Part shown: positions 1 through 64,000 of the stretch, piece by piece
Layout: every line of letters begins with the position of its first letter
Position numbering within the stretch: position 1 is the first letter of the stretch
DNA from: Betaproteobacteria bacterium
GTDB lineage: Bacteria; Pseudomonadota; Gammaproteobacteria; Burkholderiales; UBA3065
Length of the DNA: 64,000 bases
Direction of reading: 5' to 3'
Assembly: GCA_027490755.1 (NCBI GenBank)
Contig: JAIXXL010000021.1
Coordinates: forward strand, 25,675 to 89,674
Notes under the pieces: model-generated
Told to the model about the DNA's origin: nothing
The model's input: the letters and a program-made list of their open reading frames with translations, nothing else
Database searches by the model: none
Translations under genes and position numbers: made by a program

Positions 1-368
1 ACCGACCCGGTCAGCCTGAGCCTGCTCGGGCACTTCGACCAGTTGCTGCTGGTGGCCACCCCCGATATCGCGTCGTTGCGGCGCGCTGCCAAGGTGCTGC
101 GCATGTGGCAGGGCATGGGCCGCGACACCTCGCGGGTCGGCCTGGTCGCCAACCGGGTCACGGCGAACCCTGAGGTTCCGGTGACGCGCTTCGCCGCGAC
201 CTTGGGTTTACCGGTGTTGCGCGAGATCGCCGAGGAGTCCGAGGGCGTCAGCCAGTCCTTGCTGGAGGGCGTACCGGTGCTGGTCACCGCGCCCGCCAGC
301 GCATTCAGTCGGGCCATCCGCCACTGGGCGGCAGACCTGTCCGGTATCCATCCTGTCGAGGAGTCCTT

Positions 369-1784
<1,416 letters not shown>

Positions 1785-1793
1785 GGAGGCGTC

Positions 1794-2771
1794 ATGCAAC
1801 AGAACACGTGGCTGATGGTGGCGGTGGGGCTGGCCTTCCTCGCCGGGGTGGTCGGGGTGTTGGCCCTGGCCGGTGTCCTCGAACTGCGCTTCGGCAAGCG
1901 TGCGCGCGCGCTCGAGCGGCAGATCGGGCGGGTGCTCGAGCGTCCCGCCACGGCGATGGCGGCCGAACTGGCACGCAGCATCGAGCTGCGCCTGCCGGCG
2001 ATGCTCCAGCGCGCTCGCCAGACCCCGCTGCTGCGTGGCCTCGAGTTGCTGTTGCTGCGCTCTGGCAGCACCCGGCACCTGGTGGAACTGCTGGGCTTGT
2101 TGGCCCTCTTGGCGTTGGTCGGGCTGATCGCCGGTCTGCTGCTGCAGGCTGGCTGGCCCGGCGTGTTGCTCGCCGTCGTCTGCGCGGTGGGTGCTCCCCT
2201 CGCCTGGCTATATCTGCGCGCCGCGCGCCGGCGGGCGCGCTTCGAGGCGCAGCTGCCCGAGGCGCTCGACTTCATCGCCCGCGCGCTGCGTGCCGGCCAC
2301 GGCCTGATGGCCGGGCTGGGCATGGTCGCCAGCGAGCTTTCCGACCCGGTGGCGGCCGAGTTCGGCACCGTCTTCGAGGAGGTCAACTTTGGCGTGCCGC
2401 TCGGCGAGGCGCTGTCGCGCATGGCGGCGCGTGTCGATAGCCGCGACCTCGACTTCTTCGTCGTCGCGGTCTCGATCCAGCGCGAGACCGGCGGCAACCT
2501 CGCCGAGCTGCTCGGCGGACTTGCGGGCACCGTCCGCGAGCGCATGAAGCTGGCCGGCAAGGTGCGCGCGCTGTCCTCTGAGGGGCGCCTGTCGGCGGTG
2601 CTGATGACGGCGCTGCCGTTCGTCCTCGGCGCCATCCTCAACTTCATCAACCCTGAATACATGTCGCTGCTCTGGACCACGCCAGAGGGCCGCCAGACCG
2701 TCGCCGTGATGCTGGTGATGATGCTGGTCGGCAGCATCTGGATCCAGGTGCTGGTGCGTATCCGCGTCTGA
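1794..2771 (+). CDS. tadB: TadB-like Flp pilus assembly membrane protein (T2SS F family)
   Basis: 325-aa polytopic ORF 9 nt after cpaF. It has the T2SF-type segment 'QLPEALDFIARALRAGHGL...' and the expected position in a tad operon. Confidence 0.85.
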   Translation: MQQNTWLMVAVGLAFLAGVVGVLALAGVLELRFGKRARALERQIGRVLERPATAMAAELARSIELRLPAMLQRARQTPLLRGLELLLLRSGSTRHLVELLGLLALLALVGLIAGLLLQAGWPGVLLAVVCAVGAPLAWLYLRAARRRARFEAQLPEALDFIARALRAGHGLMAGLGMVASELSDPVAAEFGTVFEEVNFGVPLGEALSRMAARVDSRDLDFFVVAVSIQRETGGNLAELLGGLAGTVRERMKLAGKVRALSSEGRLSAVLMTALPFVLGAILNFINPEYMSLLWTTPEGRQTVAVMLVMMLVGSIWIQVLVRIRV

Positions 2772-2792
2772 GCGGCACCCCAGGAGACCCCC

Positions 2793-3731
2793 ATGAACAC
2801 TGCCCAGATGATGTTCGCCGTATCGGTATCCGCCGCATTCCTTGCGGTGGTGATGCTTACCGTCAGCGCCGCGCTGCTGTGGCGCGACCGGCGCCTCGGC
2901 GCCCGTCTGGCGCAACTCAGCGGTCGCCCGCGTCTGCCGCAGGCGTCAGGTACGCAGCCGTATGGGCGGCGCGTCGCGCGGGTGGTCGCGGCGCTATCGA
3001 ACCTGTCGGCACCCGACCGCCGGCTCCACGATTCGAAACTGCGCCTGCGTCTGGCTACGGCGGGTCTGCGTGGTGAGCGCGCGCCCTTGGGCTACTACGC
3101 AGCGCGCACCGCGCTGACGCTGTTGCTGCCGCTGCTGGCGGTTCTGGTGCTGCCGCAATTGGGGGCTTCTTTGTCGGGCACGGCGCTGGCACTGACCGCG
3201 TTCGTCATGGCGGTGGCTGGCTACTTCCTGCCCACTCTGCTGCTCGAGTTGCGCATCCGTGCTCGCCGCGAGCAGATCCGCGAGAGCTTGCCGGACATGG
3301 TCGACCTGCTGCTGGTCTGCGTGGAATCGGGACTGGCGCTGGACGCGGCCATCAACCGCGTCTCGCGCGAGATCGCCGGCCGCAACCCGGCCCTGGCCGA
3401 GGAGTTCCACCTGGCTGCGCTGGAGATCCGCGCCGGCGCACGCCGGGTGGACGCCTTGCACAATCTCGCCTCGCGCTGCGGGCTGGACGACATCAACAAC
3501 CTGGTCGCCATGCTGGTGCAGTCGGAACGGTTTGGCACCAGCCTGGGCGATGCCCTGCGCGTCCACGCCGACTTCATGCGGGTAAAGCGCATCCAGCGCG
3601 CCGAGGAGCTGGCGGCGAAGGTCCCGCTCAAGATCCTGTTCCCACTCATCCTGCTGATCTTCCCGTCGCTGCTGGTGGTCATCCTTGGCCCGGCGATGAT
3701 CAGGCTTCCGCAGTTCCTGGGTTCGCCATGA
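2793..3731 (+). CDS. tadC: TadC-like Flp pilus assembly membrane protein (T2SS F family)
   Basis: 312-aa ORF, paralogous in layout to tadB ('LPDMVDLLLVCVESGLALDAAINRV', C-terminal TM helices). It follows tadB. Confidence 0.85.
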   Translation: MNTAQMMFAVSVSAAFLAVVMLTVSAALLWRDRRLGARLAQLSGRPRLPQASGTQPYGRRVARVVAALSNLSAPDRRLHDSKLRLRLATAGLRGERAPLGYYAARTALTLLLPLLAVLVLPQLGASLSGTALALTAFVMAVAGYFLPTLLLELRIRARREQIRESLPDMVDLLLVCVESGLALDAAINRVSREIAGRNPALAEEFHLAALEIRAGARRVDALHNLASRCGLDDINNLVAMLVQSERFGTSLGDALRVHADFMRVKRIQRAEELAAKVPLKILFPLILLIFPSLLVVILGPAMIRLPQFLGSP

Positions 3732-3744
3732 GCGGGGTGACGCG

Positions 3745-4344
3745 ATGAACCACTACCCGGCCGGCGTCATCAAGGCGCTGCAGCGCATCGTCACCTCGGC
3801 GGATGGCGCCGTCGTGGCGCTGTCCATGACCACGCTGGGCTTTGCGCTGGACTGGCGCTACGGCACATCAGCGCAGACCTGGGTCCTGATCGGCTTTGCC
3901 TGGGTGCTGGTGTGGCTGGCGGCGATCGACCGCATCACGCGCCTGCTGCCCGACGTGCTCACGCTGCCGCTGCTGTGGCTGGGACTGCTCGCGCAGCTGC
4001 ACCCGGCGACGCGCACGGTGGGCGCGGAACTGGCCATCGGTGGCGCGGTGCTGGGCTACCTGCCGCTGCGTGCGCTGGAGCTGGCCTGGTTCAACCTGCG
4101 CGGCGTCGAGGCGCTGGGTTTTGGCGATCTCAAATTGCTGGCCGCCATCGGTGCCTGGCTGGGTCCGCAGGCGGCGATGCTGGTGCTGGTCGGTGGCACC
4201 CTGGCCGGCTCGGCCTGGCACCTGCTCCGCCCGATGGTGGGACGCACGCGTCTGGCGCAGAACTTTCCGCTGGGGCCTTGGCTGGTGGGGGCGGCGCTGG
4301 CGTTACTGCTGGCCGGGCCGCAATGGATGGGGTGGGGTGGCTGA
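3745..4344 (+). CDS. A24-family prepilin peptidase (TadV/CpaA type, no methyltransferase domain)
   Basis: 199-aa polytopic ORF with both aspartyl-protease blocks ('AAIDRITRLLPD' and 'GFGDLKLLAAIGAWLG'). Its last codons and TGA stop (4342-4344) lie inside the tRNA-His-derived repeat. Confidence 0.8.
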   Translation: MNHYPAGVIKALQRIVTSADGAVVALSMTTLGFALDWRYGTSAQTWVLIGFAWVLVWLAAIDRITRLLPDVLTLPLLWLGLLAQLHPATRTVGAELAIGGAVLGYLPLRALELAWFNLRGVEALGFGDLKLLAAIGAWLGPQAAMLVLVGGTLAGSAWHLLRPMVGRTRLAQNFPLGPWLVGAALALLLAGPQWMGWGG

Positions 4345-4365
4345 TGGGACTCGAACCCACGACAA
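4332..4365 (-). repeat. 34-nt direct-repeat copy of the tRNA-His 3' end (att-like island boundary)
   Basis: 'gtggggtggctgatgggactcgaacccacgacaa' is identical to 9129-9162, which covers the 3' end of the intact tRNA-His plus 1 flanking nt. Both copies have the same orientation. Confidence 0.85.
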
Positions 4366-4553
4366 ACCAGGTTCGAACGGATTAGAAGTCATTGTTCGCA
4401 TCGGTCGGCGTGATGTTCGCTGGGGGCAGCTGCGCTGCTGGCGCGCTGGCGATGAACCTATCTCGCGACGAGCGCATCGGCGAGGCTAGCCGCTGGGCCG
4501 GTCGTGGCAGCCAATTGGCATTAAACTCACTTCATTTCCGCCCGACCTGAGCC

Positions 4554-4727
4554 ATGCAGATCTATCGCGCCGCCCTCGATGCCAGTCCGATCGCCTTTTG
4601 CATCATGCGTCGTGATGACGGGCGGCTGATACACGTCAACGCGCGCCATCTGGACCCGTTCGGTGTTTCCGCCGGTGACCTCGACAGCATCGACCCGAGC
4701 CGGCTCTATCGTGTCCGCGGCGCCTGA
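4554..4727 (+). pseudogene. PAS-like N-terminal fragment of a sensor kinase (remnant)
   Basis: 57-codon ORF '[43 protein letters not shown]...' looks like the start of a PAS sensor domain. It terminates after 57 aa and overlaps, out of frame, the linker of the downstream REC-HPt ORF. Confidence 0.4.
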
Positions 4728-5775
4728 CATCAGCGGCTTCGCTGCGGTGCGCGGCGCGCGCATCCTTCTCGCCGAGGACAACCTGCTAAACCAGCAGATC
4801 GCCTGCGAACTGCTGGCTGACGAGGGGTTGGTGGTGGAGGTTGCGACCAATGGTCGCGAGGCGTTGGAGATGGCGCTCTCGCGCCGTTACGACTTGGTCC
4901 TGATGGACATGCAGGTGCCGGAGATGGACGGCCTCGCCGCTACTCGGGCGCTTCGCGAGCGCTTCAGCACCGCTGAGTTGCCGATTCTGGCCATGACCGC
5001 CAACGCGTCCGAGGCCGACCGCCGACGGTGCGCCGAGGCAGGCATGGACGCGCACATCAGCAAGCCGATCGACCCACCGCAGCTCTACGCCACCCTGCAA
5101 CGGTGGCTGCGTCCCCCGGCGCTGCCGGTGCTTGCCGCCGACGCCGGGTATGGCAGCACGGTGCCATCATCCCAGATGCTCGGCGTTGCCGGTATCGACT
5201 CCAGCCTCGGCTTGCGCCGCGCCGGCGGCAAGCCGGCGCTCTACCGCAAGCTGCTCGCCATCTTCGTGCGCGACATGGCCAGCAGTGTCGATGCCGTGCG
5301 GTCGGCGCTGGGTGCCGGCGACCGCGCGGCGGCGGTACGCGCCGCGCATTCGCTCAAGGGTAGCGCGGGGACCATCGGCGCCGGCGCCTTGGAGTCCGCC
5401 GCGGGCGCGCTAGAGGCGCGGCTTGCCGCTGGGCAAGACCCCGAGCCACTCGCGCTGGCGATGCTGGCGGCCGATCTGGCATCGTTGGTCGCCTGCATCG
5501 AGGGCGCGCTGACGACGATGCCGGCCGCGGTGCCAGCCGTTCCCGAGGGCAACGCGGCAGCGCACGGGGCCACTGCCAACGACTCGCCCGACCCGGTGCT
5601 GCTGCGCCGGGTCGAGGCCCTTCTTGCCAGCGACGACACCGCTGCTGCCGGCCTTATCGATGAACACGCAGGCGCGCTCCGGGCACAACTCGGTCCGATG
5701 CGCTTCGAAGCGCTCCGCCAAGCCATTGACGGTTACGATTTCGAGGCGGCGCTGGCCGCCTTCCGCGGCAGTTGA
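4663..5775 (+). CDS. Receiver (REC) + HPt phosphotransfer protein; C-terminal part of a hybrid sensor kinase lacking HisKA/HATPase
   Basis: REC blocks '[18 protein letters not shown]', '[14 protein letters not shown]' and 'ILAMTANA', plus HPt motif '[13 protein letters not shown]'. No kinase core lies upstream. The true start is uncertain. Confidence 0.75.
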
Positions 5776-5834
5776 ACCGTTCATCCGGGCTTGTTCAGAC
5801 CCCTACCGCCCCCTAGCCGAGACATCGAGAACGC

Positions 5835-7118
5835 ATGATCGACACTGCCCGGCCCATCATCCTTGTTGTCGACGACACGCCTGCCAACGTCACGCTGATG
5901 AGTGGTCTGCTTCAGCAGGAGTACACCGTCAAGGCGGCGACCAACGGCGAGCGCGCGCTGAAGATCGCATTCAGCGAGCCGCCGCCGGACCTCATCCTGC
6001 TCGATATCGTCATGCCGGAGATGGATGGCTATGAGGTCTGCCGGCAACTCAAGGCCAACCCGGCCACGGCGCAGATCCCGGTGATCTTCCTCACCGCCAA
6101 GTCAGACAGCGAGGACGAGGCACTCGGTCTGGCCATGGGCGCGGTCGACTACATCACCAAGCCAGTGAGCCCGGCTATCGCCAAGGCTCGCATCGGCACG
6201 CACATGTCGCTCTATCGGCACAAGCAACGCATCAAGGAGACTTTCGGCCAGTACATCGACCCACGCATTGTGGAGAACCTCATCAGCGGTCGCGCCGAGG
6301 GAGTGCCCGCAGGTGAGAAGCAGGTGGTGACCGTCTACTTCTCCGACCTGGTCGCCTTCGCCACGCTGGCCGAGCTGCTCAGCCCGGCAGGCTTGGTCGG
6401 CTTCATCAATGAATACTTCTCGGTGATGTCTGAGCCGATCCGTGCCCACAACGGTGTCATCGACAAGTACATCGGCGACTCCATAATGGCATTCTGGTCG
6501 CCGCCTTTTTCGCCGACGGCCAGCCAGGCAGCTGACGCCTGCCTCGCTGTGGCTGCGCAACTGGAGGCGCTTGACGCCTTCCGCGCGCGGGTACCCGACC
6601 TGATCGGCCTGCGCAAGGGCGTGCGCGACGTCGGCATGCGTATCGGGCTAGCCAGCGGAGACGCCATCGTCGGCAGCATCGGCTCAGATACCTCGCGCAG
6701 CTTTACGGTGATGGGTGACACGGTCAACCTCGGCTCGCGGCTGGAGGGGGCAAACAAGGTCTACGACACGCGAGTACTTATCGACGAGAACACGCGCCGT
6801 ATGGCTGGCGCTGCGATCCAGGTGCGCGAGATCGACTCGCTGTCGGTGGTTGGCAAGACCGAGCCGGTGGTCGTATTCGAGCTGCTCGGCGTAGCCGGCA
6901 GCGCGTCACCGCTGGCCGAGGGGCTAGTCGAGGCCTACGGTCGCGGGCTTGAACGATACCGCGCTGGCGACTGGCGCGCGGCGCAGACTCACTTCGCGAC
7001 CTGCCTAAGCATTGCTCCCGACGATGGCCCGACCAAGACACTGCTGGCGCGTTGCTGGCAACTGCTGCGCGACCCGCCGGCGGAGTGGGACGGCACCTGG
7101 CGGCTGGCGACCAAGTAG
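5835..7118 (+). CDS. Response-regulator receiver fused to class III adenylate/guanylate cyclase domain
   Basis: REC 'ILVVDDTPANVTLM...DLILLDIVMPEMDGYEV...VIFLTAK'. Cyclase blocks 'VTVYFSDLVAFATLAE', 'KYIGDSIMAFW' and 'GDTVNLGSRLEG'. Confidence 0.85.
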   Translation: MIDTARPIILVVDDTPANVTLMSGLLQQEYTVKAATNGERALKIAFSEPPPDLILLDIVMPEMDGYEVCRQLKANPATAQIPVIFLTAKSDSEDEALGLAMGAVDYITKPVSPAIAKARIGTHMSLYRHKQRIKETFGQYIDPRIVENLISGRAEGVPAGEKQVVTVYFSDLVAFATLAELLSPAGLVGFINEYFSVMSEPIRAHNGVIDKYIGDSIMAFWSPPFSPTASQAADACLAVAAQLEALDAFRARVPDLIGLRKGVRDVGMRIGLASGDAIVGSIGSDTSRSFTVMGDTVNLGSRLEGANKVYDTRVLIDENTRRMAGAAIQVREIDSLSVVGKTEPVVVFELLGVAGSASPLAEGLVEAYGRGLERYRAGDWRAAQTHFATCLSIAPDDGPTKTLLARCWQLLRDPPAEWDGTWRLATK

Positions 7119-7437
7119 CGCGCAGACCTCTTGATATGTGCCCGAGTCGGAGGAAAACAAAAAGCCCAAACCCCTCTGCTCGGGCCTAGCGCTTGAATCT
7201 TTTGGCCCCCGGCCTGGGCTCGAGCAAGGGACACAAGGGTTCACAGGCCGTTGCTCTACCAGCTCCAATCGCCCGGCAAGGGATCTTGAGAGTATTCGTC
7301 CGTGATGTAGAGGGCTTGGTTGGGCGGACTCTGGGTGGCGCGGATAGAGGTGTGTGGAAGACATCTACTTGTTTTACGCGGGAGAAGGGGGTAGCGTAAC
7401 TGGGCGGTTCCCCTTTAAAAGTTAAAAACTGGAGCAA

Positions 7438-7893
7438 ATGATGATTTACAAAAAAATGTTATTTATTGTGCTTTTTTTGGGATTAACAAGTGTCTCACAT
7501 GCCGGTGATCAAGATACTATGGGCAAAACCAAGCTGACCTTTACAATAGTAGCCCCCGCTGGTCTGGCTCAGGAAGGTAAACAATTGTTTCTTTCACACG
7601 CGGCGTGGATGAAGGCTACACACAGTAGAACAGGACCGAAAGCTCTGCTGAGTTATGATGTTTCAGAAATGGATGAGCTCACAAATCCAACAGACTTAAA
7701 ATCAAAGTCGACCGGGAATAAAATCTTTATACTGTCTGAAACCTATGAGTCATCTGCGGGCGTTGAAGACCATTTTGCCAAAACACCCGATTGGAAAGAT
7801 TGGCCTAAGTTTGATGCTTGGTTAAAAAAATGCAAGGTGACCAAGGCTTCATCTACAACAATTTTTAACTCACTTACTTGGGGCGGAAAGTAG
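7438..7893 (+). CDS. Secreted hypothetical protein (signal peptide)
   Basis: 151-aa ORF in an AT-rich patch. N-terminus 'MMIYKKMLFIVLFLGLTSVSHA' is a typical signal peptide. An RBS-like 'ctggag' lies upstream and a hairpin terminator follows. Confidence 0.6.
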   Translation: MMIYKKMLFIVLFLGLTSVSHAGDQDTMGKTKLTFTIVAPAGLAQEGKQLFLSHAAWMKATHSRTGPKALLSYDVSEMDELTNPTDLKSKSTGNKIFILSETYESSAGVEDHFAKTPDWKDWPKFDAWLKKCKVTKASSTTIFNSLTWGGK

Positions 7894-7920
7894 CCCGGCT
7901 TAAGTACAAAATCAAAGAAA

Positions 7921-7947
7921 GCCACTCATCGCAGTGGCTTTTTTTAA
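7921..7947 (+). terminator. Rho-independent terminator
   Basis: Hairpin 'gccactcatcgcagtggc' followed by a T-run (ttttttt), just after the 7438-7893 ORF. Confidence 0.6.
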
Positions 7948-8166
7948 ATCGGGGAATTGCCCTCAAGAAAAACTTTTCCAAGTTCGTCCGACACCTTAAA
8001 TCGGAGAGATTCGGGGGGCATTTCTCAGGAATGAATGGGCCGACGAAACTTGGCGGGTCATCCAGATTGAGAGGGCGTTAAATATAAATTATATATTGTA
8101 AATACAGGATTAGCATAAAAATAATAGCCCTTCGCGGAGACGTTCCTTTTTTAGGAGAAAAAAATC

Positions 8167-8883
8167 ATGGAACAAGCGATCGCGGTTCTATTTCCACTCC
8201 TGAGTGGTGCCCTAGTGGTGTACGGCTTTAATCGGCTCGATAGCTCTGTATATCAAGTTAAAGGCGTCGTTGGCCCCTATTTTGCTGCATTGGCTTTGTT
8301 ATTCGGGTTGTTTGCAAGCCTCACTGCGGGTGACGTTTGGCAAAGAGTCAGCAAAGCCAATGCACAAATCACCTCTGAAGCCAACGCGATGCGAACGCTC
8401 TTGCGAATCTCGCAAGCCATGGACAGATCGGATCTGCGCGTCGGCGACTTATTGCACGCTTATACTGACAGAGAAAATGCTACAGAAAAAACCATCGAGA
8501 ATACTGGTAGGGTTGATATTCAATCCACATCGGAAATCGAGGCTTTATTTAAAACAGCGATCGATCCGGCGAATTTTTCTAACAATGTGGTGCAGGCTGA
8601 ATTCTTGAAAGCCTTGGTTCAATTGCGCTCTGCCAGATTTGAACGGCTAGAGGCCAACAAAGCCCACCTGGCTATGTATAAGCTGGTTGTCCTGGGATTT
8701 TTCGGTGTGTTGACGCAAATTGCAATTGCATTATGCCACCCCGCTAACTACCGCGCACTGCTGTGTTCGGTCATGCTATTCAGCATTGCCTTTTCCTGCA
8801 CAATGGGCTTCGTCACGATGTTCGAGAACAATGAGATCTTCTCATCGCTTCTAAATTTAAATCAGTTTGAGGATATAAATTGA
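8167..8883 (+). CDS. Hypothetical membrane protein (DUF4239-like layout)
   Basis: 238-aa ORF in the AT-rich patch. It has two N-terminal and two C-terminal hydrophobic helices flanking a soluble helical middle, and 'aggagaaaaaaatc' RBS context. Confidence 0.55.
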   Translation: MEQAIAVLFPLLSGALVVYGFNRLDSSVYQVKGVVGPYFAALALLFGLFASLTAGDVWQRVSKANAQITSEANAMRTLLRISQAMDRSDLRVGDLLHAYTDRENATEKTIENTGRVDIQSTSEIEALFKTAIDPANFSNNVVQAEFLKALVQLRSARFERLEANKAHLAMYKLVVLGFFGVLTQIAIALCHPANYRALLCSVMLFSIAFSCTMGFVTMFENNEIFSSLLNLNQFEDIN

Positions 8884-8907
8884 TGGGGGCCAAGAGTGGC
8901 CTGCCCC

Positions 8908-9128
8908 TGACCTGACCCAGGATTTTCGGGCCAGTTGAAACTTGAGAGGATGGCTTCTGCCGATGAGGAGGGGCTTGTTGAGGAAGTCCCGGTTCAGTGA
9001 AGAGAGGATGGTTCGGACGTTGCGCGAGACTGTCCGAGTGCCGTTGAGCAAATGGGAGCATGCTCAACATCCTCGCCACGTCGCCCCAGGGTTTGGGTTG
9101 ACGTAAGTCTTTGTTGTTGATGGTGTTT
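8908..9128 (+). mobile_element. IS3-family (IS407-like) left-end remnant
   Basis: It starts with an IR-like 'tgacctgacccaggattttcggg...agttgaaact'. This is followed by a truncated orfA start encoding '(L)RKSRFSEERMVRTLRE', the characteristic MRKSRF(T/S)EEQ N-terminus. By eye it is roughly 80% identical over about 90 nt to the second remnant at 32881-32990 (opposite strand). Confidence 0.6.
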
Positions 9129-9129
9129 G

Positions 9130-9206
9130 TGGGGTGGCTGATGGGACTCGAACCCACGACAACCGGAATCACAATCCGGGACTCTACCAACTGAGCTACA
9201 GCCACC
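9130..9206 (-). tRNA. tRNA-His (GTG)
   Basis: The reverse complement folds as a cloverleaf: 5' 'ggtggctg' (with G-1), anticodon arm 'ccgga ttGTGat tccgg', T-arm 'gtgggttcgagtcccat', encoded CCA. Confidence 0.92.
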
Positions 9207-9247
9207 ACTGGACCAACGATCTACAACTGGCACTGCACGGAAGAGAC

Positions 9248-9324
9248 TGGCCTGCCCGACAGGAGTCGAACCTGTAACCCCCGGCTTAGAAGGCCGGTGC
9301 TCTATCCGGTTGAGCTACGGGCAG
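9248..9324 (-). tRNA. tRNA-Arg (TCT)
   Basis: The reverse complement shows D-arm 'tagctcaaccggatagagc', anticodon arm 'ccggc ctTCTaa gccgg', T-arm 'caggttcgactcctg', CCA. Confidence 0.9.
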
Positions 9325-9347
9325 TCTGCGTAACCTGCTTCGGCGCC

Positions 9348-9424
<77 letters not shown>

Positions 9425-9436
9425 AGGGCCGCGATA

Positions 9437-10471
9437 TTAGCCGTTTCTGGCCCGCCGCACCAGCGCATCGGTCAACTCGCGGGTGTTGGCCTTGCCGCCA
9501 AGGTCACCGGTGCGGATCTTGTCGACATTCAGCGTCTCGCCCACCGCCTTGCGCACGCGGGTGGCCTTGTCCTGCAGGCCAACGTGGTCGAGCATCATGG
9601 CGCTGGCCAAAATGAGCGCGATGGGGTTGGCGATGCCCTTGCCGGCGATGTCCGGCGCGCTGCCGTGCACCGCCTCGAAGATCGCTGCATCGGCGCCGAT
9701 ATTCGCGCCCGGTGCCATGCCCAGGCCGCCGACCAGGCCCGATGTCAGGTCCGAGAGGATGTCGCCGAACAGGTTGGTGGTGACCAGCACATCGAACTGC
9801 CACGGGTTCATCACCAGCTTCATGGCGCAGGCGTCGACGATGACCTCCTCGAACTCGATCCTGCCCTTGTAGCTCGCCTCGTACATCTCGCGGGCGGTCT
9901 CCAGGAAGATGCCGGTCAACGCCTTCATGATGTTGGCCTTGTGCACCACCGTGACCTTCTTGCGGCCGTTGGCGATGGCGTACTCGAACGCGTATTCCAG
10001 AATATGGCGCGAGCCCTGACGGGTGTTCACGCCGGTCGCCATGCCCACCGCGTGCGGGTCGTTGTCGATGGCGATGAAGTTCTCGAAGCCCATGTAGAGG
10101 CCCTCGAGGTTCTCGCGGCAGATGACCAGGTCGATGTTGTCGTAGCGGCCGCCGGGGATGATGGTCAGCGCCGGGCGGATGTTGGCGTACAGCTTGAAGG
10201 CCTCGCGCAGGCGCACGTTGATCGAGCGGAAGCCGCCGCCGGACGGCGTCTCGAGCGGGCCCTTGAGGCCCAGCCGGGTACGGCGGATGCTGTCCAGCGT
10301 GGCCTGCGGCAGCGGGTCGCCGGTGTCCTTGAGCGCGCCCATTCCGGCGATCTGCCGGTCCCACTCGAAGGGCGCCTCCACCGCATCCAGGACCGCCAGC
10401 GTGGCGTCCATGATCTCGGGCCCGATGCCGTCTCCGGCGATCAGGGTGGCGGGGATGATCTTGCGGGTCAT
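9437..10471 (-). CDS. Isocitrate/isopropylmalate dehydrogenase family protein (NAD-dependent IDH-like)
   Basis: Start taken at ATG 10471 ('MTRKIIPATLIAGDGIGPEI'). Family blocks 'NIRPALTIIPG', 'DLVICRENLEGLY', 'NLFGDILSDL' and 'FEAVHGSAPDIAGKG'. The upstream part of the track ORF has no homology-like content. Confidence 0.85.
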   Translation of the reverse strand: MTRKIIPATLIAGDGIGPEIMDATLAVLDAVEAPFEWDRQIAGMGALKDTGDPLPQATLDSIRRTRLGLKGPLETPSGGGFRSINVRLREAFKLYANIRPALTIIPGGRYDNIDLVICRENLEGLYMGFENFIAIDNDPHAVGMATGVNTRQGSRHILEYAFEYAIANGRKKVTVVHKANIMKALTGIFLETAREMYEASYKGRIEFEEVIVDACAMKLVMNPWQFDVLVTTNLFGDILSDLTSGLVGGLGMAPGANIGADAAIFEAVHGSAPDIAGKGIANPIALILASAMMLDHVGLQDKATRVRKAVGETLNVDKIRTGDLGGKANTRELTDALVRRARNG

Positions 10472-10585
10472 GGGGCCTTCCGTGATGGTGACGGGAACGC
10501 AGTCGAAGCGAGGCGGCGGTGCTGGGGAGCCGGTAGCATTGCGTGCCGAGCCCCCTGCAAAACCGCCCGACTCTGGCACCCCCGC

Positions 10586-13500
10586 ATGACCGCTTCCTTA
10601 CCGCCGATCAACGACACCCTCGACACCCTGGAGCCGACTTCCAGCTGGGTGGTGGAGGCCTGCGCCGGCAGCGGCAAGACCTGGCTTCTGGTCAGCCGTA
10701 TTGTGCGCCTTTTGCTGGATGGCGCGCAGCCGCGGAGCATCCTCGGCATCACCTTCACGCGCCGCGCCGCGCGCGAGATGCGGCAGCGTCTCGACGAGTG
10801 GCTGTGGCTGCTGGCCAGCGCCCCGGACGATCAAGCCGCCGCGTTTCTGACCGAGCGCGGTGTACCCGCCGAGCGGCTGCCAGTGCTGCTGCCACGCGCC
10901 CGCGCGCTCTACGAGACGGTCCTCAACGACCCGGTCGGCGTGCGCCTCGACACCTTTCATTCGTGGTTCCTTGACCTGATCGACGCGTCGCCGCTGGACT
11001 GCCCGCAGGGTGGGCGCAGCCTCGCCGAGGCCACCGGCGCGCTCGAGGATGAGGCGTGGCGGGCGCTGATGGCCGAGGCTGGCGGCGCTGCCGGGCCTGC
11101 GCCGGCCGACGGCGACGACGAGGAGGGTGCGGACCAGGGCACGCTGGCGGTCGCCGCGGCGCTGCGGCGGCTGTGGCGGCACCTCAGCCCGGCCGCAACG
11201 CGCGACCTGCTGGTGTCACTGATGCGCCAGCGCGCCGCCTTGCGCCGGCTCGACCCCGGGCGCGCCGATCTGCCCGCTGCCGCCATGGCGGCGCTTGAGG
11301 CAGCGTTTCCCTGCGCCGCCGGCGCCGACCCCTTCGGCGCCTGGCTGCAGCGCGACGCGGGCCGACTGCGCGCCCTGGCCGACGCCCTCTCCGATGCCGA
11401 CAAGCACGGGCCGACGCAACGCGACGCCATCCTCGCCGCGCTGCAGGCGCCGGCCGATGCCCGCCGGCGCACCGCGCTCTGCCGCGTGTTCCTCAAGGGC
11501 GATGACGGGGTGGCCGCAAACCCCTTTCCCAAGACCCGCCGCACGGCCTATGGCCAGGCTGGCGAGGCGGTGGCAGCGGCCTTCATCGATCTGGTGCACG
11601 CCTGCCACGCCGCACGCGAGGCGCAGGTGCACCGCGACTGGCTGGACCTGCACGCCGACCTGTTTCCGCTGGCGGCCCGCCTGCTGCAGCACTACGAGCG
11701 GGCCAAGGCGACCGCTCGCGTCATCGACTTCGCCGACGTCGAGGACCGCGCCGTGGAGGAGTTGGCCGACGGCGAACGCCACGCCTACCTGATGGCGCGG
11801 CTGGATGCCCGCTACCGGCACGTCCTGCTCGACGAGTTCCAGGACACCAGCCCGCTGCAGTGGCTGGCGCTGGAGGCCTGGTTCAGCGCGGTCCGCGATG
11901 CTGGCACCGGCCTGACCGTATTCATGGTGGGCGACCCCAAGCAGTCGATCTACCGTTTCCGTGGCGCCGAGCCCTTGTTGTTCGACGCCGCCCGCGTCTG
12001 GCTGCAGGACAAGGGTAATTTTGGCGCCGGCACCCGCCGCACCGACAAGACCCGGCGCAACCCGGCCCGTGTCACGGATCTGGTCAACGCCGTGTTCGAT
12101 GGCCGCCCGGATTTTGCCGGCTTTGCCAGCCACAGCACCGCAAGCGCCATCGACGGCAGCGTGCTGGCGTTGTCGCTGTTCGAGCCGCCGCCGAAGGATG
12201 CGGGCGCGACATCCGCCGAGGCCGCAGCTGATGGGCAGGAGCAGGACGCCGCCGGCGCGGACGCAGACGATCTGGTCTGGCGCGACCTCCTTGCCGAGCC
12301 GCGCAGCGACCCGGAAGAGTCGAGCCGGGCCCGCGAGGCGCGCGAGGTGGCGGGCTGCATCGCCGACTGGGTGGCACGCGCGCGCGTGCCGGACGGCCAC
12401 GGCGCCGACCGCCCGGCCCGTTACGGCGACGTCGCCATCCTGTTCCGGACGCGCGCAAACCACGCGGTGTTCGAGCGCGCGCTGGCGCAGGAGGGCATCC
12501 CCAGCCTGAGCGATGGCGGCGATGGGCTGCTGGACACGCTCGAGGTCAGCGACCTGCGGGCGCTGCTGCGCTGCCTGATCGACCCGTCGGCGGATCTGGA
12601 GCTGGCGCAGACCCTGCGCTCGCCCATGTTCGGCGCGCCCACGGCGGCGCTGGCGAGCCTGGCCGCGGCCGCCGCCGATGCCGGCTCGTGGTGGTCCGGG
12701 CTCGAGGCGCTGGCGGCAGGCGGTGGCGACTGGGCGGTCTGGCGCAGCCGTCTTGCCGCTTGGCGCGAGCTGTCGCAGCGGCTGCCGGTGCACGACCTGC
12801 TCGACCGCGTCTACCACGAGGCCGGTCTGCCGGATGCCTACTGCGCGGTGCTGCCACCCGCCATGGCCAGCGTGGCGCGCGCCAACCTGGATGCCTTCCT
12901 CAACCTGGCGCTGGACATGGACGGTGGCCGCCAGCCGGGCGTCGCTGCGTTCCTCGCCCGTCTGCAGGACCTGCGCACGCGCGAGTCGGATGCCGCACCG
13001 GCGATCGCGCCGCCGCTCGAGAGCCCAGACGCGGTGCGGCTGCTCACCGTCCACTCGGCGAAGGGGCTCGAGTGGCCGATGGTCTGGCTGGCCGATGCCG
13101 CGGCCAAGGGGCGCGGCGACGGCGCCGGCGCGCTGGTCAACTGGCATCCGGGCAGCCCGCGCCCGGCCTGGGTCGGCTGCCGCTTCGCCAGCGAGGGCCC
13201 CCTGCGTGGGCCGGCGGCCTTGCTGCAGCATCTGGACCAGAACCGCGAACACGCGAGCCGCGAGATGCTCAACCTGCTCTACGTCGCGCTGACGCGTTGC
13301 CGGCAGGCGTTCGGTATCAGCGCATCGGTCGGCCGCAGGCCCGCGGCCAACCACTGGTACGCCGAGGTGGCGCTGCGGTGCGCCGAACTGGGCATCGAGC
13401 CGCTCAACGCAGCGCCCCGACGCCCGTCCGGTGGTGCGGGTGCGGGGGCTGGTGCGTCGGGCGGGCAAGGTACCGTGCCCGTTGCCCCTGCGGCCCTGCC

Positions 13501-14005
13501 TGTGCCGGTGCTCCAACAGCCGGTCGGCCAGCGTCGCGATCCGCCGGCCGAGATTAGTGATGCGCAGCGGGACGGCCTGCTGGTGCATGCGGTGATGCAG
13601 TGGTTGGCACCACCGGCCGCGCCCCGCGACGAAGAGGCGCTGGCGCAGCTGCTCGGTGTCGATGCCGCGACGCTGGCCGGGCCGCTGGCGCGCGCCAGGG
13701 CATGGCTTGCTCAGGCTCATCTCGCGCATCTGTTCGACCCGGCAGGCTATGAGGCGGCCTTCAACGAGTTTCCGCTGATCGACGCGGACGGTAGCCAGCG
13801 GCGTATCGACCGGCTGGTGCTGGCCCCGGGCGAGGCCTGGGTGGTCGATTACAAGAGTGGTGGCCTGGACGAGCAGACGATGGCGACCTACCGCAACCAG
13901 GTTCAGGCGTACCGGCGCGCGGTCGCCGCCATCTGGCCAGACCGCAGGGTGCGTGCCGGGCTTGTGGTGGGCGAGGGCGATTGGGTGCCGATAGATCAGG
14001 GCTGA
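10586..14005 (+). CDS. UvrD/Rep-type helicase with C-terminal PD-(D/E)XK nuclease (AddA-like)
   Basis: Start at ATG 10586 ('MTASLPPIND...VVEACAGSGKTWLLVSR'). Helicase motifs 'ITFTRRAAREM', 'LLDEFQDTSPLQW' and 'VGDPKQSIYRFRGA'. C-terminal nuclease block 'RIDRLVL...AWVVDYKSG'. The 5' third of the 1473-aa track ORF is antisense to the dehydrogenase gene. Confidence 0.8.
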   Translation: MTASLPPINDTLDTLEPTSSWVVEACAGSGKTWLLVSRIVRLLLDGAQPRSILGITFTRRAAREMRQRLDEWLWLLASAPDDQAAAFLTERGVPAERLPVLLPRARALYETVLNDPVGVRLDTFHSWFLDLIDASPLDCPQGGRSLAEATGALEDEAWRALMAEAGGAAGPAPADGDDEEGADQGTLAVAAALRRLWRHLSPAATRDLLVSLMRQRAALRRLDPGRADLPAAAMAALEAAFPCAAGADPFGAWLQRDAGRLRALADALSDADKHGPTQRDAILAALQAPADARRRTALCRVFLKGDDGVAANPFPKTRRTAYGQAGEAVAAAFIDLVHACHAAREAQVHRDWLDLHADLFPLAARLLQHYERAKATARVIDFADVEDRAVEELADGERHAYLMARLDARYRHVLLDEFQDTSPLQWLALEAWFSAVRDAGTGLTVFMVGDPKQSIYRFRGAEPLLFDAARVWLQDKGNFGAGTRRTDKTRRNPARVTDLVNAVFDGRPDFAGFASHSTASAIDGSVLALSLFEPPPKDAGATSAEAAADGQEQDAAGADADDLVWRDLLAEPRSDPEESSRAREAREVAGCIADWVARARVPDGHGADRPARYGDVAILFRTRANHAVFERALAQEGIPSLSDGGDGLLDTLEVSDLRALLRCLIDPSADLELAQTLRSPMFGAPTAALASLAAAAADAGSWWSGLEALAAGGGDWAVWRSRLAAWRELSQRLPVHDLLDRVYHEAGLPDAYCAVLPPAMASVARANLDAFLNLALDMDGGRQPGVAAFLARLQDLRTRESDAAPAIAPPLESPDAVRLLTVHSAKGLEWPMVWLADAAAKGRGDGAGALVNWHPGSPRPAWVGCRFASEGPLRGPAALLQHLDQNREHASREMLNLLYVALTRCRQAFGISASVGRRPAANHWYAEVALRCAELGIEPLNAAPRRPSGGAGAGAGASGGQGTVPVAPAALPVPVLQQPVGQRRDPPAEISDAQRDGLLVHAVMQWLAPPAAPRDEEALAQLLGVDAATLAGPLARARAWLAQAHLAHLFDPAGYEAAFNEFPLIDADGSQRRIDRLVLAPGEAWVVDYKSGGLDEQTMATYRNQVQAYRRAVAAIWPDRRVRAGLVVGEGDWVPIDQG

Positions 14006-14022
14006 TTCGGAGACAATGCGGT

Positions 14023-14786
14023 ATGAGCCAGAACACACCCATGCGCCCCATAGGCGCCTTCATCATTGGCGACGAGATCCTCTCGGGCAAGCGCAAGGAC
14101 AGCCACCTGGCGCATGTCATCGCCACCCTGCGCGCCCGCGGCCTGGCGCTGTCCTGGGCGCTCTACCTGGGTGACGATCGCGAGCGGCTGATCGACGAAC
14201 TGCGCCGCAGCATGGCCAGCAACGCCCTGGTGTTCTCGTTCGGCGGCATCGGCGCCACACCCGACGACCACACGCGTCAGGCGGCCGCCACGGCCGCCGG
14301 CCTGCCGCTGGAGCGGCACCCCGGCGCGGTGGCCCTGATCGAGGCGCAGTTCGGCGAATCGGCCTACCCCAAGCGCGTGCTGATGGCCGACCTGCCGCGC
14401 GACGCCGGCCTCATCCCCAACCCGGTCAACCGCGTGCCCGGCTTCTTCGTCGGGGAGCACCATTTCTTCCCCGGCTTCCCCGACATGGCCTGGCCGATGC
14501 TCGACTGGGTGCTGGCCGAGCGCTACCCCGAGTGGCGCGCCGAGCCCGAGGTCGAGCTGGCGATCCGCGTCAGCGGCGCCGGCGAGAGTCAGCTGATCGA
14601 CCTGATGGAGCGCGTGGTGCGTGACCACCCGGCCTGCAAGCTGTTCAGCCTGCCCAGCCTCAAGCCGGTGCGCACCATCGAGCTGGGTGTGCGCGGCCTG
14701 CGCGTCGATTGCGAGCCCGCCATCGCCGCCCTGCAGGACGGTGTCACCGCCGCCGGCTTCGGCTGGGAGCGGATGGCGGACCGGGT

Positions 14787-14790
<4 letters not shown>
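14023..14790 (+). CDS. CinA-like molybdopterin-binding (MoCF-biosynthesis) domain protein
   Basis: '[20 protein letters not shown]...[17 protein letters not shown]' is typical of the CinA N-terminal/MoaB-MogA fold. ATG at 14023. Confidence 0.7.
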
Positions 14791-15266
<476 letters not shown>

Positions 15267-15370
15267 GTCCGGATGAGGTGTCCGTGTAAGAGGGCAGGGG
15301 GAACACCTGCGCCGAGAACGTATCCTAGCAATACCACCCTCATGCGCGCCCCGCGACCCGACGCCGTCAC

Positions 15371-16825
15371 GTGTCTGCCACGTCATCCTCACTCCGACTC
15401 CCGCTGCTGCTGACCGGCCTGATGCTGGCCATGGCCAGTCCGGCCATCGAGCTGCCCGATCTCGGCGATCCTTCGTCTGGTGTGCTCTCGCCGGTGATGG
15501 AGCGCAAGCTCGGCGAGCAGATCATGACCGACGTCCGCAACGACCCCGGTTACCTGCGCGACGTCGAGATGGTGCAGTACCTCAACGAGCTGGCCGACCG
15601 CCTGCTGGCGGGCTCGCCCGACAAGTCGACACCGATCACCGTGTTCGCCGTTCGCGACCGCAGCATCAACGCCTTCGCTCTGCCCGGCGGTTTCATCGGC
15701 GTGCACACTGGCCTGATGCGCTCGGCGCAGAACGAGTCCGAGCTGGCCGGGGTGATGGGCCACGAGATCTCGCACGTGACCCAGCGCCACATCGCGCGCT
15801 TCTTCGAGAAGCAGCAGTCCAACTCGGTGCCCATGCTGCTGTCGTTGGCGGTCGCCCTGCTGGCGGCGCGCTCCAGCCCCGAACTCGCGGCAGCGGCCAT
15901 GACCGTGCCGCAGGCGGTGGCCATGCAGAGCGCGCTCAACTTCAGCCGCGACAACGAGCGCGAGGCCGACCGCCTGGGCTACCAGATGCTGGTCAGCGGC
16001 GGCTTCGACCCCTTGGGCATGGCCGGCTTCTTCGCCCGCCTGCAGGACGCCACGCGCTTCCTCGAGAACAACGCGCCGGCCTACCTGCGCACGCACCCGC
16101 TCACCCAGGAGCGGATGGCCGACATGCAGAACCGCTCGCAGCAGACCGGCTACAAGCAGGTCCCCGACAACCGCGACTTCCAGTTGCTGCGCGCCAAGGC
16201 GCGCGCCGCAGAGGGCGAGGCGCGCGACGCGGTGGCTGCCTTCCGCCAGCCCGATGGTCTGCGCGGCATGCCCGAGGCAGCCCGCCAGTACGGGCTCGGC
16301 CAGGCCTTGATGCGAGCCGGCGACCTCAAGCAGTCGCGCACCGCGCTGGAGGCCGCCCGCCGCGAGTGGCCGGACCACGCGATCATCGAATCGGCGTGGG
16401 GACGGCTGCTCGGCCAGCCCGGCGGCGATCGCGCCACCGCCGAGGCCTTCTACGAGTCGGCCACCAGGCGCTTCCCGCGCAGTCGCGGGCTGGTCCACGA
16501 CCAGGCGCGCTGGCTGCTCGACAATGCTCTGGGCGCCAAGGCCATGCCGCTGCTGCAGCAGCAGACGCGCAACTACCCCGGCGACCTCGACCTGCTGCCC
16601 CTGCTGGCGCGCGCCTACGCCGACACCGGCCGCCAACTGATGTCGCACTCCACGCTGGCCGAGTACCACGCCCGCCGCAACGAGCTCAACCGCGCCATCG
16701 AGCAGCTGCGCATCGCCCTGCTGGCGGGCGACGGCAACTTCTACGAGCTGTCGGTGGCCGAGGCACGCAAGCGTGAGCTCGAGGCGCTCGAGCGCGAACG
16801 CAAGGCCGAGCGCGAGAAGCGCTGA
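15371..16825 (+). CDS. M48-family periplasmic metalloprotease with TPR region (BepA/YfgC-like)
   Basis: Signal-like N-terminus, zinc motif '[14 protein letters not shown]', C-terminal TPR-like repeats. GTG start at 15371. Confidence 0.8.
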
Positions 16826-16840
16826 CGCGCAGCTGGTCGG

Positions 16841-18160
16841 TCAGGCGAGGGCGTATGCGCCGATGCCCAGCGCCGCGCCGGCGGTCACCAGCCGCACGCC
16901 GGTCAGCCCGAACCGCCACCGCAGCGTGCCCAAAGCGACCAGCAGCGCCGCCGCCTGCAGGTCGAGCCCACCCGACAGGCGCGCCTCGACCCAGCCGGCC
17001 GGCCACAGCACGTGCGCGGCGAAGGTCAGCCCCAACGCCGTCACCAGCCCCGCCACCGCCGCCGAGATGCCGCGCAGCGGTGCGCGCAGCCAGGCCAGGT
17101 CGCGACTGCGTTCGACCCACGGCGCGCCGACCAGGACGAAGGCGAACGAGGGCAGGAAGGTGAACAGTGTCACCACCAGCGCCGCGCCAAGGGCCAGGCC
17201 GGCATCACCGCCGCCCGCGTTCCAGCCGGCCATGAAGCCGATGTAGCTGTTGACCAGGATGAGCGGGCCGGGCGTGGTCTCGCCCAGCGCCAGACCGTCG
17301 ATCATCTGCGCCGGCGACAGCCACTGCGCCTCGCGCACGGCGACGTCGAACACATACGGCAGCACGGCATAGGCGCCGCCAAAGGTGACCAGCGCGGCGC
17401 GGGTGAAGAAGTCCGCCAGCTCGCCGAGCAGGGGCGGGCCGGTGCCTACGCCCAGCCGGCAGGCCGCCCACGCCAGCAGTGCGGCGCCGACGCCGGCCAG
17501 CAGCCGGCGGAGCGAGGGCGCGCGAACGCGTACCGGTAGGGGCCCGGGCTCGTTGTCTGGCGCCTGGCCGGCGGCGTGGCCTTGCACCGGGTGTGGTGCT
17601 GCCTCGCCGCGGCGCCCCACCCACCACCCGGCCAGCGCTGCCAGCCCGATGATCGCGGCGAAGTGCAGCAGGCCCGAGACCGTCGCCGCGAGGGCGGCGC
17701 CGGCGATCAGGCCCTCGCGTCCGCGTAGCTGCCCGGCCATGCGCCACGCCGCCGCCGCCACCAGCACCACCACCGCCGGCTTGAGCCCGGCCAGCGCCGC
17801 CCCCACCGCCGGCAGCTGCCCCCAGCCGGCGATCAGCCACGACAGCCCCAGCACCAGCAGCAGGCCCGGCAGGATGAACAGCATCCCGGCGGCGATGCCG
17901 CCTGCCCGCCCGTAGAGCAGCCAGCCCAGGTAGGTGGCCAGTTGCTGCGCCTCGGGGCCGGGCAGCACCATGCAGTAGCCGAGCGCGTGGCGGAACGCGG
18001 CCTCGCCGAGCCAGCCGCGTCGCTCGACCAGTTCCTCGTGCATCAGCGCGATCTGTCCGGCCGGGCCGCCGAAACCAGTCGCGCCGATGCGCAGCCAGAC
18101 CGACAGGAAGTCGCGTGGCGCGGGCGTTGGGCTCATGTTCTTGGCGGGTTCAGGGTTCAT
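16841..18160 (-). CDS. chrA: Chromate transporter (CHR family)
   Basis: 439-aa polytopic ORF with duplicated CHR halves ('FLSVWLRIGATGFGGPAGQIALMHEELVERRGWL', 'FGGAYAVLPYV'). Confidence 0.8.
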   Translation of the reverse strand: MNPEPAKNMSPTPAPRDFLSVWLRIGATGFGGPAGQIALMHEELVERRGWLGEAAFRHALGYCMVLPGPEAQQLATYLGWLLYGRAGGIAAGMLFILPGLLLVLGLSWLIAGWGQLPAVGAALAGLKPAVVVLVAAAAWRMAGQLRGREGLIAGAALAATVSGLLHFAAIIGLAALAGWWVGRRGEAAPHPVQGHAAGQAPDNEPGPLPVRVRAPSLRRLLAGVGAALLAWAACRLGVGTGPPLLGELADFFTRAALVTFGGAYAVLPYVFDVAVREAQWLSPAQMIDGLALGETTPGPLILVNSYIGFMAGWNAGGGDAGLALGAALVVTLFTFLPSFAFVLVGAPWVERSRDLAWLRAPLRGISAAVAGLVTALGLTFAAHVLWPAGWVEARLSGGLDLQAAALLVALGTLRWRFGLTGVRLVTAGAALGIGAYALA

Positions 18161-18250
18161 GCTGGGGCGGGAATCTGGTATTCTGGCGATCTGTGTTGAT
18201 CATGCAGTTGTTCGTGGGCCGTCGAGCCCATTTTTTATTTCTGCGAGACG

Positions 18251-18724
18251 ATGAAGGGTGCTGATGAAGTCGTAAGGTCTGTGGCAGCCGGGCTGGGGTT
18301 CGATGTGATCGACATCGAGCGCGCCGCCGGCGGCCGTCTGCTGCGCGTCTTCATCGATCGCCCCTGGGACGGGGTCACGCCTTACTCCGCGACCGAGGCC
18401 GGCAACGGCGTCACCATTGACGACTGCACCCTGCTGAGCAACCAGCTCACGCGTGTCTTCATGGTCGAGGACATCGACTACGAACGGCTCGAGGTCTCTT
18501 CGCCGGGGCTCGACCGTATCGTCCGCCGCGAGCAGGACTTTCCGCGATTTGTCGGGCAGCGCATGCGGGTCACGCTGCGCATGCCGATCGAGGGCCGCAC
18601 GCGGGTGCTGGTGGGCGTCCTGATGGCGGCAGGTGACGGGAGTTTGACCATGCAGGTCGACAACCGGACCCACACCGTAGAGATTGGCAACGTCGAGAAG
18701 GCCCGCCTGGTGCCTGCTTTCTGA
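18251..18724 (+). CDS. rimP: Ribosome maturation factor RimP
   Basis: 157 aa, 'LLRVFIDRP...GVTIDDCTLLSNQL...LEVSSPGLDR'. First gene of the rimP-nusA-infB operon. Confidence 0.85.
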   Translation: MKGADEVVRSVAAGLGFDVIDIERAAGGRLLRVFIDRPWDGVTPYSATEAGNGVTIDDCTLLSNQLTRVFMVEDIDYERLEVSSPGLDRIVRREQDFPRFVGQRMRVTLRMPIEGRTRVLVGVLMAAGDGSLTMQVDNRTHTVEIGNVEKARLVPAF

Positions 18725-18759
18725 AAGATAGAAAAAGTTTGAAAGGCTGAGACGCTGAG

Positions 18760-20262
18760 ATGAAATCCGAGATCCTGATGCTGGTCGATGCGCTGGCCCG
18801 CGAAAAGAACGTCGACCGCGAGACGGTGTTCGTCGCGCTCGAACTGGCGCTGGCGTCTGCCACCAAGAAGGCTTGGCAGGCGACGCAGAAGGTTGTCGAG
18901 GATGCCGACATCGTCGTGCGCATCGACCGCGAGACCGGCGAGTACGCCGCCAACCGCCGCTGGAAGGTCGTCGCCGACGACGAGAACGAGCCGTTCGAAT
19001 TCCCCGACTACCAGTACCTGCTGCAGGAAGCCCAGGAAGAGGACCCCGCCAAGCAGGTCGGTGACTATATCGAGCAAGCGATGGAGGCCGTCGACTTCGG
19101 CCGCATCGGCGCCCAGGCCGCCAAGCAGGTCATTCTGCAGCGCGTGCGCGACGCCGAGCGCGAGCAGTTGCTGAACGACTTCCTCGACCGCGACGAGAAG
19201 CTGGTCACCGGTACCGTCAAGCGCCTTGACCGCATGGGCATGATCATCGAGAGCGGCAAGCTCGAGGCCCTGCTGCCGCGCGAGCACATGATCCCGAAGG
19301 AGAATCTTCGCGTCGGTGACCGCGTCCGTGCCTTCGTACTGCGCGTGGACCGTCAGGCCCGCGGGCCGCAACTCATCCTGTCGCGCACCTCGCCCGACTT
19401 CATCATCCATCTGTTTGAGCTCGAGGTCCCGGAGATGCAGGAGGATCTGCTCGAGATCCGTGCCGCTGCCCGCGACCCGGGCCTGCGCGCCAAGATCGCG
19501 GTGAAGAGCAACGACGCCCGCGTCGACCCGATCGGCACCTGCGTCGGCATGCGCGGCTCGCGCGTGCAGGCGGTCACCAACGAACTCGCCGGCGAGCGCG
19601 TCGACATCATCCTCTGGTCGGATGATCCGGCCAGCTTTGTCATCAAGGCGCTGCAGCCGGCCGAGGTCAGCAGCATCGTCGTCGACGAGGAACTCCACTC
19701 GATGGACGTGGTGGTGCAGGAAGACCAGCTCGCCCAAGCCATCGGCCGCGGTGGCCAGAACGTGCGCCTGGCCTCCGAGCTCACCGGCTGGCAGCTGAAC
19801 ATCGTCACCGTCGAAGAGGCGGCGCAGAAGAGTGCCGAGGAATCCGACTCGATCCGCCATCTGTTCATGGAGAAGCTGGACCTGGACGAGGAGGTCGCAG
19901 ACGTGCTGATCGCCGAGGGCTTCAGCACGCTCGAGGAGATCGCCTACGTGCCGGTTTCAGAGATGCTGGAGATCGAGGGCTTCGACGAGGACGTCGTCAA
20001 CGAACTGCGCGAGCGCGCCCGCAACGTGCTGCTCACCGAGGCACTGGTGAGTGAAGAGCGGGTCGAGGAAGCAGCCGACATCGCCACGCTCGAGGGCATC
20101 GACGACGACACCATCGCCGTGCTGACCAAGGTCGGCATCCACACGCAGCAGGCGCTGGCGGATCTCGCCACCGACGAACTGGTGGAGATGACCGGCATGG
20201 ACGAGTCGCGCGCCACCGCCCTCATCATGAAGGCGCGTGCGCCGTTGTTCGCGGCGGATTGA
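18760..20262 (+). CDS. nusA: Transcription termination/antitermination factor NusA
   Basis: 500 aa, '[21 protein letters not shown]', S1/KH regions ('[21 protein letters not shown]', '[18 protein letters not shown]'). Confidence 0.95.
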
Positions 20263-20344
20263 GCGGCAACGGGATCTTGCAGGGCAGTCAAGCAGCGGCA
20301 TACATATTGATCAGCACGCGAAGCGTGCAAGGACAGCGTAGAAG

Positions 20345-22816
20345 ATGAACGTCGACGATTTCGCCAAGGAACTGAACGTACCGGTCGCCCGGCTGCTGGA
20401 GCAGCTGACCTCGGCTGGCGTCAGCAAGTCCGGAGCCGCAGATGCCGTGAGCGCGGACGACAAGGCTGCGCTGCTGGCGTATCTGCACAAGCAGCACGGC
20501 AGCACTGGCGAGCGCCGCAAGATCACGCTGACCCGTCGGCAGACCACCGAGATCAAGCAGTCCGACAGCACCGGCAAGGCCCGCACCATCCAGGTCGAGG
20601 TCCGCAAGAAGCGGGTCTTCGTCAAGCGTGAGCCAGGTGCGCCGGAAGAGGTCGAGCAGACCCCGGCAGCCCGTGCCGAGGCGGAAGCCGAGCAGGTGCG
20701 CATCCGCGAAGAGGAGGCGCGCAAGCAGGCCGAGCTGATCGCCCGTCAGGCCGCCGAGATCAAGGAGAAGCAGGACCGCCAGGTGAAGCGCATGCAGGAG
20801 ATCGAGGCCGCCGCGGTCGCTGCCGCCGCCGCCTCCGGGTTGCCTGCTCCAGTGCCTGCCACCGAGGCCGTTCCGGCTCGCCCGAGCGAGAAGCCGGGAG
20901 AGAAGAAGAAGGGCGACCGTGGCTGGCAGGATCGCCAACCGGCGCGCCGCGGCGGCCTGCGCACGCGCGGTTCAACCGGCGGCGACGGCTGGCGCGACAA
21001 GCAGCGTCCGCGGCACCGCGACGACGGCGAGCACGGCTTCCAGGCGCCGACCGAACCGGTGGTGCGCGAGGTCCACGTGCCCGAGACCATCACCGTGGCC
21101 GATCTTGCGCACAAGATGTCGGTCAAGGCCATCGAGGTCATCAAGACCATGATGGGCATGGGCTCCATGGTCACCATCAACCAGATGCTCGACCAAGAGA
21201 CGGCGATGATCGTCGTCGAGGAGATGGGTCACAAGGCGGTGCCAGCCAAGCTGGACGACCCCGACGCATTCCTCGACACCGGCGTCGAGCACCACGATGC
21301 CGAGCAGCTTGCGCGGGCGCCCGTGGTCACCGTCATGGGCCACGTCGACCACGGCAAGACCTCGCTGCTCGACTACATCCGCCGCGCCAAGGTGGCTGCG
21401 GGCGAGGCTGGCGGCATCACCCAGCACATCGGCGCCTACCACGTCGAGACGCCGCGCGGCATGGTCACCTTCCTCGACACGCCGGGCCACGAGGCCTTCA
21501 CGGCGATGCGGGCGCGGGGTGCCAAGGCCACCGACATCGTCATCATCGTGGTGGCCGCCGACGACGGTGTCATGCCGCAGACGCGCGAGGCCATCAGCCA
21601 CGCCAAGGCTGCCGGTGTCCCGATCGTCGTCGCCATGAACAAGATCGACAAGTCGGGCGCCAACCCCGACCGCGTCAAGCAGGAGATGGTCGCAGAGGAG
21701 GTGTTGCCCGAGGAGTACGGTGGTGAAGTGCCGTTCGTTCCGGTCTCGGCAAAGACCGGCGAGGGCGTCGACGACCTGCTCGAGAACGTCCTGCTGCAGG
21801 CCGAGGTGCTGGAACTCAAGGCGCCGGTCGAATCGCCGGCCAAGGGTCTGGTGATCGAAGCCCGTCTGGACAAGGGCAAGGGCCCGGTTGCCACCGTCCT
21901 GGTGCAGTCGGGCACGCTCAAGCGTGGCGACATCATCCTCGCTGGCTCGGTGTTCGGCCGCATCCGCGCCATGACCGACGAAGCCGGCAAGGCCGTGCAG
22001 AGCGCAGGCCCCTCGATCCCGGTCGAGATCCAGGGTCTGCAGGACGTGCCGGCGGCTGGCGACGAGGCGCTGGTGCTCGGTGACGAGCGCAAGGCACGCG
22101 AGATCGCGCTGTTCCGCCAGGGCAAGTTCCGCGACGTCAAGCTCGCCAAGCAGCAGGCCGCCAAGCTCGAGAACATGCTGACGCAGATGACCGAGGGCGA
22201 GGTGCAGCAGCTGCCGCTGATCATCAAGGCCGACGTGCAGGGCTCGTTCGAAGGCTTGGCCCACGCGCTGCAGAAGCTGTCGACCGGCGAGGTGCAGGTC
22301 AAGATCGTGCACGCCGCGGTCGGTGCCATCACCGAGTCCGACATCAACCTGGCGATCGCCTCCAAGGCGGTGGTCATCGGCTTCAACGTGCGTGCCGACG
22401 GCGGCGCGCGCAAGGTCGCCGAAGACAACGGCATCGACCTGCGTTACTACAACATCATCTACGAGGCGGTGGATGAGGTGAAGGCTGCGCTGTCCGGCAT
22501 GCTCGCCCCCGAGAAGCGCGAGAGCGTGATCGGTCTGGTCGAGATCCGCGAGGTCTACCGCATCAGCAAGGTCGGTGCGGTGGCAGGTTGTTACGTGCTC
22601 GACGGCATCGTCAAGCGCGGCTCGCAGGTGCGGGTGCTGCGCAACAACGTGGTCGTGCACACCGGCGAACTCGACTCGCTCAAGCGCTTCAAGGACGACG
22701 TCAAAGAGGTCAAGGCCGGCTTCGAGTGCGGCCTCACCCTGCGCAACTTCAACGACATCGAACAGGGCGATCAGCTCGAGGTGTTCGAGATCGTCGAAGT
22801 CGCGCGCACGCTGTAA
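20345..22816 (+). CDS. infB: Translation initiation factor IF-2
   Basis: 823 aa, GTPase motifs '[14 protein letters not shown]', 'DTPGHEAF' and 'NKID'. It follows nusA. Confidence 0.95.
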
Positions 22817-22825
22817 GGCGGGCGC

Positions 22826-23263
22826 TTGGCCGATAGCCGGGTCCAGCGCGTCGCCGACCAGCTGCAACGCGAGCTGGCGGAGATCATCCGCCTCGAGCTC
22901 AAGGACCCGCGCGCCGGCCTGATCACCGTCACGGGCCTGGACCTGACCTCCGACTTCGCCTACGCCAAGGTGTTCGTCTCGGTGTTCGGCGAGGCCGAGG
23001 CGCAGCAGGCCTCGCTCGCCGTGCTGCGGCGCGCTGCCGGTTTTCTGCGCAGCCAGCTGGCGCGCCGCATCAGCATCCACCAGACGCCGCAGCTGCGCTT
23101 CCTGCTCGACGAGTCGATCGAGCGCGGCTCGCGGCTTTCTGCGTTGATCGACAAGGCGGTCGCCGAGGACCGCGCGCACCCTGCGGAACCCGCGGCAGAC
23201 AGCGCCCCGGCCCCTGGCGGCGCTGCCAAGCCGGCACGCCGCAAGAGCGGCGCCGGCACTTGA
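22826..23263 (+). CDS. rbfA: Ribosome-binding factor A
   Basis: 'RVQRVADQLQRELAEIIRLELKDPR...ITVTGLDLTSDFAYAKVFVS'. TTG start at 22826. C-terminal Ala/Pro-rich tail. Confidence 0.85.
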   Translation: MADSRVQRVADQLQRELAEIIRLELKDPRAGLITVTGLDLTSDFAYAKVFVSVFGEAEAQQASLAVLRRAAGFLRSQLARRISIHQTPQLRFLLDESIERGSRLSALIDKAVAEDRAHPAEPAADSAPAPGGAAKPARRKSGAGT

Positions 23264-24174
23264 CGACGCGCTCGCGCTGGCGGGCGGTCGACGGTCTGCT
23301 GCTGCTCGACAAGCCCTCTGGCATCACCTCCACCGCCGCCCTGCAACGCGCCCGCCGTGTGCTGCAGGCGGAGAAGGCGGGCCACACCGGCACCCTCGAC
23401 CCGCTGGCCAGCGGCCTGTTACCACTGTGCTTCGGGCAAGCCACCAAGTTCGCGCGCTTCCTGCTCGACGCCGACAAGCGCTACACCGCGACCCTGCGCT
23501 TTGGCCTGACCACCACCACCGGTGACGCCGATGGCGAGCCGCTGCGGCAACGTCCGGTGGCGGTCGACGAGCCCGCCCTGCGCGCGGCGCTGGCGCGCTT
23601 CACCGGCGACATCGAGCAGGTGCCGCCGATGTACTCGGCGCTCAAGCGCGACGGCCGCCCCCTTTACGAATACGCGCGCGCCGGCATCGAGCTCGAGCGC
23701 GCGTCGCGGCCCGTGACTATCCACGCCATCGATCTGCTCTCTTTCGATGGGCAGGAGGCGGTGATCGACGTCACCTGCAGCAAGGGCACCTACATCCGCG
23801 TGCTGGCCGAGGACATCGGCGAGGCGTTGGATTGTGGCGCGCACCTGGGCGGGCTGCGGCGCACCGCGAGCTCCGGCTGGATCCTGGCGCAGGCGGTGGC
23901 GCTGGCCGACCTCGAGGCGCTGGCCGCAGACGCGGCCGAGGCCACGCTGCTCCACCCGCGGCAGATGGTCGCGCACCTGCCGCTGCTGCGCCTGCCGGAT
24001 ACGCAGCTGGCGCAGCGCTTTGCCTGGGGCCAGCGCCTTGTGCTCGACGCCCCGGCCAGCGGCCCGCTGGCGGTGTGGGGCCCCGGCGATGCCGATGCCG
24101 ACTTTCTTGGCGTGGCGGAGGCCGACGCCGAGGGCGTGCTGCAGCCGTTGCGGCTGATGTCGTCTGTGGTTTGA
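23260..24174 (+). CDS. truB: tRNA pseudouridine(55) synthase TruB
   Basis: 'GLLLLDKPSGITS...KAGHTGTLDPLASGLLPLCFG' with the catalytic Asp block. TTG start overlaps the rbfA stop (ttga). Confidence 0.9.
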   Translation: MTTRSRWRAVDGLLLLDKPSGITSTAALQRARRVLQAEKAGHTGTLDPLASGLLPLCFGQATKFARFLLDADKRYTATLRFGLTTTTGDADGEPLRQRPVAVDEPALRAALARFTGDIEQVPPMYSALKRDGRPLYEYARAGIELERASRPVTIHAIDLLSFDGQEAVIDVTCSKGTYIRVLAEDIGEALDCGAHLGGLRRTASSGWILAQAVALADLEALAADAAEATLLHPRQMVAHLPLLRLPDTQLAQRFAWGQRLVLDAPASGPLAVWGPGDADADFLGVAEADAEGVLQPLRLMSSVV

Positions 24175-24311
24175 GGCGCCGCGCTTGCGGCAGCCTGCAT
24201 TTGCGCCGCGTCCGCCGCTTCTGGTAGACACCACTTGAGGATTGCGCCCCGGCCGAGTTACAATCTTGGTTTATCTGAACCGGGCATGCCCCGTCACACG
24301 GAACCCAGAAC

Positions 24312-24581
24312 ATGGCAGTCAGTACCCAGCAGAAGGCCGAGATCGTCGGCCAGCACAAGCAAAGCACCGCCGACACCGGCTCGCCGGAAGTCCAGGTCGC
24401 CCTGCTCACCGCCCGTATCAACGACCTCACCGGTCACTTCAAGGCCAACGCCAAGGACCACCACTCGCGTCGTGGCCTGCTGAAGATGGTCAGCCGTCGT
24501 CGCAAGATGCTCGACTACCTGAAGAGCCGTAGCAATGATCGCTACAAGGCCCTGATCGAGCGCCTCGGTCTGCGCAAGTAA
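24312..24581 (+). CDS. rpsO: 30S ribosomal protein S15
   Basis: 89 aa, '[49 protein letters not shown]'. Confidence 0.95.
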
Positions 24582-24600
24582 TCGTTTTTGTTGTCTCGCT

Positions 24601-24652
24601 GACGCGGGCGCCGGTCGCAAACCATCGCGACAACCGGCCCCGCGTTTTTGTT
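24601..24652 (+). terminator. rpsO terminator / pnp leader hairpin
   Basis: Long imperfect hairpin 'gacgcgggcgccggtcgc...gcgacaaccggccccgcgt' followed by 'ttttgtttg'. It lies in the rpsO-pnp spacer, where such a structure is expected. Confidence 0.5.
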
Positions 24653-24748
24653 TGTCTGTCGCAAGCCGTTCAGTTACAGCCGTCAAAGGTTCAGGGCTGA
24701 GGTCGGAAGCATGGTGTCAGCCCGCGGCTATTCAATGTTGAGGAAATC

Positions 24749-26854
24749 GTGACCATTACCCGCAAAAGCATCCCATTCGGTCAGCAGACGCTGACCATCG
24801 AGACCGGCGAAGTCGCCCGTCAGTCCCACGGTTCCGTGATGGTCAGCCTGGACGACACCGTCGTGCTGGTGACCGCGGTCGGCCGCAAGGACATCAAGCC
24901 CGGCCAGGACTTCTTTCCCCTGACCGTCGACTACCAGGAAAAGACCTACGCCGCCGGCAAGATCCCGGGCGGCTTCTTCAAGCGTGAGGGCAAGCCCTCC
25001 GAGAAGGAGACGCTCACCAGCCGCCTGATCGACCGCCCGATCCGCCCGCTCTTTCCCGAGGGTTTCTTCAACGAGGTGCAGATCATCGCCACCGTGTTGT
25101 CGATCGACCCCGAGATCGATTCCGACATCCCCGCCGTGATCGGCGCATCGGCAGCGCTGGCGCTGTCGGGCATGCCCTTCAATGGCCCGATCGGTGCCGC
25201 TCGCGTGGGCTACCTGGATGGCGAGTACGTGCTCAACCCGACCAAGACCCAGCTTGAGACCTCCGAGCTGAACCTGGTCGTTGCCGGCACCACCGATGGC
25301 GTGCTGATGGTCGAGTCGGAAGCCATGCAGCTGCCCGAAGACGTCATGCTCGGCGCCGTGGTCTACGGCCACGAGCAGATGCAGGCGGTCATCCAGATGA
25401 TCAACGAACTGGCTGACGAGGCCGGCAAGGAAGCCTGGGACTGGACCCCGCCCCCGGTCGACGAGGCGATGGTCGCCAAGATCGCCGAGGTCGCCGAGAA
25501 GGACCTCAACGAAGCCTTCCGCATCAAGAGCAAGTCGGAGCGCAGTGGCCGCATCAGCGAGATCAAGAAGGCGGTCATGGCCGCCGTGCTGCCCGAGGGC
25601 GCCGACACCATGACCGTGAATACTGCGAATGGCGCGTTCAAGGACCTCGAGTCGAAGATCGTGCGCAACCAGATCCTGTCTGGCGAGCCGCGTATCGACG
25701 GTCGCGACACCCGCACCATCCGCCCGATCAGCATCCGCACCAGCGTGCTGCCGCGCACCCACGGTTCGGCGCTGTTCACCCGCGGTGAGACGCAGTCGCT
25801 GGCGGTGGCCACGCTGGGTACCGCGCGCGACGAGCAGATCATCGACGCGCTGCAGGGCGAGTACCACGACCGCTTCATGCTGCACTACAACATGCCCCCG
25901 TATGCCACCGGCGAGACCGGCCGCGTCGGCGTGCCCAAGCGCCGCGAGATCGGTCACGGCCGTCTGGCCAAGCGCTCGCTGATCGCTGTGCTGCCGAGCG
26001 CGGAGGAGTGCCCGTACGCCATGCGCGTGGTCTCCGAGATCACCGAGTCCAACGGTTCGTCGTCGATGGCCTCTGTCTGCGCCGGCTGCTTGGCGCTGAT
26101 GGACGCCGGCGTGCCGATGAAGGCGCACGTCGCCGGCATCGCCATGGGCCTGATCAAGGACGGCAAGCGCTTCGCGGTGCTGTCCGACATCCTCGGTGAC
26201 GAGGACCACCTGGGCGACATGGACTTCAAGGTCGCGGGCACCGAGAACGGCATCACCGCGCTGCAGATGGACCTCAAGATTGACTCGATCTCGCCGGCGA
26301 TCATGCAGAAGGCGCTGGACCAGGCGCGCGAAGGCCGCCTGCACATCCTCGGCCTGATGAAGGGTGCGCTCGACACCGCCCGTGACGACGTCTCGACCTA
26401 CGCGCCGCGCATGATCACCATCAAGATCAACCCGGAGAAGATCCGCGATGTCATCGGCAAGGGCGGTGCAGTCATCCGCGCCCTCACCGAGGAGACCAAG
26501 GCCACCATCGACATCCAGGACGACGGCACCGTCACCCTGGCCTCTGCCGTGCCGGGCGCCGTCGACGAGGCCCGCCGCCGCATCGAGGAGATCACCGCCG
26601 AGGTCGAGGTGGGCAAGGTCTACGAGGGTCCGGTGGTCAAGATCCTCGACTTCGGCGCGCTGATCAACGTGCTGCCGGGCAAGGACGGCCTGCTGCACAT
26701 CAGCCAGATCGCCAACGAGCGCGTCAATGCCGTCACCGACTACCTCAAGGAAGGTCAGGTGGTGCGCGTCAAGGTGCTCGAGGCCGACGAGAAGGGCCGT
26801 ATGCGTCTGTCGATGAAGGCGCTGCTCAGCGAGCAGGCTCCGGCCGGCGAATAA
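24749..26854 (+). CDS. pnp: Polyribonucleotide nucleotidyltransferase (PNPase)
   Basis: 701 aa, GTG start, '[27 protein letters not shown]', KH '[15 protein letters not shown]', S1 '[20 protein letters not shown]'. Confidence 0.95.
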
Positions 26855-26920
26855 GCCGCGCGGCTCGGCGAGGGCGGCTGCGGCCGCTCTGCCGGCCGTG
26901 TTGGGCGCAGCAACAAAAAA

Positions 26921-26946
26921 GCGAGGCTCCGGCCTCGCTTTTTTGT
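26921..26946. terminator. Bidirectional rho-independent terminator (pnp / dksA convergent)
   Basis: 'aaaaaagcgaggctccggcctcgctttttt': a GC hairpin flanked by an A-run and a T-run. Confidence 0.7.
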
Positions 26947-27035
26947 TGGTCAGGGGCACCGTCGCCGGGCCTGCCCTGTTCACCTGTCCCGCTGCTGCCC
27001 CGTGGCCTGTCGCCCACGGGAACGGCCGCCTGCGA

Positions 27036-27452
27036 CTAGCGAGCGACTTGGCGCTCGCGCATCTCGTCGAGCTCCTTGCAGTCGATGCACAGGGTGGCGG
27101 TGGGCCGTGCCTCGAGCCGCTTCAGACCGATCTCCACGCCGCACTTGTCGCAGAAGCCGTAGTCGTCGTCGTCGATGCGGCCGATCGTCTCGTCGATCTT
27201 TTTGATCAGCTTGCGCTCGCGGTCGCGGTTGCGCAGTTCAAGCGCCATGTCGGATTCCTGGCTGGCGCGGTCGTTGGGGTCGGCGAACACGGTGGCCTCG
27301 TCCTGCATGGTGTGTACCGTGCGGTCGATGTCCTGGCTGAGTTCTTTGCGCGTCTCTTCGAGGATGCGGCGGAAGTGGGCTAGCTGATTGGCGTTCATGT
27401 ACTCCTCGCCAGCTGCCGGCTCGTAAGGCGTGAAATGCTTCTGGGTGTCCAC
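27036..27452 (-). CDS. dksA: RNA polymerase-binding transcription factor DksA
   Basis: 138 aa, coiled-coil 'DPNDRASQESDMALELRNRDRERKLIKKI', C4 zinc finger 'CDKCGVEIGLKRLEARPTATLCIDCK'. Confidence 0.9.
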   Translation of the reverse strand: MDTQKHFTPYEPAAGEEYMNANQLAHFRRILEETRKELSQDIDRTVHTMQDEATVFADPNDRASQESDMALELRNRDRERKLIKKIDETIGRIDDDDYGFCDKCGVEIGLKRLEARPTATLCIDCKELDEMRERQVAR

Positions 27453-27617
27453 TGCAGTCTCCGTGGGAAGTGCTCGTTATCGTGGCCCCCAAGCATTCCC
27501 AGTCAGGGGGCGAGCGCTTAGATAACAGAATAGCCGGATGTCGGCAACCGCCATTTGACCGCGCTCAGTTTGTCGCGGCTTGCGGCGGTCCATATCGAAC
27601 ATGATTCATGGCAGCGC

Positions 27618-27646
27618 TTGAGCAAGCCGACCTTTCGGGCTATCAT
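27618..27646 (+). promoter_or_regulatory. Candidate sigma-70 promoter of rpmB-rpmG
   Basis: 'TTGAGC'-N17-'TATCAT' (27618-27623 / 27641-27646), 30 nt upstream of the rpmB ATG. Confidence 0.45.
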
Positions 27647-27675
27647 CTCTGGCTTTCGTGTTCTCGGAGACCGCC

Positions 27676-27912
27676 ATGTCGCGCGTCTGCATCGTTACCG
27701 GCAAGAAGCCGATGGTTGGCAACAACGTTTCGCACGCCAACAACAAGACCAAGCGCCGTTTTCTGCCCAACCTCCAGTACCGTCGTTTCTGGTCGGAGAC
27801 CGAGAACCGCTGGGTCAGCATGCGCCTGTCCAACGCCGGCCTTCGTCTGATCGACAAGAAGGGCCTGGACGTCGTTGTTGCAGAGCTGCGCGCTCGCGGC
27901 GAGAAGGTCTGA
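27676..27912 (+). CDS. rpmB: 50S ribosomal protein L28
   Basis: Start at ATG 27676: '[34 protein letters not shown]'. Confidence 0.95.
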
Positions 27913-27922
27913 GGGTCCGATC

Positions 27923-28078
27923 ATGCGCGACAAGATCAAGCTCGAATCGACCGCCGGCACCGGCCATTTCTACACCACCACCAAGAACAAGAAGACCACG
28001 CCGGACAAGCTCGAGATCAAGAAATTCGATCCGAAGGCTCGCAAGCACGTGACCTACAAGGAAACCAAGCTCAAGTAA
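27923..28078 (+). CDS. rpmG: 50S ribosomal protein L33
   Basis: Start at ATG 27923: '[37 protein letters not shown]'. Confidence 0.95.
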
Positions 28079-28160
28079 GGTCTGCCGTCACAGGGTTGGC
28101 TCAGGCCACCTCGGACCACTTGAAGCCGCCGCTCGGATGACCTCCGCGCTGGACAGAAAG

Positions 28161-28194
28161 GGCGTCGGGACAACAGTCCCGGCGCCTTTTTGTT
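28161..28194 (+). terminator. Rho-independent terminator after rpmG
   Basis: Hairpin 'ggcgtcgggacaacagtcccggcgcc' followed by 'tttttgttt'. Confidence 0.65.
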
Positions 28195-29245
28195 TGCCCG
28201 ACGCGGGGCCGGGGGCGTGATGCCGGCTCTGCCCGTCTGGCTTGTTCCGGCCATTGCCGCCGCGGTGCTGCTGCACCTGCTGGGCGATGTTCTGGTGCCG
28301 TTCGCCCTGGCCGGTGTGCTGGCCTACATCTTCGAGCCGCTGGTGCTCTGGCTGCACGCGCGCCGCGTCCCGCGTGGCGCGGCAGCGGCGCTGGTGCTGC
28401 TGCTTCTGGTGGCGCTGCTGGCCGGGCTGGTGCTGCTGATCCTGCCACTGCTGCTGGCGCAGACGGCCGCCCTTGCCGAGCGGGTGCCGCAGATGATCGC
28501 GCTGTTGCACGAGCGCCTGCCGGAGCTGCTGCACCACTACGGCATCGACGGCGATCCGGTGACCGACCTGCAGGGTCTGGCAAGACGTCACGCTGGTGAG
28601 GTGTCGGGCTGGCTGCGCAGCGGTCTGCTGCGCGCCGGGCAGGGTGGCGCGGCGCTGGCCGGCACGCTCGGCATGCTGGTGCTGTTCCCGGTGGTCCTGT
28701 TCTACGCCCTGCGCGACCTGCCAAGCATCGGCCCGGCGCTGCTCGGGCTGTGCCCGCCCAACATCCGCGGCACCGTGGCCACGCTGGCGGCCGATGCCGA
28801 CGCGGTGCTGGGCGAGTTCGTGCGCGGGCAACTGGCGGTGATGCTGACCATGGCGGTGGTCTACTCGGTCGCGCTCGGCCTGCTGAACGTGCCGCACGCG
28901 CTGTCGATCGGCGTGCTGGCCGGCATCCTCACCTTCGTGCCGATGCTGGGCGTGGTCGGTGGTGCGCTGCTCGCCCTGGGTGCGGCCGCTCTGCTGCCGG
29001 GCGAGCCGACGCCACTGTGGGCCATCGTGCTGCTGTTCGCCGGCGGCAACCTGCTGGAGAACTTTGTCGTGACGCCGTGGCTGGTGGGCGAGCGCATCGG
29101 CCTGCATCCACTCACGGTCATCTTCGCGCTGCTCGCCTTCGGGCAGCTGTTCGGCTTCAGCGGCGTGCTGGTGGCGCTGCCGGCGACCGCCGTGATGCAG
29201 GCCTGGCTGGCGCGCTGGCAAGCCACCCATGCGGGGGCCGGCTAG
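28190..29245 (+). CDS. AI-2E family transporter (PerM-like permease)
   Basis: 351-aa polytopic ORF, 'FVRGQLAVMLTMAVVYSVALGLLNVPHALSIGVLAGILTFVPMLG' and 'LENFVVTPWLVGERIGLHPL' are typical of the family. The start may be slightly downstream. Confidence 0.75.
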   Translation: MFARRGAGGVMPALPVWLVPAIAAAVLLHLLGDVLVPFALAGVLAYIFEPLVLWLHARRVPRGAAAALVLLLLVALLAGLVLLILPLLLAQTAALAERVPQMIALLHERLPELLHHYGIDGDPVTDLQGLARRHAGEVSGWLRSGLLRAGQGGAALAGTLGMLVLFPVVLFYALRDLPSIGPALLGLCPPNIRGTVATLAADADAVLGEFVRGQLAVMLTMAVVYSVALGLLNVPHALSIGVLAGILTFVPMLGVVGGALLALGAAALLPGEPTPLWAIVLLFAGGNLLENFVVTPWLVGERIGLHPLTVIFALLAFGQLFGFSGVLVALPATAVMQAWLARWQATHAGAG

Positions 29246-29787
29246 CCGCGCGGCGGTGTCCGTTCGATCTGGCCGACGTGCAGGCCAAAGTCACCGCCGC
29301 GGCGGTCCTCGAAGAAATGTTCGAGCGTGCGGCGGATGGTGCTGAAGGCCAGCTCGTCCCAGGGGATGTCGGCCTCGTCGAACAGAGCCACCTCAAGGCT
29401 CTCGACGCCGGCAGCGAAGACCGGCTCTGGCAGGGTGGCGCGGAACATCATGTAGATCTGGTTGGCGTGGACGATGCTCAGCACGGTGTAGAGCCCGTCG
29501 ATCTGCACTGTCGCGCCGGCCTCTTCCTGCGTCTCGCGCAAAGCCCCGTTCTCGAGTGTCTCGCCGCACTCCAGGAAGCCGGCCGGCAGGGTCCACTTGC
29601 CGTAGCGCGGCTCGATGGCGCGCCGGCACAGCAGCACCTGGTCGCCGATCACCGGCAGGCAGCCGACCACCACCTTCGGGTTGACGTAGTGGATCTCGCC
29701 GCAGGCGCTGCAGACATGGCGGGGCCGGTTGTCGTCATCCGGGATACGGAGGGCGACCGGCGCGGCGCATAGGGTGCAATAGTTCAA
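29242..29787 (-). CDS. NUDIX hydrolase with N-terminal zinc ribbon
   Basis: 'YCTLCAAPV...HVCSACGEIHYVNPK' followed by Nudix box 'GFLECGETLENGALRETQEEAGA'. Confidence 0.8.
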   Translation of the reverse strand: MNYCTLCAAPVALRIPDDDNRPRHVCSACGEIHYVNPKVVVGCLPVIGDQVLLCRRAIEPRYGKWTLPAGFLECGETLENGALRETQEEAGATVQIDGLYTVLSIVHANQIYMMFRATLPEPVFAAGVESLEVALFDEADIPWDELAFSTIRRTLEHFFEDRRGGDFGLHVGQIERTPPRG

Positions 29788-29924
29788 GAATCAGACCTCT
29801 TTCAGGGGCCAAGTTAGCAGAAAGCCATGTCGGCGGTAAGGCTAGAATGCGGGTCAATCGCCGGCCCGTGGGTCGGTCCCGCCAGACTGCTGGCTAGCCT
29901 CGATACGGTTCGTCCGCCCCTCGC

Positions 29925-31724
29925 GTGAGCAAGCCCCCGTCAGCCCCACCGGCGCCCGCCGCCAACTTCATCCGCAACATCATCGAGGCCGACCTCGCCG
30001 CCGGCGCTTATGCCGCGCGCCGCTGGTCGGGCAAGCCCGGCACCGCCGTGCAGCAGCAGGCCGGCGCGCCCGATCCGGCGAAGATCCGCACACGCTTTCC
30101 GCCCGAGCCCAATGGCTACCTGCACTACGGACACGCCAAGAGCATCTGCCTCAATTTTGGCTTGGCGCGCGACTTTGGCGGCGTGTGCCACATGCGCTTC
30201 GACGACACCAACCCCACCCGCGAGGAGCAGGAGTACGTCGACGGCATTCTGGAAGCGGTGCAGTGGCTCGGCTTCGGCTGGGACGCGTTCGGCGCCTCGC
30301 ACCAGTATTTCGCCAGCGACTACTTCGGCTGGCTCTACGAATTCGCCGAGAAGTTGATCGAGAGCGGTGCCGCCTACGTCGACAGCCAGAGCGCGGACGA
30401 GATGCGCACCCGCCGCGGCACGCTGACGCAGGTGGGCGAGGACTCGCCGTTCCGTGGCCGCAGCGTCGCCGAGAATCTGGACCTGTTCCGCCGCATGAAG
30501 GCTGGCGAGTTCGCCGATGGGGCGCACGTGCTGCGCCTCAAGATCGACATGCAGAGCCCCAACATCAACCTGCGCGACCCGGTGGCCTACCGCATCCGCC
30601 ACGCGCACCACCATCGTACGGGCGACGCCTGGTGCATCTACCCGATGTACGACTACACCCACGGTGTGTCGGACGCGCTGGAGAACGTGACCCACAGCAT
30701 CTGCACGCTCGAGTTCGAGGACCACCGCCCGCTCTACGACTGGCTCAACGAAAAGCTTGCCGCACTGGGTCTGCTCAACACGCCGCTGCCGCGCCAGTAC
30801 GAGTTCAGCCGCCTCAACCTGAGCTATGTCGTGCTCTCCAAACGCAAGCTGATCCAGCTGGTGGAGGAGGGCCATGTGGCCGGCTGGGACGACCCGCGCC
30901 TGCCGACGCTGGTGGGCGCGCGCCGACGCGGCTTTACGGCCGAGGGCTTCCGCCTGTTCGCCGACCGCATCGGCGTGAGCAAGTCCGACAGCTGGATCGA
31001 CATGAGCGTGCTCGAGGAGTGCATGCGCGAGCACCTCAACGAGGCCGCCGAGCGTCGCGTGGCGGTGCTCGACCCGCTCAAGCTGGTCATCACCAACTTT
31101 CCCGAGGGCGCGGTCGAGACCTGCCACGCGCCCAACCACCCGCTTCACCCCGAACTGGGCAAGCGCGACATGCCCTTCACACGTGAGCTGTGGATCGAGC
31201 GCGAGGACTTTCAGGAGGTGCCGGAGAAGGGCTTCCACCGCCTGTACCCGGGCAACACGGTGCGGTTGCGCTACGGGTTCGTGGTGACCTGCACCGGCTG
31301 CGAGAAGGATGCGGCCGGCAACGTGACCGCGGTGCACGCCGAGTACTTTGCCGATTCCAAGTCCGGCACCCCCGGTGCCGACAACTACAAGACCAAGGGC
31401 AACCTGCACTGGGTCTCGGTGGCGCATGCGTATGCGGCCACCGTGCGGCTGTATGACCGCCTGTTCGCGCACCCCAACCCGGGCGCGCGGCGTGAGGGCG
31501 ACGCGCCGGACGCGGAACGTGATTTCCTCGAGGACATCAACCCGGACTCGCTGCGTGTGATCAGCGCCCAGCTGGAGCCGTCACTGCGCGATGCCGCGCC
31601 CGAGCAGCGCTTTCAGTTCGAGCGGCATGGTTACTTCGTGGCCGACCGCCACGACAGCCAGCCGGGCGAGCCGGTGTTCAACCGGGCAGTGACGCTGAAG
31701 GACGGTTGGGCGCAACGCAGCTAG
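29925..31724 (+). CDS. glnS: Glutaminyl-tRNA synthetase
   Basis: GTG start. 'RFPPEPNGYLHYGHAKS' (HIGH region), 'VLSKRKL' (KMSKS-like), GlnRS-type C-terminal anticodon-binding region. Confidence 0.9.
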   Translation: MSKPPSAPPAPAANFIRNIIEADLAAGAYAARRWSGKPGTAVQQQAGAPDPAKIRTRFPPEPNGYLHYGHAKSICLNFGLARDFGGVCHMRFDDTNPTREEQEYVDGILEAVQWLGFGWDAFGASHQYFASDYFGWLYEFAEKLIESGAAYVDSQSADEMRTRRGTLTQVGEDSPFRGRSVAENLDLFRRMKAGEFADGAHVLRLKIDMQSPNINLRDPVAYRIRHAHHHRTGDAWCIYPMYDYTHGVSDALENVTHSICTLEFEDHRPLYDWLNEKLAALGLLNTPLPRQYEFSRLNLSYVVLSKRKLIQLVEEGHVAGWDDPRLPTLVGARRRGFTAEGFRLFADRIGVSKSDSWIDMSVLEECMREHLNEAAERRVAVLDPLKLVITNFPEGAVETCHAPNHPLHPELGKRDMPFTRELWIEREDFQEVPEKGFHRLYPGNTVRLRYGFVVTCTGCEKDAAGNVTAVHAEYFADSKSGTPGADNYKTKGNLHWVSVAHAYAATVRLYDRLFAHPNPGARREGDAPDAERDFLEDINPDSLRVISAQLEPSLRDAAPEQRFQFERHGYFVADRHDSQPGEPVFNRAVTLKDGWAQRS

Positions 31725-32098
31725 GGCGTATTCCAAGCCTGCCAGGCGGCGACCAGCAGCGCCAACCAGATGGCGGCGATCAGCACCGCACCGAGCATCA
31801 TGCGCGGCTTGGCGCGCCCGTCAGCCAGCCACTGCTCGGCCTGTGCGCGGCATTCGGCCATCACCCCGGCGGGCAGGGCGCGCGCCAGCAGGCCCACCGC
31901 CAGCGGCAGCAGCAGCGCCTCGTCCAGATAGCCGATCACCGGAATGAAGTCGGGGATGAGGTCGATCGGCGAGAGCGCGTAGGCCACCACCAGCAGCAGT
32001 CCGGCCTTGATCCAGGCCGGTGTGAGCGGGTGGCGGAGAGCGAACCAGAGCGCGAGGCCGTCGCGTTTGGCGGCGCGGATCCAGGTTTTGAGGTCCAT
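31721..32098 (-). CDS. YkvA/DUF1232 family membrane protein
   Basis: Start at ATG 32098. 'VAYALSPIDLIPDFIPVIGYLDEALLL' is the DUF1232 signature. Confidence 0.65.
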   Translation of the reverse strand: MDLKTWIRAAKRDGLALWFALRHPLTPAWIKAGLLLVVAYALSPIDLIPDFIPVIGYLDEALLLPLAVGLLARALPAGVMAECRAQAEQWLADGRAKPRMMLGAVLIAAIWLALLVAAWQAWNTP

Positions 32099-32258
32099 TG
32101 CGGCATTGTGCCGCAGCCTTGTCAGGCGCGCCCCGGGTGGGGCGGGTTGCGCCGGCATCCATCTGGAGCGGTTCAAGAAAATGGCCGCAGCGTTGACCGC
32201 AAGCAGCATTCGCCCCTACTGTTCGCAACGCTGCACCCCTTCATCCTGGAGACAAAGC

Positions 32259-32426
32259 ATGGACAAGTTGATGTACTACGCAGGCATCGGCGGCATGGTC
32301 GCCAGCATCTCGATCGTCACCTACCTGATCCTCCCGGCCTCCAGTTCGCCGGGCAAGCTTGTTGCCTGCCTTGGTATCGGTGTCGCTTTTTCTGCCCTGA
32401 CGATGCTCAACCGCGGCCGCGCCTGA
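32259..32426 (+). CDS. Small hypothetical membrane protein (55 aa)
   Basis: ATG 32259 after 'ctggagac'. The translation has two hydrophobic segments 'YYAGIGGMVASISIVTYLIL' and 'LVACLGIGVAFSALTML'. No homology assessed. Confidence 0.35.
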   Translation: MDKLMYYAGIGGMVASISIVTYLILPASSSPGKLVACLGIGVAFSALTMLNRGRA

Positions 32427-32529
32427 CCGCTCTCTTTGGTGGCACGGGGCCCGCCGCGCGCGGGCCTCTTTAATTTCTGGACGCCGACTTGACTCCGGAG
32501 GGGCCGGCCAGTACCCTCGCGACTCTCTT

Positions 32530-32605
32530 GGCTAGGTAGCTCAGTTGGTAGAGCATGCGATTGAAAATCGCAGTGTCGGCAGTTCGATTCTGCCCCTGGC
32601 CACCA
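32530..32605 (+). tRNA. tRNA-Phe (GAA)
   Basis: 'ggctaggtagctcagttggtagagcatgcgattGAAaatcgcagtgtcggcagttcgattctgcccctggccacca'. The acceptor, anticodon and T stems all pair. Confidence 0.92.
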
Positions 32606-32610
32606 GACAC

Positions 32611-32641
32611 CAACGCCCAACCCCAAACGGTTGGGCGTTTT
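32611..32641 (+). repeat. Terminator hairpin after tRNA-Phe; left copy of a 31-nt direct repeat
   Basis: 'caacgcccaaccccaaacggttgggcgtttt'. It matches 38004-38034 at 29 of 31 positions, and both differences fall in the hairpin loop. Confidence 0.8.
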
Positions 32642-32644
32642 CAT

Positions 32645-32990
32645 GTGTACTAGCCCCAGAAGCCGCGGCTTCGCGCCGGTTCTGGCTGCGTCGCAGGGGT
32701 CGACGCATACCCTACCGTGGGACCCGACGAGGACAGCAGCGCGCAGGCCCTTCGCTGTGACAGGCACCGCACCATTGCGTAACGGACCTGTTCGCGGCGA
32801 GCCGATGCGCTCACTGTTCTTTGCGGGCATCTCCTTCATCGCGTCGATCTCAAGATTCCGATCGACCAGCAACTTCTGCAGGCTTCTCTTCACCGAACCG
32901 CGACTTCCTCATCAGCCCCTCACTGATCGGAAGGAGCCATCATCTGAAGTTTCAACTGCGCCGAAAATCCCGGGGCAAGTTGGCACTGCA
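32645..32990 (-). mobile_element. IS3-family (IS407-like) remnant with internally deleted, frameshifted orfA/orfB start
   Basis: The minus strand reads an IR-like end, then 'MRKSRFGEE'. This is joined out of frame to '...LQKLLVDRNLEIDAMKEM' (orfA C-terminus). Another frame then gives 'RREQVRYAMVR.LSQRRACALL' (orfB N-terminus). No full transposase is present. Confidence 0.6.
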
Positions 32991-33037
32991 TCGCCGAGAA
33001 GTCAGGCACGTAAAGTAGTTTTACGGCGATACCTTGA

Positions 33038-33658
33038 TCAGCGTTTGGCATCAAAGCCGACATAGCGCCAGAAAACCAGCTTCAACTCAGAAATCGCTGC
33101 AGCAAGATCGAAGTCAGGTTGTATTTGGCTGCGGACGATCACTCCATCGAGCATGGTCGATGCCACCTGCGCAGCATTGTTGATATCTAAATCACCAAAA
33201 AGGCCTTGCGTGATGCCATCGTTCAGATATTTGACGAGGATATCCCTTTCGGTGCAATAAAATCGCTGGATCCCACTCTCAATCATGTCGCGCTGGGGAT
33301 GGGTTGCGGCGAAATCCAGCATTACCTTGACCATGTACCTGATCAGATCGGCTGACTCGATGTGATTATCAAACCAAGCCTCAATAAATTCGGGTGGAGT
33401 GGTGAGCCCCTTGCACATATCTTCATAGCGCGCGATCGCTATATCTGCGGCGTGGTCTAACGAAGCTCGAAATAGCGCTTCCTTGTTCTCAAAGTAATAG
33501 TAAATCAACGCGCTGTTAACCGGGATCGAGTTGGCAATGTCCTTGATGGTCACGGTATTGAAGTCATGTCGGGCGAAATGATAAAGCGCCGCATTCATAA
33601 GTTCGCCGGCTCGATCGGGTCGTTGGCGCATTTTGGTGGTGTTCCGTTCTTTCGGCAT
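33038..33658 (-). CDS. TetR/AcrR family transcriptional regulator
   Basis: Start at ATG 33658 ('MPKERNTTKMRQRPDRAGELMNAALYHFARHDFNTVTIKDIANSIPVNSALIYYYFENKEALF' is the TetR HTH). The gene is AT-rich relative to the backbone. Confidence 0.8.
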   Translation of the reverse strand: MPKERNTTKMRQRPDRAGELMNAALYHFARHDFNTVTIKDIANSIPVNSALIYYYFENKEALFRASLDHAADIAIARYEDMCKGLTTPPEFIEAWFDNHIESADLIRYMVKVMLDFAATHPQRDMIESGIQRFYCTERDILVKYLNDGITQGLFGDLDINNAAQVASTMLDGVIVRSQIQPDFDLAAAISELKLVFWRYVGFDAKR

Positions 33659-33932
33659 AAAACAATTAAAAATCCGGATTTTGCTAGCGAAATATACGAT
33701 ACAAAGCCCAAGGCCACACTGATCCATCTCCGCACCAGAGATGGGAAGGGGCCACTGCCCTGAGGCGATGTGGGCGTCGACCTGGAACTAGCGTGAGCAA
33801 CTTGACCTCGGGGTGCTTCCCGCGAGCAGGTGCAGCCGTGCGCGAATCCCGCCCCGCTCCGGGCGCATCACAAACGGTTCAGGGGGCATCGTCACTTGCA
33901 CCGCACGGCAACCGCGTGGATCTGCTTGTGCC

Positions 33933-33961
33933 TGATTTCAATCAGCAAATGAAAGTTCATT
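33933..33961. promoter_or_regulatory. Two adjacent inverted repeats, candidate TetR operator
   Basis: 'TGATT-tc-AATCA' (33933-33944) and 'AATGAA-ag-TTCATT' (33948-33961). They lie in the roughly 530-bp tetR/permease divergent spacer. Confidence 0.3.
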
Positions 33962-34189
33962 GACGGATTAAGTAATACATGTTGTGATTGGTCTATGGTG
34001 AAGTAGTAGTAGGCCCCAACCAGCACGACTTGGCATCATCAGGCAGCACCGATTGGCTCGACACATGATCGAGCACCGTAGGGAGCAACACAGAAGATGC
34101 TGCGCAGCTGCATGTACTGACCTGCGCTTTCCTGAAGGCCTCACAAATCGATGCCTGCGCCTTTTTGGTGGTGGGCTCAGGAGGTACAC

Positions 34190-35812
34190 ATGAGCATTGC
34201 CGAGTCGGCGGGCGCGTCCGCTTCTCCCCAGCCTCACACCCTCCAGCGCAGCCTTACGTGGGTTCACGCCTTCTGGTTTGCGGCGGGAACGCCCGCGCTT
34301 GTCCTGTTCTCGATCGGAGCGATCGCTGCCACGGTAGGCAACGTGTCGCCTTTGGTGTGGTTCCTTTCGATCAGCTTCGGGTTCCTGCAGTGCTTCACCT
34401 ATGCAGAGATCGCCAGCATGTACCCCCACAAATCGGGCGGTGCCTCTGTCTACGGCGCGATCGCGTGGGTCCGCTACGGCAAGTTGCTGGGACCGATCTC
34501 GGTGTGGTCCAACTGGTTCTCTTGGTCTCCAGTGCTTGCAATCGGGACGGGCTTGGGAGCCGGCTACATTCTTACCCTGCTTTTTCCGCCCGATGCGGCC
34601 GTACACACGTGGGAAGTAACGGTGCTGCCCCTGTCCTGGTTGGGAGAAGGGCTGAAATTGCGTATCAACGCGACTTTTTTACTGGGATGGTTCCTGGTGC
34701 TGCTGGTCTTCGCGATCCAGCACCGCGGTGCCCTGAAGGCAGCGCGCGCTCAGATGATCATGGCAGTGATCGCTCTTCTTCCGCTGCTTATCATCGGCAT
34801 CCTTCCTGTGCTTCGGGGCGATATTCCGGAAGCGCACTACACACCTTTCGTCCCGCTCGCCCATGACGAAAAGGGTGCACCCGTTTCTGGCATGTGGGAC
34901 ATCGCTGGCATCACCGTATTCGCCGGCGGCCTGTTCATCGCGGGTTGGTCCACCTACGCGTTCGAGACGGCCATCTGTTACACCCGCGAGTTCAAGGACC
35001 CCGCGCGCGATACCTTCCGCGCCATCTTCACTGCCGGCATGCTCTGCATGGCTGTCTTCACCTTGGTGCCTTTCGCCTTCCAGGGCGCCTTGGGCCTCGA
35101 CGGCATGCTGGACCCAGGTATCTACAGCGGCATGGGTGTGGCAAAGGCCATGGCAGGTATCGTCGGCGGTGGTGCATGGGTGGAGGACATCATCGTCATC
35201 CTGCTCATCGTCTCCCTGTTGCTGACCGTCAGCATGGCGATGGCGGGGTCCGCGCGCACCCTTTATCAGGGCTCGCTCGACGGGTGGCTGCCCAAGTACC
35301 TGTCGCATGTGAACGAGAACGGCGCGCCGACCGCGGCGATGTGGACCGATCTCTGCTTCAACATGTTGCTGCTGATGATGTCGGACTATGTGTTCTTGCT
35401 CGCGATCGCGAACGTGAACTACATGATCTTCATCTTCATGAACCTCCAGGCCGGCTGGCTTCACCGCATCGACCGTCCGCACACCCCGCGCCCTTATCGC
35501 GCGCCGAGCCTGCTGCTGGCGGTCGGCGCTCTGCTCGGCTTTGTGAACCTCTTCCTGATGGGCATGGGCGCCAACGTCTGGGGGCAGGGCACGCTGGGGG
35601 CTGGCATCATCGTGGCGGTCCTCATCATTCCTGTCTTCCTGTTCCGCCACTATGTTCAGGACAAGGGCAAGTTCCCGGCGCAGCTCGCCGAGGACATGCG
35701 TCCGGTGGGTGCCGATGAGGAGACTGTTGCACCCCGTGCCGGCGTGCTTCCCTATCTGGCGCTTGCAGCCGGCGGCGGCGCTGTCGTCTGCGGCTACCTT
35801 CTTTCAGCATGA
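34190..35812 (+). CDS. APC-superfamily amino acid/amine permease
   Basis: ATG 34190 after 'caggaggt'. The 540-aa ORF has about 12 hydrophobic segments, and 'FTYAEIASMYPHKSGGASVYG' matches the APC signature region. Confidence 0.8.
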   Translation: MSIAESAGASASPQPHTLQRSLTWVHAFWFAAGTPALVLFSIGAIAATVGNVSPLVWFLSISFGFLQCFTYAEIASMYPHKSGGASVYGAIAWVRYGKLLGPISVWSNWFSWSPVLAIGTGLGAGYILTLLFPPDAAVHTWEVTVLPLSWLGEGLKLRINATFLLGWFLVLLVFAIQHRGALKAARAQMIMAVIALLPLLIIGILPVLRGDIPEAHYTPFVPLAHDEKGAPVSGMWDIAGITVFAGGLFIAGWSTYAFETAICYTREFKDPARDTFRAIFTAGMLCMAVFTLVPFAFQGALGLDGMLDPGIYSGMGVAKAMAGIVGGGAWVEDIIVILLIVSLLLTVSMAMAGSARTLYQGSLDGWLPKYLSHVNENGAPTAAMWTDLCFNMLLLMMSDYVFLLAIANVNYMIFIFMNLQAGWLHRIDRPHTPRPYRAPSLLLAVGALLGFVNLFLMGMGANVWGQGTLGAGIIVAVLIIPVFLFRHYVQDKGKFPAQLAEDMRPVGADEETVAPRAGVLPYLALAAGGGAVVCGYLLSA

Positions 35813-36594
35813 GCGCCGCGATGAGGGGTAACGGCTCACCCGTCCGCTGGCAGGACCTCACCTGGGAACAGGTCGCGGCCTTGAGGGACAGCGGAATAGA
35901 CCTTGCCATCCTGCCGGTAGGGGCCACAGAACAGCACGCGCTTCATCTGCCCTTGGGCGTCGATACGCTCTCTGCGGTGGCCGTGGCGGAAGGTGTTTCG
36001 GCGCGCACCGGGTTCCCTGTGCTGCCCGCCATCCCGGTAGGGTGCTCGCTGGGCCACAGCAAGCACTGGCCTGGAACACTCTCGCTGCGGCCCGAGACGC
36101 TCGCTCGCGTGGTCTACGAGATCGCCGAATGGGTCGAGGCCGCGGGCTTCCAGCGTCTGGTCATCCTCAATGGGCACGTCACCAACTGGGCGCCGCTGCG
36201 TTGTGCGCTTGAGAATGTGCGGGCCGATTTTCCCGAAGTGCGCATCGCATTGCGCTCCATCTGGGAGATCACTCGCGAGATCGGGGAGGTCTATTTCAGC
36301 GACGGCGGGACCAATTTCCACGCCAACACGGCGGAAACGTCGCTGATGCTGCACCTTCACCCAGAGCTCGTCGACATGGACAAGGCCACGGCCGAGCCGG
36401 ACCGCTCTACATGCTGCTTCTTTTCCTACACGGTGAACAAGGAGAGTGTCCACGGCGGTTGCGGCGACCCGACCGGTGCCACTGCCGAGGACGGTGCGGC
36501 GTTACTCGCAAAATGTGTCGAGGAATTCTCGATTCAACTGGTCAAGGCTCAAGCCGAACGCAACCCCCTGGAGGAGATGCCTCCACCTGGTTGA
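35809..36594 (+). CDS. Creatininase-family amidohydrolase
   Basis: 'AILPVGATEQHALHLPLGVD' and 'ILNGHVTNW...' are creatininase-fold metal-binding blocks. The start overlaps the permease stop (atga). Confidence 0.8.
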   Translation: MSAAMRGNGSPVRWQDLTWEQVAALRDSGIDLAILPVGATEQHALHLPLGVDTLSAVAVAEGVSARTGFPVLPAIPVGCSLGHSKHWPGTLSLRPETLARVVYEIAEWVEAAGFQRLVILNGHVTNWAPLRCALENVRADFPEVRIALRSIWEITREIGEVYFSDGGTNFHANTAETSLMLHLHPELVDMDKATAEPDRSTCCFFSYTVNKESVHGGCGDPTGATAEDGAALLAKCVEEFSIQLVKAQAERNPLEEMPPPG

Positions 36595-36624
36595 ATCACC
36601 CCCGACGAACGCAAGGAGAACACA

Positions 36625-37986
36625 TTGGAAAAGTCCAACAATCCCGAGTTGGTAAAGCTCAGGGAGCAACTCACCGCCAAGGGCGTGAAGCACCTGTTTG
36701 CCAGCTATGTCGACATGCATGGCGTATCGAAGAGCAAGGTGGTGCCGATCGCGCACTTCGATCGCATGATGACGGGCTCCGAACTCTGCACGGGCGCGGC
36801 TCTGGAAGGCGTCCCGCAGGACGTCAGCGACGAAGAGGTGGCGGCCCACCCCGATCCCGCATCGTGCATGGTGCTGCCGTGGCAGCGCGACACGGCGTGG
36901 TTCGCCAGCGATCTGTGGTGCGAGGGCAAGCCCTTCGAGCCCTGCAGCCGCAACATCCTCGGCCGCCAGATGAAGAGGGCCAGCGACATGGGCTTCACCT
37001 TCAACCTGGGGATCGAGGCCGAATTCTTTGTCCTGAAGGACGACCCGGTGCATGGCTTCGTCCCCATGTCGGATCGCAAGCACCTGGAGAAGCCCGCCTA
37101 CGACGTCTCGCGCATGCTGGACAACATGGGCTGGATGAGCGAACTCGTCGCGGCCATGAACGAACTCGGCCTCGATGTCTATTCTTTCGACCACGAGGAC
37201 GGCATCGGCCAGTTCGAGGTGGACTTCAACTACTTCAACGCGCTCGCGATGTCGGATCGCTTCGTGCTGCTCCGCCTCATGGCACATGAGATCGCGAGAA
37301 AGCACGGCGGCTTTGCCACCTTCATGCCCAAGCCGTATGGTGACCGGGCCGGGAGCGGCGCTCATTTCAACATGTCGCTCGCCGACTCGAAGACCGGCAA
37401 GAACCTGTTCGCCGACGACAACGACCCGCGCAAGCTCGGCATCTCCAAGCTTGCCTATCAGTTCATCGGCGGTGTTCTGCGGCACCTGCCGGCGATCTGC
37501 GCCGTTGTCGCGCCGACGGTGAATAGTTACAAGCGACTCATCCTCAAGGGAAGCATGTCCGGCTTCACCTGGGCGCCAGTGTGGGCCTGCTACGGCAACA
37601 ACAACCGGACCAATACCGTGCGTATCCCGCGCGGAGGCGGCCGTGTGGAATTGCGCGCCGCAGACAGCGCCTGCAACCCCTATCTGGGCGCAGCCTTGAC
37701 CCTGGCAGCCGGCCTGGAGGGCATCGAGCAGGGGATCGACCCCGGCGATCCGCATCTTGAGAACATGTATCTGAAGTCGGATAAGGAGCTGAAGAAGCTG
37801 GGCGTCAAGCGCCTGCCCAAGACGCTGGAAGAAGCGGTGAATGCCTTCGAGGCCGATCCGCTGGCCGAGCAGGTCTTCGGCAAGAAGATGCGTGACACCT
37901 GGATCGACTTCAAGCGCGACGAGTGGCTCAGCTACCTCAACCACGTATCAGACTGGGAACGCGCCCGTTACCTGAAATTCTTCTGA
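36625..37986 (+). CDS. Glutamine synthetase family protein (gamma-glutamyl ligase-like)
   Basis: 453 aa, 'FASYVDMHGVSKSKVVP', 'NLGIEAEFFV', 'FMPKPYGDRAGSGAHFNMSL' and 'NNRTNTVRIP' are GS type I-like catalytic blocks. TTG start. Confidence 0.85.
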   Translation: MEKSNNPELVKLREQLTAKGVKHLFASYVDMHGVSKSKVVPIAHFDRMMTGSELCTGAALEGVPQDVSDEEVAAHPDPASCMVLPWQRDTAWFASDLWCEGKPFEPCSRNILGRQMKRASDMGFTFNLGIEAEFFVLKDDPVHGFVPMSDRKHLEKPAYDVSRMLDNMGWMSELVAAMNELGLDVYSFDHEDGIGQFEVDFNYFNALAMSDRFVLLRLMAHEIARKHGGFATFMPKPYGDRAGSGAHFNMSLADSKTGKNLFADDNDPRKLGISKLAYQFIGGVLRHLPAICAVVAPTVNSYKRLILKGSMSGFTWAPVWACYGNNNRTNTVRIPRGGGRVELRAADSACNPYLGAALTLAAGLEGIEQGIDPGDPHLENMYLKSDKELKKLGVKRLPKTLEEAVNAFEADPLAEQVFGKKMRDTWIDFKRDEWLSYLNHVSDWERARYLKFF

Positions 37987-38003
37987 TCGCCTCGAGCTGG
38001 CGA

Positions 38004-38035
38004 CAACGCCCAACCCTGAACGGTTGGGCGTTTTT
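38004..38035 (+). repeat. Terminator hairpin; right copy of the 31-nt direct repeat
   Basis: 'caacgcccaaccctgaacggttgggcgttttt', a near-identical copy of 32611-32641. Confidence 0.8.
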
Positions 38036-38213
38036 ATTTTGGCGCGTACAGCGGTGCTGCAATGCAGCCGCTCGTCACAAAGATTTCGCTTGCTTTGTGC
38101 GGCGCAACGTGAGATTTTCGTATATAAATCAGATAGATATAGATTCAGTATAAACCGGGGGGGGGGTAACCTGATCTCAGGTCGCCCACGCCCAAACATT
38201 CCGGGGTCCCGAC

Positions 38214-38588
38214 ATGGCGACTAAGATCTGCGACACCGAATACCCGGGCTTGCAGCTCGAGGCGCAACTCTGCTTCAAGCTGTATTCCGCGTACTCGCGC
38301 TTCTTTGGCCGTTTCGATCGGCTTCTGCGCGCGCACAACCTGAACTTCACCGAGTACATCATCCTGCTGACGGTGTGGGACGAAGGCCCGGTCGAGGCGA
38401 CCTTGGAAAGTCTCGAACTGCGCCCCACACTCAACAGTGCGCGGCCGGGTTTTCTCTGCGATTCCGGCTTGCCCGAGGCCGACTGGAAGATGCTGGGTGC
38501 GCAACTCGACAAGATGTCCGATGCGCTCGCGCAGATCGGGCTGGAGGGTTTTGATTTCGCCGCCTCGGCAGTCCGGCGAGACACCTGA
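38214..38588 (+). CDS. MarR/OhrR-like protein, apparently internally shortened
   Basis: N-terminus '[19 protein letters not shown]...[18 protein letters not shown]' resembles OhrR, including the reactive-Cys context. The ORF is only 124 aa, and the recognition-helix/wing segment seems to be missing. Confidence 0.5.
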
Positions 38589-38670
38589 CCGACACCTTGC
38601 GACCGCGCCGGACGTGCGGTCCGGCGGTATGGCTCGCGTACAATCGGGCATCGCCAGACAGGGCCCTGAG

Positions 38671-39237
38671 ATGAGCATCAAGTCCGACAAGTGGATCCGC
38701 CGCATGGCGGAGCAGCACGGCCTTATCGAGCCGTTCGAGCCGTCCCTGGTGCGCGAGGTCGACGGCCGCAAGGTGGTGAGCTATGGCACCAGCAGCTACG
38801 GGTACGACATCCGCTGCGCGCCTGATTTTCGCGTGTTCACCAACATCAACTCGACCATCGTCGACCCGAAGAACTTCGACCCGGACAGCTTCGTCGAGAT
38901 GCACGGGGAGAGCTGCATCATCCCACCCAACTCGTTCGCCCTGGCGCGCACCGTGGAGTACTTCCGCATCCCGCGCAATGTCCTCACCATCTGCCTCGGC
39001 AAGAGCACCTACGCGCGTTGCGGCATCATCGTCAACGTCACGCCCTTCGAGCCGGAGTGGGAGGGCTATGTGACGCTCGAGTTCTCCAACACCACGCCGC
39101 TGCCGGCCCGCATCTATGCCGGGGAGGGCTGTGCTCAGGTCATCTTCTTCGAGTCCGACGAGGTCTGCGAGACCAGTTACAAGGACCGTGGCGGCAAGTA
39201 CCAGGGCCAGACCGGCGTCACGCTGCCGAAGATCTGA
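38671..39237 (+). CDS. dcd: dCTP deaminase
   Basis: Start at ATG 38671: '[24 protein letters not shown]...[14 protein letters not shown]...[33 protein letters not shown]'. Confidence 0.92.
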
Positions 39238-39245
39238 GGGGCGGC

Positions 39246-40613
39246 GTGGCGCGCCCCAAGACCCTCCACACCTGCACCGAGTGCGGTGCGTCCTCGTCCA
39301 AGTGGCAGGGCCAGTGCCCCGGCTGCGGGCTCTGGAACACCCTGGTCGAGACGGTCGCCGAGCCAGCCTCGGGCACCCGCTTCGTTCCGGTCGCCGGTGA
39401 GGCCGGCGGCGCCCGCGTCGTCACGCTGGCCAGCGTCGATGCGCGCGAGGAAGCCCGCACCCCGACCGGCATCGACGAACTCGACCGCGTGCTCGGCGGC
39501 GGCATCGTCCGCGGTGGCGTGGTGCTGCTCGGCGGAGACCCCGGCATCGGCAAGTCGACCCTGCTCATGCAGGCCGGCGCCCGCGTCGCCGCGGTGGCGT
39601 CGGTGCTCTACGTTTCCGGGGAGGAATCGGCGCAGCAGATCGCGCTGCGCGCGCAGCGCCTGCAGGTCGATGCCGAGCGGCTGCACCTGCTCACCGAGAT
39701 CCGGCTCGAATCCATCCTCGCCCACCTGCAGGAGCGCAAGCCGGCGCTGGCGGTGATCGATTCGATCCAGACCGTCTACTCGGACGCGCTCACCTCCGCA
39801 CCCGGTTCGGTGGCGCAGGTGCGCGAATGCGCCGCGCAACTGACCCGCTACGCCAAGCAGTCGGGCACCGCCATCGTACTGGTGGGGCACGTGACCAAGG
39901 AGGGCGCGCTGGCCGGGCCGCGTGTGCTCGAGCACATCGTCGACACGGTGCTCTACTTCGAGGGCGATACGCACAGCAGCTATCGCCTCGTCCGCGCCAT
40001 CAAGAACCGCTTCGGCGCCGCCAACGAGCTCGGCGTGTTCGGCATGACCGAGCGCGGCCTCAAGCCCATCAGCAACCCCTCGGCGCTGTTCCTCGCCGGG
40101 CACGCCAAGCCGGTGCCGGGCACCTCGGTGCTGGCGACGCTAGAGGGTACGCGCCCGCTGCTTATCGAGCTGCAGGCGCTGGTCGACACCGCATACGGCT
40201 CCGCGCCGCGCCGCGTCTCGGTGGGCCTGGAGAACAACCGCCTTGCCCTGCTGCTGGCGGTGCTGCACCGCCACGCCGGCATCGCTACCGGCGACCAGGA
40301 GGTCTACATCAACGCGGTCGGCGGCATGCGTGTCTCCGAGCCCGCCGCCGACCTGCCGGTGCTGCTGGCGATCGTCTCCTCGCTCAAGAACCGGCCGCTG
40401 CCGGCGGGGCTGATCGCTTTTGGCGAGGTCGGTCTTGCCGGCGAGGTTCGGCCCGTGCAGCGCGGCCAAGACCGCCTGCGCGAGGCGGCCAAGCTCGGCT
40501 TCAGCCGTGCGCTGTTGCCGAAAGCGAACGTCGCCAAGCCGGCCGTGCCTGGCATAGAGGCGATCGGCGTGGAGCGCCTCGAGGACGCATTGGAGGCTGC
40601 ATGGCGCAACTAG
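39246..40613 (+). CDS. radA: DNA repair protein RadA
   Basis: GTG 39246. Zinc finger 'CTECGASSSKWQGQCPGCGLWNT', Walker A 'LGGDPGIGKSTLLMQ', 'KNRFG' motif, Lon-like C-terminus. Confidence 0.92.
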   Translation: MARPKTLHTCTECGASSSKWQGQCPGCGLWNTLVETVAEPASGTRFVPVAGEAGGARVVTLASVDAREEARTPTGIDELDRVLGGGIVRGGVVLLGGDPGIGKSTLLMQAGARVAAVASVLYVSGEESAQQIALRAQRLQVDAERLHLLTEIRLESILAHLQERKPALAVIDSIQTVYSDALTSAPGSVAQVRECAAQLTRYAKQSGTAIVLVGHVTKEGALAGPRVLEHIVDTVLYFEGDTHSSYRLVRAIKNRFGAANELGVFGMTERGLKPISNPSALFLAGHAKPVPGTSVLATLEGTRPLLIELQALVDTAYGSAPRRVSVGLENNRLALLLAVLHRHAGIATGDQEVYINAVGGMRVSEPAADLPVLLAIVSSLKNRPLPAGLIAFGEVGLAGEVRPVQRGQDRLREAAKLGFSRALLPKANVAKPAVPGIEAIGVERLEDALEAAWRN

Positions 40614-40635
40614 GGCGGTCACCCGGGGGCGCAGC

Positions 40636-41541
40636 ATGACCGGCAACGCGGCACGTGGACCAGCGGGTGGCGAGGGAGCGGGCCAGCTCCCGATCGCCAC
40701 CCTGGCCGCAACGGCGGCGGCAGATGCCGTGCGTGCCCTCGCCGAGGACATCGGCAGCGGCGACGTGACCGCGCGCCTGGTGCCGGCCGACGCCGTGGCG
40801 CGCGCGCGACTGGTCTGCCGTGACGCCGCAGTGGTGTGCGGCCAGCCCTGGGCCGAGGCGGTGCTGGCTGCGGTCGATCCGCGCCTCTCGTTCAAGTGGA
40901 GGGTGGAGGAGGGTGCTGGCGTGGCCCCCGGTACCGTGATCGCCGAATTCGAGGGCCCCGCGGCGGGCCTGCTGACCGCCGAGCGCACCATGCTCAACTT
41001 CCTGCAGACGCTGTCGGCCATCGCCACCCGCACGCGGATCTTTGTGGATGCCGTCTCGCACACCCGTGCCCGCATCTGCGACACCCGCAAGACGCTGCCG
41101 GGCCTGCGACTGGCCAGCAAGTACGCGGTACGCGTGGGCGGCGGCCACAACCAGCGCATTGGTTTGAGTGATGGCGTACTCATCAAAGAGAATCACATCC
41201 GCGCCTGCGGCGGCATCGCGCAGGCGGTCGCCGCGGTACACTGCACTGCAGCAAATGTCCCGTTGCAGGTCGAAGTGACCACGCTGGACGAATTGCGGCA
41301 GGCGCTTGGCGCAGGCGTGTCGAGGGTCCTGCTCGACAACTTCAGCCTGGAGGCGCTGCGTGTCGCAGTGCAACAGGCTGGTGATGTTGCTGAGCTTGAG
41401 GCGTCTGGCGGTGTTAATCTGGACACTGTCCGAAATATCGCTGAGACGGGTGTTCACCGGATCTCGGTCGGCTCGCTGACCAAAGACCTCGTGGCCACTG
41501 ATCTGTCGTTGCAGTTCTGGCCGTGGCCGGAAGCGGGTTGA
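40636..41541 (+). CDS. nadC: Nicotinate-nucleotide pyrophosphorylase (quinolinate phosphoribosyltransferase)
   Basis: 'LLTAERTMLNFLQTLSAIAT', 'DTRKTLPGLRLASKYAVRVGGGHNQRIGLSDGVLIKENH', 'LEASGGVNLDTV'. Confidence 0.88.
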   Translation: MTGNAARGPAGGEGAGQLPIATLAATAAADAVRALAEDIGSGDVTARLVPADAVARARLVCRDAAVVCGQPWAEAVLAAVDPRLSFKWRVEEGAGVAPGTVIAEFEGPAAGLLTAERTMLNFLQTLSAIATRTRIFVDAVSHTRARICDTRKTLPGLRLASKYAVRVGGGHNQRIGLSDGVLIKENHIRACGGIAQAVAAVHCTAANVPLQVEVTTLDELRQALGAGVSRVLLDNFSLEALRVAVQQAGDVAELEASGGVNLDTVRNIAETGVHRISVGSLTKDLVATDLSLQFWPWPEAG

Positions 41542-41607
41542 TAGCGCAAACACGCGCGCCCCGGTCCGGGTCCCGGCGAATGTCTTCAAATCGCAGAGGG
41601 ATTCACC

Positions 41608-42027
41608 ATGGGTACCACGCAACTTTTCATCATCGGCAGGACCAAGGCGGGCAAGCAGTTCCGTCCCAGCGACTGGGCCGAGCGGCTGTGCAGCCAGACC
41701 GCCACCTTTTGCAGCAAGGCGCGGATGACCTATTCACCTCACATGAAGCCAGTGGTGGTGGAGGGCTTCCGCAGCGTGCTGGTCAGCGGTGAGTTCGAGC
41801 AGGCCGATCCGCGCGCCTGGCAGTTCGTCCTGGCTTTCGCCCGCGACAACGACCTTGAGGTGCGTACCGAGGCCGTCTGCGAGGAAGCGCCCCCGGTCGA
41901 GGTCGGCGCCGACGAGCCCGACCTGCCGTGGCCGGTCGCGGTCGAGGAGGTGCCCTACGGCGCCATGCTCGCTTCTATCTACGCGCAGCGCGACTCGCTG
42001 GACGGTGGCTCGGGCAGCAGCCCCTGA
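41608..42027 (+). CDS. DUF3579-like conserved hypothetical protein
   Basis: 139 aa, 'FIIGRTKAGKQFRPSDWAERLC...TYSPHMKPV'. RBS 'agaggg'. This ORF type recurs beside rpsT/murJ in betaproteobacteria (recollection, not searched). Confidence 0.6.
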   Translation: MGTTQLFIIGRTKAGKQFRPSDWAERLCSQTATFCSKARMTYSPHMKPVVVEGFRSVLVSGEFEQADPRAWQFVLAFARDNDLEVRTEAVCEEAPPVEVGADEPDLPWPVAVEEVPYGAMLASIYAQRDSLDGGSGSSP

Positions 42028-42050
42028 TTTGTGCTGTTCCGCTGGTACCA

Positions 42051-42076
42051 AGCCGCTCGATGGGCGGCTTTTTTAC
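42051..42076 (+). terminator. Rho-independent terminator
   Basis: 'agccgctcgatgggcggctttttt'. Confidence 0.6.
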
Positions 42077-42112
42077 GTCGGTTTGGATGGCTCGGCTGGC
42101 GGTGGCGGCAAC

Positions 42113-42140
42113 AAAAAAGCCGCCCTCGGGCGGCTTTTTG
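42113..42140 (-). terminator. Rho-independent terminator of rpsT (bidirectional hairpin)
   Basis: 'aaaaaagccgccctcgggcggcttttt', 30 nt beyond the rpsT stop. Confidence 0.65.
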
Positions 42141-42171
42141 CGACCCACCGGCAGAGCCGGCGGGGGCGGAC

Positions 42172-42435
42172 TCAGGCCATGGCCTTGATCGCGGCCGACA
42201 GGCGGCTCTTGTGGCGCGCGGCCTTGTTCTTGTGATAGATCTTCTTGTCGGCGATGCTGTCGAGCGTGCTCACTGCGGTCTGGAAGACGGCGCGGGCAGC
42301 TGCCTTGTCACCGGTCTCGATCGCGGCACGCACGCGCTTGATCGCGGTGCGGAACTCGGAGCGGAGGCTGGCGTTGTGCTCGCGCTGGGCGTCGTTCTGG
42401 CGGGCGCGCTTGCGGGCTTGTACGGTATTGGCCAT
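42172..42435 (-). CDS. rpsT: 30S ribosomal protein S20
   Basis: Start at ATG 42435: '[35 protein letters not shown]'. Confidence 0.93.
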
Positions 42436-42504
42436 TTGTGCGGATATCCTTGCTGTTTCTGCTTTATCGGCGGGCCTGCCAACGGCGGGCCGGAAAAACC
42501 CGCG

Positions 42505-42533
42505 ATAATACGCGCCGTCATGGCTGGTGGCAA
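42505..42533 (-). promoter_or_regulatory. Candidate sigma-70 promoter of rpsT
   Basis: The minus strand reads 'TTGCCA'-N17-'TATTAT'. It lies about 70 nt upstream of the rpsT ATG and directly abuts the divergent murJ start. Confidence 0.5.
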
Positions 42534-42539
42534 GCACGC

Positions 42540-44078
42540 ATGAACCTTCTGAAGGCCCTGTTCACCGTCAGCAGCATGACGCTGCTGTCGCGCGTACTCG
42601 GCTTCGTCCGCGATGCCGTGATCGCCCGTGTGTTCGGCGCTGGCGCCGTCACCGATGCCTTCTTTGTTGCCTTCAGGCTGCCCAATCTGTTGCGCCGCAT
42701 GTTCGCCGAGGGCGCCTTCTCTCAGGCCTTCGTGCCCATCTTCGCCGAGGTGCGCAACCGTCAGGGTGAGGATGCCGCCCGCGCACTCGCCGTGCGCTGC
42801 GCTGGTGCCCTGGGCCTGATGCTGCTGCTGGTGACGCTGCTCGGGGTTCTTCTGGCACCGGTGGTGGTGATGGTCACGGCGCCGGGGTTTGCCGCAGACC
42901 CGGCCACCTTCGACCTGACCGTCGACCTGCTGCGGGTGACCTTCCCCTACATCCTGTTCATCTCGCTCACCGCGCTCGCCGCCGGCATCCTCAACAGCCA
43001 CGGCCGTTTCAGCATCCCGGCGCTGGCGCCGGCGTTGCTCAACGTCTGCTTCATCGTCGCCGCGCTGTTCGTCGCGCCGCATCTGGAGCAGCCGGTCATG
43101 GCGCTGGCCTGGGGCGCGCTGGTCGGTGGCGTGCTCCAGCTCGGCCTGCAGTGGCCGGTGCTGCGCCGCATCGGCTACGCGCTCATGCCGCGCCTCGACC
43201 TCGCTGACGCGGGCGTGCGACGGGTGGCGAAGCAGATGGGGCCGGCTCTTTTTGGCGTTTCCATCGGCCAGATCTCGCTCGTCATCAACACCATCTTTGC
43301 CAGCTTCCTGGCGGTAGGCAGCGTGTCCTGGCTCTACTACGCCGACCGCCTGATGGAGTTTCCCACCGGCCTGCTAGGCGCGGCGCTGGGCACCATCCTG
43401 CTGCCATCGCTGGCTCGTCACTACGCCGACGACGACCGCGAGGCCTTCTCGACGCTGCTCGACTGGGGGCTGCGGCTGACCATCCTGCTGGCCGCGCCGT
43501 CGGCGCTGGGCTTGGCCCTGCTCGCCACGCCTCTGGTGGCCACGCTGTTTCTGCACGGCGCCTTCACTGCGCACGACATGGAGATGACGCGTCAGGCGCT
43601 GTGGGCCTACAGCGCCGGACTGGTCGGGCTGATCATGGTCAAGGTGCTGGCCCCGGGCTTCTACGCCCGGCAGAACATCCGCACGCCGGTGAAGATCGGC
43701 CTCGCCACGCTGGGGGTCACGCAGGCGCTCAACCTGGTGCTGGTGGTGCCGCTGGGCCACGCCGGTCTGGCGCTGGGCATCGGGCTGGGTGCCTGCTTCA
43801 ACGCGGCGCTGCTGCTGTACTTCCTGCGCCGTCACGGCATCTACCAGCCGGAGCCACGCTGGGGCCGTTTCGCGTTGCAACTTTTGGCCGGCCTGCTGGC
43901 GATGGGCGCGTTCCTGTTCACCCTCTCGCCGCCCGCAGCCGACTGGGTCGCGATGGACCTGTTCGAGCGGGTACGCAGCCTCGCCGGGTTGGTCGGCGGT
44001 GGCGTGGTGGTGTACTTCGCGACGCTGTATGCCGCCGGCATCCGTCCGATGCAGTATGTGCGCCGCGGCGCCGTGTGA
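42540..44078 (+). CDS. murJ: Lipid II flippase MurJ (MviN)
   Basis: Start at ATG 42540: '[64 protein letters not shown]'. Confidence 0.9.
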
Positions 44079-44091
44079 GAGACTCGCGGCC

Positions 44092-44931
44092 ATGGCAAAC
44101 AAGACCGGGATCGACCTTTACTCGCCGGCCGAGATCGTCGACAAGTTGGAGAATGTCGGGGTGGTCAAGGCCAACCTCGCGTTCCGCTCGATGGCCATGC
44201 TGGGCCTGCTGGCCGGTGCTTTCATTGGTTTCGGCGGTCTCTTCTTCGTCCTGATGACCAGCGACCCGGGCGTACCCTGGGCGATGTCTCGTCTGGTGGG
44301 TGGCGTGGCCTTTTCGCTCGGCCTGATCCTGGTAGTGGTGGCCGGCGCCGAACTCTTCACCGGCAATACCTTCCTCGTCATGGCCTGGGCCGAGGGGCGC
44401 ATCAGCCTCGGCCTGCTGTTGCGCAACTGGGCCATCGTCTACGGCGCCAACGTGGTCGGTGCGCTCGCCATGGTCTTGCTGGTTTGGGCCTCGCACCACC
44501 CCGAGATGAACCACGGCGCCATCGCCGATAACTATGTGCGCATCGCCACGGCCAAGGTATCGGCGCCGTTCAGCGCGATCTTCGTCAAGGGCCTGCTGTG
44601 CAACGCGCTGGTCTGCCTGGCGGTGTGGCTGGCCTACGCCGGGCGCACGGTGACCGACAAGATCCTCGCTATCCTCTTCCCGGTCTCGGCATTCGTTGCG
44701 GCTGGCTTCGAGCACTGCATCGCCAACTTCTACCTCATCCCCATGGGTCTGCTGCTGCACCTGGTCGACGGCGTGACGCCCGAGGGCGTGGCGGTCGGCG
44801 CGCTGACCATCCCGGCGGCCGCCACCAACATCCTCGCCGCCACGCTCGGCAACATCGTCGGCGGCAGCGTCATGGTGGCCGGCGTCTACTACGTGACCTT
44901 CCGCGGCGCGCCCCGCCTGCCGCGTGGCTGA
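44092..44931 (+). CDS. Formate/nitrite transporter (FNT) family channel
   Basis: ATG 44092. 'AELFTGN' and 'FEHCIANF' are the two FNT signature blocks. Six TM segments. Confidence 0.85.
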   Translation: MANKTGIDLYSPAEIVDKLENVGVVKANLAFRSMAMLGLLAGAFIGFGGLFFVLMTSDPGVPWAMSRLVGGVAFSLGLILVVVAGAELFTGNTFLVMAWAEGRISLGLLLRNWAIVYGANVVGALAMVLLVWASHHPEMNHGAIADNYVRIATAKVSAPFSAIFVKGLLCNALVCLAVWLAYAGRTVTDKILAILFPVSAFVAAGFEHCIANFYLIPMGLLLHLVDGVTPEGVAVGALTIPAAATNILAATLGNIVGGSVMVAGVYYVTFRGAPRLPRG

Positions 44932-46876
44932 GTCGGGCGCCGGCATCTCCCGCGAGATCGCCGGCGTCTTTGCACCCGAGGGCCCGCTCGGCGCGCGCAT
45001 CCCTGGCTTCAACGCCCGCCCGCAGCAGGTCGAGATGGCGCATGCGGTGATGGACGCCATCGACGACAACGGCGTGCTGGTGGCAGAGGCCGAGACCGGC
45101 ACCGGCAAGACTTTCGCCTATCTGGTCCCGGCGCTGCTCTCCGGTGGCAAGGTGATCGTCTCCACCGGCACGCGTGCGCTGCAGGACCAGCTGTACCAGC
45201 GCGATCTGCCGGCGGTGCGTGACGCGCTCGGCCGCCCGGTCACCATGGCGCTGCTCAAGGGCCGCTCCAACTACGTCTGCCACCACCACCTGCGGCGCAC
45301 GCTGGCCGAGGGGCTGCTGGATTTTGCCGAGCAGGTGCCGCAGCTGCGCGCCATCGAGCGCTTCGCCGCGCGCAACGCCAGCGGTGACCGTGCCTTGCTG
45401 GCCGAGGTGCCGGAGGACGCGCCGGTCTGGCAGAAGGTCACCTCCACCCGCGAGAACTGCCTGGGCAACCGTTGCGAGGACCACGAGCGTTGTTTTGTCT
45501 TGAACGCTCGCAGGAACGCGCTCAAGGCCGACGTCGTGGTGGTCAATCACCACCTGTTCTTCGCCGACATCCTGCTCAAGGACGAGGGCGGTGGCGAGTT
45601 GCTGCCGTCCTGCAACACCGTGATCTTCGACGAGGCGCACCAGCTGCCGGAGACGGCGACGCTGTTCTTCGGCGCCAACCGTTCCACTGCGCAGTTGCTG
45701 GAGGCCGCGCGCGAGGTGCGTGCGGAGTTGCGCGTGCTGGGCGATGACGACCCGGTACTCAAGGCCGCCACGCTGGCGCTGGAGCCCGCATGCAAGCGGC
45801 TGCGCAACCTGCTGGGCGAGGCCGGGCAACGGCTGACCCGCGGTCAGGCGCTGGATGTCGGCGGTTTTGGCGCCGCGCTGGATGCCCTGGTCGACGCGCA
45901 GCAGGCCATCTCCGACCGGCTTGCCGCGGTGGCCACGCGCAGCGAGACGCTGACCCGCTGCAACGAGGTGGCGCTGGCCAGCGCCACCGAGCTCGAGACC
46001 TGGCGGGCGGGCCAGGGCGCCGACCGCGTGTTCTGGCTGGAGTGCGCGGCGCAGTCGGTGCGCCTGCACCGCTCGCCGCTGTCGGTCGCGCCGCTGATGG
46101 CCGAGACGCTACAGAACAACCGTCGCGGCTGGGTCTTCACCTCGGCCACGCTGTCGGCCGGTGGCGACTTCCGCCTGTTCCGCGAGCAGATGGGGCTGGT
46201 CGATGCCGTCGAGCGGCACTGGGACAGCCCCTTCGACTACGCCACCCAGGCCCGGCTGTACGTGCCGCCGGGTCTGCCGGAGCCCGCATCGCGCGACTAC
46301 AACGCCGCGGTGATCGACACCCTGCGCGACTTGCTGCCGGTCAGCCGCGGCCGCGCCTTCGGCCTGTTCACCAGCCTGCGCGCGCTGCGCGAGGCGGCCG
46401 CAGCGTTGCGGCGACCGGGGGCGACGCGCTACCCGGTGCTGGTGCAGGGCGACGCCCCCCGCCACGAGTTGCTGGAGCGTTTCAAGCAGCTCGGCAACGC
46501 CGTGCTGCTAGGGAGCATGTCGTTCTGGGAGGGTGTCGACGTGCGTGGCGAGGCGCTCTCGCTGGTGCTGATAGACCGGCTGCCGTTCGCGCCGCCCGAC
46601 GACCCGGTGCTGGCCGCGCGCCTCGAGCAGGTCCGCCAGTCGGGCGGCAACCCTTTCAACGACTGGCAGGTACCGCAGGCGGCGATCCTGCTGCGCCAAG
46701 GTGCCGGTCGGCTGATCCGCGATGCATCAGACCGCGGCGTGCTGGTCATCTGCGACCCGCGCCTGCTCGGCAAGCCCTACGGACGAAAGTTGCGCGAGGC
46801 ATTGCCACCGATGCCGCTGGTGCGCGACATCGATGAGGTGCGTCAATTCTTTGCTGCGCTGGATTCCGCAGCATGA
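44924..46876 (+). CDS. DinG/YoaA-family ATP-dependent DNA helicase
   Basis: GTG start overlapping the FNT stop. 'VAEAETGTGKTFAYLVPAL', 'IFDEAHQLPE', Fe-S cysteines 'CHHH...C..C..C', 'LLGSMSFWEGVDVRGEALSLVLIDRLPF'. Confidence 0.85.
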   Translation: MAESGAGISREIAGVFAPEGPLGARIPGFNARPQQVEMAHAVMDAIDDNGVLVAEAETGTGKTFAYLVPALLSGGKVIVSTGTRALQDQLYQRDLPAVRDALGRPVTMALLKGRSNYVCHHHLRRTLAEGLLDFAEQVPQLRAIERFAARNASGDRALLAEVPEDAPVWQKVTSTRENCLGNRCEDHERCFVLNARRNALKADVVVVNHHLFFADILLKDEGGGELLPSCNTVIFDEAHQLPETATLFFGANRSTAQLLEAAREVRAELRVLGDDDPVLKAATLALEPACKRLRNLLGEAGQRLTRGQALDVGGFGAALDALVDAQQAISDRLAAVATRSETLTRCNEVALASATELETWRAGQGADRVFWLECAAQSVRLHRSPLSVAPLMAETLQNNRRGWVFTSATLSAGGDFRLFREQMGLVDAVERHWDSPFDYATQARLYVPPGLPEPASRDYNAAVIDTLRDLLPVSRGRAFGLFTSLRALREAAAALRRPGATRYPVLVQGDAPRHELLERFKQLGNAVLLGSMSFWEGVDVRGEALSLVLIDRLPFAPPDDPVLAARLEQVRQSGGNPFNDWQVPQAAILLRQGAGRLIRDASDRGVLVICDPRLLGKPYGRKLREALPPMPLVRDIDEVRQFFAALDSAA

Positions 46877-46913
46877 CCGGCATAGGCTGACAAGCTTGCC
46901 CCAGGAGAACCCA

Positions 46914-47471
46914 ATGGACCCGATCCCCGGCGAAGTCGTCGGACTGCTGAAAGAGGTGCGTGCGCATCTGGCGAATTCCGGTGACCCATGGGAGCGCCGG
47001 CGCGAACTGATTGTCGCCATCAACCAGTTCGTCGAGGGCGGTGAGGCCGACCTGTTTGTCGGCACGGTGCGCGAGATGAGCCGCATCGGCGCCACCTACA
47101 CCAACCTGATCCAGACCTTGGCGCAGATGAATACCGGGCCCGACGCCGCAGCCCGCCTCAGCCAACTGATGGCTGGGACGATGCCCACCGCGGCTTTCCT
47201 GATGCCGGGGGCATTCAATCCGGCCACGGCGTTTGGCATGGGCAACGCGGCCATGTCCAACGCCGCGCAGCAGGCTTTCTCCAACCCGTTCATGGGCGGT
47301 CAGGCTGGGTCCAACGGCGCCCCGCCGCCCATCCCCGGGATGGACTACTTCCGCATGGTCACCGACTTCCTCAACGCGCAGGCCACCAGCTTCAAGGCAG
47401 CCAGCGGAGCGGCCGGGAACAGCGCCGCCGCCCCCGCTGCCGAGCAGGGCGGAGAATCCGCGCGGCCCTGA
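46914..47471 (+). CDS. Hypothetical protein with Met/Ala/Gly/Asn-rich low-complexity C-terminal half
   Basis: ATG 46914 after 'caggagaac'. 185 aa, with G/C-rich third codon positions like its neighbours. No recognisable motif. Confidence 0.5.
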   Translation: MDPIPGEVVGLLKEVRAHLANSGDPWERRRELIVAINQFVEGGEADLFVGTVREMSRIGATYTNLIQTLAQMNTGPDAAARLSQLMAGTMPTAAFLMPGAFNPATAFGMGNAAMSNAAQQAFSNPFMGGQAGSNGAPPPIPGMDYFRMVTDFLNAQATSFKAASGAAGNSAAAPAAEQGGESARP

Positions 47472-47480
47472 GGGTTGGGT

Positions 47481-48638
47481 TCAGCCGGCCAGGTGCGTCA
47501 GGGTCTCGGCGTAGACGGCCGAAAGCGGTTCCAGCTCGTCCACTGCGACGCATTCGTTGATCTTGTGGATGGTCCCATTGGGCGGACCGAACTCGATCAC
47601 CTGCGGGCACCACTTGGCAATAAAGCGCCCGTCTGACGTGCCGCCCGTGGTGGATAGCTCGGTGTCGAGCCCCGTGACACCGCGGATCGCGCCGCGGATG
47701 GCATCGACCAGGCTGCCGGCCGGCGTCACGAAAGGCGCACCGGGGCGCGCCCAGGCCAGCGTGTAGTCCAGGCCGTGGCTGCGCAGGATCACATCGACCC
47801 GATCCTTGAGTTCGTCGGCCGTCACTGCTGTGCTGTGGCGGAAGTTGAAGTCGATCGACACCTCGCCGGGGATGACGTTGTTGGCCCCGGTGCCACCGTG
47901 GATATTGCTGATCTGCCAGGTGGTCTTGGGGAAGTGGGCGTTGCCCTCGTCCCAGATTTCCCTCGCCAATTGTGCGATCGCCGGCGCGACCTCGTGGATC
48001 GGGTTGCGCGCCAGGTGCGGGTAGGCGATGTGGCCCTGGATGCCGCGCACCGTCAGGCGTGCCGAAAGTGATCCGCGGCGGCCGTTCTTGATGGTGTCGC
48101 CCAGGCGTGCTGAGCAGGTCGGCTCGCCGATGATGCAGTGATCGGCCTTGACACCACGCGCCTGCAGCGCCTGCACCACCTTCTCGGTGCCGTCGACGGC
48201 GTCGCCTTCTTCATCGGACGTCAGCAGCAGCGCGATCGAGCCGCGCGGGCCCGGGTTGGCCGCGTAGAAGCGCTCCAGCCCGGTGACGAAGGCCGCAAGA
48301 CCCGCCTTCATGTCGGCAGCGCCACGTCCGTAGAGCAGGCCGTCGCGCACCGTCGGCTCGAACGGCGCGCTGGTCCACTGCTCAAGCGGGCCGGTCGGCA
48401 CCACGTCGGTGTGGCCGGCCAGTACCGTGAGTGTTGCGGCATCGCCGGCGCCATGGCCATCGCGCACCGCCCAGAGGTTGTCGACGCGGCCGAAGCGCAT
48501 GCGCTCAAGCCGGAAGCCGAGTGGTTCCAGGCGCGCCGAGAGCAGGTCCAGGCAACCGGCATCGTCCGGCGTGATCGAAGGCCGTCGGATCAGGTCCTCG
48601 AGCAGGGACTGGGTGGGCGTGCTCACGGTCAAGGTCAC
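47481..48638 (-). CDS. dapE: Succinyl-diaminopimelate desuccinylase
   Basis: GTG start at 48638 ('[29 protein letters not shown]'). '[11 protein letters not shown]', '[10 protein letters not shown]', 'TSDEEG'. The upstream part of the track ORF overlaps the arsC-like gene. Confidence 0.9.
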
Positions 48639-48982
48639 ACCCCGAACAGCGCGGCGTAGCGCTTTTCCGAAAAGCCCAGCTCGATCTGGCCGTCCTTCTC
48701 CAGCACCGGTCGCTTGATCAGCGAGGGCTTCTCCATCATCAGCTCGATGGCCTGCTCGGGGCTGGTCACGGCCTCCTTGCGCTCGGCCGGCAGCGCCCGC
48801 CAGGTCAGCCCGGCGCGGTTGCACAGCCGCTCCCAAGGCACCTGCGCCAGCCACACCTCCAGCTGCTCGCGCGTCACCCCCTGCGACTTGAAGTCATGGA
48901 AGTCGTAGGCCTGGCCGCTGGCATCCAGCCAGGCGCGCGCCTTCTGCACCGTGCCGCACTTCTCGAGTCCGTACATCCTCAT
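48635..48982 (-). CDS. ArsC/Spx-family reductase-like protein (YffB type)
   Basis: 115 aa, '[19 protein letters not shown]...IKRPVLE'. Its stop overlaps the dapE GTG (gtga). Confidence 0.8.
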
Positions 48983-49073
48983 GGCCTGCTCCTCCTTGTG
49001 AGCCGGGGCCCGCAGTCGCGGACCCGCAGCAGCACGGGTTCCGTTGCTACGGACCCGCGCGCCGGCTCCAGGT

Positions 49074-49895
49074 TCAGACGCCGCGCAGCAGTTCGTTGAT
49101 GCTGGTCTTGGCGCGCGTCTTGGCGTCGACCTTTTTGACGATGACCGCGCAGTAGAGGCTGCAGGTGCCGTCGGAGGAGGGCAGGTTGCCGCTGACCACC
49201 ACCGAGCCGGCCGGGATGCGGCCGTAGCTGACCTCGCCGGTCTCGCGGTCGTAGATCTTGGTCGATTGGCCGATGTAGACGCCCATCGAGATGACCGAGC
49301 CCTCTTCGACGATCACGCCCTCGACCACTTCCGAGCGGGCGCCGATGAAGCAGTTGTCCTCGATGATCGTGGGGTTGGCCTGCACCGGCTCCAGCACGCC
49401 GCCGATGCCGACGCCGCCAGAGAGGTGCACGTTCTTGCCGATCTGCGCGCACGAACCCACGGTGGCCCAGGTGTCGACCATGGTGCCCTCGTCCACGTAG
49501 GCGCCGATGTTCACGTAGCTGGGCATCAGCACCACGTTCTTGCCGATGAATGCGCCACGGCGCACGGCAGCGGGCGGCACGACGCGGAAGCCACCGTCGC
49601 GGAAGTCGCGGCTGGAGTAGTCGGCGAACTTGCTCGGCACCTTGTCGAAGTAGTTGGTGTAGCCGCCGCGGGTGAACTGGTTGTCCTCCAGCCGGAAGGA
49701 CAGCAGCACGGCCTTCTTCAGCCACTGGTGGGTGTTCCACTGGCCATCGATCTTCTCGGCGACGCGCAGCTTGCCGCTGTCGATGTCGGCCAGAACGTGG
49801 TCGACCGCCTCACGCAGTTGCGAGTCGGCGTTGCGGGGGGTGATGTCGGCGCGGCGCTCGAAGGCCGCTTCGATGAGTTGCTTGACGTCTGACAT
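49074..49895 (-). CDS. dapD: 2,3,4,5-tetrahydropyridine-2,6-dicarboxylate N-succinyltransferase
   Basis: 273 aa, '[18 protein letters not shown]' and hexapeptide repeats '[47 protein letters not shown]'. Confidence 0.93.
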
Positions 49896-49940
49896 GTGGG
49901 GCTCCTTGGGGATCGTGTTGTTCGGTGAGGGTGTTCAGGT

Positions 49941-51185
49941 TCAGGCGCCAAGACGCTGCCAGTGGCGGGCGATGCGGTGGGCGCCTTCGACACACTGCTC
50001 GAAGGGTGCCACCAGCGCGATACGGGCGTAGTTTGCGCCGGGGTTGATGCCGTGCGCCTCCCGTGCCAGGTAGCTGCCGGGCAGCAGCAGCACGTTCTCT
50101 TCCGCCAGCAGCGTCTTCACAAAGGTCTCGTCATCAACCGGCGTCGGTAGCCACAGATAGAAGCCGGCGTCCGGCCGCTCCACGCCAGTCACCGGGCCGA
50201 GGATGGGCAGCAGGGCGTCGAACTTGGCCTTGTACAGCGCGCGGTTCTCGCGCACGTGAGCCTCGTCGTGCCAGGCCGCCACGCTGGCAGCCGCCACCGC
50301 CTCGCTCATGGCGCAGCCGTGGTAGGTCCGGTAGAGCAGGAACTTCTTGATCAGCTCGTCTTCGCCGATGACATAGCCGGACCGCAGGCCCGGCGCGTTG
50401 GAGCGCTTGGACAGCGAGCCGAACACCAGCAGCTTGCGGTAGTCGCTGCGGCCCAGCTCCTGAGCTGCCTGCAGCGCACCCAGCGGCGGGTGCGCCTCGT
50501 CGAAGTAGATCTCCGAGTAGCACTCGTCGGAGGCGATGACGAAGCCGTAGCGGTCGGCGAGTGCGAACAGTGTCCGCCAGAAGTCGAGGCCTAGCACGGC
50601 GCCGGTGGGGTTGCCGGGTGAGCAGATGTAGAAGAGCTGGGTGCGCGCCCAGATGGCATCCGGCACGCTGCCGAGGTCTGGCACGTAGCCTGAGGCCGAG
50701 ACCGTGTTCAGGTAATAGGGCTCGGCGCCAGCCAGCAGGGCCGCACCTTCGTAGATCTGATAGAACGGGTTGGGCGAGATGACCACCGGCCGCACGCCGC
50801 CCTCGGGCGCTGGCCGCACCACCGCCTGCGCGATGGCGAACAGCGCCTCGCGGCTGCCGTTGACCGGGATCACCTGGCTGCCGATGTCCAACGCCGGCAG
50901 GCCATACCGGCGCTGCGCCCAGTCGGCGATAGCTTGGCGCAGGCTGGCCGGGCCTTGCGTGGTCGGGTAATTGGAAAGACTGCCCAGCCCCGCAGTCAAC
51001 GCCTCGCCTATGAGTGCCGGCGTGGCGTGGCGCGGCTCGCCGATGGACAGGTTGACGCGCGGCAGGTCGCTGCGTTCGGGGATGCCGGCCACCAGCGCCG
51101 AGAGCTTCTGGAACGGGTAGGTCTGAAGGGTGTCTAGGCGAGGGTTCAAAAACGTGTCCAGGTTGGGGCCGTGCCCGGGCTTCAC
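49941..51185 (-). CDS. dapC: Succinyldiaminopimelate aminotransferase (class I PLP aminotransferase)
   Basis: 'NPRLDTLQTYPFQKL', 'SPGNPTG', 'SLSKRSNAPGLRSG' (PLP Lys). A TTG at 51149 giving 'MNPRLD...' is a likely alternative start. Confidence 0.85.
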   Translation of the reverse strand: MKPGHGPNLDTFLNPRLDTLQTYPFQKLSALVAGIPERSDLPRVNLSIGEPRHATPALIGEALTAGLGSLSNYPTTQGPASLRQAIADWAQRRYGLPALDIGSQVIPVNGSREALFAIAQAVVRPAPEGGVRPVVISPNPFYQIYEGAALLAGAEPYYLNTVSASGYVPDLGSVPDAIWARTQLFYICSPGNPTGAVLGLDFWRTLFALADRYGFVIASDECYSEIYFDEAHPPLGALQAAQELGRSDYRKLLVFGSLSKRSNAPGLRSGYVIGEDELIKKFLLYRTYHGCAMSEAVAAASVAAWHDEAHVRENRALYKAKFDALLPILGPVTGVERPDAGFYLWLPTPVDDETFVKTLLAEENVLLLPGSYLAREAHGINPGANYARIALVAPFEQCVEGAHRIARHWQRLGA

Positions 51186-51246
51186 TCGTGATAGGGTCGG
51201 CGCGGTCCGGCCACCGGGGTGGGCCGGAGATTATAGGGGGGCGGGA

Positions 51247-52161
51247 GTGGTCGGCAAAGGCACTGGGGCGGGAGACGTCTCTTCCGGGCGTGAGGGGGCG
51301 GTTGTCGTGATCGGGGTGATGACCGGTGCCGCGGTCTGGGGCTTGGTCTGGTATCCCTACCGCGCGCTTGAGGCCGCCGGGTTCTCTTCTACCGCATCGA
51401 CGGCGCTGACCTACGCCATCAGTCTGGCCGTTGGCGTCGCGTTGTTCGGCACCCGGCTCGGCGAGCTGCGACGGCACTGGCGCGCGGTGCTGCTGATCGC
51501 GGTCATCGCCGGCTGGACCAATCTTTCCTATGTGCTCGGCATGGTCGGCGGCGAGGTCATGCGCGTGCTGCTGTTGTTCTACCTGGCGCCGCTGTGGACC
51601 GTGATTCTTGCGCGCATCGTGCTCGGCGAGCGGCTGACGCTGCAGTCCGGTGTACTGGTCGCGCTGTCGCTGGCGGGCGCCCTGATCATGCTCTGGCCGG
51701 AGCAGGGCCTGCCCCTGCCGGCCAATGCGGCCGAATGGTTCGGCGTGACCGGCGGCATGAGCTTCGCCAGCATGAACGTGCTGTCGAAGGGCGCAGACCA
51801 GGTGAGCATCGAGACCAAGTCGGTGGCGACCTGGGCAGGCGTCCTCATCGTGTCCGCCATCTGGCTGGCGGTGGGCGGGGGGGCGTGGGCGGTGCCGGCG
51901 GCCGGCTGGGCGGAGTGGCTGATCCTCGTCCTGCTTGGTGTGGCGATGTTTGCCAGCACGGTGATCATTCAACACGGCATCCAGCGGGTCCCGGCCAATA
52001 CCGCGATCGTTCTGTTCCTGATCGAGCTGGTGGCGGGTGCGGTGTCCGCGGCGTTGTTGTCGGACGAGATGCTGCGGCCACAGGACTGGCTGGGTGGGTC
52101 GCTGATCATCGGCGCGAGTCTGGTGGCTGCGGCGAGAAAGGTAGGGGGCAGACGAGATTGA
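51247..52161 (+). CDS. EamA/DMT-family transporter
   Basis: About 10 TM helices with two EamA-like halves. GTG 51247 was chosen so that TM1 ('AVVVIGVMTGAAVWGLVW') is retained. Start uncertain (track ORF begins at 51130). Confidence 0.7.
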   Translation: MVGKGTGAGDVSSGREGAVVVIGVMTGAAVWGLVWYPYRALEAAGFSSTASTALTYAISLAVGVALFGTRLGELRRHWRAVLLIAVIAGWTNLSYVLGMVGGEVMRVLLLFYLAPLWTVILARIVLGERLTLQSGVLVALSLAGALIMLWPEQGLPLPANAAEWFGVTGGMSFASMNVLSKGADQVSIETKSVATWAGVLIVSAIWLAVGGGAWAVPAAGWAEWLILVLLGVAMFASTVIIQHGIQRVPANTAIVLFLIELVAGAVSAALLSDEMLRPQDWLGGSLIIGASLVAAARKVGGRRD

Positions 52162-52241
52162 GTGGACATGAAGCGCAGGTGTCGCTCAGCCGGTATCTGA
52201 CCGGGCCCAGCCTTTTTGGCGCGTGCTCCGGGGCACTGGTC

Positions 52242-54836
52242 ATGATGCGTCTTTCGCCTCAGTTGATTGCCTGGCTGGGTGGTGTAGCCAAGCGCGTTGA
52301 TCTGGCGATTTGGCGAAAGACCCTAGAGCTCGTGCTCGGGCGAGCGCCTGAACCGGCGCGTCACGGGCCCGGCACTGCGCAGACTCTCCGCTGGATCGAC
52401 CACCTGCTCGCGCTCAATGATGCCCTGCGTCTTTACTACTGCATCGCACAGGAGCCAGCGCGCGTCCACGAGTTGTCCTCGACTCGCTTGGTCACTTTTG
52501 TGCCTTGTGATGATTCACAGTTGGGCTTGCGCGCCACTGCCGTATCGGTCGCCATGCTTCTCGACATGCTTGGGCCGCGCCTGGGCAATACCCGCTTCGG
52601 ATCGTTCCAACCACTGGATCACGGCTTGTCTGAACGTTTGCGTGAACGGGTCCGCGCCTGGCGCGAATGGGCCGAGGCCAACGCGCTGAACGTCAACGCC
52701 CGCTGGATCGCGCGCGAGGCTGTTGCGCGGGGCATCCCGTATCACCGTGAACCTGGATCCAAGCTGCTCGTTCGGCTCGGGCATGGTGCGAGCCAGCGGC
52801 GACTCAACGGCCCGTACGTGGACCGGGTGAGCAGCGTTGCCACGCATTGGTCAAATGACAAATGGCAGACCAGCAACCTCTTCGCCGCGCACGGCCTGCC
52901 GACGGCCGGGACCCGGTTGGTCGCCAGTTTCGAGCAGGCTCTGGCCCAGGCTAAGCGGTTCGGCTGGCCGGTCGTCGTCAAGCCGCGTTCTACTGACAAG
53001 GGCGTCGGCATCACCATCAACATCACCGACGAACCCGGCCTGCGGCAAGCTTTTGAGCATGCCACCAGATTTCGCGGGGGTGTCCTCGTGGAGCGCCATG
53101 TATCCGGATATGACCATCGCCTGCTGGTGGTCGGTGGCCGCTTTGTCGCCGCTGCTCTCCGACTGCCCGCACGCGTCGAGGGCGATGGCCAAAGGACCAT
53201 CGCGGAACTTGTCCATGCCCTGAATCTGGCCCGGTTTACGGGTCGGTTGCCAGGCGCCTACCGCTCTGAGGTGCCTGTGGTCCTGGACCATGAAGCGCTG
53301 CGGGTCCTCATAGCCCAGGGGTATGCGCCGGGTGACGTTCCAGCGGCAGGCGCCACGGTCACCCTTCGTGGGAACGCGAATCTTTCGACAGGCGGGAGTG
53401 CCGAGGACGTTACCGAGCAGGTTCACGTCGACAACCGCGCGCTGGCGGAGCAAGCGGCACGCCTCATAGGGCTGTGCACGGCAGGGCTCGACCTGCAGAC
53501 GAGCGATATCAGCCGGTCTTGGCGCGAGGTCGGCGGCGCTATCCTCGAGATCAACGCCGGCCCGGGTCTGCCGGTGCACCACTCGAGAACGTCCCGCTAC
53601 ACGGTACGAAAGGCCATCGTCGACGATCTGTTCCCGGCAGGGGCGACCGGTCGGATCCCCACCGCAGGTGTGACTGGCAGCATCGGCAAGACCACAACCT
53701 GCCGCATGCTTTCGAGCATCCTGAAGCATGCCGGGCACACGGTAGCGCTCACGGGCACCCAAGGCGCCTTCCTCGACGAGCGGCAGTTGCGAAAGGGCGA
53801 TCTGGCGGGGGGGCGGGCGGCACTGTCTCTGCTGCAAGACCCTGCGGCCACCGCCTGCGTCGCTGAGCTGGCGCGTGGGGGCCTCATCCGTAGCGGCTTG
53901 GGGTTGGACGTCCTCGATGTCGGTTCGGTGCTGAATGTGTACGACAACCATGTCGGGCTCGACGGCATCGAGACCCGCGAGCAGATGGCCCGCGTCAAGC
54001 AGTTGGTCGTCAGGCATGCCCGGCAGCTGGCGGTCCTGAACGCGGATGACCCGCTATGTCTGGCGATGAGCGATGGTATGGACCCGACCAGGGTGTGTCT
54101 GGTCAGCGAGGCGATGAGTCCGCGACTGACGGCGCACCTTGAGGCGGGTGGCATGGTCGCGACGATGCGCGACGCGGAACGAGGCCCGCTGCTCAGTTTG
54201 CAACGGGGCGCCGACATTCTGGGGGAGATGCCCGTCGCAGACATCCCGGCGACGTGGGGTGCCAGATTCCGCCCGGCGATGCTCAACGCACTGTTCGCTG
54301 CGGCTCTGGCTCACGGGCTCCGCGTACCGTTTCGGCATATCGAGACCGGCCTGGCGGCCTTTACGTCCGATTACGCCAGCAACCCGGGGCGGACGAACCG
54401 CATCTCGGGTCTGCCGTTCGATCTGTGGGTCGCGTGGTGCGATGGCCCCGAGGCGTGCACCGAGATGTCGCGCTTGATGTCCCGAATCGGGGGCGATGTG
54501 ATAGGGCATCTGGTGATCTATGCGGTTGGCAATCGCCCTGACGCCTTCACCCGCGCCTCAGCAGACGCTGTCGCCGGCGCTTTCGATCGCTACTACTGCA
54601 CCGACATGGAAGAAGACCGTCGCGGACGGGCGTTCGGCGAGGTCGCTGGGCTGCTGGCCGACAGCCTTCGGAAGGCAGGGGTCGCCGACTCCGCGATCGT
54701 CGTCGAGCCCTCCAGCAGTGCCGCCGTAAAAAGGGCCTTGGCCGAGATGCCAGCGGGGGGCATGTTGGTCATCCAGACCTACCATCCCGACACAGTCATG
54801 GCCTCGGTGCGTGCCATGTGGCCCGACGCCGCCTAG
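52242..54836 (+). CDS. Cyanophycin synthetase-like protein (N-terminal region + ATP-grasp + Mur-ligase-like domain)
   Basis: ATG-ATG at 52242 (in-frame GTG alternative at 52179). ATP-grasp blocks 'GWPVVVKPRSTDKGVGI', 'VLVERHVSGYDHRLLVVGGRFVAAALR' and 'AILEINAGPGLPVH'. Mur-ligase P-loop 'GVTGSIGKTTTCRML' and 'VAELARGGLIRSGLGLD...NVYDNHVG', as in CphA. The upstream part of the 1080-aa track ORF overlaps the EamA gene in another frame. Confidence 0.8.
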   Translation: MMRLSPQLIAWLGGVAKRVDLAIWRKTLELVLGRAPEPARHGPGTAQTLRWIDHLLALNDALRLYYCIAQEPARVHELSSTRLVTFVPCDDSQLGLRATAVSVAMLLDMLGPRLGNTRFGSFQPLDHGLSERLRERVRAWREWAEANALNVNARWIAREAVARGIPYHREPGSKLLVRLGHGASQRRLNGPYVDRVSSVATHWSNDKWQTSNLFAAHGLPTAGTRLVASFEQALAQAKRFGWPVVVKPRSTDKGVGITINITDEPGLRQAFEHATRFRGGVLVERHVSGYDHRLLVVGGRFVAAALRLPARVEGDGQRTIAELVHALNLARFTGRLPGAYRSEVPVVLDHEALRVLIAQGYAPGDVPAAGATVTLRGNANLSTGGSAEDVTEQVHVDNRALAEQAARLIGLCTAGLDLQTSDISRSWREVGGAILEINAGPGLPVHHSRTSRYTVRKAIVDDLFPAGATGRIPTAGVTGSIGKTTTCRMLSSILKHAGHTVALTGTQGAFLDERQLRKGDLAGGRAALSLLQDPAATACVAELARGGLIRSGLGLDVLDVGSVLNVYDNHVGLDGIETREQMARVKQLVVRHARQLAVLNADDPLCLAMSDGMDPTRVCLVSEAMSPRLTAHLEAGGMVATMRDAERGPLLSLQRGADILGEMPVADIPATWGARFRPAMLNALFAAALAHGLRVPFRHIETGLAAFTSDYASNPGRTNRISGLPFDLWVAWCDGPEACTEMSRLMSRIGGDVIGHLVIYAVGNRPDAFTRASADAVAGAFDRYYCTDMEEDRRGRAFGEVAGLLADSLRKAGVADSAIVVEPSSSAAVKRALAEMPAGGMLVIQTYHPDTVMASVRAMWPDAA

Positions 54837-54846
54837 CGCCTTCCCG

Positions 54847-56646
54847 TCAGCGTGCGTTCGCCGTGTCGGCGGCGTTGGCCTCGAGCATCGGCTCCAGCAG
54901 TTCCTTGAGGCGGCGGATGACGTTGGTATCCAGGTCAGCTTTGTTGCGCTGCCGCCCCGAGTGATCCTCCACCGTCGTGAAGCGGTCGACAGGGCTGCCG
55001 GTGCGCAGTAGTTCTTCGTTACTCACCACCAAGACGATGCGGTCGACGTCCGGGTCCAGCAGAAGGGCGGTGCAGCGTGCGTAAAGCCCTCGCGCTGTCA
55101 GGACCAACTCGGTTCGGTCGGGCCCGACCGTCCGGTCGTGGTCGGTGATGTAACAGCGCTCGTTGCTCGCGGCCGCCTCCGCGCGGATTTTCTCGGCGCG
55201 CTTCCAGGCCGACCCACCGCCAAGGATTGCATGGACAGGGATGCGGCCAGCGTGCGGAAGTACCGTCTCGAACATCTTGCGCAACAACGCTCGCGTACGC
55301 GGACCGCCGGACACGAAAGGTGCCGAGTTCACCTCGATGATGACGGCAGAGTTCTCGTGCCAAGGTATGGATGCGTCATCCGTCATAAGGTCCACACCGG
55401 CGATGTCCAGCCCCATCTGCCGCGCGGCCCGCACGCAGATCGCCGCGTTATCCGGGTGCAGATGGTCCGTTACGTTCCCAGATTCACCACCCCACTCTGT
55501 GGATTCTCGCGGGCGCAGGTAGACCCATCGTCCCTCAGTCGGCACAGACTCTACGGTGAGTCCCTGGCGGGAGAGTTCGGCCTCGGCGACCTTGTCGATC
55601 TGCGGCACATTCGATCGCTCCCACAATGGCTTGAGGCTCGCCTGGTGGTTTGCCAGCGTGATGAGCTCTTGTACCGTCGATGTCCCATCGCCCTGAATAC
55701 GTCTCGGAAAGCGCGTCACAGCAAACAGCACGCTGCCGAATCCCACCAGTACACGGTGGCAGATTCCGGGCGCCTGAGCTTCGACGAGGACCCGGCGCGA
55801 CAGTCTGTTTGCAGCCTCGAAGGCGGCGGCGAGGGTCGTCTCGTCGCCGATGCCGGTGGTCACGCCCTCTCCCCGGTCACGGTCGTTGGGTTTCACAACC
55901 ACGGGCCATCCGATCGCACGCGCGGCCTCAGCAGCTTGCTGCTCATCCAGAACCAGATGGTTCAAAGGCACAGGGATCCCAACCTGGCGCAAGATCTGCG
56001 TGGTCAGGGATTTTCTTTGAGCTGCACTTGCACCCAGATGAGAATCGGTGGAGACGTTGCTGCGGTGCAAGCGCATGGCTCTCGCTCCCCAGCCCAGGCA
56101 GTAGCGCGATGCTCCGAGGTGCAGGAAGGGAATGTCAGCGTCGTACGCGGCCCACAAAAGGCCGATCGAAGACTTGCCGCCTTCGCTCATGGTGCTTCGG
56201 ACCGGTTCGATGAACCCATCATGGATGCTCTTCTGCAGGCTCTCGTGGTCTCGTTCCGCAGCCGCGGGTTCAAGCCCCGCTTGCAGGATCCGTATGGCCA
56301 ACTTGTAGGCACTGTTGCGCTGCGCGGGCGGAAGAGGGTCGACGACCGGGACGCGGGCCACCACTTCGAACATGTCGTTCTCACCGGGCACGATCCGAAC
56401 GACAAGCCCGGCCTCGAAGACCGGTGCCCGGGCGGCCCGAAGGAGATGCGCGGCGAGCGCCAGCAGCCGATCGACGAGCAGCGCCGGGGTCGGGCTGGCG
56501 CCGGCCGACTCACCGGGCGGGAGACCAGTCCAACGCTCGAGCACTTGATCGAGTCTGGCTATCTCGCATGTGGTCTGGAGCGTGGCCTTGTCGACCCGGA
56601 GCGTGATGGTTCGCGTCCTTTGGCGGAGGCCGGGTAGGTAGCTCAT
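54847..56646 (-). CDS. CphA2-like ATP-grasp protein (CphA-type N/ATP-grasp regions, vestigial Mur-ligase region without P-loop)
   Basis: 599 aa. 'GKSSIGLLWAAYDADIPFLHLG...CLGWGARAMRL', 'GWPVVVKPNDRDRGEGV', 'VLVEAQAPGICHRVLV' and 'AVIIEVNSAPFV' are paralogous to 52242-54836. At the position of the P-loop it reads 'ILGGGSAWKRA'. Confidence 0.75.
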   Translation of the reverse strand: MSYLPGLRQRTRTITLRVDKATLQTTCEIARLDQVLERWTGLPPGESAGASPTPALLVDRLLALAAHLLRAARAPVFEAGLVVRIVPGENDMFEVVARVPVVDPLPPAQRNSAYKLAIRILQAGLEPAAAERDHESLQKSIHDGFIEPVRSTMSEGGKSSIGLLWAAYDADIPFLHLGASRYCLGWGARAMRLHRSNVSTDSHLGASAAQRKSLTTQILRQVGIPVPLNHLVLDEQQAAEAARAIGWPVVVKPNDRDRGEGVTTGIGDETTLAAAFEAANRLSRRVLVEAQAPGICHRVLVGFGSVLFAVTRFPRRIQGDGTSTVQELITLANHQASLKPLWERSNVPQIDKVAEAELSRQGLTVESVPTEGRWVYLRPRESTEWGGESGNVTDHLHPDNAAICVRAARQMGLDIAGVDLMTDDASIPWHENSAVIIEVNSAPFVSGGPRTRALLRKMFETVLPHAGRIPVHAILGGGSAWKRAEKIRAEAAASNERCYITDHDRTVGPDRTELVLTARGLYARCTALLLDPDVDRIVLVVSNEELLRTGSPVDRFTTVEDHSGRQRNKADLDTNVIRRLKELLEPMLEANAADTANAR

Positions 56647-56782
56647 CGAGATCTTCGCGCGGGTTCGATATAGATACGCCGCAGGATACTTGCTCGCGAC
56701 GCGGCTTTCGAGTTAGCCTGCGGATGCGATGGGGGTCTCGCCCCGCAAAGTAGTTTTTCGCCAACTCTTGAGGGAACCACAG

Positions 56783-56881
56783 ATGCAAAATCAAGCTCCG
56801 CTCGCCCCGTATGGCGCGCTTCGTTTCACTCCGATCTCTACCAAAGTCGGTGGTGGCAAGGGTCTCGACAAGCCCGCCTGA
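56783..56881 (+). CDS. Unannotated 32-codon ORF (candidate precursor/primer peptide)
   Basis: 'gaggga'-N7-ATG. Translation 'MQNQAPLAPYGALRFTPISTKVGGGKGLDKPA'. It ends 20 nt before the HExxH ORF and is too short for the ORF track. Only positional evidence supports it. Confidence 0.3.
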   Translation: MQNQAPLAPYGALRFTPISTKVGGGKGLDKPA

Positions 56882-56901
56882 TCCCCGAGTGGTCCTCCAG
56901 T

Positions 56902-58014
56902 TTGCCATTGCTCGAACCTTGCTTTGCTGAAGGTGCTTCGCTTGACGCGGACATAAACGCCGCGCTTCGTGAAGGGGTGGCATGGTGTGCGCAACAAGCC
57001 GGGCTTGACCCGGCTTGTTGTTTTGATGGCGGGCCGATGCCGTCTGCGTGGTGCGGCAGCCCGGTCGATTTCGCTGCCTATTACGATTGGGCCATAGCCT
57101 TGACGTCGGCCGTCGACGATCCGCCGGCTCCCTGGGAGCCGGCTTCTTCTTCCGGTTCTGATGCAGCGGCGCGGCGTTGGCGTCCCTTTCTGCAACATTT
57201 CTCCGCCGCGTTCGCCTCGTCGGCCCGACCCGCGACCGATCACGCGACCCGTAACGTGTTGGCCGCGCCCGCCGTCGTCACCTTGGGCGAGCCTTGGTTC
57301 GACGCCGCAGCGAGCGAGCGCATCGTCCGCTGGTTGGACCTTGAGCCTGACAACGCCATGGCGCTGGTCGGCCTCAGCGCCGCTGAACTCCACGAGGCTC
57401 GCAGCGATGTCGAGCGCGCATTGGCTGCGTTGGCGGCCTGGGCACCCGGTTTCCACGGCGAGTTCGTCGCGGTGGTGCGGCGGTTGATCGTCGTCAAGCC
57501 GTCTGGCTCGCAGCGGATGACCTTCCGTGCCGCATCTTCGTTTGCGCTGTGGGGCGCTCTGGCCGGCAACCAGCAGGTGCACCCGCGCTGGTGGGACTGG
57601 GTGCCCACCTTGGTCCATGAGACGGCGCACTCGATCCTGTTCGCCCTGTCGCGACACGCCCCACTGGTCGAGAACGACCCAGCGGAGCGTTACGCCTCGC
57701 CCTTGCGCGATGATCCTCGGCCGATCGACGGCATCTACCACGCAGCATTTGTCTCGGCGCGCGAGGCGGTGGCTTTGGGCGAGTGTCTGCAGGCGATCGA
57801 TGCTGGCGTGGCACTTCCCGGAGTGGGTGATGATGAAGTCAGCGCTGTGCGCGCCGACTTTGCCGCGGTGCGGGAGAACTCGGTGCGGTCTTTTCATGAC
57901 TGCGTCGCCGTGCTCGAGCGGCATGCGCGGTTGAGCCCGTCTGGTCGCGACATACTTGATACGCTGCGACGGGAGCTTGAGGCGTTGGTCGGTGCGGCGG
58001 TCCACGCTGCTTAG
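56902..58014 (+). CDS. HExxH-motif domain protein (peptide beta-hydroxylase-like family)
   Basis: 370 aa, TTG start. The central 'PTLVHETAHSILF' HExxH motif sits in a helix-rich protein with no signal peptide, so it resembles the HEXXH-motif domain family rather than a classical zincin protease. Confidence 0.65.
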   Translation: MPLLEPCFAEGASLDADINAALREGVAWCAQQAGLDPACCFDGGPMPSAWCGSPVDFAAYYDWAIALTSAVDDPPAPWEPASSSGSDAAARRWRPFLQHFSAAFASSARPATDHATRNVLAAPAVVTLGEPWFDAAASERIVRWLDLEPDNAMALVGLSAAELHEARSDVERALAALAAWAPGFHGEFVAVVRRLIVVKPSGSQRMTFRAASSFALWGALAGNQQVHPRWWDWVPTLVHETAHSILFALSRHAPLVENDPAERYASPLRDDPRPIDGIYHAAFVSAREAVALGECLQAIDAGVALPGVGDDEVSAVRADFAAVRENSVRSFHDCVAVLERHARLSPSGRDILDTLRRELEALVGAAVHAA

Positions 58015-58087
58015 CTTCGCCAGCCAGCCCCGAGGCTGATCAAGCCCGTGCGGGTTGACTTGCCGCGGCAGCCCTAGCCCGCCAACC

Positions 58088-58999
58088 ATGAACATCCTGC
58101 TCACCGGGGCATCGGGGTATTTCGGCAGCGCGCTTTTGGCCGAACTCTTGCCGGCCCACCGCGCGAACCTGCACCGGGTGACCGTGCTAGTTCGCGGGGA
58201 CCAGGCAGCGCAGTCGGGTCGGTCAGACGTCCCCACGCTGCGCGAGATGGACTTGCACGCGTCGACGCTCCGCTCGCGAGGCATCGATACCGTCATCCAT
58301 CTTGCTGCAGCGCGCTCGTCCACAGATATCCCAGCGCAGAACCGCTCCCTGGAGTTGAGCCGCAGACTGCTCGAAGCCTCAGCGGGTGCAGATGTGAGGC
58401 GCCTCGTCCTCGCGTCCAGTCACGCCGTGTACGGGACACAGCCAACGCCGTGGGACGAGGATGTGACTGTTCCCGCGCCCGTGACCTTGTACGGCTTGGC
58501 AAAACGCGCAACCGAGTTGATGCTCGATGCCAGTCCGGTGTCGACGGTCTCGGCCCGTCTGGCCAAGCTGGTCGGGCCGTCGCCGAGGTTCCGCGTTCAG
58601 CCAAGCGAACTCCCCCACGTCCTCTTGTCGTACGCCCTCAAGGGAAAGCTGGTTGTGATGCGCAACCCTAAACAGCGTTTCGATTTCCTCGACGTGCGCG
58701 ATGCAGTGCAGGGGGTCATCGCGATCGCCAACCACTCTGGGGAGGGGTTGCCAGGTGCGATCAACTTGGGTTCAGGTGGCGTGGTGATGAGTGCGGAGGT
58801 TGCCGCAATGGTCGATGACGTGTTCCGACCAATGGGTTTTCCCCTGCGTTATCAATTCGAGACCGAGAGTACGCCAGCACCGAGGGACTTCGGGATGTCC
58901 ATCAAACTTGCCCACCGTTGCTTGGGGTGGAGCCCGGAAATCGCCCTGCGGATGACGCTTGAAGGTATTGCAGGGCAATGGGCAATACGTGCCCTCTAA
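58088..58999 (+). CDS. NAD-dependent epimerase/dehydratase (extended SDR)
   Basis: ATG 58088: 'MNILLTGASGYFGSAL' (Rossmann GxxGxxG) and catalytic 'YGLAK' (YxxxK). Confidence 0.8.
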   Translation: MNILLTGASGYFGSALLAELLPAHRANLHRVTVLVRGDQAAQSGRSDVPTLREMDLHASTLRSRGIDTVIHLAAARSSTDIPAQNRSLELSRRLLEASAGADVRRLVLASSHAVYGTQPTPWDEDVTVPAPVTLYGLAKRATELMLDASPVSTVSARLAKLVGPSPRFRVQPSELPHVLLSYALKGKLVVMRNPKQRFDFLDVRDAVQGVIAIANHSGEGLPGAINLGSGGVVMSAEVAAMVDDVFRPMGFPLRYQFETESTPAPRDFGMSIKLAHRCLGWSPEIALRMTLEGIAGQWAIRAL

Positions 59000-59038
59000 A
59001 CCCCTGGACCGTGACGCTGGCCCGTCCTGACGACCCTA

Positions 59039-62000
59039 TCAATGAACCCAAGTGCGCAACAGTTCGTGCAGCCCGGTCAGCCTGCTCCGGGTAAGCAGCG
59101 AGGCTTTGTCGGAGTACGCATGCACCTGCTCATCGACGAACTCGACCCGATCGATCTGTCCCAGGGGCATCCCTCTGGCGAGGAACTCGTCGGTCTGCAC
59201 CACGACCACCAGCGCCCCGACATCCTTTCTTAGAACCAAGGCTCGGGTTCGCTCATATAAGACCCTTCCCGACGCCATTGCATGCGTTCGGCCTGACGGT
59301 GCAATTGTACGTTCTGCGCTGCTCAAGAACGCCGCGAGCCCTTTTCTGCAGAGTTCTTGCCATCGTGTCTCCGCCGCGCTCCACGCCGCGTCCCCACCCA
59401 CAAAAGCCTCCACAGGTATCCGGCCTTTGTTCACCAGCAGTCGGTCGAGATACTCGGGCAGGTAGCGGCGCGAGATCTCTCCGCCACCCAGCAAGGGCGC
59501 GTAGTTCACCTCATTGATGACCGCACCGTTCTCGTACCATGGCCGGGTGATGTCGGGGCTGATGATGTCCACGCCAGCGACCTCCAGGCTCATGAGCGCG
59601 GTGGCATCGAGCGCGATCCTCAGGTTGTCCGGATGAAGGTCGTGCGTAACTTCCTCGTCGACGCCGCCCCATGCCGAGGTCTCGATGCGTCGCAGACGCA
59701 CAAAGCGCCCCTTGCCGGGGACCGACTCGGCTAGCCAGCCGTCGCGCTTTAGGGTCTGCACGGCAAGTTCGTCCAGGGCGATCGGGTTGCACTGCCACGG
59801 CGGGATGAGCGACTGTCGCGCCCGTTCTCGCTCGACCAGCTCCCGTACTGTCGATTCGCCGTCCCCGTAGACGCCGATTGGGAGTCTGCGCACGGCATAC
59901 AGCAGCCGACCCGCGGTGATGAACAGCCGATGGCAAACCCCCTCGACCTGCTGCTCGACCAGTACCTGCTTGCCTCGTGATAGCTTGAGCGCTGCCGCGA
60001 ACGCAGCGTCGAGTGTCTCTGCATTGACATCGACGCTGACGCCTTCGCCACGCTCGCGGTCGGCCGGTTTCACGACCACCGGGTAACCCAGCCGGTCGGC
60101 GATCTGCTGCGCTTGTTCGCGTGCGCGCGCAACCCCGTGCCGCGGCGCTGGCAGACCTGCTTCGCGCAACAACTGCGCGGTCACGCGCTTGTTCTCTGTC
60201 AGCGCCATGCCGAAGACCGAATCCCGGTCGGTCGTGCTCCGGTCGATCCTCCGTGCCCGTTCACCCCAGCCCAATTGGTAGATGCCGCCGCTGATCGGTC
60301 GGAACGGTACGCCAGTCTCCCGCGCGACACGGAGCACCTCGAACGTGGATTTCCCGGCAGATACAGCTTGGGCGTGGCGCTTTACCAAGCTTTCATAGAT
60401 CTTTGCAAAGAACCCTTCGCGGAGCGAGGCATCTGCAGGGTCGGCGTTGTTCGCCCATTTGGCGACGGCGGATGCCTGCTTGAGAACATCCTGCAACACG
60501 CTATTTGGCGCCGCCTCGGTACCATTCAGACGGATAGTGGCTTGCCAACGCCCAGCGCGTGCGGTGTCAGGCTGACAGGTGAGGACCATCGGCTCATCAA
60601 ACATCGGCACTCGGACCGCATGCAGCAGGGCCAAGGCAAACCGCAAGACGCCGTGCAGCCAGAATCGGGCCCGCTCCTCTGTCCCCGAGGGAACCGTCTG
60701 GGGTTCCTCTGCGCGACCCGCATGGCCCGCGAGCAGTGTCAGCCAAGCCTGGAGTCTTAAGGCGTCTGGCTGGGCAGGGGGCTCGAAAGCCACATTCAGC
60801 GTTCCATTGGTGGCGACATGCGGCGCAGATGCCATTGGGGTCTTGCCACTCGTGGCCCCGGTCAAGTACTTGTGGAGCAGGGCCTGCACCGCATCGTGCT
60901 GGATCTTCCCTTGCTCGTTGCGGGGTATGCGATCAACCACCACTGCAGCGTGCAGCGCATGTGCCCCCAATCGTTCTTTCACATGCTCGACCAGGTGCGG
61001 CGGAGCGGCATCCATGGCGCGCCTGAGTTCGACAAGTGCCACAGGGACGTCCTGTAGAACAGAGTGCCGTATTGGCATGACGTGCGCGTCAGCGACAGCG
61101 GGGTGTGTCCGTAGGCACTCCTCCACCTCGGCGGGGTAGAGGTTGACGCCGCTGATGATCATCATGCCGTCGGCTCGACCGCGGTGGACGAGTTGCCCGC
61201 CAGGGGTCAACAAGCCTATATCGCCCGTCGCAAACCAGCCCTTCTTGAAAACGCGGCGGTTGTGTTCTCCCTCACCCACATAGCCGCAGATCGCAGCCGG
61301 GGAGTGGATCTCGATGAGGCCTTCTTGTCCATCAGGTAAGCGCTTGCCGTGCGCATCGACGACCCGCAAGCGGAAACCCGGGAGGGGGCTGCCCACGCCA
61401 CCGGGAAGCGTAAAAACATCCTCTGGCCTGGTTATCGTCGATGTGTGTGTCTCGTTGGTGCCGTAGAACAGGAACAGGTTGGGTGTCAGGCGGTCACGGA
61501 TCCTCTGGCGCAGGCCCATCGATACTGTTGAGCCTCCGATCATCAGGGCGTGCAGTCCAGCCAAGGGGCCCTTTCGCTCATTTTCAGGCTTCCTCAGCAT
61601 CAGCTCGGCGTGGAAGGCCGTGCCGTAGACAGCAGAGACTTGGCCAGACGTGACGAGAGACTCGAAATCGAACGCACCTGGTTTGCCAAGAAACACGCTG
61701 GCGCCTATGGCAAAGGCCTCGAGGCAACGTTGTTTGGCGGCATAGAAATGCATGCTCACCAAGCTGAGCAATGAGTCTTCGGGCCCGTATGGGAGCCACT
61801 TTGGCCCCAGGTTTGCGCGGGTGAGCTGTTGTCGATGGGTCACCGGTATGACCTTCGGCACGCCTGTGGACCCAGACCCGGTCACGTAGAGCCACGGTTG
61901 GTCGGCCACGTCTTCAGCGGCCGGTGGGACAGAGTCAGGGTCACCCGAGAGGGTCCCGAAGTCGATCGTGGGTAGGCCGTATGCCTTTGATTGAGGGGTG

Positions 62001-62356
62001 GCGTCGCCAGTCAGGATCGTGGCGGCGCTCGTGAGTGACAGCTGGCGTCGTGCATGTTCTTCGGGAGTCGAACTTGCGAGGCTCAGCGAGGTTGCACCAA
62101 TGTGCGCGAGTGCGAGCATTGCGACCAGATGGTCCAAAGGATCGTCCAGCGCTATGGCTACGGTACTACCCGTAACAATCCCGTATGCAAGCAGTCCGGA
62201 AGCGGTGGCGGCGACCCGCTGTTGCAATTCCACATAGGTGAGACGTTGGTCCGAGGTGGCGACAGCCGCCACGCCGGGATGCTGAATTGCCTCCCGGGAG
62301 AGGAGGCTTACGATGTTCTGTGACACTAGGGGGCTCTGCGGTGGTCGGCTAGGCAA
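59039..62356 (-). CDS. Fusion protein: ANL-superfamily adenylate-forming domain + CphA-like N/ATP-grasp module
   Basis: N-terminal approx. 500 aa: 'YVTGSGSTGVPKVIPVTH', 'FYGTNE', 'GWFATGDIG', 'GRADGMMIISGVNLYPAEVEE' and 'PRNEQGKIQ' (AMP-binding core motifs). C-terminal approx. 580 aa: 'GKSTFEVLRVARETGVPF...QLGWGERARRI', 'GYPVVVKPADRERGEGV', 'VLVEQQVEGVCHRLFI', 'AVINEVNYAPLL', then a P-loop-less region 'FVGGDAAWSAA'. An alternative GTG start at 62326 overlaps the GT stop (tagtg). Confidence 0.8.
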   Translation of the reverse strand: MPSRPPQSPLVSQNIVSLLSREAIQHPGVAAVATSDQRLTYVELQQRVAATASGLLAYGIVTGSTVAIALDDPLDHLVAMLALAHIGATSLSLASSTPEEHARRQLSLTSAATILTGDATPQSKAYGLPTIDFGTLSGDPDSVPPAAEDVADQPWLYVTGSGSTGVPKVIPVTHRQQLTRANLGPKWLPYGPEDSLLSLVSMHFYAAKQRCLEAFAIGASVFLGKPGAFDFESLVTSGQVSAVYGTAFHAELMLRKPENERKGPLAGLHALMIGGSTVSMGLRQRIRDRLTPNLFLFYGTNETHTSTITRPEDVFTLPGGVGSPLPGFRLRVVDAHGKRLPDGQEGLIEIHSPAAICGYVGEGEHNRRVFKKGWFATGDIGLLTPGGQLVHRGRADGMMIISGVNLYPAEVEECLRTHPAVADAHVMPIRHSVLQDVPVALVELRRAMDAAPPHLVEHVKERLGAHALHAAVVVDRIPRNEQGKIQHDAVQALLHKYLTGATSGKTPMASAPHVATNGTLNVAFEPPAQPDALRLQAWLTLLAGHAGRAEEPQTVPSGTEERARFWLHGVLRFALALLHAVRVPMFDEPMVLTCQPDTARAGRWQATIRLNGTEAAPNSVLQDVLKQASAVAKWANNADPADASLREGFFAKIYESLVKRHAQAVSAGKSTFEVLRVARETGVPFRPISGGIYQLGWGERARRIDRSTTDRDSVFGMALTENKRVTAQLLREAGLPAPRHGVARAREQAQQIADRLGYPVVVKPADRERGEGVSVDVNAETLDAAFAAALKLSRGKQVLVEQQVEGVCHRLFITAGRLLYAVRRLPIGVYGDGESTVRELVERERARQSLIPPWQCNPIALDELAVQTLKRDGWLAESVPGKGRFVRLRRIETSAWGGVDEEVTHDLHPDNLRIALDATALMSLEVAGVDIISPDITRPWYENGAVINEVNYAPLLGGGEISRRYLPEYLDRLLVNKGRIPVEAFVGGDAAWSAAETRWQELCRKGLAAFLSSAERTIAPSGRTHAMASGRVLYERTRALVLRKDVGALVVVVQTDEFLARGMPLGQIDRVEFVDEQVHAYSDKASLLTRSRLTGLHELLRTWVH

Positions 62357-63582
62357 TGCTGTACCCGCTCCATCAGCCGGTCGCCATTGCTTTGTAGATC
62401 ATGAAGTTTTCGCCCGGCCCCTCGAGCGCGGTCAACGTGGCGCCCATACACGGCCTCATCGTCAAACAACTCCTCCAGTCGTTGCGAAACATGCTCGACG
62501 ATTTCTTGGGGCACTAACCTTAAGTAGGGGGCTTCCTGGTACTCGGGCGGGAAGGCTATTGTCTCGCCGCCCTCCCCAAGTATCTCCGGGATACCGCCGG
62601 AGGTGCTGCCGATAACCGGGATACCATTCAGCAAAGCCTCAACGACCACGCGGGGACCGCTGTCCCACCAAAGGCTGGGGGCCAGAAGCACGCGAGCGCG
62701 GCCGTAAACCGGGCGCATATCCCGGGTGTTTGGGGTTAGGAGGACGTTTCGGACCTCATCCGGATCGATGCCCGTCTGGCTGGCGACGCTTTCAAGTAAG
62801 GCCAGCCATGTCGCGCGCGTGTCGACCACCTCAAACGGTATGTCTGGTCGACGCTGCGCCATGTGCAGGATCAGTTGAGCGACGAACACGCCTCCTTTGG
62901 CAGGTATCGGGTTGATAAACAGAACCCGCTCCCGCCTGTGAGCGTTCGCTGTGACCGGTGCCGGGTCTACGAAGGTCCCGAGCGGAATCATGTGGTAGCC
63001 CTCGCGCTGGCGATACATCTCAGCCGTTGCGCGGGTGTCGGTGAAAATGAAGTCGACATCTCTACACCATGTTGTTCCCCGGTTGTTGCCGTGCATTAGG
63101 AAGACACCTACGGCGATGTTCCTGCGGTGTGCCTCGTTCGCCGTCAACAGTGTGATGAGGGAGTTGTCGAAGAACAAGACGAGATCTGGCGAGTCTGCAT
63201 CGAGCAGGCGGCAGTACTCATCGAACCAGCGTTGCTCCTCGAAAGAGAGCATCAGCCGGCGCTGGCTGCGCTCGGTGACAAGGAGGCGGTGTCGTAGCAA
63301 GCCGTCGGGCACCTCGACGAATCTCCCTTTCTGTGCAAGCAGCCTTGGCCACAACTCTGCGCGACTCGCCATGCCCTGGGGGTTGACGAAAACCGTCGCG
63401 CCAATTGCCGCAACGTCGCATCCACGCAGTGCCAATTGGTTGAGGCACTCCCGGACCATCAGGCCGGCTCCGTTTGCGGTGTCGAGGAGCGTATTGGGGG
63501 AGGCCCAGAGGATTCTGATTGGCGGACTCATCTTGGATCCAACAACCGCAGCGGCGAGACTGTATCTAGCAGATTCAATCAC
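62326..63582 (-). CDS. Glycosyltransferase family 1/4 (GT-B)
   Basis: C-terminal 'LLAPSLWWDSGPRVVVEALLNGIPVIGSTSGGIPEILGEGGETIAF' is the GT1 EX7E-type region. The probable ATG start at 63531 gives 'MSPPIRILWASPN'; the track ORF starts at GTG 63582. Confidence 0.8.
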   Translation of the reverse strand: MIESARYSLAAAVVGSKMSPPIRILWASPNTLLDTANGAGLMVRECLNQLALRGCDVAAIGATVFVNPQGMASRAELWPRLLAQKGRFVEVPDGLLRHRLLVTERSQRRLMLSFEEQRWFDEYCRLLDADSPDLVLFFDNSLITLLTANEAHRRNIAVGVFLMHGNNRGTTWCRDVDFIFTDTRATAEMYRQREGYHMIPLGTFVDPAPVTANAHRRERVLFINPIPAKGGVFVAQLILHMAQRRPDIPFEVVDTRATWLALLESVASQTGIDPDEVRNVLLTPNTRDMRPVYGRARVLLAPSLWWDSGPRVVVEALLNGIPVIGSTSGGIPEILGEGGETIAFPPEYQEAPYLRLVPQEIVEHVSQRLEELFDDEAVYGRHVDRARGAGRKLHDLQSNGDRLMERVQHCLADHRRAP

Positions 63583-63754
63583 GGCCCCGGTCCGATGTGG
63601 CAGTGGGAGGACTTGCCCGCGCTACTGTGCCTCTGGATGGGGCTCCTCGCAAGGCGTCGGGCAGATACTCACGATATGCCTGGTGAGGAACGGGCAAAGC
63701 AAGACTGACGAACGAGACGCGGTATCCTGAGCCCCGAAACGGCGCAAACACCTT

Positions 63755-64000
63755 ATGCACCCTCCCATCAATTCACCCGATCGTCCCGCCTTTATCATCT
63801 GGACGATGCAGCGAACTGGTGGTACCAACTTCGCCCGTTGGCTGGATGGCTTCACCGGTAAACCCTTAGCCTTGCATGAACCGTTTATGGAGACACGAAT
63901 CCTCGGTCATGCCTCACGGGGTTGGAGACTAAACCAAAATGTAAGCATGCTTGAGGATGCTTTGTGCGCCGCACTGCACCAGCGACCTAGTTTAAAACAT
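63755..64000 (+). CDS. Hypothetical protein, 5' part only (possible sulfotransferase-like P-loop); continues beyond window
   Basis: ATG 63755, and the frame is open for 82 codons to the window edge. 'RPAFIIWTMQRTGGTNFARWL' is reminiscent of a PAPS-binding 5'-PSB loop. It is missing from the ORF track because no stop is reached. G+C is lower here. Confidence 0.35.
   Translation, partial: MHPPINSPDRPAFIIWTMQRTGGTNFARWLDGFTGKPLALHEPFMETRILGHASRGWRLNQNVSMLEDALCAALHQRPSLKH

Follow-up and report, generated by a model that had tools for sequence, protein, structure and literature searches.

In islands inserted into tRNA genes the integrase gene normally follows the regenerated tRNA, and a study by Williams from 2002 is said to define crossover sublocations within such tRNA genes. 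The signature used by Islander to recognize tDNA-islands consists of an intact tRNA or tmRNA gene together with its own displaced fragment, which lies in the same orientation and on one replicon with it, and a tyrosine integrase gene is required inside the interval (PMC4383910, Hudson, Lau & Williams 2015). A second class of relevance is that of the CIMEs, which are decayed ICE or IME remnants that retain attL and attR and have lost the genes for integration and transfer; these were defined in Firmicutes as ICE/IME derivatives and move by accretion with the aid of a helper (PMC5704250).

The locus described here lies at the tRNA-His gene in a 64-kb stretch of betaproteobacterial DNA (the window). 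It resembles the Islander islands in possessing a regenerated intact tRNA with a displaced 3' fragment in the same orientation at the far end, in occupying a site that is variable among relatives and unoccupied in one of them (L089), and in having a content that is partly foreign in composition. Its identity block, which begins shortly ahead of the T arm and continues to the 3' end, is like that of the 'T-stem region' class of att sites. It is unlike the Islander islands in that the interval has no tyrosine integrase, is very small (4.8 kb) and devotes half of its cargo to a core-type chromosomal operon of related bacteria. With the CIMEs it shares the structure, i.e. attL and attR are kept in the absence of integration and transfer genes; however, no conjugation-gene relics, helper or accretion partner are seen at this locus.

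Prophages represented by IMG/VR contigs use the same tRNA gene, with the same 3' block as att site and direct repeats at their ends. About 75 stand-alone fragments of the tRNA-His 33-nt block were recovered from these contigs, several of which carry two copies on one strand; the block is in wide use as an att site. However, the prophage block spans about 47 nt and extends to the anticodon loop (the anticodon-centered class), whereas that of the window starts after the anticodon stem. All of the examined prophage fragments carry GATTGTGATTCCNG before the block, whereas the fragment in the window is preceded by unrelated sequence; given that the prophage fragments reach the anticodon loop, they represent a different att class. 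The interval further differs from these prophages in having neither phage genes nor a match in the phage collection. We consider the locus to be the remnant of a tyrosine-integrase-mediated insertion at tRNA-His whose integration module was later deleted, and assign this reading a probability of about 0.7.

The tRNA-His repeat and its flanks

The 34-mer GTGGGGTGGCTGATGGGACTCGAACCCACGACAA is present in exactly two copies in the window (Table 1), both on the same strand, with 0 mismatches and a spacing of 4797 (repeat family D8), in agreement with the earlier note, which had described a 34-bp perfect direct repeat of the tRNA-His 3' end. It corresponds to the last 33 nt of tRNA-His, including the CCA, and 1 nt downstream; the part within the intact gene comprises the variable loop, T arm, 3' acceptor strand, discriminator and CCA. 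ARAGORN and Rfam place the intact tRNA at 9130-9205 of the minus strand, with G-1 at 9206 being read from the sequence, and the tRNA-His of the relative L001 is 100% identical to it. The gene heads a His-Arg-Pro tRNA cluster, downstream of the isocitrate/isopropylmalate dehydrogenase-family gene.

Table 1. Features of the tRNA-His island and its flanks (positions in the window)
Positions	Strand	Feature	Basis
3745..4344	+	A24 prepilin peptidase, last gene of Tad/Flp pilus operon	Pfam Peptidase_A24
4332..4365	-	Displaced tRNA-His 3' fragment, distal attR-type copy	34/34 match to 9129-9162
4366..4553	.	Distal island end, 188 bp, no recognizable gene	Six-frame Pfam: no match
4554..4727	+	Hybrid histidine kinase 5' remnant, PAS fragment, 57 codons	Pfam PAS_8, E=9e-7
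4711..5775	+	Same hybrid kinase, 3' remnant, REC + Hpt	Pfam Response_reg + Hpt
5835..7118	+	Response-regulator receiver + class III adenylate/guanylate cyclase, intact, 427 aa	Pfam
7204..7283	-	Decayed tRNA-like stretch at GC-rich/AT-rich boundary	Local alignment
7438..7893	+	151-aa protein, N-terminal signal-peptide-like segment	ORF
8167..8883	+	Bestrophin-like membrane protein, 238 aa	Pfam PF14023, E=3e-27
8908..9046	+	IS3-family left terminus (TGACCTG...) and first ~25 orfA codons, ~140 bp	Nucleotide alignment
9047..9128	.	tRNA-proximal island end, 82 bp	No ORF, no Pfam match
9129..9162	-	Repeat copy within intact tRNA-His, attL-type	tRNA positions 44-76 plus 1 nt
9130..9206	-	Intact tRNA-His(GTG) with encoded CCA	ARAGORN, Rfam tRNA 66 bits
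9248-9324		tRNA-Arg(TCT)	ARAGORN
9348-9424		tRNA-Pro(TGG)	ARAGORN
9437-10474		Isocitrate/isopropylmalate dehydrogenase-family gene	Pfam Iso_dh

The left chromosomal flank is formed by the prepilin peptidase gene, whose Tad operon context is seen in a relative (L085) and whose C-terminus was compared with those of the relatives. The first 13 nt of the left repeat copy double, on the + strand, as the last two codons and stop of the peptidase (GG*). In L089 the end of the same peptidase gene overlaps the intact tRNA-His, and in L225/226 there survive 13 nt of the block, just those needed for the peptidase stop codon. The sole match of the distal island end among the fetched loci is a weak one of 52 nt to L098, and this region may be an att arm or may belong to the sequence upstream of the kinase operon; the tRNA-proximal end has no match to any fetched locus.

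State of the site in related genomes

The earlier note had proposed an attL/attR-type insertion and suggested a comparison with closely related genomes in search of an empty site. Such an unoccupied site is found in L089, which displays 90.0% nucleotide identity to the window over 4369 nt: here the peptidase gene and the 34-bp block run straight into the tRNA-His body with no insertion, in a contig that stops 11 nt past the repeat. This lends support to the proposed insertion, in which an integrase is the likely agent, and the uniform carriage of the interval by relatives, named in the earlier note as evidence to the contrary, is not seen. The closest species representative, L001, was rejected as an empty site, as a cytochrome b561 gene and two YceI genes lie between its tRNA-His and peptidase genes; no tRNA fragment is present at this junction. 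The junction likewise holds cytochrome b561 and two YceI genes in L227-229, BrnA-like genes behind the 13-nt remnant of the block in L225/226, and a third arrangement, again not empty, in the most distant relatives. The presence of different DNA at the same junction in these relatives indicates a recombination hotspot. We found no related island that combines an integrase with this 33-nt identity block.

Cargo of the island

All the contents listed in the earlier note, namely a kinase remnant, a receiver-cyclase, an AT-rich patch and an IS fragment, are present. The region 4572-4708 aligns with the beginning of the L098 gene for a ~1000-aa kinase, and 4745-5098 aligns with L098 8918-9271; relative to L098 there is an internal deletion of ~1.78 kb between 4708 and 4745, which removes the rest of the PAS domain, the HisKA domain and the HATPase domain. 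Consistent with this, Pfam recovered PAS, REC and Hpt alone and did not detect the HisKA + HATPase_c catalytic core; the relatives possess intact kinases of ~1000 aa. The REC-Hpt ORF, with a start at 4663 or 4711 and its end at 5775, is in a different frame from the PAS remnant and is matched in NCBIfam by the C-terminal third of BarA/ArcB/TorS. The cyclase has full-length orthologues at 84-88% amino acid identity, and the homology of this region to the relatives stops at the cyclase stop codon. In related betaproteobacteria the kinase and cyclase constitute a two-gene operon in core chromosomal neighborhoods. The GC-rich half of the island is near the host's in composition, yet displaced from this core context, and is atypical as island cargo in that it is a copy of a core-chromosome operon of related betaproteobacteria. 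PADLOC additionally matched the cyclase to PycC (E=7e-27) over the cyclase domain only, the protein having an N-terminal receiver domain; this match probably reflects shared class III cyclase homology. No cyclic-nucleotide-binding effector was found among the neighbors of the cyclase with Pfam, NCBIfam or PADLOC, and an anti-phage role in a Pycsar system was rejected because the orthologues pair with the hybrid kinase in core contexts.

The AT-rich patch, at about 7250-9100, has a G+C content of 40-50% versus about 69% in the flanks, a comparison that the earlier note had suggested. The tRNA-like stretch at its boundary aligns with tRNA-His from the D-loop to the T-arm with a score of 16 (shuffles 8.1+-1.6, 0/500) and is called as a tRNA by ARAGORN at a relaxed threshold only; it has no Rfam match at E<1 and a fold z of -0.5, i.e. 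it does not fold like a tRNA. An interpretation of this stretch as an internal att site or tRNA-His remnant was rejected, given that the acceptor stem and discriminator differ and that there is no Rfam match. The best internal match to the tRNA-His block, with 15/34 mismatches, is at chance level and was discarded as a mark of accretion; given that no decayed internal block is present, tandem accretion of two islands is rejected.

The 151-aa protein belongs to no Pfam, NCBIfam or PADLOC family and is called as a gene in Logan contigs. The closest homologues of the bestrophin-like protein show 85, 78 and 74% amino acid identity, followed by others at about 50%; their contigs have a G+C content of 37-44%, and the gene lies there in an ordinary chromosomal setting, with nothing shared beyond the gene itself. 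These two genes of the AT-rich patch, the relatives of which are found in low-GC bacteria, are likely to derive from a low-GC lineage. The AT-rich part has no match in the phage collection, and in the plasmid collection its sole match is the IS fragment. This fragment shows 73-74% nucleotide identity to an element of the IS3 family carried by Burkholderia glumae plasmids (L087), the translation of which yields full OrfA/OrfB. The alignment with the left end of that element takes in the terminus TGACCTG..., with the TG start of an IS3-family inverted repeat, then the leader upstream of orfA and ~25 initial orfA codons. Unlike active IS3 elements it retains about 140 bp, with no transposase, right end or target duplication: the alignment ends after ~25 codons, and the OrfA/OrfB (DDE) transposase is absent. 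The fragment is too short to give a Pfam match. The left end of this element is cut off 82 bp from tRNA-His; a second decayed IS3-family copy is present in the window at 32660-32980. The characterization of the island as eroded and mosaic is thus upheld by the kinase deletion, the cut-off IS and the combination of foreign and relocated genes.

Integration and mobility genes

The absence of an integrase, also claimed in the earlier note, was borne out by Pfam searches of the ORFs and six-frame Pfam searches of the intergenic pieces of the interval, which recovered no PF00589 or other recombinase domain. Even with Pfam at E<=10 on translations of every intergenic piece, no integrase or transposase remnants were found in these pieces. 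The interval similarly has no detectable excisionase, integrase pseudogene or conjugation- or phage-gene remnants, no phage Pfam domains, and, in any frame, no relaxase, T4SS or oriT-associated gene or fragment. In the rest of the window no integrase was found among the scanned ORFs (Pfam, with the remaining translations read by eye), and the remaining ORFs read as housekeeping genes. A low-GC patch after tRNA-Phe, which encodes TetR, a permease, creatininase, a GS-like enzyme, Dcd and RadA, was considered as a second island or source of a trans-acting integrase and rejected, there being neither a tRNA-Phe repeat nor an integrase.

Origin of the island and alternative explanations

In the favored scenario, a mobile element with the last 33 nt of tRNA-His in its att site would have recombined with the chromosomal tRNA-His, most likely by means of a tyrosine integrase with a crossover in the T-arm region. 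The element-borne copy would have restored the intact tRNA, and the original tRNA 3' end would have moved 4.8 kb away to the distal repeat copy, where it continues to provide the last two codons and stop of the peptidase. Later the integration module would have been lost, probably together with most of the backbone. An IS3-family element would have inserted near the tRNA-proximal end, with a deletion from inside the IS reaching to 82 bp from the tRNA; such an IS-associated deletion would have removed an integrase encoded by the tRNA. In this scenario what is left is a remnant that can no longer move: its att repeats are intact, it has no recombinase, and it carries a patchwork of a betaproteobacterial-type kinase-cyclase operon and two genes from a low-GC lineage.

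The view of this insertion as old, put forward in the earlier note, is not supported, in that the two repeat copies are still identical, the AT-rich part shows no amelioration and a relative at 90% identity lacks the insertion; erosion may have taken place before arrival or may have been rapid. The probability of no change in the 21 unconstrained nucleotides since the split from L089 is 0.05 at the operon-wide four-fold rate and about 0.27 at the lower peptidase rate (15/132; about 1.3 expected changes), and molecular-clock dating of the insertion is therefore suggestive only.

Alternatively, the island might still be mobilizable, as a CIME-like element or satellite that already lacked an integrase on arrival and is moved in trans by the tRNA-His-specific integrase of another element in the cell. 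Both att repeats are perfect despite the absence of every recombination gene, elements that keep attL and attR in the absence of integration and transfer genes have been described as a class that a helper can move (PMC5704250), and tRNA-His-targeting integrative elements are abundant. Nevertheless, we regard this as unlikely: the window has no integrase, the IS cut off close to the tRNA speaks for the deletion of an integrase that was once present, neither an oriT nor a relaxase nor any further mobilization function was found, there is no internal att copy that would indicate accretion, and no related copies of the element are seen elsewhere, the exact island proteins being confined to one sample series. 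A functional integrase-less satellite of uncultured Rhodocyclaceae-like betaproteobacteria, which is excised and inserted in trans and shuttles the kinase-cyclase operon between species, is a quite doubtful proposition; if it were true, a single 34-bp identity would keep both the tRNA and the peptidase stop codon.

Somewhat less credible than continued mobilization is the passive import, by homologous recombination, of a fragment comprising the Tad operon, island and tRNA cluster, the att-flanked remnant having formed in a related genome. The divergence from L089 drops beside the junction: the four-fold-site difference is 11% in the peptidase versus 26% across the three Tad genes that precede it (Fisher p=0.0002), and identity is 93-97% in the last 900 bp versus about 88-90% overall. 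This suggests a separate recombination history of the abutting DNA, and the cargo operon is of a related-betaproteobacterial type. However, in a gene of 600 bp the low divergence could also be due to chance or to stronger constraint, no genome carrying the island is known as a donor, and the site-specific event is just shifted to the donor, with the repeat still needing an integrase-type origin.

An assembly artefact, whereby a 4.8-kb segment of another replicon or organism, or a free one-att circle, was threaded between the flanks, is very improbable. Logan contigs assembled independently at k=31 match the window with 100% identity but have a break inside each of the repeat copies; in these assemblies the segment is a separate 4823-bp contig with the same 30-mer at both ends, and the flank contigs end in the repeat. 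The k=31 graph fits an integrated island and an empty site with a circle equally well, and given these breaks the integrated arrangement rests on the source assembly. The segment and both flanks also share the conserved tRNA-His 3' block, which is identical in very distant bacteria. However, typical reads and the last k-mers used by metagenome assemblers exceed the 34 bp of the repeat, so that read support for the source contig is to be expected; contigs of the flanks and of the island are found together, at 100% identity, in SRR16126863 and SRR16126868; and the GC-rich half comes from the broad lineage to which the host belongs. Finally, that the repeat arose by chance or belongs to a dispersed family that has nothing to do with integration, the latter raised in the earlier note, can practically be dismissed, as none of 100 dinucleotide-preserving shuffles gave any 34-mer match, no further copies occur in the window at <=3 mismatches, one of the two copies coincides exactly with the 3' end of a functional tRNA and a relative has the empty site.

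Implications

As the probable remnant of an integrase-mediated insertion, the island is an ordinary, well-known kind of genomic scar, and its significance beyond annotation is little. In annotation the kinase is to be treated as a pseudogene and the IS as a relic, and programs that detect islands by way of an integrase will overlook this tRNA-His locus. The locus presents a core-type two-component/cyclase operon as island cargo, and its att identity block keeps two overlapping genes at once, namely the tRNA and the Tad prepilin peptidase with its stop codon. The tRNA-His site itself emerges as a hotspot of integration, for which four different states are seen in related uncultured betaproteobacteria.

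The tRNA-His repeat and its flanks

The interval is delimited by a 34-mer (GTGGGGTGGCTGATGGGACTCGAACCCACGACAA) of which the window has exactly two copies, 4332-4365 and 9129-9162; they share one strand, show no mismatches and have a spacing of 4797 (repeat family D8). As read from the sequence, position 9206 is the G-1 of the tRNA-His gene, and its encoded CCA ends at 9130; tRNA-Arg(TCT) and tRNA-Pro(TGG) follow (ARAGORN, Rfam). Given this placement, G-1 and CCA, the right copy corresponds to tRNA positions 44-76 (variable loop, T arm, 3' acceptor strand, discriminator and CCA) plus one downstream base, and the direct repeat of the tRNA-His 3' end described in the earlier note is confirmed as written. 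The left flank is a Tad/Flp pilus operon (Pfam), seen in full in another contig (L085). The left repeat copy contains the last two codons and the TGA stop (4342-4344) of its prepilin peptidase gene, which accordingly terminates inside the tRNA-His 3' end on the opposite strand, the terminal GG* being supplied by GGTGGCTGA (window 4332-4344; 5612-5624 in the related contig L089; ~5268-5280 in a further relative, L225). In relatives the peptidase C-termini are GG*, GP*, PG*, PS*, TGAA* or TGAD*. The right flank continues past the three tRNAs with an isocitrate/isopropylmalate-dehydrogenase-family gene, a long UvrD/AddA-type helicase ORF and then housekeeping genes, and the flanks have a G+C content of ~0.64-0.73.

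Features of the island and its immediate flanks
Feature	Position	Strand	Basis or remark
CpaF-type ATPase	369-1784		Pfam
TadB	1794-2771		Pfam
TadC	2793-3731		Pfam
A24 prepilin peptidase	3745-4344		Pfam; ORF end ...QWMGWGG*
PAS fragment, 57 codons	4554-4727		Pfam
REC + Hpt	4663/4711-5775		Pfam; different frame from PAS fragment
Receiver + class III nucleotide cyclase, 427 aa	5835-7118		Pfam; intact
Non-coding stretch	7119-7437
tRNA-like stretch	7204-7283	-	D-loop, anticodon-loop and T-arm motifs
151-aa protein	7438-7893		signal-peptide-like N-terminus
Bestrophin-like membrane protein	8167-8883		PF14023
IS3-family left terminus + first ~25 orfA codons	8908-9046		alignment to Burkholderia glumae plasmid copy
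tRNA-His(GTG)	9130-9205	-	ARAGORN + Rfam

Content and origin of the interval

The interval (4366-9128, 4763 bp) has a G+C content of 0.61-0.75 up to ~7250 and of 0.40-0.50 over ~7250-9100. In its GC-rich half, the REC-Hpt part resembles the C-terminal third of BarA/ArcB/TorS-type hybrid kinases, and the receiver-cyclase has full-length orthologues with 84-88% amino acid identity. In every context recovered an intact hybrid kinase of ~1000 aa (PAS-HisKA-HATPase-REC-Hpt) lies directly upstream of the cyclase, and the surroundings are core genes, with neither a tRNA nor an integrase: peptidase M90, recJ, rlmL, homoserine dehydrogenase and groES at one locus, mutS and hsp33 at a second, cco/fix genes at a third. 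At the DNA level, window 4572-4708 aligns to the first ~140 nt of the intact kinase gene and 4745-5098 to its REC region; therefore ~1.78 kb, comprising the rest of PAS, HisKA and HATPase, has been deleted, and the kinase remnant of the earlier note was correctly recognized. Homology to the operon of the relatives stops exactly at the cyclase stop codon. These alignments indicate that the GC-rich half is a displaced copy of a chromosomal operon from related betaproteobacteria. Identification of the cyclase as a Pycsar component was rejected, the match being one of domain-level homology only and the genomic context speaking against it.

In the AT-rich half, the bestrophin-like protein has homologues with 85, 78 and 74% amino acid identity, followed by others at ~50%. 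The contigs of such homologues that were examined have a G+C content of 37-44% and ordinary chromosomal neighbors, which marks this half as foreign to a genome of ~69% G+C; the closest shares only that gene with the window (76% nucleotide identity). The 151-aa protein matched no known family. A sub-threshold Rfam match to the sRNA STnc100 at 7806-7950 (+) (29 bits versus a gathering score of 47) covers essentially the terminator-like hairpin after this ORF and probably does not represent the family. The decayed tRNA-like stretch lies exactly at the border of the two halves, in the orientation of tRNA-His and with a non-His acceptor end; its likeness scores 16 versus 8.1+-1.6 in shuffles (0/500), yet the stretch fails to fold as a tRNA and nothing in Rfam matches it.

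The missing integrase and the IS relics

Neither integrase, excisionase, relaxase nor phage protein was detected in the interval, among ORFs and translated intergenic pieces even at E<=10, and the rest of the 64-kb window yielded no integrase either. The integrase gene of a tDNA island usually adjoins the regenerated tRNA. Here that position is held by the left end of an IS3-family element, which is cut after ~140 bp, 82 bp short of the tRNA; it shows 73-74% identity to the Burkholderia glumae plasmid copy, which has complete OrfA and OrfB in translation (MKKNRFTEEQMVTILRE... versus LRKSRFSEERMVRTLRE). Most simply, an IS would have landed close to the integration module, and a deletion that began inside the IS would then have taken the module out.

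A second decayed copy of the same family (~32660-32980, minus strand) lies ~55 bp downstream of tRNA-Phe (32530-32605), with frameshifted orfA/orfB remnants and 84.5% identity over 97 nt to 8910-9005. The 3' flanks of tRNA-His and tRNA-Phe thus each bear a relic of this IS family, the two pointing in opposite directions. The low-GC patch directly after tRNA-Phe (33000-39000, G+C 0.51-0.64) encodes a TetR regulator, an amino-acid permease, a creatininase, a glutamine-synthetase-like enzyme, Dcd and RadA; neither a tRNA-Phe repeat nor an integrase accompanies it, and it may be an older, ameliorated acquisition. The remaining ORFs of the window are housekeeping or biosynthetic genes. The cluster at 51600-63600 (G+C 0.58-0.68) looks like an accessory biosynthetic locus, with three large ATP-grasp proteins (cyanophycin-synthetase-like), one of them fused to an AMP-binding enzyme domain in the translation as read by eye, an NAD-dependent epimerase and a glycosyltransferase.

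The unoccupied site and the age of the insertion

A TadC scan of metagenomes recovered one contig, L089 (JACCDS010150723.1), which over 4369 nt is 90.0% identical to window 1-4365. The terminal 45 nt of L089 match window 9129-9173 exactly: the peptidase gene (...QWMGWGG*) with the 34-bp block is followed directly by CCGGAATCACA, the tRNA-His anticodon arm, and not by the island sequence ACCAGGTTCGA. As judged from this junction, on a contig ending 11 nt past the block, L089 has the unoccupied site in a close relative, and the empty-site comparison proposed in the earlier note comes out positive: tRNA-His is directly joined to peptidase and block with no insertion.

The only species-representative genome with the same dehydrogenase-Pro-Arg-His arrangement is L001, a betaproteobacterial MAG whose nucleotide identity is ~79% and whose tRNA-His is identical. 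There, too, the Tad operon follows downstream of tRNA-His, but a different 2-kb segment separates the two (cytochrome b561 and two YceI genes; 11079-13082, and 10601-12595 in L227), and no tRNA fragment adjoins the peptidase (...WMGWPS*); L227-L229 are arranged likewise. In L001 and L227, 10 of the ~15 nt that follow the peptidase MGW codons still agree with the block, a very weak hint that the filler, too, arose by an ancient insertion here. Among further relatives found via the peptidase (81-91% amino acid identity), the block is cut down in L225 and L226 to its first 13 nt (GTGGGGTGGCTGA), which suffice to encode GG*; beyond lies unrelated DNA carrying BrnA-like antitoxin genes. The event in L225 and L226 resembles the one in the window but looks older. 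The L224 contig stops inside the block. These differing arrangements define the peptidase/tRNA-His junction as a hotspot with at least four states in the clade.

Coding constraint does not apply to 21 of the 34 nt in the displaced fragment, yet the fragment matches the tRNA copy throughout. With the operon-wide neutral divergence from L089 (23.5% at four-fold sites, JC 0.28), an insertion older than the L089 split should show ~3 changes (P(0)=0.05), while the lower local rate of the peptidase gene predicts ~1.3 (P(0) ~0.27), so that the clock alone is not decisive. Taken with the un-ameliorated 40-50% G+C patch and the 90% identical relative without the insertion, it favors an insertion younger than the L089 split. 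The claim that the island is old thus finds no support; the kinase deletion and the IS truncation may have occurred in earlier hosts or quickly after insertion.

ALTERNATIVES

Movement of the island in trans as a CIME-like element would agree with its structure, as such elements by definition retain att sites and have lost integration and transfer genes (PMC5704250); however, no conjugation relics, helper, internal att copy or other copies of the element were found, and this route is unlikely. Passive import of the whole island by homologous recombination draws on the observation that L089 differs at 11% of four-fold sites in the peptidase gene versus 26% in the three upstream Tad genes (Fisher p=0.0002), with an identity of 93-97% near the junction (window 3500-4365) versus ~88-90% overall. 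This hints at a separate history of the DNA abutting the island, and 3500-4365 may be a recombination tract next to the tRNA; but such import merely shifts the site-specific event to a donor, and we consider it distinctly improbable. A misassembly, or an empty site coexisting with a circle, is compatible with the k=31 contigs, which break 30 nt into each repeat copy, as would equally be the case for integration; as normal reads and final k-mers exceed the 34 bp of the repeat and the pieces are found together in the same samples, it is very improbable. A chance or dispersed repeat is excluded for this window, given no further copies at up to three mismatches in the 64 kb and matches in 0/100 dinucleotide-preserving shuffles.

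tRNA-His as an attachment site

A scan of IMG/VR for the 33-nt block recovered at least 120 loci, which were classified by ARAGORN: among the matches listed, 46 belong to complete tRNA-His genes and ~75 to isolated 3' fragments, and several contigs carry two copies on one strand in an attL/attR pattern. One such contig, L146, has two fragments 10 kb apart on one strand (4883-4915 and 14899-14931), each preceded by a near-identical ~50 nt, and may represent a small element, tandem or satellite, at the tRNA-His of another organism. Nearly all fragments listed reach on to the anticodon loop (...GATTGTGATTCCNG plus block), corresponding to the anticodon-centered class in Islander terminology (PMC4383910). 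Unlike these prophage fragments, the identity block of the window begins just past the anticodon stem and fits the T-stem class, and the interval has no match in the phage collection. Thus, tRNA-His is a much-used target, but the element in the window stands outside those prophage lineages.

Like tDNA-integrated genomic islands, the locus has the repeat, its orientation, an unoccupied site and foreign content; it differs in lacking an integrase gene, which Islander demands inside the interval (PMC4383910). The most fitting label is therefore that of a decayed, CIME-like island remnant. Nothing in it falls outside known biology; mildly noteworthy are the four-state hotspot, the presence of a core-type signaling operon in the cargo of an island, and the fact that one att identity block preserves the tRNA as well as the stop codon of the pilus peptidase gene that overlaps it.

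What the first reader, a model, noticed from the sequence alone, without database searches (positions are those of the whole stretch)
32530..38035. 5.4-kb islet after tRNA-Phe flanked by a duplicated terminator hairpin (29/31 nt identical)
'caacgcccaaccc[ca/tg]aacggttgggcgtttt' occurs 5 nt after tRNA-Phe (32611-32641) and again right after the glutamine-synthetase-like gene (38004-38034). The only two differences are in the hairpin loop. Between the copies lie an IS3 remnant, an AT-rich tetR and a four-gene metabolic module of intermediate G+C. The duplication looks like a target or att duplication created when the islet inserted just downstream of the tRNA.
Basis: seen in the sequence. Interest (0 to 1): 0.6.

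Follow-up and report, generated by a model that had tools for sequence, protein, structure and literature searches.

The report
Acquired methylamine islet beside tRNA-Phe terminator
A 5.4-kb block of acquired methylated-amine uptake genes sits in a much-rearranged slot just after a tRNA gene, bracketed by two copies of that tRNA's terminator hairpin; this is an ordinary decayed genomic islet, and because the hairpin is a widely shared terminator type, the repeat alone does not prove how the islet inserted.

Summary
The repeat is real. A 34-nt direct repeat lies at 32611-32644 and 38004-38037 (31/34 identical). Each copy has an 11-bp stem, a 6-nt loop and a T-tract. The differences are two loop bases and one tail base. 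The host is an uncultured Rhodocyclaceae bacterium. Five non-conspecific relatives lack the interval, and two of them show tRNA-Phe, one hairpin, then dcd, so the islet is a lineage-specific insertion in a hypervariable slot. Its content is a 342-bp gutted IS3-family element, a BetI-like TetR, a TMAO-type permease, a creatininase-family protein and a type III glutamine synthetase (GmaS-like). That is three cargo genes plus a regulator, not four. No integrase is present. The hairpin is not a REP. It belongs to a conserved trailer-terminator family found after tRNA-Phe, tRNA-Ala(CGC), tmRNA and 5S rRNA in over 100 proteobacterial species. Eleven of 85 unrelated family members match copy 1 as well as copy 2 does, so identity alone does not prove an in-situ duplication. 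The best reading is a Campbell-type crossover between the resident hairpin and a like hairpin on incoming DNA, followed by decay. It is att-like, not a transposon target duplication. A second foreign piece, an OhrR/MarR remnant, follows copy 2. This is an ordinary kind of feature of modest interest.

The parts
29925..31724 (+). glnS (glutaminyl-tRNA synthetase), conserved left flank
   Evidence: Pfam tRNA-synt_1c plus C-terminal domains. Used to identify the organism and its relatives.
31721..32209 (-). DUF1232 gene, conserved flank
   Evidence: Called with PF06803 in the conspecific contig L121 and in all relatives.
32259..32426 (+). Conserved 55-aa small ORF (MDKLMYYAGIGGM...) with its own terminator at 32446-32468
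   Evidence: Called in L121 and in L125-L127, L138 and L139. Terminator from the scan.
32530..32605 (+). tRNA-Phe (GAA), intact
   Evidence: ARAGORN. Rfam tRNA, 69.7 bits. Identical to the L125 tRNA.
32611..32644 (+). Hairpin copy 1: the tRNA-Phe trailer terminator (stem 32612-32622 / 32629-32639, loop CCAAAC, tail TTTTCA)
   Evidence: The left flank GACAC matches the native GACCC spacer of L125, L127 and L138.
32644..32985 (-). Internally deleted IS3-family insertion sequence remnant. It has an IRL-like end at about 32935-32985, an orfA start at 32905, an orfA C-terminus and orfB N-terminus at 32674-32881, and a possible IRR (TGTGTACTAGCCCC) abutting the T-tail of hairpin 1.
   Evidence: 73% nt identity to an annotated IS3-family transposase on Burkholderia glumae plasmids. 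tblastn matches orfA residues 65-86 and orfB residues 2-48. There is no flanking 3-4-bp duplication (read from the sequence).
33038..33727 (-). TetR/BetI-like repressor (G+C about 0.49); start codon uncertain (186-229 aa)
   Evidence: Pfam TetR_N and TetR_C_6. Weak NCBIfam BetI match. Linked to the same cargo in other contigs.
34151..35812 (+). APC-family permease, equivalog of the trimethylamine N-oxide permease
   Evidence: NCBIfam NF053774, 844.5 bits against a cut-off of 690. Pfam AA_permease_2.
35809..36594 (+). Creatininase-family amidohydrolase, specificity unknown
   Evidence: Pfam PF02633, E = 8e-66. Below every NCBIfam equivalog cut-off.
36625..37986 (+). Type III glutamate-ammonia ligase (GmaS-like, gamma-glutamylmethylamide-synthetase type)
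   Evidence: NCBIfam TIGR03105, 535 bits against a cut-off of 469.6. Closest named homologues are from Parvibaculaceae (83%) and Hyphomicrobium (77-78%), one of which its source names 'glutamate--methylamine ligase'.
38004..38037 (+). Hairpin copy 2 (loop CTGAAC, tail TTTTTAT), which serves as terminator of the cargo operon
   Evidence: It is not part of the cargo in other organisms, where homology stops at the GS stop codon, 37987.
38038..38079 (+). 42-nt spacer after hairpin 2, possibly resident intergenic DNA
   Evidence: The start (TTTTATTTTGG) resembles the native flanks in L125 and L138. Weak similarity to the native L127 spacer (p about 0.03) and none to L125.
38080..38600 (+). Separate foreign unit: a decayed OhrR/MarR-family gene (ORF 38214-38588, with a roughly 43-aa in-frame deletion of the winged helix) and its promoter region, which contains a G10 tract at 38157-38166
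   Evidence: The only homologue outside this species among 5.8 billion proteins is the full-length 167-aa P0242 (53% identity; OhrR match, E = 1e-13). Its upstream region is homologous from about window 38080. Absent from L125-L127, L138 and L139.
38637..39237 (+). Resumption of conserved DNA: dcd promoter (cgtacaat) and dcd (38671-39237)
   Evidence: The blastn alignment with L125 and L127 resumes at 38633-38637. Pfam DCD.

Best explanation
The interval is a decayed, lineage-specific genomic islet in a hypervariable slot between the tRNA-Phe terminator and dcd of an uncultured Rhodocyclaceae bacterium.

Its cargo is a repressor-controlled operon for uptake and gamma-glutamylation of a methylated amine: a BetI-like TetR, a TMAO-type permease, a creatininase-family amidohydrolase and a type III glutamine synthetase (GmaS-like).

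The repeated element is the intrinsic terminator that trails tRNA-Phe. It belongs to an old, structurally conserved family of stable-RNA trailer hairpins.

The two copies most likely arose when incoming, probably circular, DNA carrying a like hairpin recombined with the resident hairpin in a single Campbell-type crossover. That crossover could have been catalysed by a recombinase since lost or acting in trans, or by RecA over about 30 bp. The result is a hybrid left copy (native spacer, foreign TTTTCA tail, then an IS3 element) and a hybrid right copy (cargo, then the native-like TTTTTAT tail).

The right copy now terminates the cargo operon and insulates dcd. IS3-associated deletions and a separate OhrR/MarR remnant record later decay or further insertions at the same spot.

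Shown: the insertion, the anatomy, the terminator character and the family membership. Inferred: the crossover mechanism and the order of events.
For: - Insertion. blastn against L125 (GlnRS 98%) aligns window 28000-32644 and 38637-39242; 32645-38636 is absent. L127 is also empty.
- Hot spot. The same slot holds a Fic remnant in L126, a 1-kb MscS gene in L138 and phage-like genes in L139.
- Population. Conspecific contigs from other metagenome samples (L121-L124, plus one place listed without DNA) carry islet genes in the same order. L121 and L122 span both hairpins, with the same three differences between the copies.
- Foreign cargo. G+C is 0.49-0.65 against 0.67-0.74 in the flanks. The nearest named GS homologues are alphaproteobacterial. 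The same tetR-permease-creatininase-GS block sits in unrelated contexts in L128-L133, and L134-L135 carry a version without the creatininase gene. In all of these, and for the GS gene alone in L150, homology ends at the GS stop codon.
- Terminator. Stable folds with U-tracts. Among relatives' trailers, 3 of 11 stem pairs change on both sides and 95.5% of cells stay paired.
- Flanks. The spacer left of copy 1 (GACAC) is native-like. The tail and first flank bases of copy 2 (TTTTTATTTTGG) match L125 and L138, whereas the tail of copy 1 (TTTTCA) does not. This is the pattern expected from a crossover between two non-identical hairpins.
- Position of copy 2. Copy 2 plus 42 nt lies between two unrelated foreign units. 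That is most simply explained if it is the resident trailer.
- Precedent. In L039 a Fic gene is bracketed by two [tRNA 3' fragment + spacer + hairpin] repeats.
Against: - There is no integrase, and no tRNA fragment next to copy 2.
- The repeat starts 5 nt after the tRNA, unlike classical tRNA att sites.
- 31/34 identity is no higher than between copy 1 and 11 unrelated family members, so copy 2 need not derive from this locus.
- The 42 nt after copy 2 are only weakly native-like (p about 0.03 against L127, 0.5 against L125).
- No relative was found with tRNA-Phe, hairpin and the OhrR/MarR unit but without the islet.
- The tail difference is a single base.
- Thirty base pairs is near the lower limit for RecA-dependent recombination (established knowledge).
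Confidence: 0.5

Rival explanations
1. No duplication happened at this locus. Copy 2 is an independent member of the trailer-hairpin family that arrived on foreign DNA, for example as the terminator already attached to the GS gene or taken from another stable-RNA trailer. The whole 32645-38636 block was then placed after the resident hairpin by IS3-mediated or illegitimate recombination, replacing about 39 nt of native spacer.
For: Relative to L125 the indel is 32645-38636, with copy 2 lying 600 bp inside its right edge. Unrelated family members are as similar to copy 1 as copy 2 is, and 12% of family pairs reach 31/34 or more. The differences lie in the loop and tail, as they do between independent members. 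The left junction is an IS3-family end with no target duplication. L138 and L126 show that replacement-type events occur at the same boundaries.
Against: In every other context found, the cargo lacks this hairpin, and the OhrR/MarR unit in L151 lacks it too. Among proteobacteria nearly all family members trail stable-RNA genes or fragments of them, so a copy behind a protein-coding gene needs a rearrangement anyway. The tail and first flank bases of copy 2 look native.
Confidence: 0.27
2. The repeat is a true target-site duplication. A transposase-like or casposase-like enzyme cut the two strands on opposite sides of the hairpin, about 33-34 bp apart, and gap repair duplicated the whole terminator. 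The three differences arose later.
For: The repeat boundaries coincide with the base of the hairpin plus its tail, and both outer flanks look native. Three changes at unconstrained positions are compatible with an insertion soon after the split from L125, which is about 8% diverged at the nucleotide level.
Against: No bacterial transposon family that I know of makes a 33-34-bp duplication. The only transposase trace is IS3-family, which makes 3-4 bp (established knowledge). No enzyme gene is present. The copies are not identical, and the tail of copy 1 departs from the native form.
Confidence: 0.07
3. The resident hairpin was first duplicated in tandem by slippage, or existed as a double terminator as seen after rrn operons. 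The islet then landed between the two copies.
For: Tandem pairs of family hairpins 50-250 nt apart occur after 5S rRNA in L041, L048, L084 and L119.
Against: No relative shows a doubled hairpin after tRNA-Phe. This needs two independent events at one spot. The islet edges fall exactly at the repeat ends.
Confidence: 0.08
4. The 31-mer is a REP-like dispersed intergenic repeat, and its presence on both sides of the islet is incidental.
Against: There are only two copies in 64 kb, even with relaxed matching. The rest of this genome could not be scanned.
Confidence: 0.03

Closest known systems
tRNA-adjacent genomic islands and integrative elements with attL/attR direct repeats (P4-type integrase islands)
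   Same: It lies immediately downstream of a tRNA gene. It has atypical G+C and accessory metabolic cargo. It is absent from close relatives, flanked by a direct repeat, and sits in a locus used repeatedly by other insertions.
   Different: There is no integrase. The repeat does not include the tRNA 3' end but starts 5 nt after it and consists of the terminator. The islet is small (5.4 kb), and a further foreign remnant lies beyond the right repeat.
CIMEs (cis-mobilizable elements): decayed islands that keep att repeats but have lost their recombination and transfer genes, as described for Streptococcus thermophilus ICESt-type elements (from my own knowledge)
   Same: The cargo is bracketed by att-like repeats with no mobility genes. 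The arrangement is compatible with tandem accretion at one site (islet, then the OhrR/MarR remnant).
   Different: No cognate ICE or integrase that recognises this hairpin is known. The repeats are a generic terminator family, not a demonstrated recombination site.
Tn4371-family ICEs (attB TTTT[C/T][A/G]T; PMC2789088)
   Same: Both repeat copies end in TTTTCAT or TTTTTAT, matching the published 7-8-bp att consensus. These ICEs are found in Beta- and Gammaproteobacteria.
   Different: No ICE backbone (int, trb, traG) is in the islet. The motif is simply the U-tract of a terminator. A Tn4371-type event would duplicate 8 bp, not 34.
IS3-family insertion sequences, including hairpin-targeting members such as IS1397 and ISKpn1 (from my own knowledge)
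   Same: An IS3-family remnant abuts the terminator. A second fragment of the same element lies beside the tRNA-His cluster at 8910-9005.
   Different: IS1397-type elements insert into the loop of the palindrome with a 3-4-bp duplication. Here the hairpin is intact, the IS sits after the T-tail, and there is no short duplication.
GmaS / N-methylglutamate-pathway and TMAO-utilisation clusters of methylotrophs such as Methylocella and Hyphomicrobium (the pathway is from my own knowledge)
   Same: It has an equivalog-level TMAO permease and a type III glutamine synthetase of the GmaS type.
   Different: No mgsABC, mgdABCD, tdm or tmm genes are in the islet. A creatininase-family enzyme takes their place, so the substrate is not established.

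Membership tests
Intrinsic (Rho-independent) terminator | G+C-rich stem-loop followed by a U-tract at the 3' end of a transcription unit | tested here: met
   Both copies have an 11-bp stem, a 6-nt loop, a T4-5 tract and a fold of -20 to -22 kcal/mol (z -3.4 to -4.4). One follows tRNA-Phe and the other follows the GS gene. The stem is maintained by compensatory changes in relatives. Termination itself was not assayed.
tRNA-targeting integrase-mediated genomic island | Tyrosine or serine recombinase gene inside the element | tested here: not met
   Pfam scans of the ORFs screened in 32631-38199 found only TetR, permease, creatininase and GS domains. The only mobility trace is a gutted IS3 element.
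tRNA-targeting integrase-mediated genomic island | Direct repeats that contain the 3' part of the tRNA gene | tested here: not met
   The repeat begins 5 nt after the tRNA. The 17 nt before copy 2 show no significant similarity to the tRNA-Phe 3' end (p = 0.2-0.34).
tRNA-targeting integrase-mediated genomic island | Next to a tRNA gene, atypical composition, absent from close relatives | tested here: met
CIME-like decayed island | att repeats retained, recombination and transfer genes lost, and a cognate element able to act on the repeats | tested here: inconclusive
   The first two features fit. No cognate recombinase could be sought in the rest of the genome, and whether the hairpin is a recombination site is untested.
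IS3-family transposition product or composite transposon | IS copies at both ends and/or a 3-4-bp target duplication | tested here: not met
   There is a single remnant, at the left end only. The flanking bases (TCA / CTG) are not a duplication.
REP/BIME-type dispersed palindromes | Many copies per genome scattered in intergenic regions | tested here: not met
   There are two copies in 64 kb. Only four assemblies contributed two loci, and 82% of hits lie at stable-RNA 3' ends or fragments of them. The whole source genome was not available.
Tn4371-family ICE | attB/attL/attR TTTT[C/T][A/G]T together with int and a Ti/RP4-like transfer backbone | tested here: not met
   The att-like motif is present in both tails. 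No backbone genes are in the interval.
TMAO permease (NCBIfam NF053774) | Score above the curated equivalog cut-off | tested here: met
   844.5 bits against a cut-off of 690, full length.
Type III glutamate-ammonia ligase (TIGR03105; GmaS-type) | Score above the curated equivalog cut-off | tested here: met
   535.2 bits against a cut-off of 469.6. The substrate (ammonia or methylamine) cannot be tested here.

The most novel reading that the evidence does not exclude
The trailer hairpin may be more than a terminator. Its 11-6-11 palindrome (fixed arms, free 6-nt centre) has the layout of a tyrosine-recombinase core site. The same arms recur after tRNA-Phe, tRNA-Ala(CGC), tRNA-Pro, tmRNA and 5S rRNA in over 100 Beta- and Gammaproteobacteria, often next to small integrase-less cassettes (Fic, toxin-antitoxin). 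It could be a sequence-specific landing pad used in trans by an unrecognised recombinase. On that reading the islet is a cassette bracketed by two such sites, loosely analogous to pdif modules.
Probability: 0.07. Interest if true: 0.7.

Novelty: new member of a known kind. Interest (0 to 1): 0.3.

Why it matters
The locus shows how a small metabolic module for methylated-amine uptake and gamma-glutamylation became fixed in an uncultured Rhodocyclaceae lineage at a tRNA-adjacent hot spot. It also shows that the terminator of a stable-RNA gene, not the tRNA body, can mark the boundary of repeated insertions. There is a practical lesson for genome scans: a perfect-stem repeat flanking an islet can be two members of a conserved terminator family, so repeat identity alone should not be read as an att or target duplication. 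The wide conservation of one particular stem behind several kinds of stable-RNA gene is the only part that might merit a dedicated look.

Tried and rejected
- REP hypothesis. I scanned the window with up to 3 mismatches and with relaxed arms and found only two copies. The genome-collection scan showed a stable-RNA-associated family, not a dispersed repeat.
- Known RNA family. Rfam gave only tRNA hits. A sub-threshold match of copy 2 to 'Betaproteobacteria toxic sRNA' (22 bits against a gathering score of 50, E = 0.59) reflects terminator resemblance only.
- Eroded tRNA-Phe 3' fragment before copy 2. Not significant.
- Native origin of the 42 nt after copy 2. Weak support only.
- A relative with the OhrR/MarR unit but no islet. 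The metagenome scan and the protein search found only the same species and one 53%-identical full-length homologue in another context.
- Plasmid origin of the cargo. Only about 67-70% nt matches to the permease gene on megaplasmids and chromids.
- Hairpin duplication at the other relatives' insertions (L126, L138, L139). None within the DNA available.
- Prophage att hypothesis. IMG/VR contigs contain the hairpin beside tRNA-Phe, tRNA-Ala or partial tRNA ends. The neighbouring conserved 319-aa and 465-aa ORFs (the latter scanned as a 411-aa protein) have no Pfam domain, and no integrase was seen next to the hairpin.
- Literature search for the hairpin sequence. Only unrelated primer hits.
- Name or accession of the source assembly. 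Not recoverable.
Full report
**1. The observation**

The repeat exists at the stated coordinates.
- Copy 1, CAACGCCCAACCCCAAACGGTTGGGCGTTTTCAT, is at 32611-32644. It starts 5 nt (GACAC) after tRNA-Phe(GAA), which is at 32530-32605.
- Copy 2, CAACGCCCAACCCTGAACGGTTGGGCGTTTTTAT, is at 38004-38037. It starts 17 nt after the stop codon of the glutamine-synthetase-like gene.
- The repeat finder extends the match to 34 nt (31/34), with two differences in the 6-nt loop and one in the T-tail.
- The stem pattern occurs twice in the window, even with three mismatches or relaxed arms, and never in 100 shuffles.
- Both copies fold into an 11-bp stem followed by a U-tract, at -21.7 and -19.8 kcal/mol.

**2. 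Anatomy, left to right**

- Conserved flank: glnS, a DUF1232 gene, a conserved 55-aa ORF with its own terminator, tRNA-Phe, then hairpin 1.
- 32644-32985: a 342-bp IS3-family remnant on the minus strand. It keeps an IRL-like end, the orfA start (MRKSRF...), the orfA C-terminus and 47 residues of orfB. It is 73% identical to an annotated IS3 transposase on Burkholderia glumae plasmids. A possible IRR abuts the T-tail, and there is no 3-4-bp duplication.
- 33038-33727 (-): a BetI-like TetR with G+C 0.49.
- 34151-35812: an APC permease that scores as an equivalog of the TMAO permease (844 bits against a cut-off of 690).
- 35809-36594: a creatininase-family protein that falls below every equivalog cut-off.
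- 36625-37986: a type III glutamate-ammonia ligase (535 bits against 469.6). Its nearest named relatives are from Parvibaculaceae and Hyphomicrobium, and one of them is named 'glutamate--methylamine ligase' by its source.
- Hairpin 2, then 42 nt, then from about 38080 a separate unit: an OhrR/MarR-family gene with a roughly 43-aa in-frame deletion. Its only homologue outside this species among 5.8 billion proteins is a full-length 167-aa protein in a different context.
- Homology to relatives resumes at 38637, in the dcd promoter.

No integrase is present.

**3. Organism and relatives**

GlnRS places the window in an uncultured Rhodocyclaceae lineage. Conspecific metagenome contigs (L121-L124, 99.2-100% nt identity) carry islet genes in the same order. 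L121 and L122 span both hairpins, with the same three differences between the copies.

Five non-conspecific relatives all lack the islet.

| Locus | GlnRS identity | What follows tRNA-Phe |
|---|---|---|
| L125 | 98% | One hairpin, about 80 nt, then dcd |
| L127 | 92% | One hairpin, about 80 nt, then dcd |
| L126 | 93% | A replaced trailer, then a Fic remnant |
| L138 | 94% | The native spacer and hairpin, then a 1-kb MscS gene |
| L139 | 93% | A replaced trailer, then phage-like genes |

The slot directly after the tRNA-Phe terminator is thus a hot spot for insertion and replacement. Relative to L125, however, the extra DNA is 32645-38636, so copy 2 lies 600 bp inside the right edge of the indel.

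**4. What the hairpin is**

The census was:

| Context | Loci |
|---|---|
| About 8 nt after tRNA-Phe(GAA) | 37 |
| After tRNA-Ala(CGC) | 20 |
| After tRNA-Pro(GGG), all Cardiobacterium | 3 |
| After tmRNA | 2 |
| After 5S rRNA | 17 |
| After a bare CCA-end fragment (a displaced native trailer) | 18 |
| Other; most are outside the Beta-/Gammaproteobacteria and look like chance matches | 22 |

- Only four assemblies contributed two loci. It is therefore not a REP. It is a conserved family of stable-RNA trailer terminators.
- Within the Rhodocyclaceae relatives the stem drifts by compensatory change: 3 of 11 pairs changed on both sides and 95.5% of cells stayed paired. That is the behaviour of a terminator under structural selection.
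- The decisive control concerns identity. Among 85 family members with a 6-nt loop, 11 from unrelated species are 31/34 identical to copy 1, exactly as copy 2 is, and 12% of all family pairs reach that level.
- The flanking CA and TTTTCAT are family consensus.

**5. Origin of the cargo**

- The tetR-permease-creatininase-GS block occurs in other metagenome contigs (GS 86% aa identity, about 77% nt) in unrelated surroundings.
- A variant without the creatininase gene occurs in a Parvibaculaceae MAG.
- A GS gene 93% identical at the protein level sits in a contig of roughly 50% G+C and is followed directly by a convergent GATase gene.
- In all of these, homology to the window stops at the GS stop codon (37987). 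Where tetR is on the contig, homology starts within a few tens of bases of the tetR stop. A different terminator, or none, follows.
- Hairpin 2 is thus not part of the cargo elsewhere. It is not part of the OhrR/MarR unit in L151 either.
- No close plasmid copy exists in PLSDB.

**6. Mechanism**

Shown: the insertion, the mosaic structure, the terminator nature of both copies, and the absence of mobility genes.

Inferred: how copy 2 arose. Several points favour a crossover at the hairpin.
- The spacer left of copy 1 (GACAC) matches the native GACCC of relatives.
- The tail and first flank bases of copy 2 (TTTTTATTTTGG) match L125 and L138, while the tail of copy 1 (TTTTCA, then the IS end) does not. 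This hybrid pattern is what a single crossover between a resident hairpin and a slightly different incoming one would leave.
- The 93-bp piece holding copy 2 lies between two unrelated foreign units. That is most simply explained if it is resident DNA with one insertion on each side.
- Its 42-nt tail is weakly similar to the native L127 spacer (p about 0.03), but not to L125.
- In proteobacteria nearly all family members trail stable-RNA genes or fragments of them. A copy behind a protein-coding gene therefore implies a rearrangement at a trailer.
- L039 gives a precedent: a Fic gene is bracketed by two [tRNA fragment + spacer + hairpin] repeats.

A 34-bp transposon target duplication is unlikely. 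The only transposase trace is IS3-family, which makes 3-4 bp, and the copies are not identical.

The main rival is that copy 2 came in on the foreign block as an independent family member, and the block replaced about 39 nt of native spacer. This cannot be excluded. I give it about 0.27, against 0.5 for the crossover model.

**7. Comparison with known systems**

- The locus works like a tRNA-adjacent genomic island that has decayed to a CIME-like state: att-like repeats and cargo, but no recombinase.
- It fails two defining tests of a classical tRNA island. It has no integrase, and its repeats contain no tRNA 3' end.
- The tails TTTTCAT and TTTTTAT match the published attB consensus of Tn4371-family ICEs (PMC2789088). 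There is no ICE backbone, and the motif is simply a U-tract.
- It is not an IS3 composite transposon and not a REP.

**8. Verdict**

The kind of feature is known, and this is a new member of it. Interest is modest (0.3). The one unusual element is the breadth of conservation of this particular stem behind several kinds of stable-RNA gene. I only partly followed that up, and my exact-stem search inflates its apparent invariance.

Noticed in passing
Loci L002-L120 (genome contigs) and L141-L149 (IMG/VR): The same 10-11-bp stem (ACGCCCAACC / GGTTGGGCGT) with variable 6-nt loops trails tRNA-Phe(GAA), tRNA-Ala(CGC), tRNA-Pro(GGG), tmRNA and 5S rRNA in more than 100 Beta- and Gammaproteobacterial species. 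In some genomes an identical spacer, hairpin and tail follows two different tRNAs (L033 and L077). No Rfam family and no literature hit was found. The exact-stem search biases the picture towards invariance.
   Followed up: partly
L056, L061, L096, L022, L020, L098 and others; L126:8616-9400: In many loci the hairpin is followed by a conserved stretch of about 60 nt (TTTCATTTCCGGGTTCCGCGACACCACGCGGGGTTCGG...). In L061 and L039, and as a remnant in L126, a Fic-family gene follows. The same block occurs after either tRNA-Phe or tRNA-Ala.
   Followed up: partly
L047:2050-3300 and L039:3040-4700: Small integrase-less cassettes sit exactly at tRNA 3' ends. In L047 a 1.1-kb two-gene cassette that looks from its sequence like a RelE-type toxin with an HTH antitoxin (not scanned) lies between tRNA-Ala...CCACCA and a repeated CACCACCA followed by the displaced native trailer. 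In L039 a Fic gene is bracketed by two [tRNA 3' fragment + spacer + hairpin] repeats.
   Followed up: partly
Window 39237-39250, compared with L125:13484-14243, L126:10043-10670 and L127:6989-7693: The dcd-radA junction is a second hypervariable slot. Relatives carry different toxin-antitoxin pairs there (an unnamed 83-aa ORF plus PIN in L125, BrnT/BrnA in L126, SymE-like/PemK in L127). The window has none.
   Followed up: no
Window 7000-9005: A second low-G+C islet (0.47-0.49; a bestrophin-like protein at 8167-8883 and a small ORF at 7438-7893) lies just downstream of the tRNA-His/Arg/Pro cluster. It is bounded at 8910-9005 by a fragment 84.5% identical to the IRL/orfA-start part of the IS3 remnant in the tRNA-Phe islet. 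The topology is the same in both places: tRNA, then IS interior, then IRL, then AT-rich cargo.
   Followed up: partly
Window 38157-38166: A G10 homopolymer lies in the promoter region of the decayed OhrR/MarR gene and is conserved (also as a G10 run) upstream of the full-length homologue in L151. Two contigs from one metagenome sample (ERZ28593140) break beside it: L122 ends at 38149 and L001 starts at 38168.
   Followed up: no
Window 32636-32644 and 38029-38037: The T-tails plus CAT/TAT of both hairpins match the published Tn4371-family ICE attB consensus TTTT[C/T][A/G]T (PMC2789088). This may be why such terminators are frequent ICE landing sites, or it may be coincidence.
   Followed up: partly
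Window 32259-32426: A 55-aa ORF (MDKLMYYAGIGGMV..., probably a small membrane protein) with its own terminator is conserved between the DUF1232 gene and tRNA-Phe in every relative examined. It has no Pfam family.
   Followed up: no
L144, L146, L148 and L057, downstream of the hairpin: A conserved pair of ORFs (about 319 aa, cysteine-rich, and about 465 aa) lies next to the trailer hairpin in predicted prophage or island contigs, after either tRNA-Phe or tRNA-Ala. Neither has a Pfam domain.
   Followed up: partly

What the first reader, a model, noticed from the sequence alone, without database searches (positions are those of the whole stretch)
52179..64000. Atypical cyanophycin-synthetase-like cluster: three CphA-type ATP-grasp paralogues plus peptide-tailoring genes, no cyanophycinase
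Gene order from the EamA transporter gene to the window edge:
- a full-length CphA-like protein (N region + ATP-grasp + Mur-ligase-like domain with P-loop GSIGKTTT);
- a convergent 599-aa CphA-like protein lacking that P-loop;
- a 32-codon ORF;
- a HExxH-motif protein;
- an SDR epimerase/dehydratase;
- a 1105-aa fusion of an ANL adenylating domain to a third CphA-like module;
- a GT-B glycosyltransferase;
- a partial ORF.
The three ATP-grasp modules are clearly paralogous. They share the blocks G[WY]PVVVKP..[DE].G.G[VI], VLVE....G..HR and EVN.AP/EINAGP. Known cyanophycin loci pair cphA with a cyanophycinase (cphB/cphE) and often an isoaspartyl dipeptidase. Neither is visible here. Hydroxylase, SDR, GT and adenylating partners are not part of the described pathway. 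The inference is a modified, branched or capped poly-amino-acid or peptide-polymer product made non-ribosomally by ATP-grasp chemistry. Third codon positions look less G/C-biased than in the flanking dap and ribosomal genes, which suggests horizontal acquisition.
Basis: partly seen in the sequence, partly recalled or inferred. Interest (0 to 1): 0.9.

Follow-up and report, generated by a model that had tools for sequence, protein, structure and literature searches.

The report
Ribosomal peptide cluster with cyanophycin-type ligases
This is probably not a cyanophycin storage-polymer locus: it looks like a previously undescribed gene cluster in which a tiny ribosomally made peptide is hydroxylated and then built upon by ATP-dependent ligases borrowed from the cyanophycin-synthetase family, so it may define a new class of peptide natural product.

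Summary
The gene list is real. The cluster holds three cyanophycin-synthetase (CphA)-type ATP-grasp proteins, one fused to an adenylating domain. It also holds a HExxH protein, an SDR, a GT4 glycosyltransferase and a 32-codon ORF. No cyanophycinase lies in the cluster or in the 10 kb beyond the window.

The HExxH protein is an alpha-ketoglutarate-HExxH peptide hydroxylase, shown by NCBIfam TIGR04267 and by a fold match to ChlBHExxH. The 32-aa ORF belongs to a conserved precursor-peptide family. Its unit, L-A-P-Y-G-x9-K-V-G-x-x-K, occurs one to five times per peptide.

Twenty of 27 independent loci with this peptide and hydroxylase also carry a CphA2-like ligase with N and G domains only. No other gene recurs across these loci.

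These ligases keep the catalytic residues but have replaced the residues that recognise aspartate in real cyanophycin synthetases.

My verdict is a new RiPP-like family, here with extra ligases and sugar and sulfate genes. The chemistry is inferred. I favour acylation of the conserved lysine or extension of the C-terminus. I found no published description.

The parts
51247..52161 (+). EamA-family transporter (304 aa by the gene call; ORF opens at 51130). Possible exporter, or just the flanking gene.
   Evidence: Pfam EamA, 66.9 bits. Gene call on L001. The same aminotransferase-EamA flank occurs in the syntenic relative L089. GC3 is 0.84, like the flank.
52158..54836 (+). Divergent full-length CphA1-like ligase (892 aa) with N, G (ATP-grasp) and M (Mur-ligase) domains and an intact M P-loop. 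Accessory gene, seen only in this genome.
   Evidence: NCBIfam cyanophycin synthetase 576/581 bits, below the curated cutoffs of 850/877. PDB CphA1 E = 1e-121. Keeps N394/S396/T397 and K499 but has E215H, H267K and R458P. Deep lone branch in the tree. No homologue above 38% identity.
54847..56646 (-). CphA2-like ATP-grasp ligase (599 aa) with N and G domains and a truncated, P-loop-less M domain. It is the core ligase of the family.
   Evidence: AF2 model with pLDDT 92. Foldseek gives full-length matches to CphA1 and CphA2, TM 0.63-0.71. Catalytic residues kept and Asp-recognition residues replaced. Adjacent to the HExxH gene and precursor in 20 of 27 loci.
56783..56881 (+). Precursor peptide gene, 32 aa: MQNQAPLAPYGALRFTPISTKVGGGKGLDKPA. 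Carries one L-A-P-Y-G-x9-K-V-G-x-x-K unit. A GAGGGA ribosome-binding site lies 7 nt upstream.
   Evidence: Homologous peptides upstream of HExxH genes in about 30 loci. Nine clear family members, with one to three units, among called proteins of the 1.84-billion-protein library. 15 synonymous against 2 non-synonymous changes in codons 1-23 versus L089.
57037..58014 (+). aKG-HExxH-type peptide hydroxylase (325 aa; ORF opens at 56902).
   Evidence: NCBIfam TIGR04267 at 89.2 bits, cutoff 40. AF2 model with pLDDT 89.5. The only significant PDB fold matches are ChlBHExxH 8S5F (E = 5e-10) and SjiH. H194, E195, H198 and H235 are invariant in 30 homologues.
58088..58999 (+). SDR, NAD-dependent epimerase/dehydratase (303 aa). 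Accessory tailoring gene, or a sugar-nucleotide supplier for the GT.
   Evidence: Pfam Epimerase at 112 bits. Co-directional with, and 41-74 nt after, the HExxH gene.
59039..62326 (-). Fusion of an ANL adenylating domain (residues ~1-495) with a CphA-type N+G ligase (~560-1095). No carrier-protein domain.
   Evidence: AMP-binding 150 bits, AMP-binding_C 45 bits, cyanophycin synthetase model 218 bits on residues 658-955. About 35 full-length homologues, always next to a ~600-aa N+G ligase. A10 lysine G473-K474 is invariant. No GxxS carrier motif.
62326..63531 (-). GT4-family (GT-B) glycosyltransferase (401 aa). Its stop overlaps the fusion gene start.
   Evidence: Glycos_transf_1 and Glyco_trans_1_4. 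Gene calls 3082-4287 and 4287-7574 on L001.
63755..64000 (+). 5' part of a 277-aa gene of unknown family that runs to about 64588, beyond the window. Further on lie a Sulfotransfer_2 gene, two unknown genes, thiG, trmB, a fourth N+G ligase (601 aa) and a trypsin-like protease.

Best explanation
The locus is a RiPP-type biosynthetic cluster.

Its conserved core has three genes. The first encodes a short ribosomal precursor peptide carrying the unit L-A-P-Y-G-x9-K-V-G-x-x-K. The second encodes an alpha-ketoglutarate/Fe(II) HExxH hydroxylase that oxidises a residue of that unit. The third encodes a CphA2-like ATP-grasp ligase. Like all ATP-grasp enzymes, that ligase turns a carboxylate into an acyl-phosphate and couples it to an amine or hydroxyl.

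I infer that the ligase joins a non-ribosomal building block to the peptide. The most likely route is acylation of the nearly invariant Lys of the K-V-G motif. The alternative is extension of a C-terminal carboxylate exposed by cleavage after K-V-G.

In this genome the core carries extra genes. These are a divergent full-length CphA1-like ligase (with an active Mur-type side-chain ligase domain), an adenylating-domain/ligase fusion, a fourth ligase beyond the window, an SDR, a GT4 glycosyltransferase and sulfotransferase-like genes. I infer that they lengthen or branch the appended amino-acid chain, cap it with an adenylated acid, and add sugar and sulfate.

Shown: the gene content, the family memberships, the conservation of the peptide, the co-occurrence, and the residue changes in the ligases.

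Inferred: that the peptide is the ligase's substrate, the site of ligation, and the roles of the accessory genes.
For: - HExxH protein: TIGR04267 at 89 bits against a cutoff of 40. Its fold matches only ChlBHExxH and SjiH. All characterised members of this family act on RiPP precursors (PMC12636437, PMC13060819, PMC12707348).
- The small ORF is under purifying selection.
- It is one of a family with 41 distinct repeat units in about 30 loci. L2, P4, Y5 and G6 are invariant or nearly so; K16 occurs in 39 of 42 matches and G18 in 40 of 42 (one of the 42 is a chance match).
- Multi-unit members occur among called proteins.
- Of 27 non-redundant loci with peptide and HExxH gene, 20 have a CphA-type N+G ligase. 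The 7 without have under 2 kb of upstream sequence.
- HExxH and the ligase are the only recurrent gene families. Accessory genes vary, as is usual for RiPP families.
- HExxH-associated ligases form their own clade.
- They keep K220, K261, R309, R323 and E450. They replace the Asp-binding N394/S396/T397/R458 and H267 with S/T, E/A, W, G and R (residue roles from PMC9427784). Loss of R458, which holds the alpha-carboxylate of the incoming free amino acid, fits a peptide-bound nucleophile.
- A second precursor subfamily (L148, L009) lacks APYG but keeps K-[VIL]-G-K, which points to that motif as the common site.
Against: - No product or enzyme activity has been observed.
- The peptide has no conserved acidic residue, so the carboxylate partner is unknown.
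- One variant (L118) has T in place of the Lys although a ligase is present.
- C-termini are highly variable, which argues against direct C-terminal extension of the unprocessed peptide.
- The ANL-ligase fusion plus a ~600-aa ligase also occur without a HExxH gene or peptide (L003, L006). They may therefore make a separate small peptide.
- The CphA892, SDR, GT and sulfotransferase genes are found with the core only in this genome. Their participation rests on adjacency and operon structure alone.
- No dedicated protease or ABC exporter is found in the window.
Confidence: 0.7

Rival explanations
1. Composite locus. Only the three-gene core (peptide, HExxH, 599-aa ligase) forms a pathway. The CphA892 gene is an independent, divergent cyanophycin synthetase co-transcribed with EamA. 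The ANL-ligase fusion makes its own small N-acyl peptide. SDR, GT and the sulfotransferases belong to a glycan pathway.
For: - CphA892 overlaps the EamA stop and is convergent with the core ligase.
- It keeps the Asp loop ANLSTGG and the M P-loop.
- The syntenic relative L089 lacks CphA892, the fusion, the SDR and the GT, and has other accessories.
- The fusion plus an N+G ligase occur alone in L003 and L006.
- Beta-proteobacterial cphA1 genomes rarely have a cyanophycinase.
Against: - All these genes share the lowered GC3 of 0.71-0.76.
- They lie between the same flanking markers (aminotransferase/EamA and thiG/trmB) that bound the cluster in L089.
- GT and fusion are translationally coupled, and the SDR follows the HExxH gene.
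- L009 also combines a fusion, an N+G ligase and a HExxH gene.
- CphA892 fails the curated cyanophycin-synthetase cutoffs and lacks R458, H267 and E215.
Confidence: 0.25
2. Scaffold-peptide pathway. The small peptide is a carrier, as LysW is for LysX/ArgX or as the scaffold peptides of pearlins are. A small molecule is assembled on it by the ligases, is oxidised, and is then cleaved off. The final product is therefore a small amino-acid-derived metabolite and not a modified peptide.
For: - The ATP-grasp clade to which these ligases belong (CphA-G, GshB-type, RimK, Ngg) extends C-terminal or alpha-carboxylates.
- Repeat units could each deliver one product.
- A trypsin-like protease lies near the fourth ligase.
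- Precedents are from my own knowledge: LysW/LysX, and TglA/TglB for 3-thiaglutamate.
Against: - The conserved element is an internal 18-residue unit, not a conserved C-terminus.
- C-termini vary freely.
- No protease is part of the conserved core.
Confidence: 0.12
3. The product is a non-ribosomal, modified poly-amino-acid polymer made by the three CphA paralogues and tailored by the other enzymes. The 32-codon ORF is irrelevant or regulatory.
For: - CphA family membership of all three ligases.
- N domains, which anchor the growing chain in CphA1, are retained.
- CphA892 has both active sites.
Against: - The small ORF is conserved as protein and tightly linked to the HExxH gene and the ligase across many loci.
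- aKG-HExxH enzymes are only known on ribosomal peptides.
- The Asp-recognition residues are lost in two of the three ligases.
Confidence: 0.08

Closest known systems
Cyanophycin synthetases CphA1 and CphA2 (PDB 7LG5, 7LGM, 7LGN, 7WAC; 7TA5, 8FXH)
   Same: Same fold and domain order. The 599-aa protein aligns full-length with CphA2 (N, G, truncated M) and the 892-aa protein with CphA1. The ATP-grasp catalytic residues K220, K261, R309, R323 and E450 are conserved.
   Different: - Identity is only 20-27% to the solved structures for the N+G ligase.
- Scores fall below the curated family cutoffs.
- The Asp-binding loop ANLSTGG is replaced by ESTEWGG.
- R458 becomes G/S, H267 becomes R, and E215 is not conserved.
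- These ligases occur in Pseudomonadota next to a precursor peptide and a hydroxylase, not next to cphB or a dipeptidase.
aKG-HExxH RiPP oxygenases: ChlBH, BipH/BpmH, PflC/PosC, and the nitrilobacillin Pro hydroxylase
   Same: Same family (TIGR04267/IPR026337) and same fold. The gene lies directly after a short precursor gene.
   Different: - The known members partner with radical SAM, MNIO, nitroreductase or asparagine-synthetase-like enzymes.
- None of the papers read here mentions an ATP-grasp or CphA-type partner.
- The target residue here is unknown. Candidates are Pro, Tyr, Lys, Val or Gly of the unit.
Graspetides (microviridin-type omega-ester/amide peptides)
   Same: A ribosomal peptide, sometimes with several core repeats, is modified by ATP-grasp ligases.
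   Different: - The ligases here are CphA-type, not MdnB/MdnC-type.
- The precursor unit has no conserved Asp or Glu to be activated, so an intramolecular side-chain macrocycle of the graspetide kind is unlikely.
Pheganomycin pathway (ATP-grasp PGM1 ligating a non-proteinogenic acid to ribosomal peptides). From my own knowledge: Noike et al. 2015.
   Same: The logic I propose: an ATP-grasp activates a non-ribosomal carboxylate and couples it to an amine of a ribosomally made peptide from a multi-core precursor.
   Different: I did not compare sequences with PGM1. That pathway has no HExxH hydroxylase, the precursor is different, and the acceptor is the N-terminal amine.
Dapdiamide DdaG (ANL) plus DdaF (ATP-grasp), and Ngg, the GNAT-ATP-grasp N-acetylglutaminylglutamine synthetase (TIGR03103)
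   Same: An acylating or adenylating enzyme is paired or fused with an ATP-grasp that extends the resulting N-acyl amino acid. TIGR03103 is the second-best family for all three ligases (E = 1e-35 to 1e-50).
   Different: Here the ANL domain is fused to a CphA-type N+G module. Scores are far below the Ngg cutoff of 569 bits. The dapdiamide comparison rests on my own knowledge only.
RimK/ribosomal protein S6, and LysX/LysW
   Same: ATP-grasp ligases that act on a ribosomally made polypeptide.
   Different: These are weak matches only (E = 1e-10 to 1e-14, far below the cutoffs). They act on conserved acidic C-termini, which this peptide family lacks.

Membership tests
Cyanophycin synthetase 1 (CphA1), tested on the 892-aa protein | N + ATP-grasp (G) + Mur-ligase (M) architecture with both P-loops | tested here: met
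   Aligns with CphA1 chains over residues 161-873. The M P-loop GSIGKT is present.
Cyanophycin synthetase 1 (CphA1), tested on the 892-aa protein | Score above the curated equivalog/subfamily cutoff (TIGR02068 at 850 bits; NF010623 at 877 bits) | tested here: not met
   576 and 581 bits. The first ~130 residues are unaligned.
Cyanophycin synthetase 1 (CphA1), tested on the 892-aa protein | G-domain residues that bind substrate Asp and the terminal beta-Asp-Arg unit (E215, H267, R309, R323, N394, S396, R458 of TeCphA1) | tested here: inconclusive
   R309, R323, N394, S396 and T397 are kept. E215 becomes H, H267 becomes K, and R458 becomes P. R458 and H267 mutants are inactive in TeCphA1.
Cyanophycin synthetase 1 (CphA1), tested on the 892-aa protein | [quoted passage not shown] | not testable with these tools
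   Needs expression and polymer analysis.
Cyanophycin synthetase 2 (CphA2), tested on the 599-aa protein and the ligase half of the fusion | N + G + truncated inactive M domain | tested here: met
   The AF2 model matches 7TA5 and 8FXI full-length (TM 0.61-0.69). K499 becomes A.
Cyanophycin synthetase 2 (CphA2), tested on the 599-aa protein and the ligase half of the fusion | Conserved Asp / beta-Asp-Arg recognition residues of the CphA G domain | tested here: not met
   Changes across 39 N+G and 25 fusion homologues: N394 becomes S/T; S396 becomes E/A; T397 becomes W; R458 becomes G/S; G456 becomes L/F; H267 becomes R; R269 becomes E.
Cyanophycin synthetase 2 (CphA2), tested on the 599-aa protein and the ligase half of the fusion | Genomic association with cyanophycin metabolism (cphA1, cphB/E, dipeptidase); cyanobacterial distribution | tested here: not met
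   Associated instead with the HExxH hydroxylase and the precursor peptide in Pseudomonadota and metagenomes.
aKG-HExxH peptide beta-hydroxylase (TIGR04267 / IPR026337) | HMM score above the curated cutoff, with the HExxH motif | tested here: met
   89.2 bits against a cutoff of 40. HETAH is present. H194, E195, H198 and H235 are invariant.
aKG-HExxH peptide beta-hydroxylase (TIGR04267 / IPR026337) | Fold of the ChlBHExxH oxygenase domain | tested here: met
   Foldseek against 8S5F gives E = 5e-10, TM 0.54, rmsd 3.1 over 212 columns. The next unrelated hit has E = 0.2.
aKG-HExxH peptide beta-hydroxylase (TIGR04267 / IPR026337) | Hydroxylates (or cleaves) a residue of a RiPP precursor | not testable with these tools
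   Needs co-expression and MS. A precursor gene lies 155 nt upstream.
RiPP biosynthetic gene cluster | A genetically encoded short precursor peptide, conserved as protein, next to the modifying enzymes | tested here: met
   15 synonymous against 2 non-synonymous changes. Family-wide motif. Co-occurrence in 20 of 27 loci.
RiPP biosynthetic gene cluster | Leader/core organisation, a maturation protease and an exporter | tested here: inconclusive
   Only 4-10 residues precede the unit. The units repeat. The EamA transporter is adjacent. A trypsin-like protease appears only ~10 kb beyond the window.
Graspetides | Microviridin-type ATP-grasp ligase and a precursor with conserved Thr/Ser/Lys plus Asp/Glu cross-link partners | tested here: not met
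   The best families are CphA, Ngg and GshAB. No conserved acidic position exists in the unit.
ANL adenylating superfamily (N-terminal half of the fusion) | AMP-binding and AMP-binding_C above the Pfam cutoffs, with the catalytic A10 Lys | tested here: met
   150 and 45 bits. G473-K474 is invariant in 26 homologues.
NRPS module | A carrier (PCP) domain and a condensation domain next to the adenylation domain | tested here: not met
   No PP-binding or Condensation hit. No GxxS motif in the ~60-residue linker.

The most novel reading that the evidence does not exclude
A hybrid of ribosomal and template-independent peptide synthesis. In this reading the ribosomal APYG...KVG peptide acts as a genetically encoded primer or anchor. 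Several cyanophycin-synthetase-type ligases (four in this genome) build a branched, cyanophycin-like isopeptide chain on it, on the conserved Lys or on a newly exposed C-terminus. The chain is then acyl-capped, glycosylated and sulfated. This would be a new RiPP class whose defining enzyme is a repurposed biopolymer synthetase.
Probability: 0.2. Interest if true: 0.9.

Novelty: new variant of a known kind. Interest (0 to 1): 0.8.

Why it matters
Cyanophycin synthetases are known only as makers of a nitrogen-storage polymer. RiPP ATP-grasp chemistry is known mainly from the unrelated graspetide ligases.

A widespread family links a CphA2-like ligase, an aKG-HExxH oxygenase and a repeat-unit precursor peptide. 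It comprises about 30 loci, about 45 ligase clusters and about 70 HExxH clusters in public data. Such a family would show that the cyanophycin-synthetase scaffold has been recruited to modify ribosomal peptides.

It offers three things:
- a new precursor motif for genome mining;
- a new substrate class for aKG-HExxH enzymes;
- in this genome, an unusually rich set of up to four CphA-type ligases plus adenylation, sugar and sulfate genes for making hybrid ribosomal/non-ribosomal peptides.

The three-gene core is small enough to test directly in E. coli.

Tried and rejected
- An exact-sequence lookup of the GT with the longest-ORF start found nothing. The called start (401 aa) worked later.
- The genome-collection scan with the fusion alignment returned mostly ordinary cphA loci. 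Only one locus (L009) is related over its full length, and the source organism was not found. Taxonomy therefore stays an inference: a GC-rich proteobacterium, probably a beta-proteobacterium, judged from the dapC-dapD-dapE flank and the nearest relatives.
- The cluster-member lookup gave no names.
- NCBIfam has no model for the precursor peptides or for the four unknown genes beyond the window. Pfam recognises only the sulfotransferase.
- Seven literature searches found no paper joining CphA-type ligases, HExxH enzymes and this peptide.
- No sigma-70-like promoter was found around the small ORF. The terminator-like hairpins at 57000-57017 and 57123-57143 are weak evidence only.
- P0282, a 193-aa hit with six NFNPLAPYGAR repeats, was rejected as a probable translated DNA repeat.
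- RimK, Ddl or carboxylase identity for the ligases was rejected. Those families score 1e-5 to 1e-14, against 1e-59 to 1e-174 for the cyanophycin synthetase models.
- The spliceotide XYG resemblance (from my own knowledge) was rejected, because no radical SAM gene is present.
- A regulatory leader peptide was rejected because of protein-level conservation and the multi-unit homologues.
- I did not scan window positions 1-44,000 exhaustively for a cyanophycinase.

Full report
**Observation**

Gene calls on an identical public contig (L001) refine the coordinates:
- EamA, 51247-52161 (+)
- a CphA1-like protein of 892 aa, 52158-54836 (+), whose start overlaps the EamA stop
- a 599-aa CphA-like protein, 54847-56646 (-)
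- a 32-codon ORF, 56783-56881 (+), with a GAGGGA ribosome-binding site
- a HExxH protein, 57037-58014 (+)
- an SDR, 58088-58999 (+)
- an ANL/ATP-grasp fusion of 1095 aa, 59039-62326 (-)
- a GT4 glycosyltransferase, 62326-63531 (-), whose stop overlaps the fusion start
- the first 82 codons of a 277-aa gene, from 63755 (+)

All three ATP-grasp modules score best to the cyanophycin synthetase models (E = 1e-59 to 1e-174). They score far worse to RimK, Ddl or carboxylases (E = 1e-5 to 1e-14). Their best solved-structure relatives are CphA1 and CphA2. GC3 is 0.71-0.76 in the cluster against 0.79-0.93 in the dapE/dapD/aminotransferase/helicase flank.

**Beyond the window**

A contig from a sister sample (L176) continues for 10 kb past the window end. 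It carries, in order:
- the rest of the 277-aa gene
- a Sulfotransfer_2 gene and two unknown genes
- thiG and trmB
- a fourth CphA-type N+G ligase (601 aa, 45% identical to the 599-aa one)
- a trypsin-like protease

No cyanophycinase or isoaspartyl dipeptidase is present there. That absence says little, however. [quoted passage not shown]

**The HExxH protein**

It has no Pfam hit. It matches NCBIfam TIGR04267, "aKG-HExxH-type peptide beta-hydroxylase", at 89 bits against a cutoff of 40. An AlphaFold2 model (pLDDT 89.5) has only two significant PDB fold matches: the ChlBHExxH alpha-ketoglutarate oxygenase domain (8S5F, E = 5e-10) and SjiH.

Characterised members of this family act on RiPP precursor peptides. 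Reported activities are:
- beta-hydroxylation of Asp and His (ChlBH)
- hydroxylation of Gln plus oxidative or hydrolytic backbone cleavage (PflC/PosC; PMC12636437)
- hydroxylation of Pro (nitrilobacillins; PMC13060819)
- hydroxylation of an ortho-tyrosine residue (BipH; PMC12707348)

**The 32-codon ORF is a real gene and belongs to a peptide family**

A relative (L089) has a HExxH protein 74% identical (BLASTP; 76-78% for the called 312-aa protein). Its peptide is MQNQAPLAPYGALRFAPIATKVGTPPKPSQR. Over codons 1-23 there are 15 synonymous and only 2 non-synonymous differences from the window. After K-V-G the sequences diverge.

I built an HMM from three such peptides and searched all small ORFs of the fetched loci. 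It recovered homologues immediately upstream (rarely downstream) of HExxH genes in about 30 loci.

The unit is x-L-A-P-Y-G-[SA]-[LMV]-x-[FNY]-L-[PA]-[LI]-A-[AT]-K-V-G-x-x-K. L2, P4, Y5 and G6 are invariant or nearly so. K16 occurs in 39 of 42 matches and G18 in 40 of 42. One of the 42 matches is a chance hit, so there are 41 genuine units.

Precursors carry from one unit (this window) up to five (L115). The ORF translations show L100 with three, and L101, L105 and L110 with two each.

A search of 1.84 billion representative proteins with the 32-aa peptide found 12 proteins at E <= 0.001. Nine are clear family members with one to three units: P0274, P0275, P0277-P0281, P0283 and P0284. P0285 also carries units but looks like a mis-called fusion. 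P0282 was rejected as a probable translated DNA repeat, and P0276 (2374 aa, no aligned stretch) was not retrieved.

A divergent subfamily (L148, L009) replaces L-A-P-Y-G with L-[LF]-G-F but keeps K-[VIL]-G-K.

**Co-occurrence**

I fetched 83 non-redundant loci through the HExxH protein. Of these, 27 carry the peptide motif, and 20 of those 27 carry a CphA-type N+G ligase, usually divergently transcribed from the peptide-HExxH pair. The seven without a ligase have under 2 kb of upstream sequence. Four of those seven form a K-N-G/K-I-G subfamily that may genuinely lack a ligase.

All-against-all clustering shows that HExxH and the ligase are the only gene families recurring across loci. Accessory genes differ between loci. 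They include methyltransferases, an FAD monooxygenase, a xylose-isomerase-like TIM barrel, a Rieske oxygenase, a second ligase and MFS/ABC transporters.

L089 sits between the same flanking markers as the window cluster (aminotransferase/EamA on one side, thiG/trmB on the other) but has a different accessory set. This is a variable island at a fixed site.

**The ligases**

An AF2 model of the 599-aa protein (pLDDT 92) aligns full-length with CphA1 and CphA2 (TM 0.63-0.71). The architecture is therefore CphA2-like: an N domain, an ATP-grasp G domain and a truncated M domain.

A neighbour-joining tree of 108 G domains places the window's paralogues in three different clades:
- The 599-aa protein sits in the HExxH-associated N+G clade.
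- The fusion sits in a fusion clade nested nearby.
- The 892-aa protein is a long lone branch at the base of the true CphAs. No homologue above 38% identity was found.

I mapped the functional residues of TeCphA1 (PMC9427784) onto an alignment of 39 N+G homologues, 25 fusions and 53 true CphAs.
- ATP, Mg and acyl-phosphate residues (K220, K261, R309, R323, E450, G398, G399) are kept in all groups.
- The true-CphA Asp-recognition set (N394, S396, T397, R458) and H267 are almost universally replaced in the N+G and fusion families, by S/T, E/A, W, G/S and R.
- The M-domain P-loop lysine is lost in those families.
- The 892-aa protein keeps the ANLSTGG loop and the M P-loop but has E215H, H267K and R458P.

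So two of the three paralogues fail a residue-level test for cyanophycin synthetase function, and the third is equivocal. All three look catalytically competent.

**The fusion**

About 35 full-length ANL/N+G fusions exist in public data. Each sits next to a separate ~600-aa N+G ligase. Some also sit next to a methyltransferase, with no HExxH gene or peptide (L003, L006). One locus, L009 (a Comamonadaceae MAG), has HExxH and a K-[VIL]-G-rich peptide. The ANL half keeps the A10 lysine and has no carrier domain. It therefore acts as a free-standing adenylating enzyme or amide ligase. The pairing resembles DdaG/DdaF of dapdiamide biosynthesis and the GNAT-ATP-grasp enzyme Ngg (my own knowledge; TIGR03103 is the second-best family).

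**Mechanism**

What is shown:
- The core is a peptide, an aKG-HExxH oxygenase and a CphA2-like ligase.
- The ligase clade is distinct and has a remodelled substrate pocket.
- The peptide's most conserved features are P-Y-G and K-[VI]-G-x-x-K, with no conserved acidic residue.

What I infer:
- The oxygenase hydroxylates, or possibly cleaves at, a residue of the unit.
- The ligase couples a carboxylate-bearing building block to the peptide.

Two observations favour the peptide as the nucleophile, through the Lys epsilon-amine. The peptide offers no conserved carboxylate. The ligases have also lost R458, which in CphA1 holds the alpha-carboxylate of the incoming free amino acid. I put this specific step at about 35-40%. 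The alternative is cleavage after K-V-G followed by C-terminal extension, which is the canonical direction for this ATP-grasp clade.

In this genome the extra ligases, the ANL domain, SDR, GT and sulfotransferases would elaborate the appended group. The evidence for their participation is operon structure, shared composition and shared island boundaries. It is not co-occurrence across loci.

**Comparison and novelty**

The locus works partly like cyanophycin synthesis (same enzyme scaffold), partly like graspetide or pheganomycin biosynthesis (an ATP-grasp acting on a ribosomal peptide), and partly like known aKG-HExxH RiPP pathways. It fails defining tests for cyanophycin metabolism and for graspetides (see the membership table).

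NCBIfam release 20 has no model for the peptide and no specific model for the N+G ligase. Seven full-text searches found no description of this combination. I cannot exclude a description in literature outside that library.

I class it as a new variant of a known kind: a RiPP-type cluster with a new class-defining ligase and a new precursor family.

**Verdict**

- Confidence in the RiPP-type reading is 0.7.
- Interest is 0.8.

Noticed in passing
beyond the window: L176 2861-4666 (about window +9 kb): A fourth CphA-type N+G ATP-grasp ligase (601 aa, 45% identical to the 599-aa one). It lies after thiG and trmB and next to a trypsin-like protease. The cluster may therefore straddle two housekeeping genes.
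   Followed up: partly
L148 6977-7135 and about 7330-7503; L009 16690-16911 (-): A second precursor subfamily in ligase+HExxH loci. It has the N-terminal motif DLS[RK]L[LF]GF instead of LAPYG and one or more G-x-K-[IV]-G-K motifs. Example: MNKLVPDLSRLLGFKLAGQVGNDAVVTGPKIGKITDIAMLTGPKIGKLPPPG.
   Followed up: partly
L003 10001-15147; L006 10001-15842: The ANL/ATP-grasp fusion, a ~600-aa N+G ligase and a methyltransferase occur as a compact module without any HExxH gene or APYG peptide. In L003 the module sits next to a TctABC transporter. It may make a small N-acyl peptide of unknown identity.
   Followed up: partly
L111 273-2706; L112 1940-3854; L117; L123: A subfamily has the K-N-G/K-I-G unit variant (for example KLFPYGDVRNSDIVAKNG), a C-terminal V-x-R-L-S-A tail and tandem HExxH genes. 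No ligase is seen on these short contigs.
   Followed up: no
window 7000-9424: A 48% GC patch in a 68% GC genome. It holds a bestrophin-like gene (8167-8883) and an unknown ORF (7438-7893), directly next to a tRNA-His/Arg/Pro cluster (9130-9424, minus strand). Possibly a small genomic islet.
   Followed up: partly
window 32000-35800: A 55% GC patch beside tRNA-Phe (32530-32605). It holds a TetR regulator (33038-33727, -), an unknown ORF (33968-34606, -) and an amino-acid permease (34151-35812, +).
   Followed up: partly
window 24728-26983 (-) / 24749-26854 (+): A long ORF pair of about 700-750 aa on opposite strands. The minus-strand ORF has no Pfam hit, so the true coding strand and the function are unresolved.
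   Followed up: no
window 63755-64000 and L176 6760-9777: Three genes without any Pfam or NCBIfam match (277, 221 and 238 aa) surround the Sulfotransfer_2 gene. The 277-aa protein starts with a PAPS-loop-like RPAFIIWTMQRTGGTNF and may be a divergent sulfotransferase.
   Followed up: partly
protein P0282 (library hit, not in the window): A 193-aa 'protein' made of six NFNPLAPYGAR repeats matched the precursor query. It looks like a translated DNA repeat array and not a family member.
   Followed up: no
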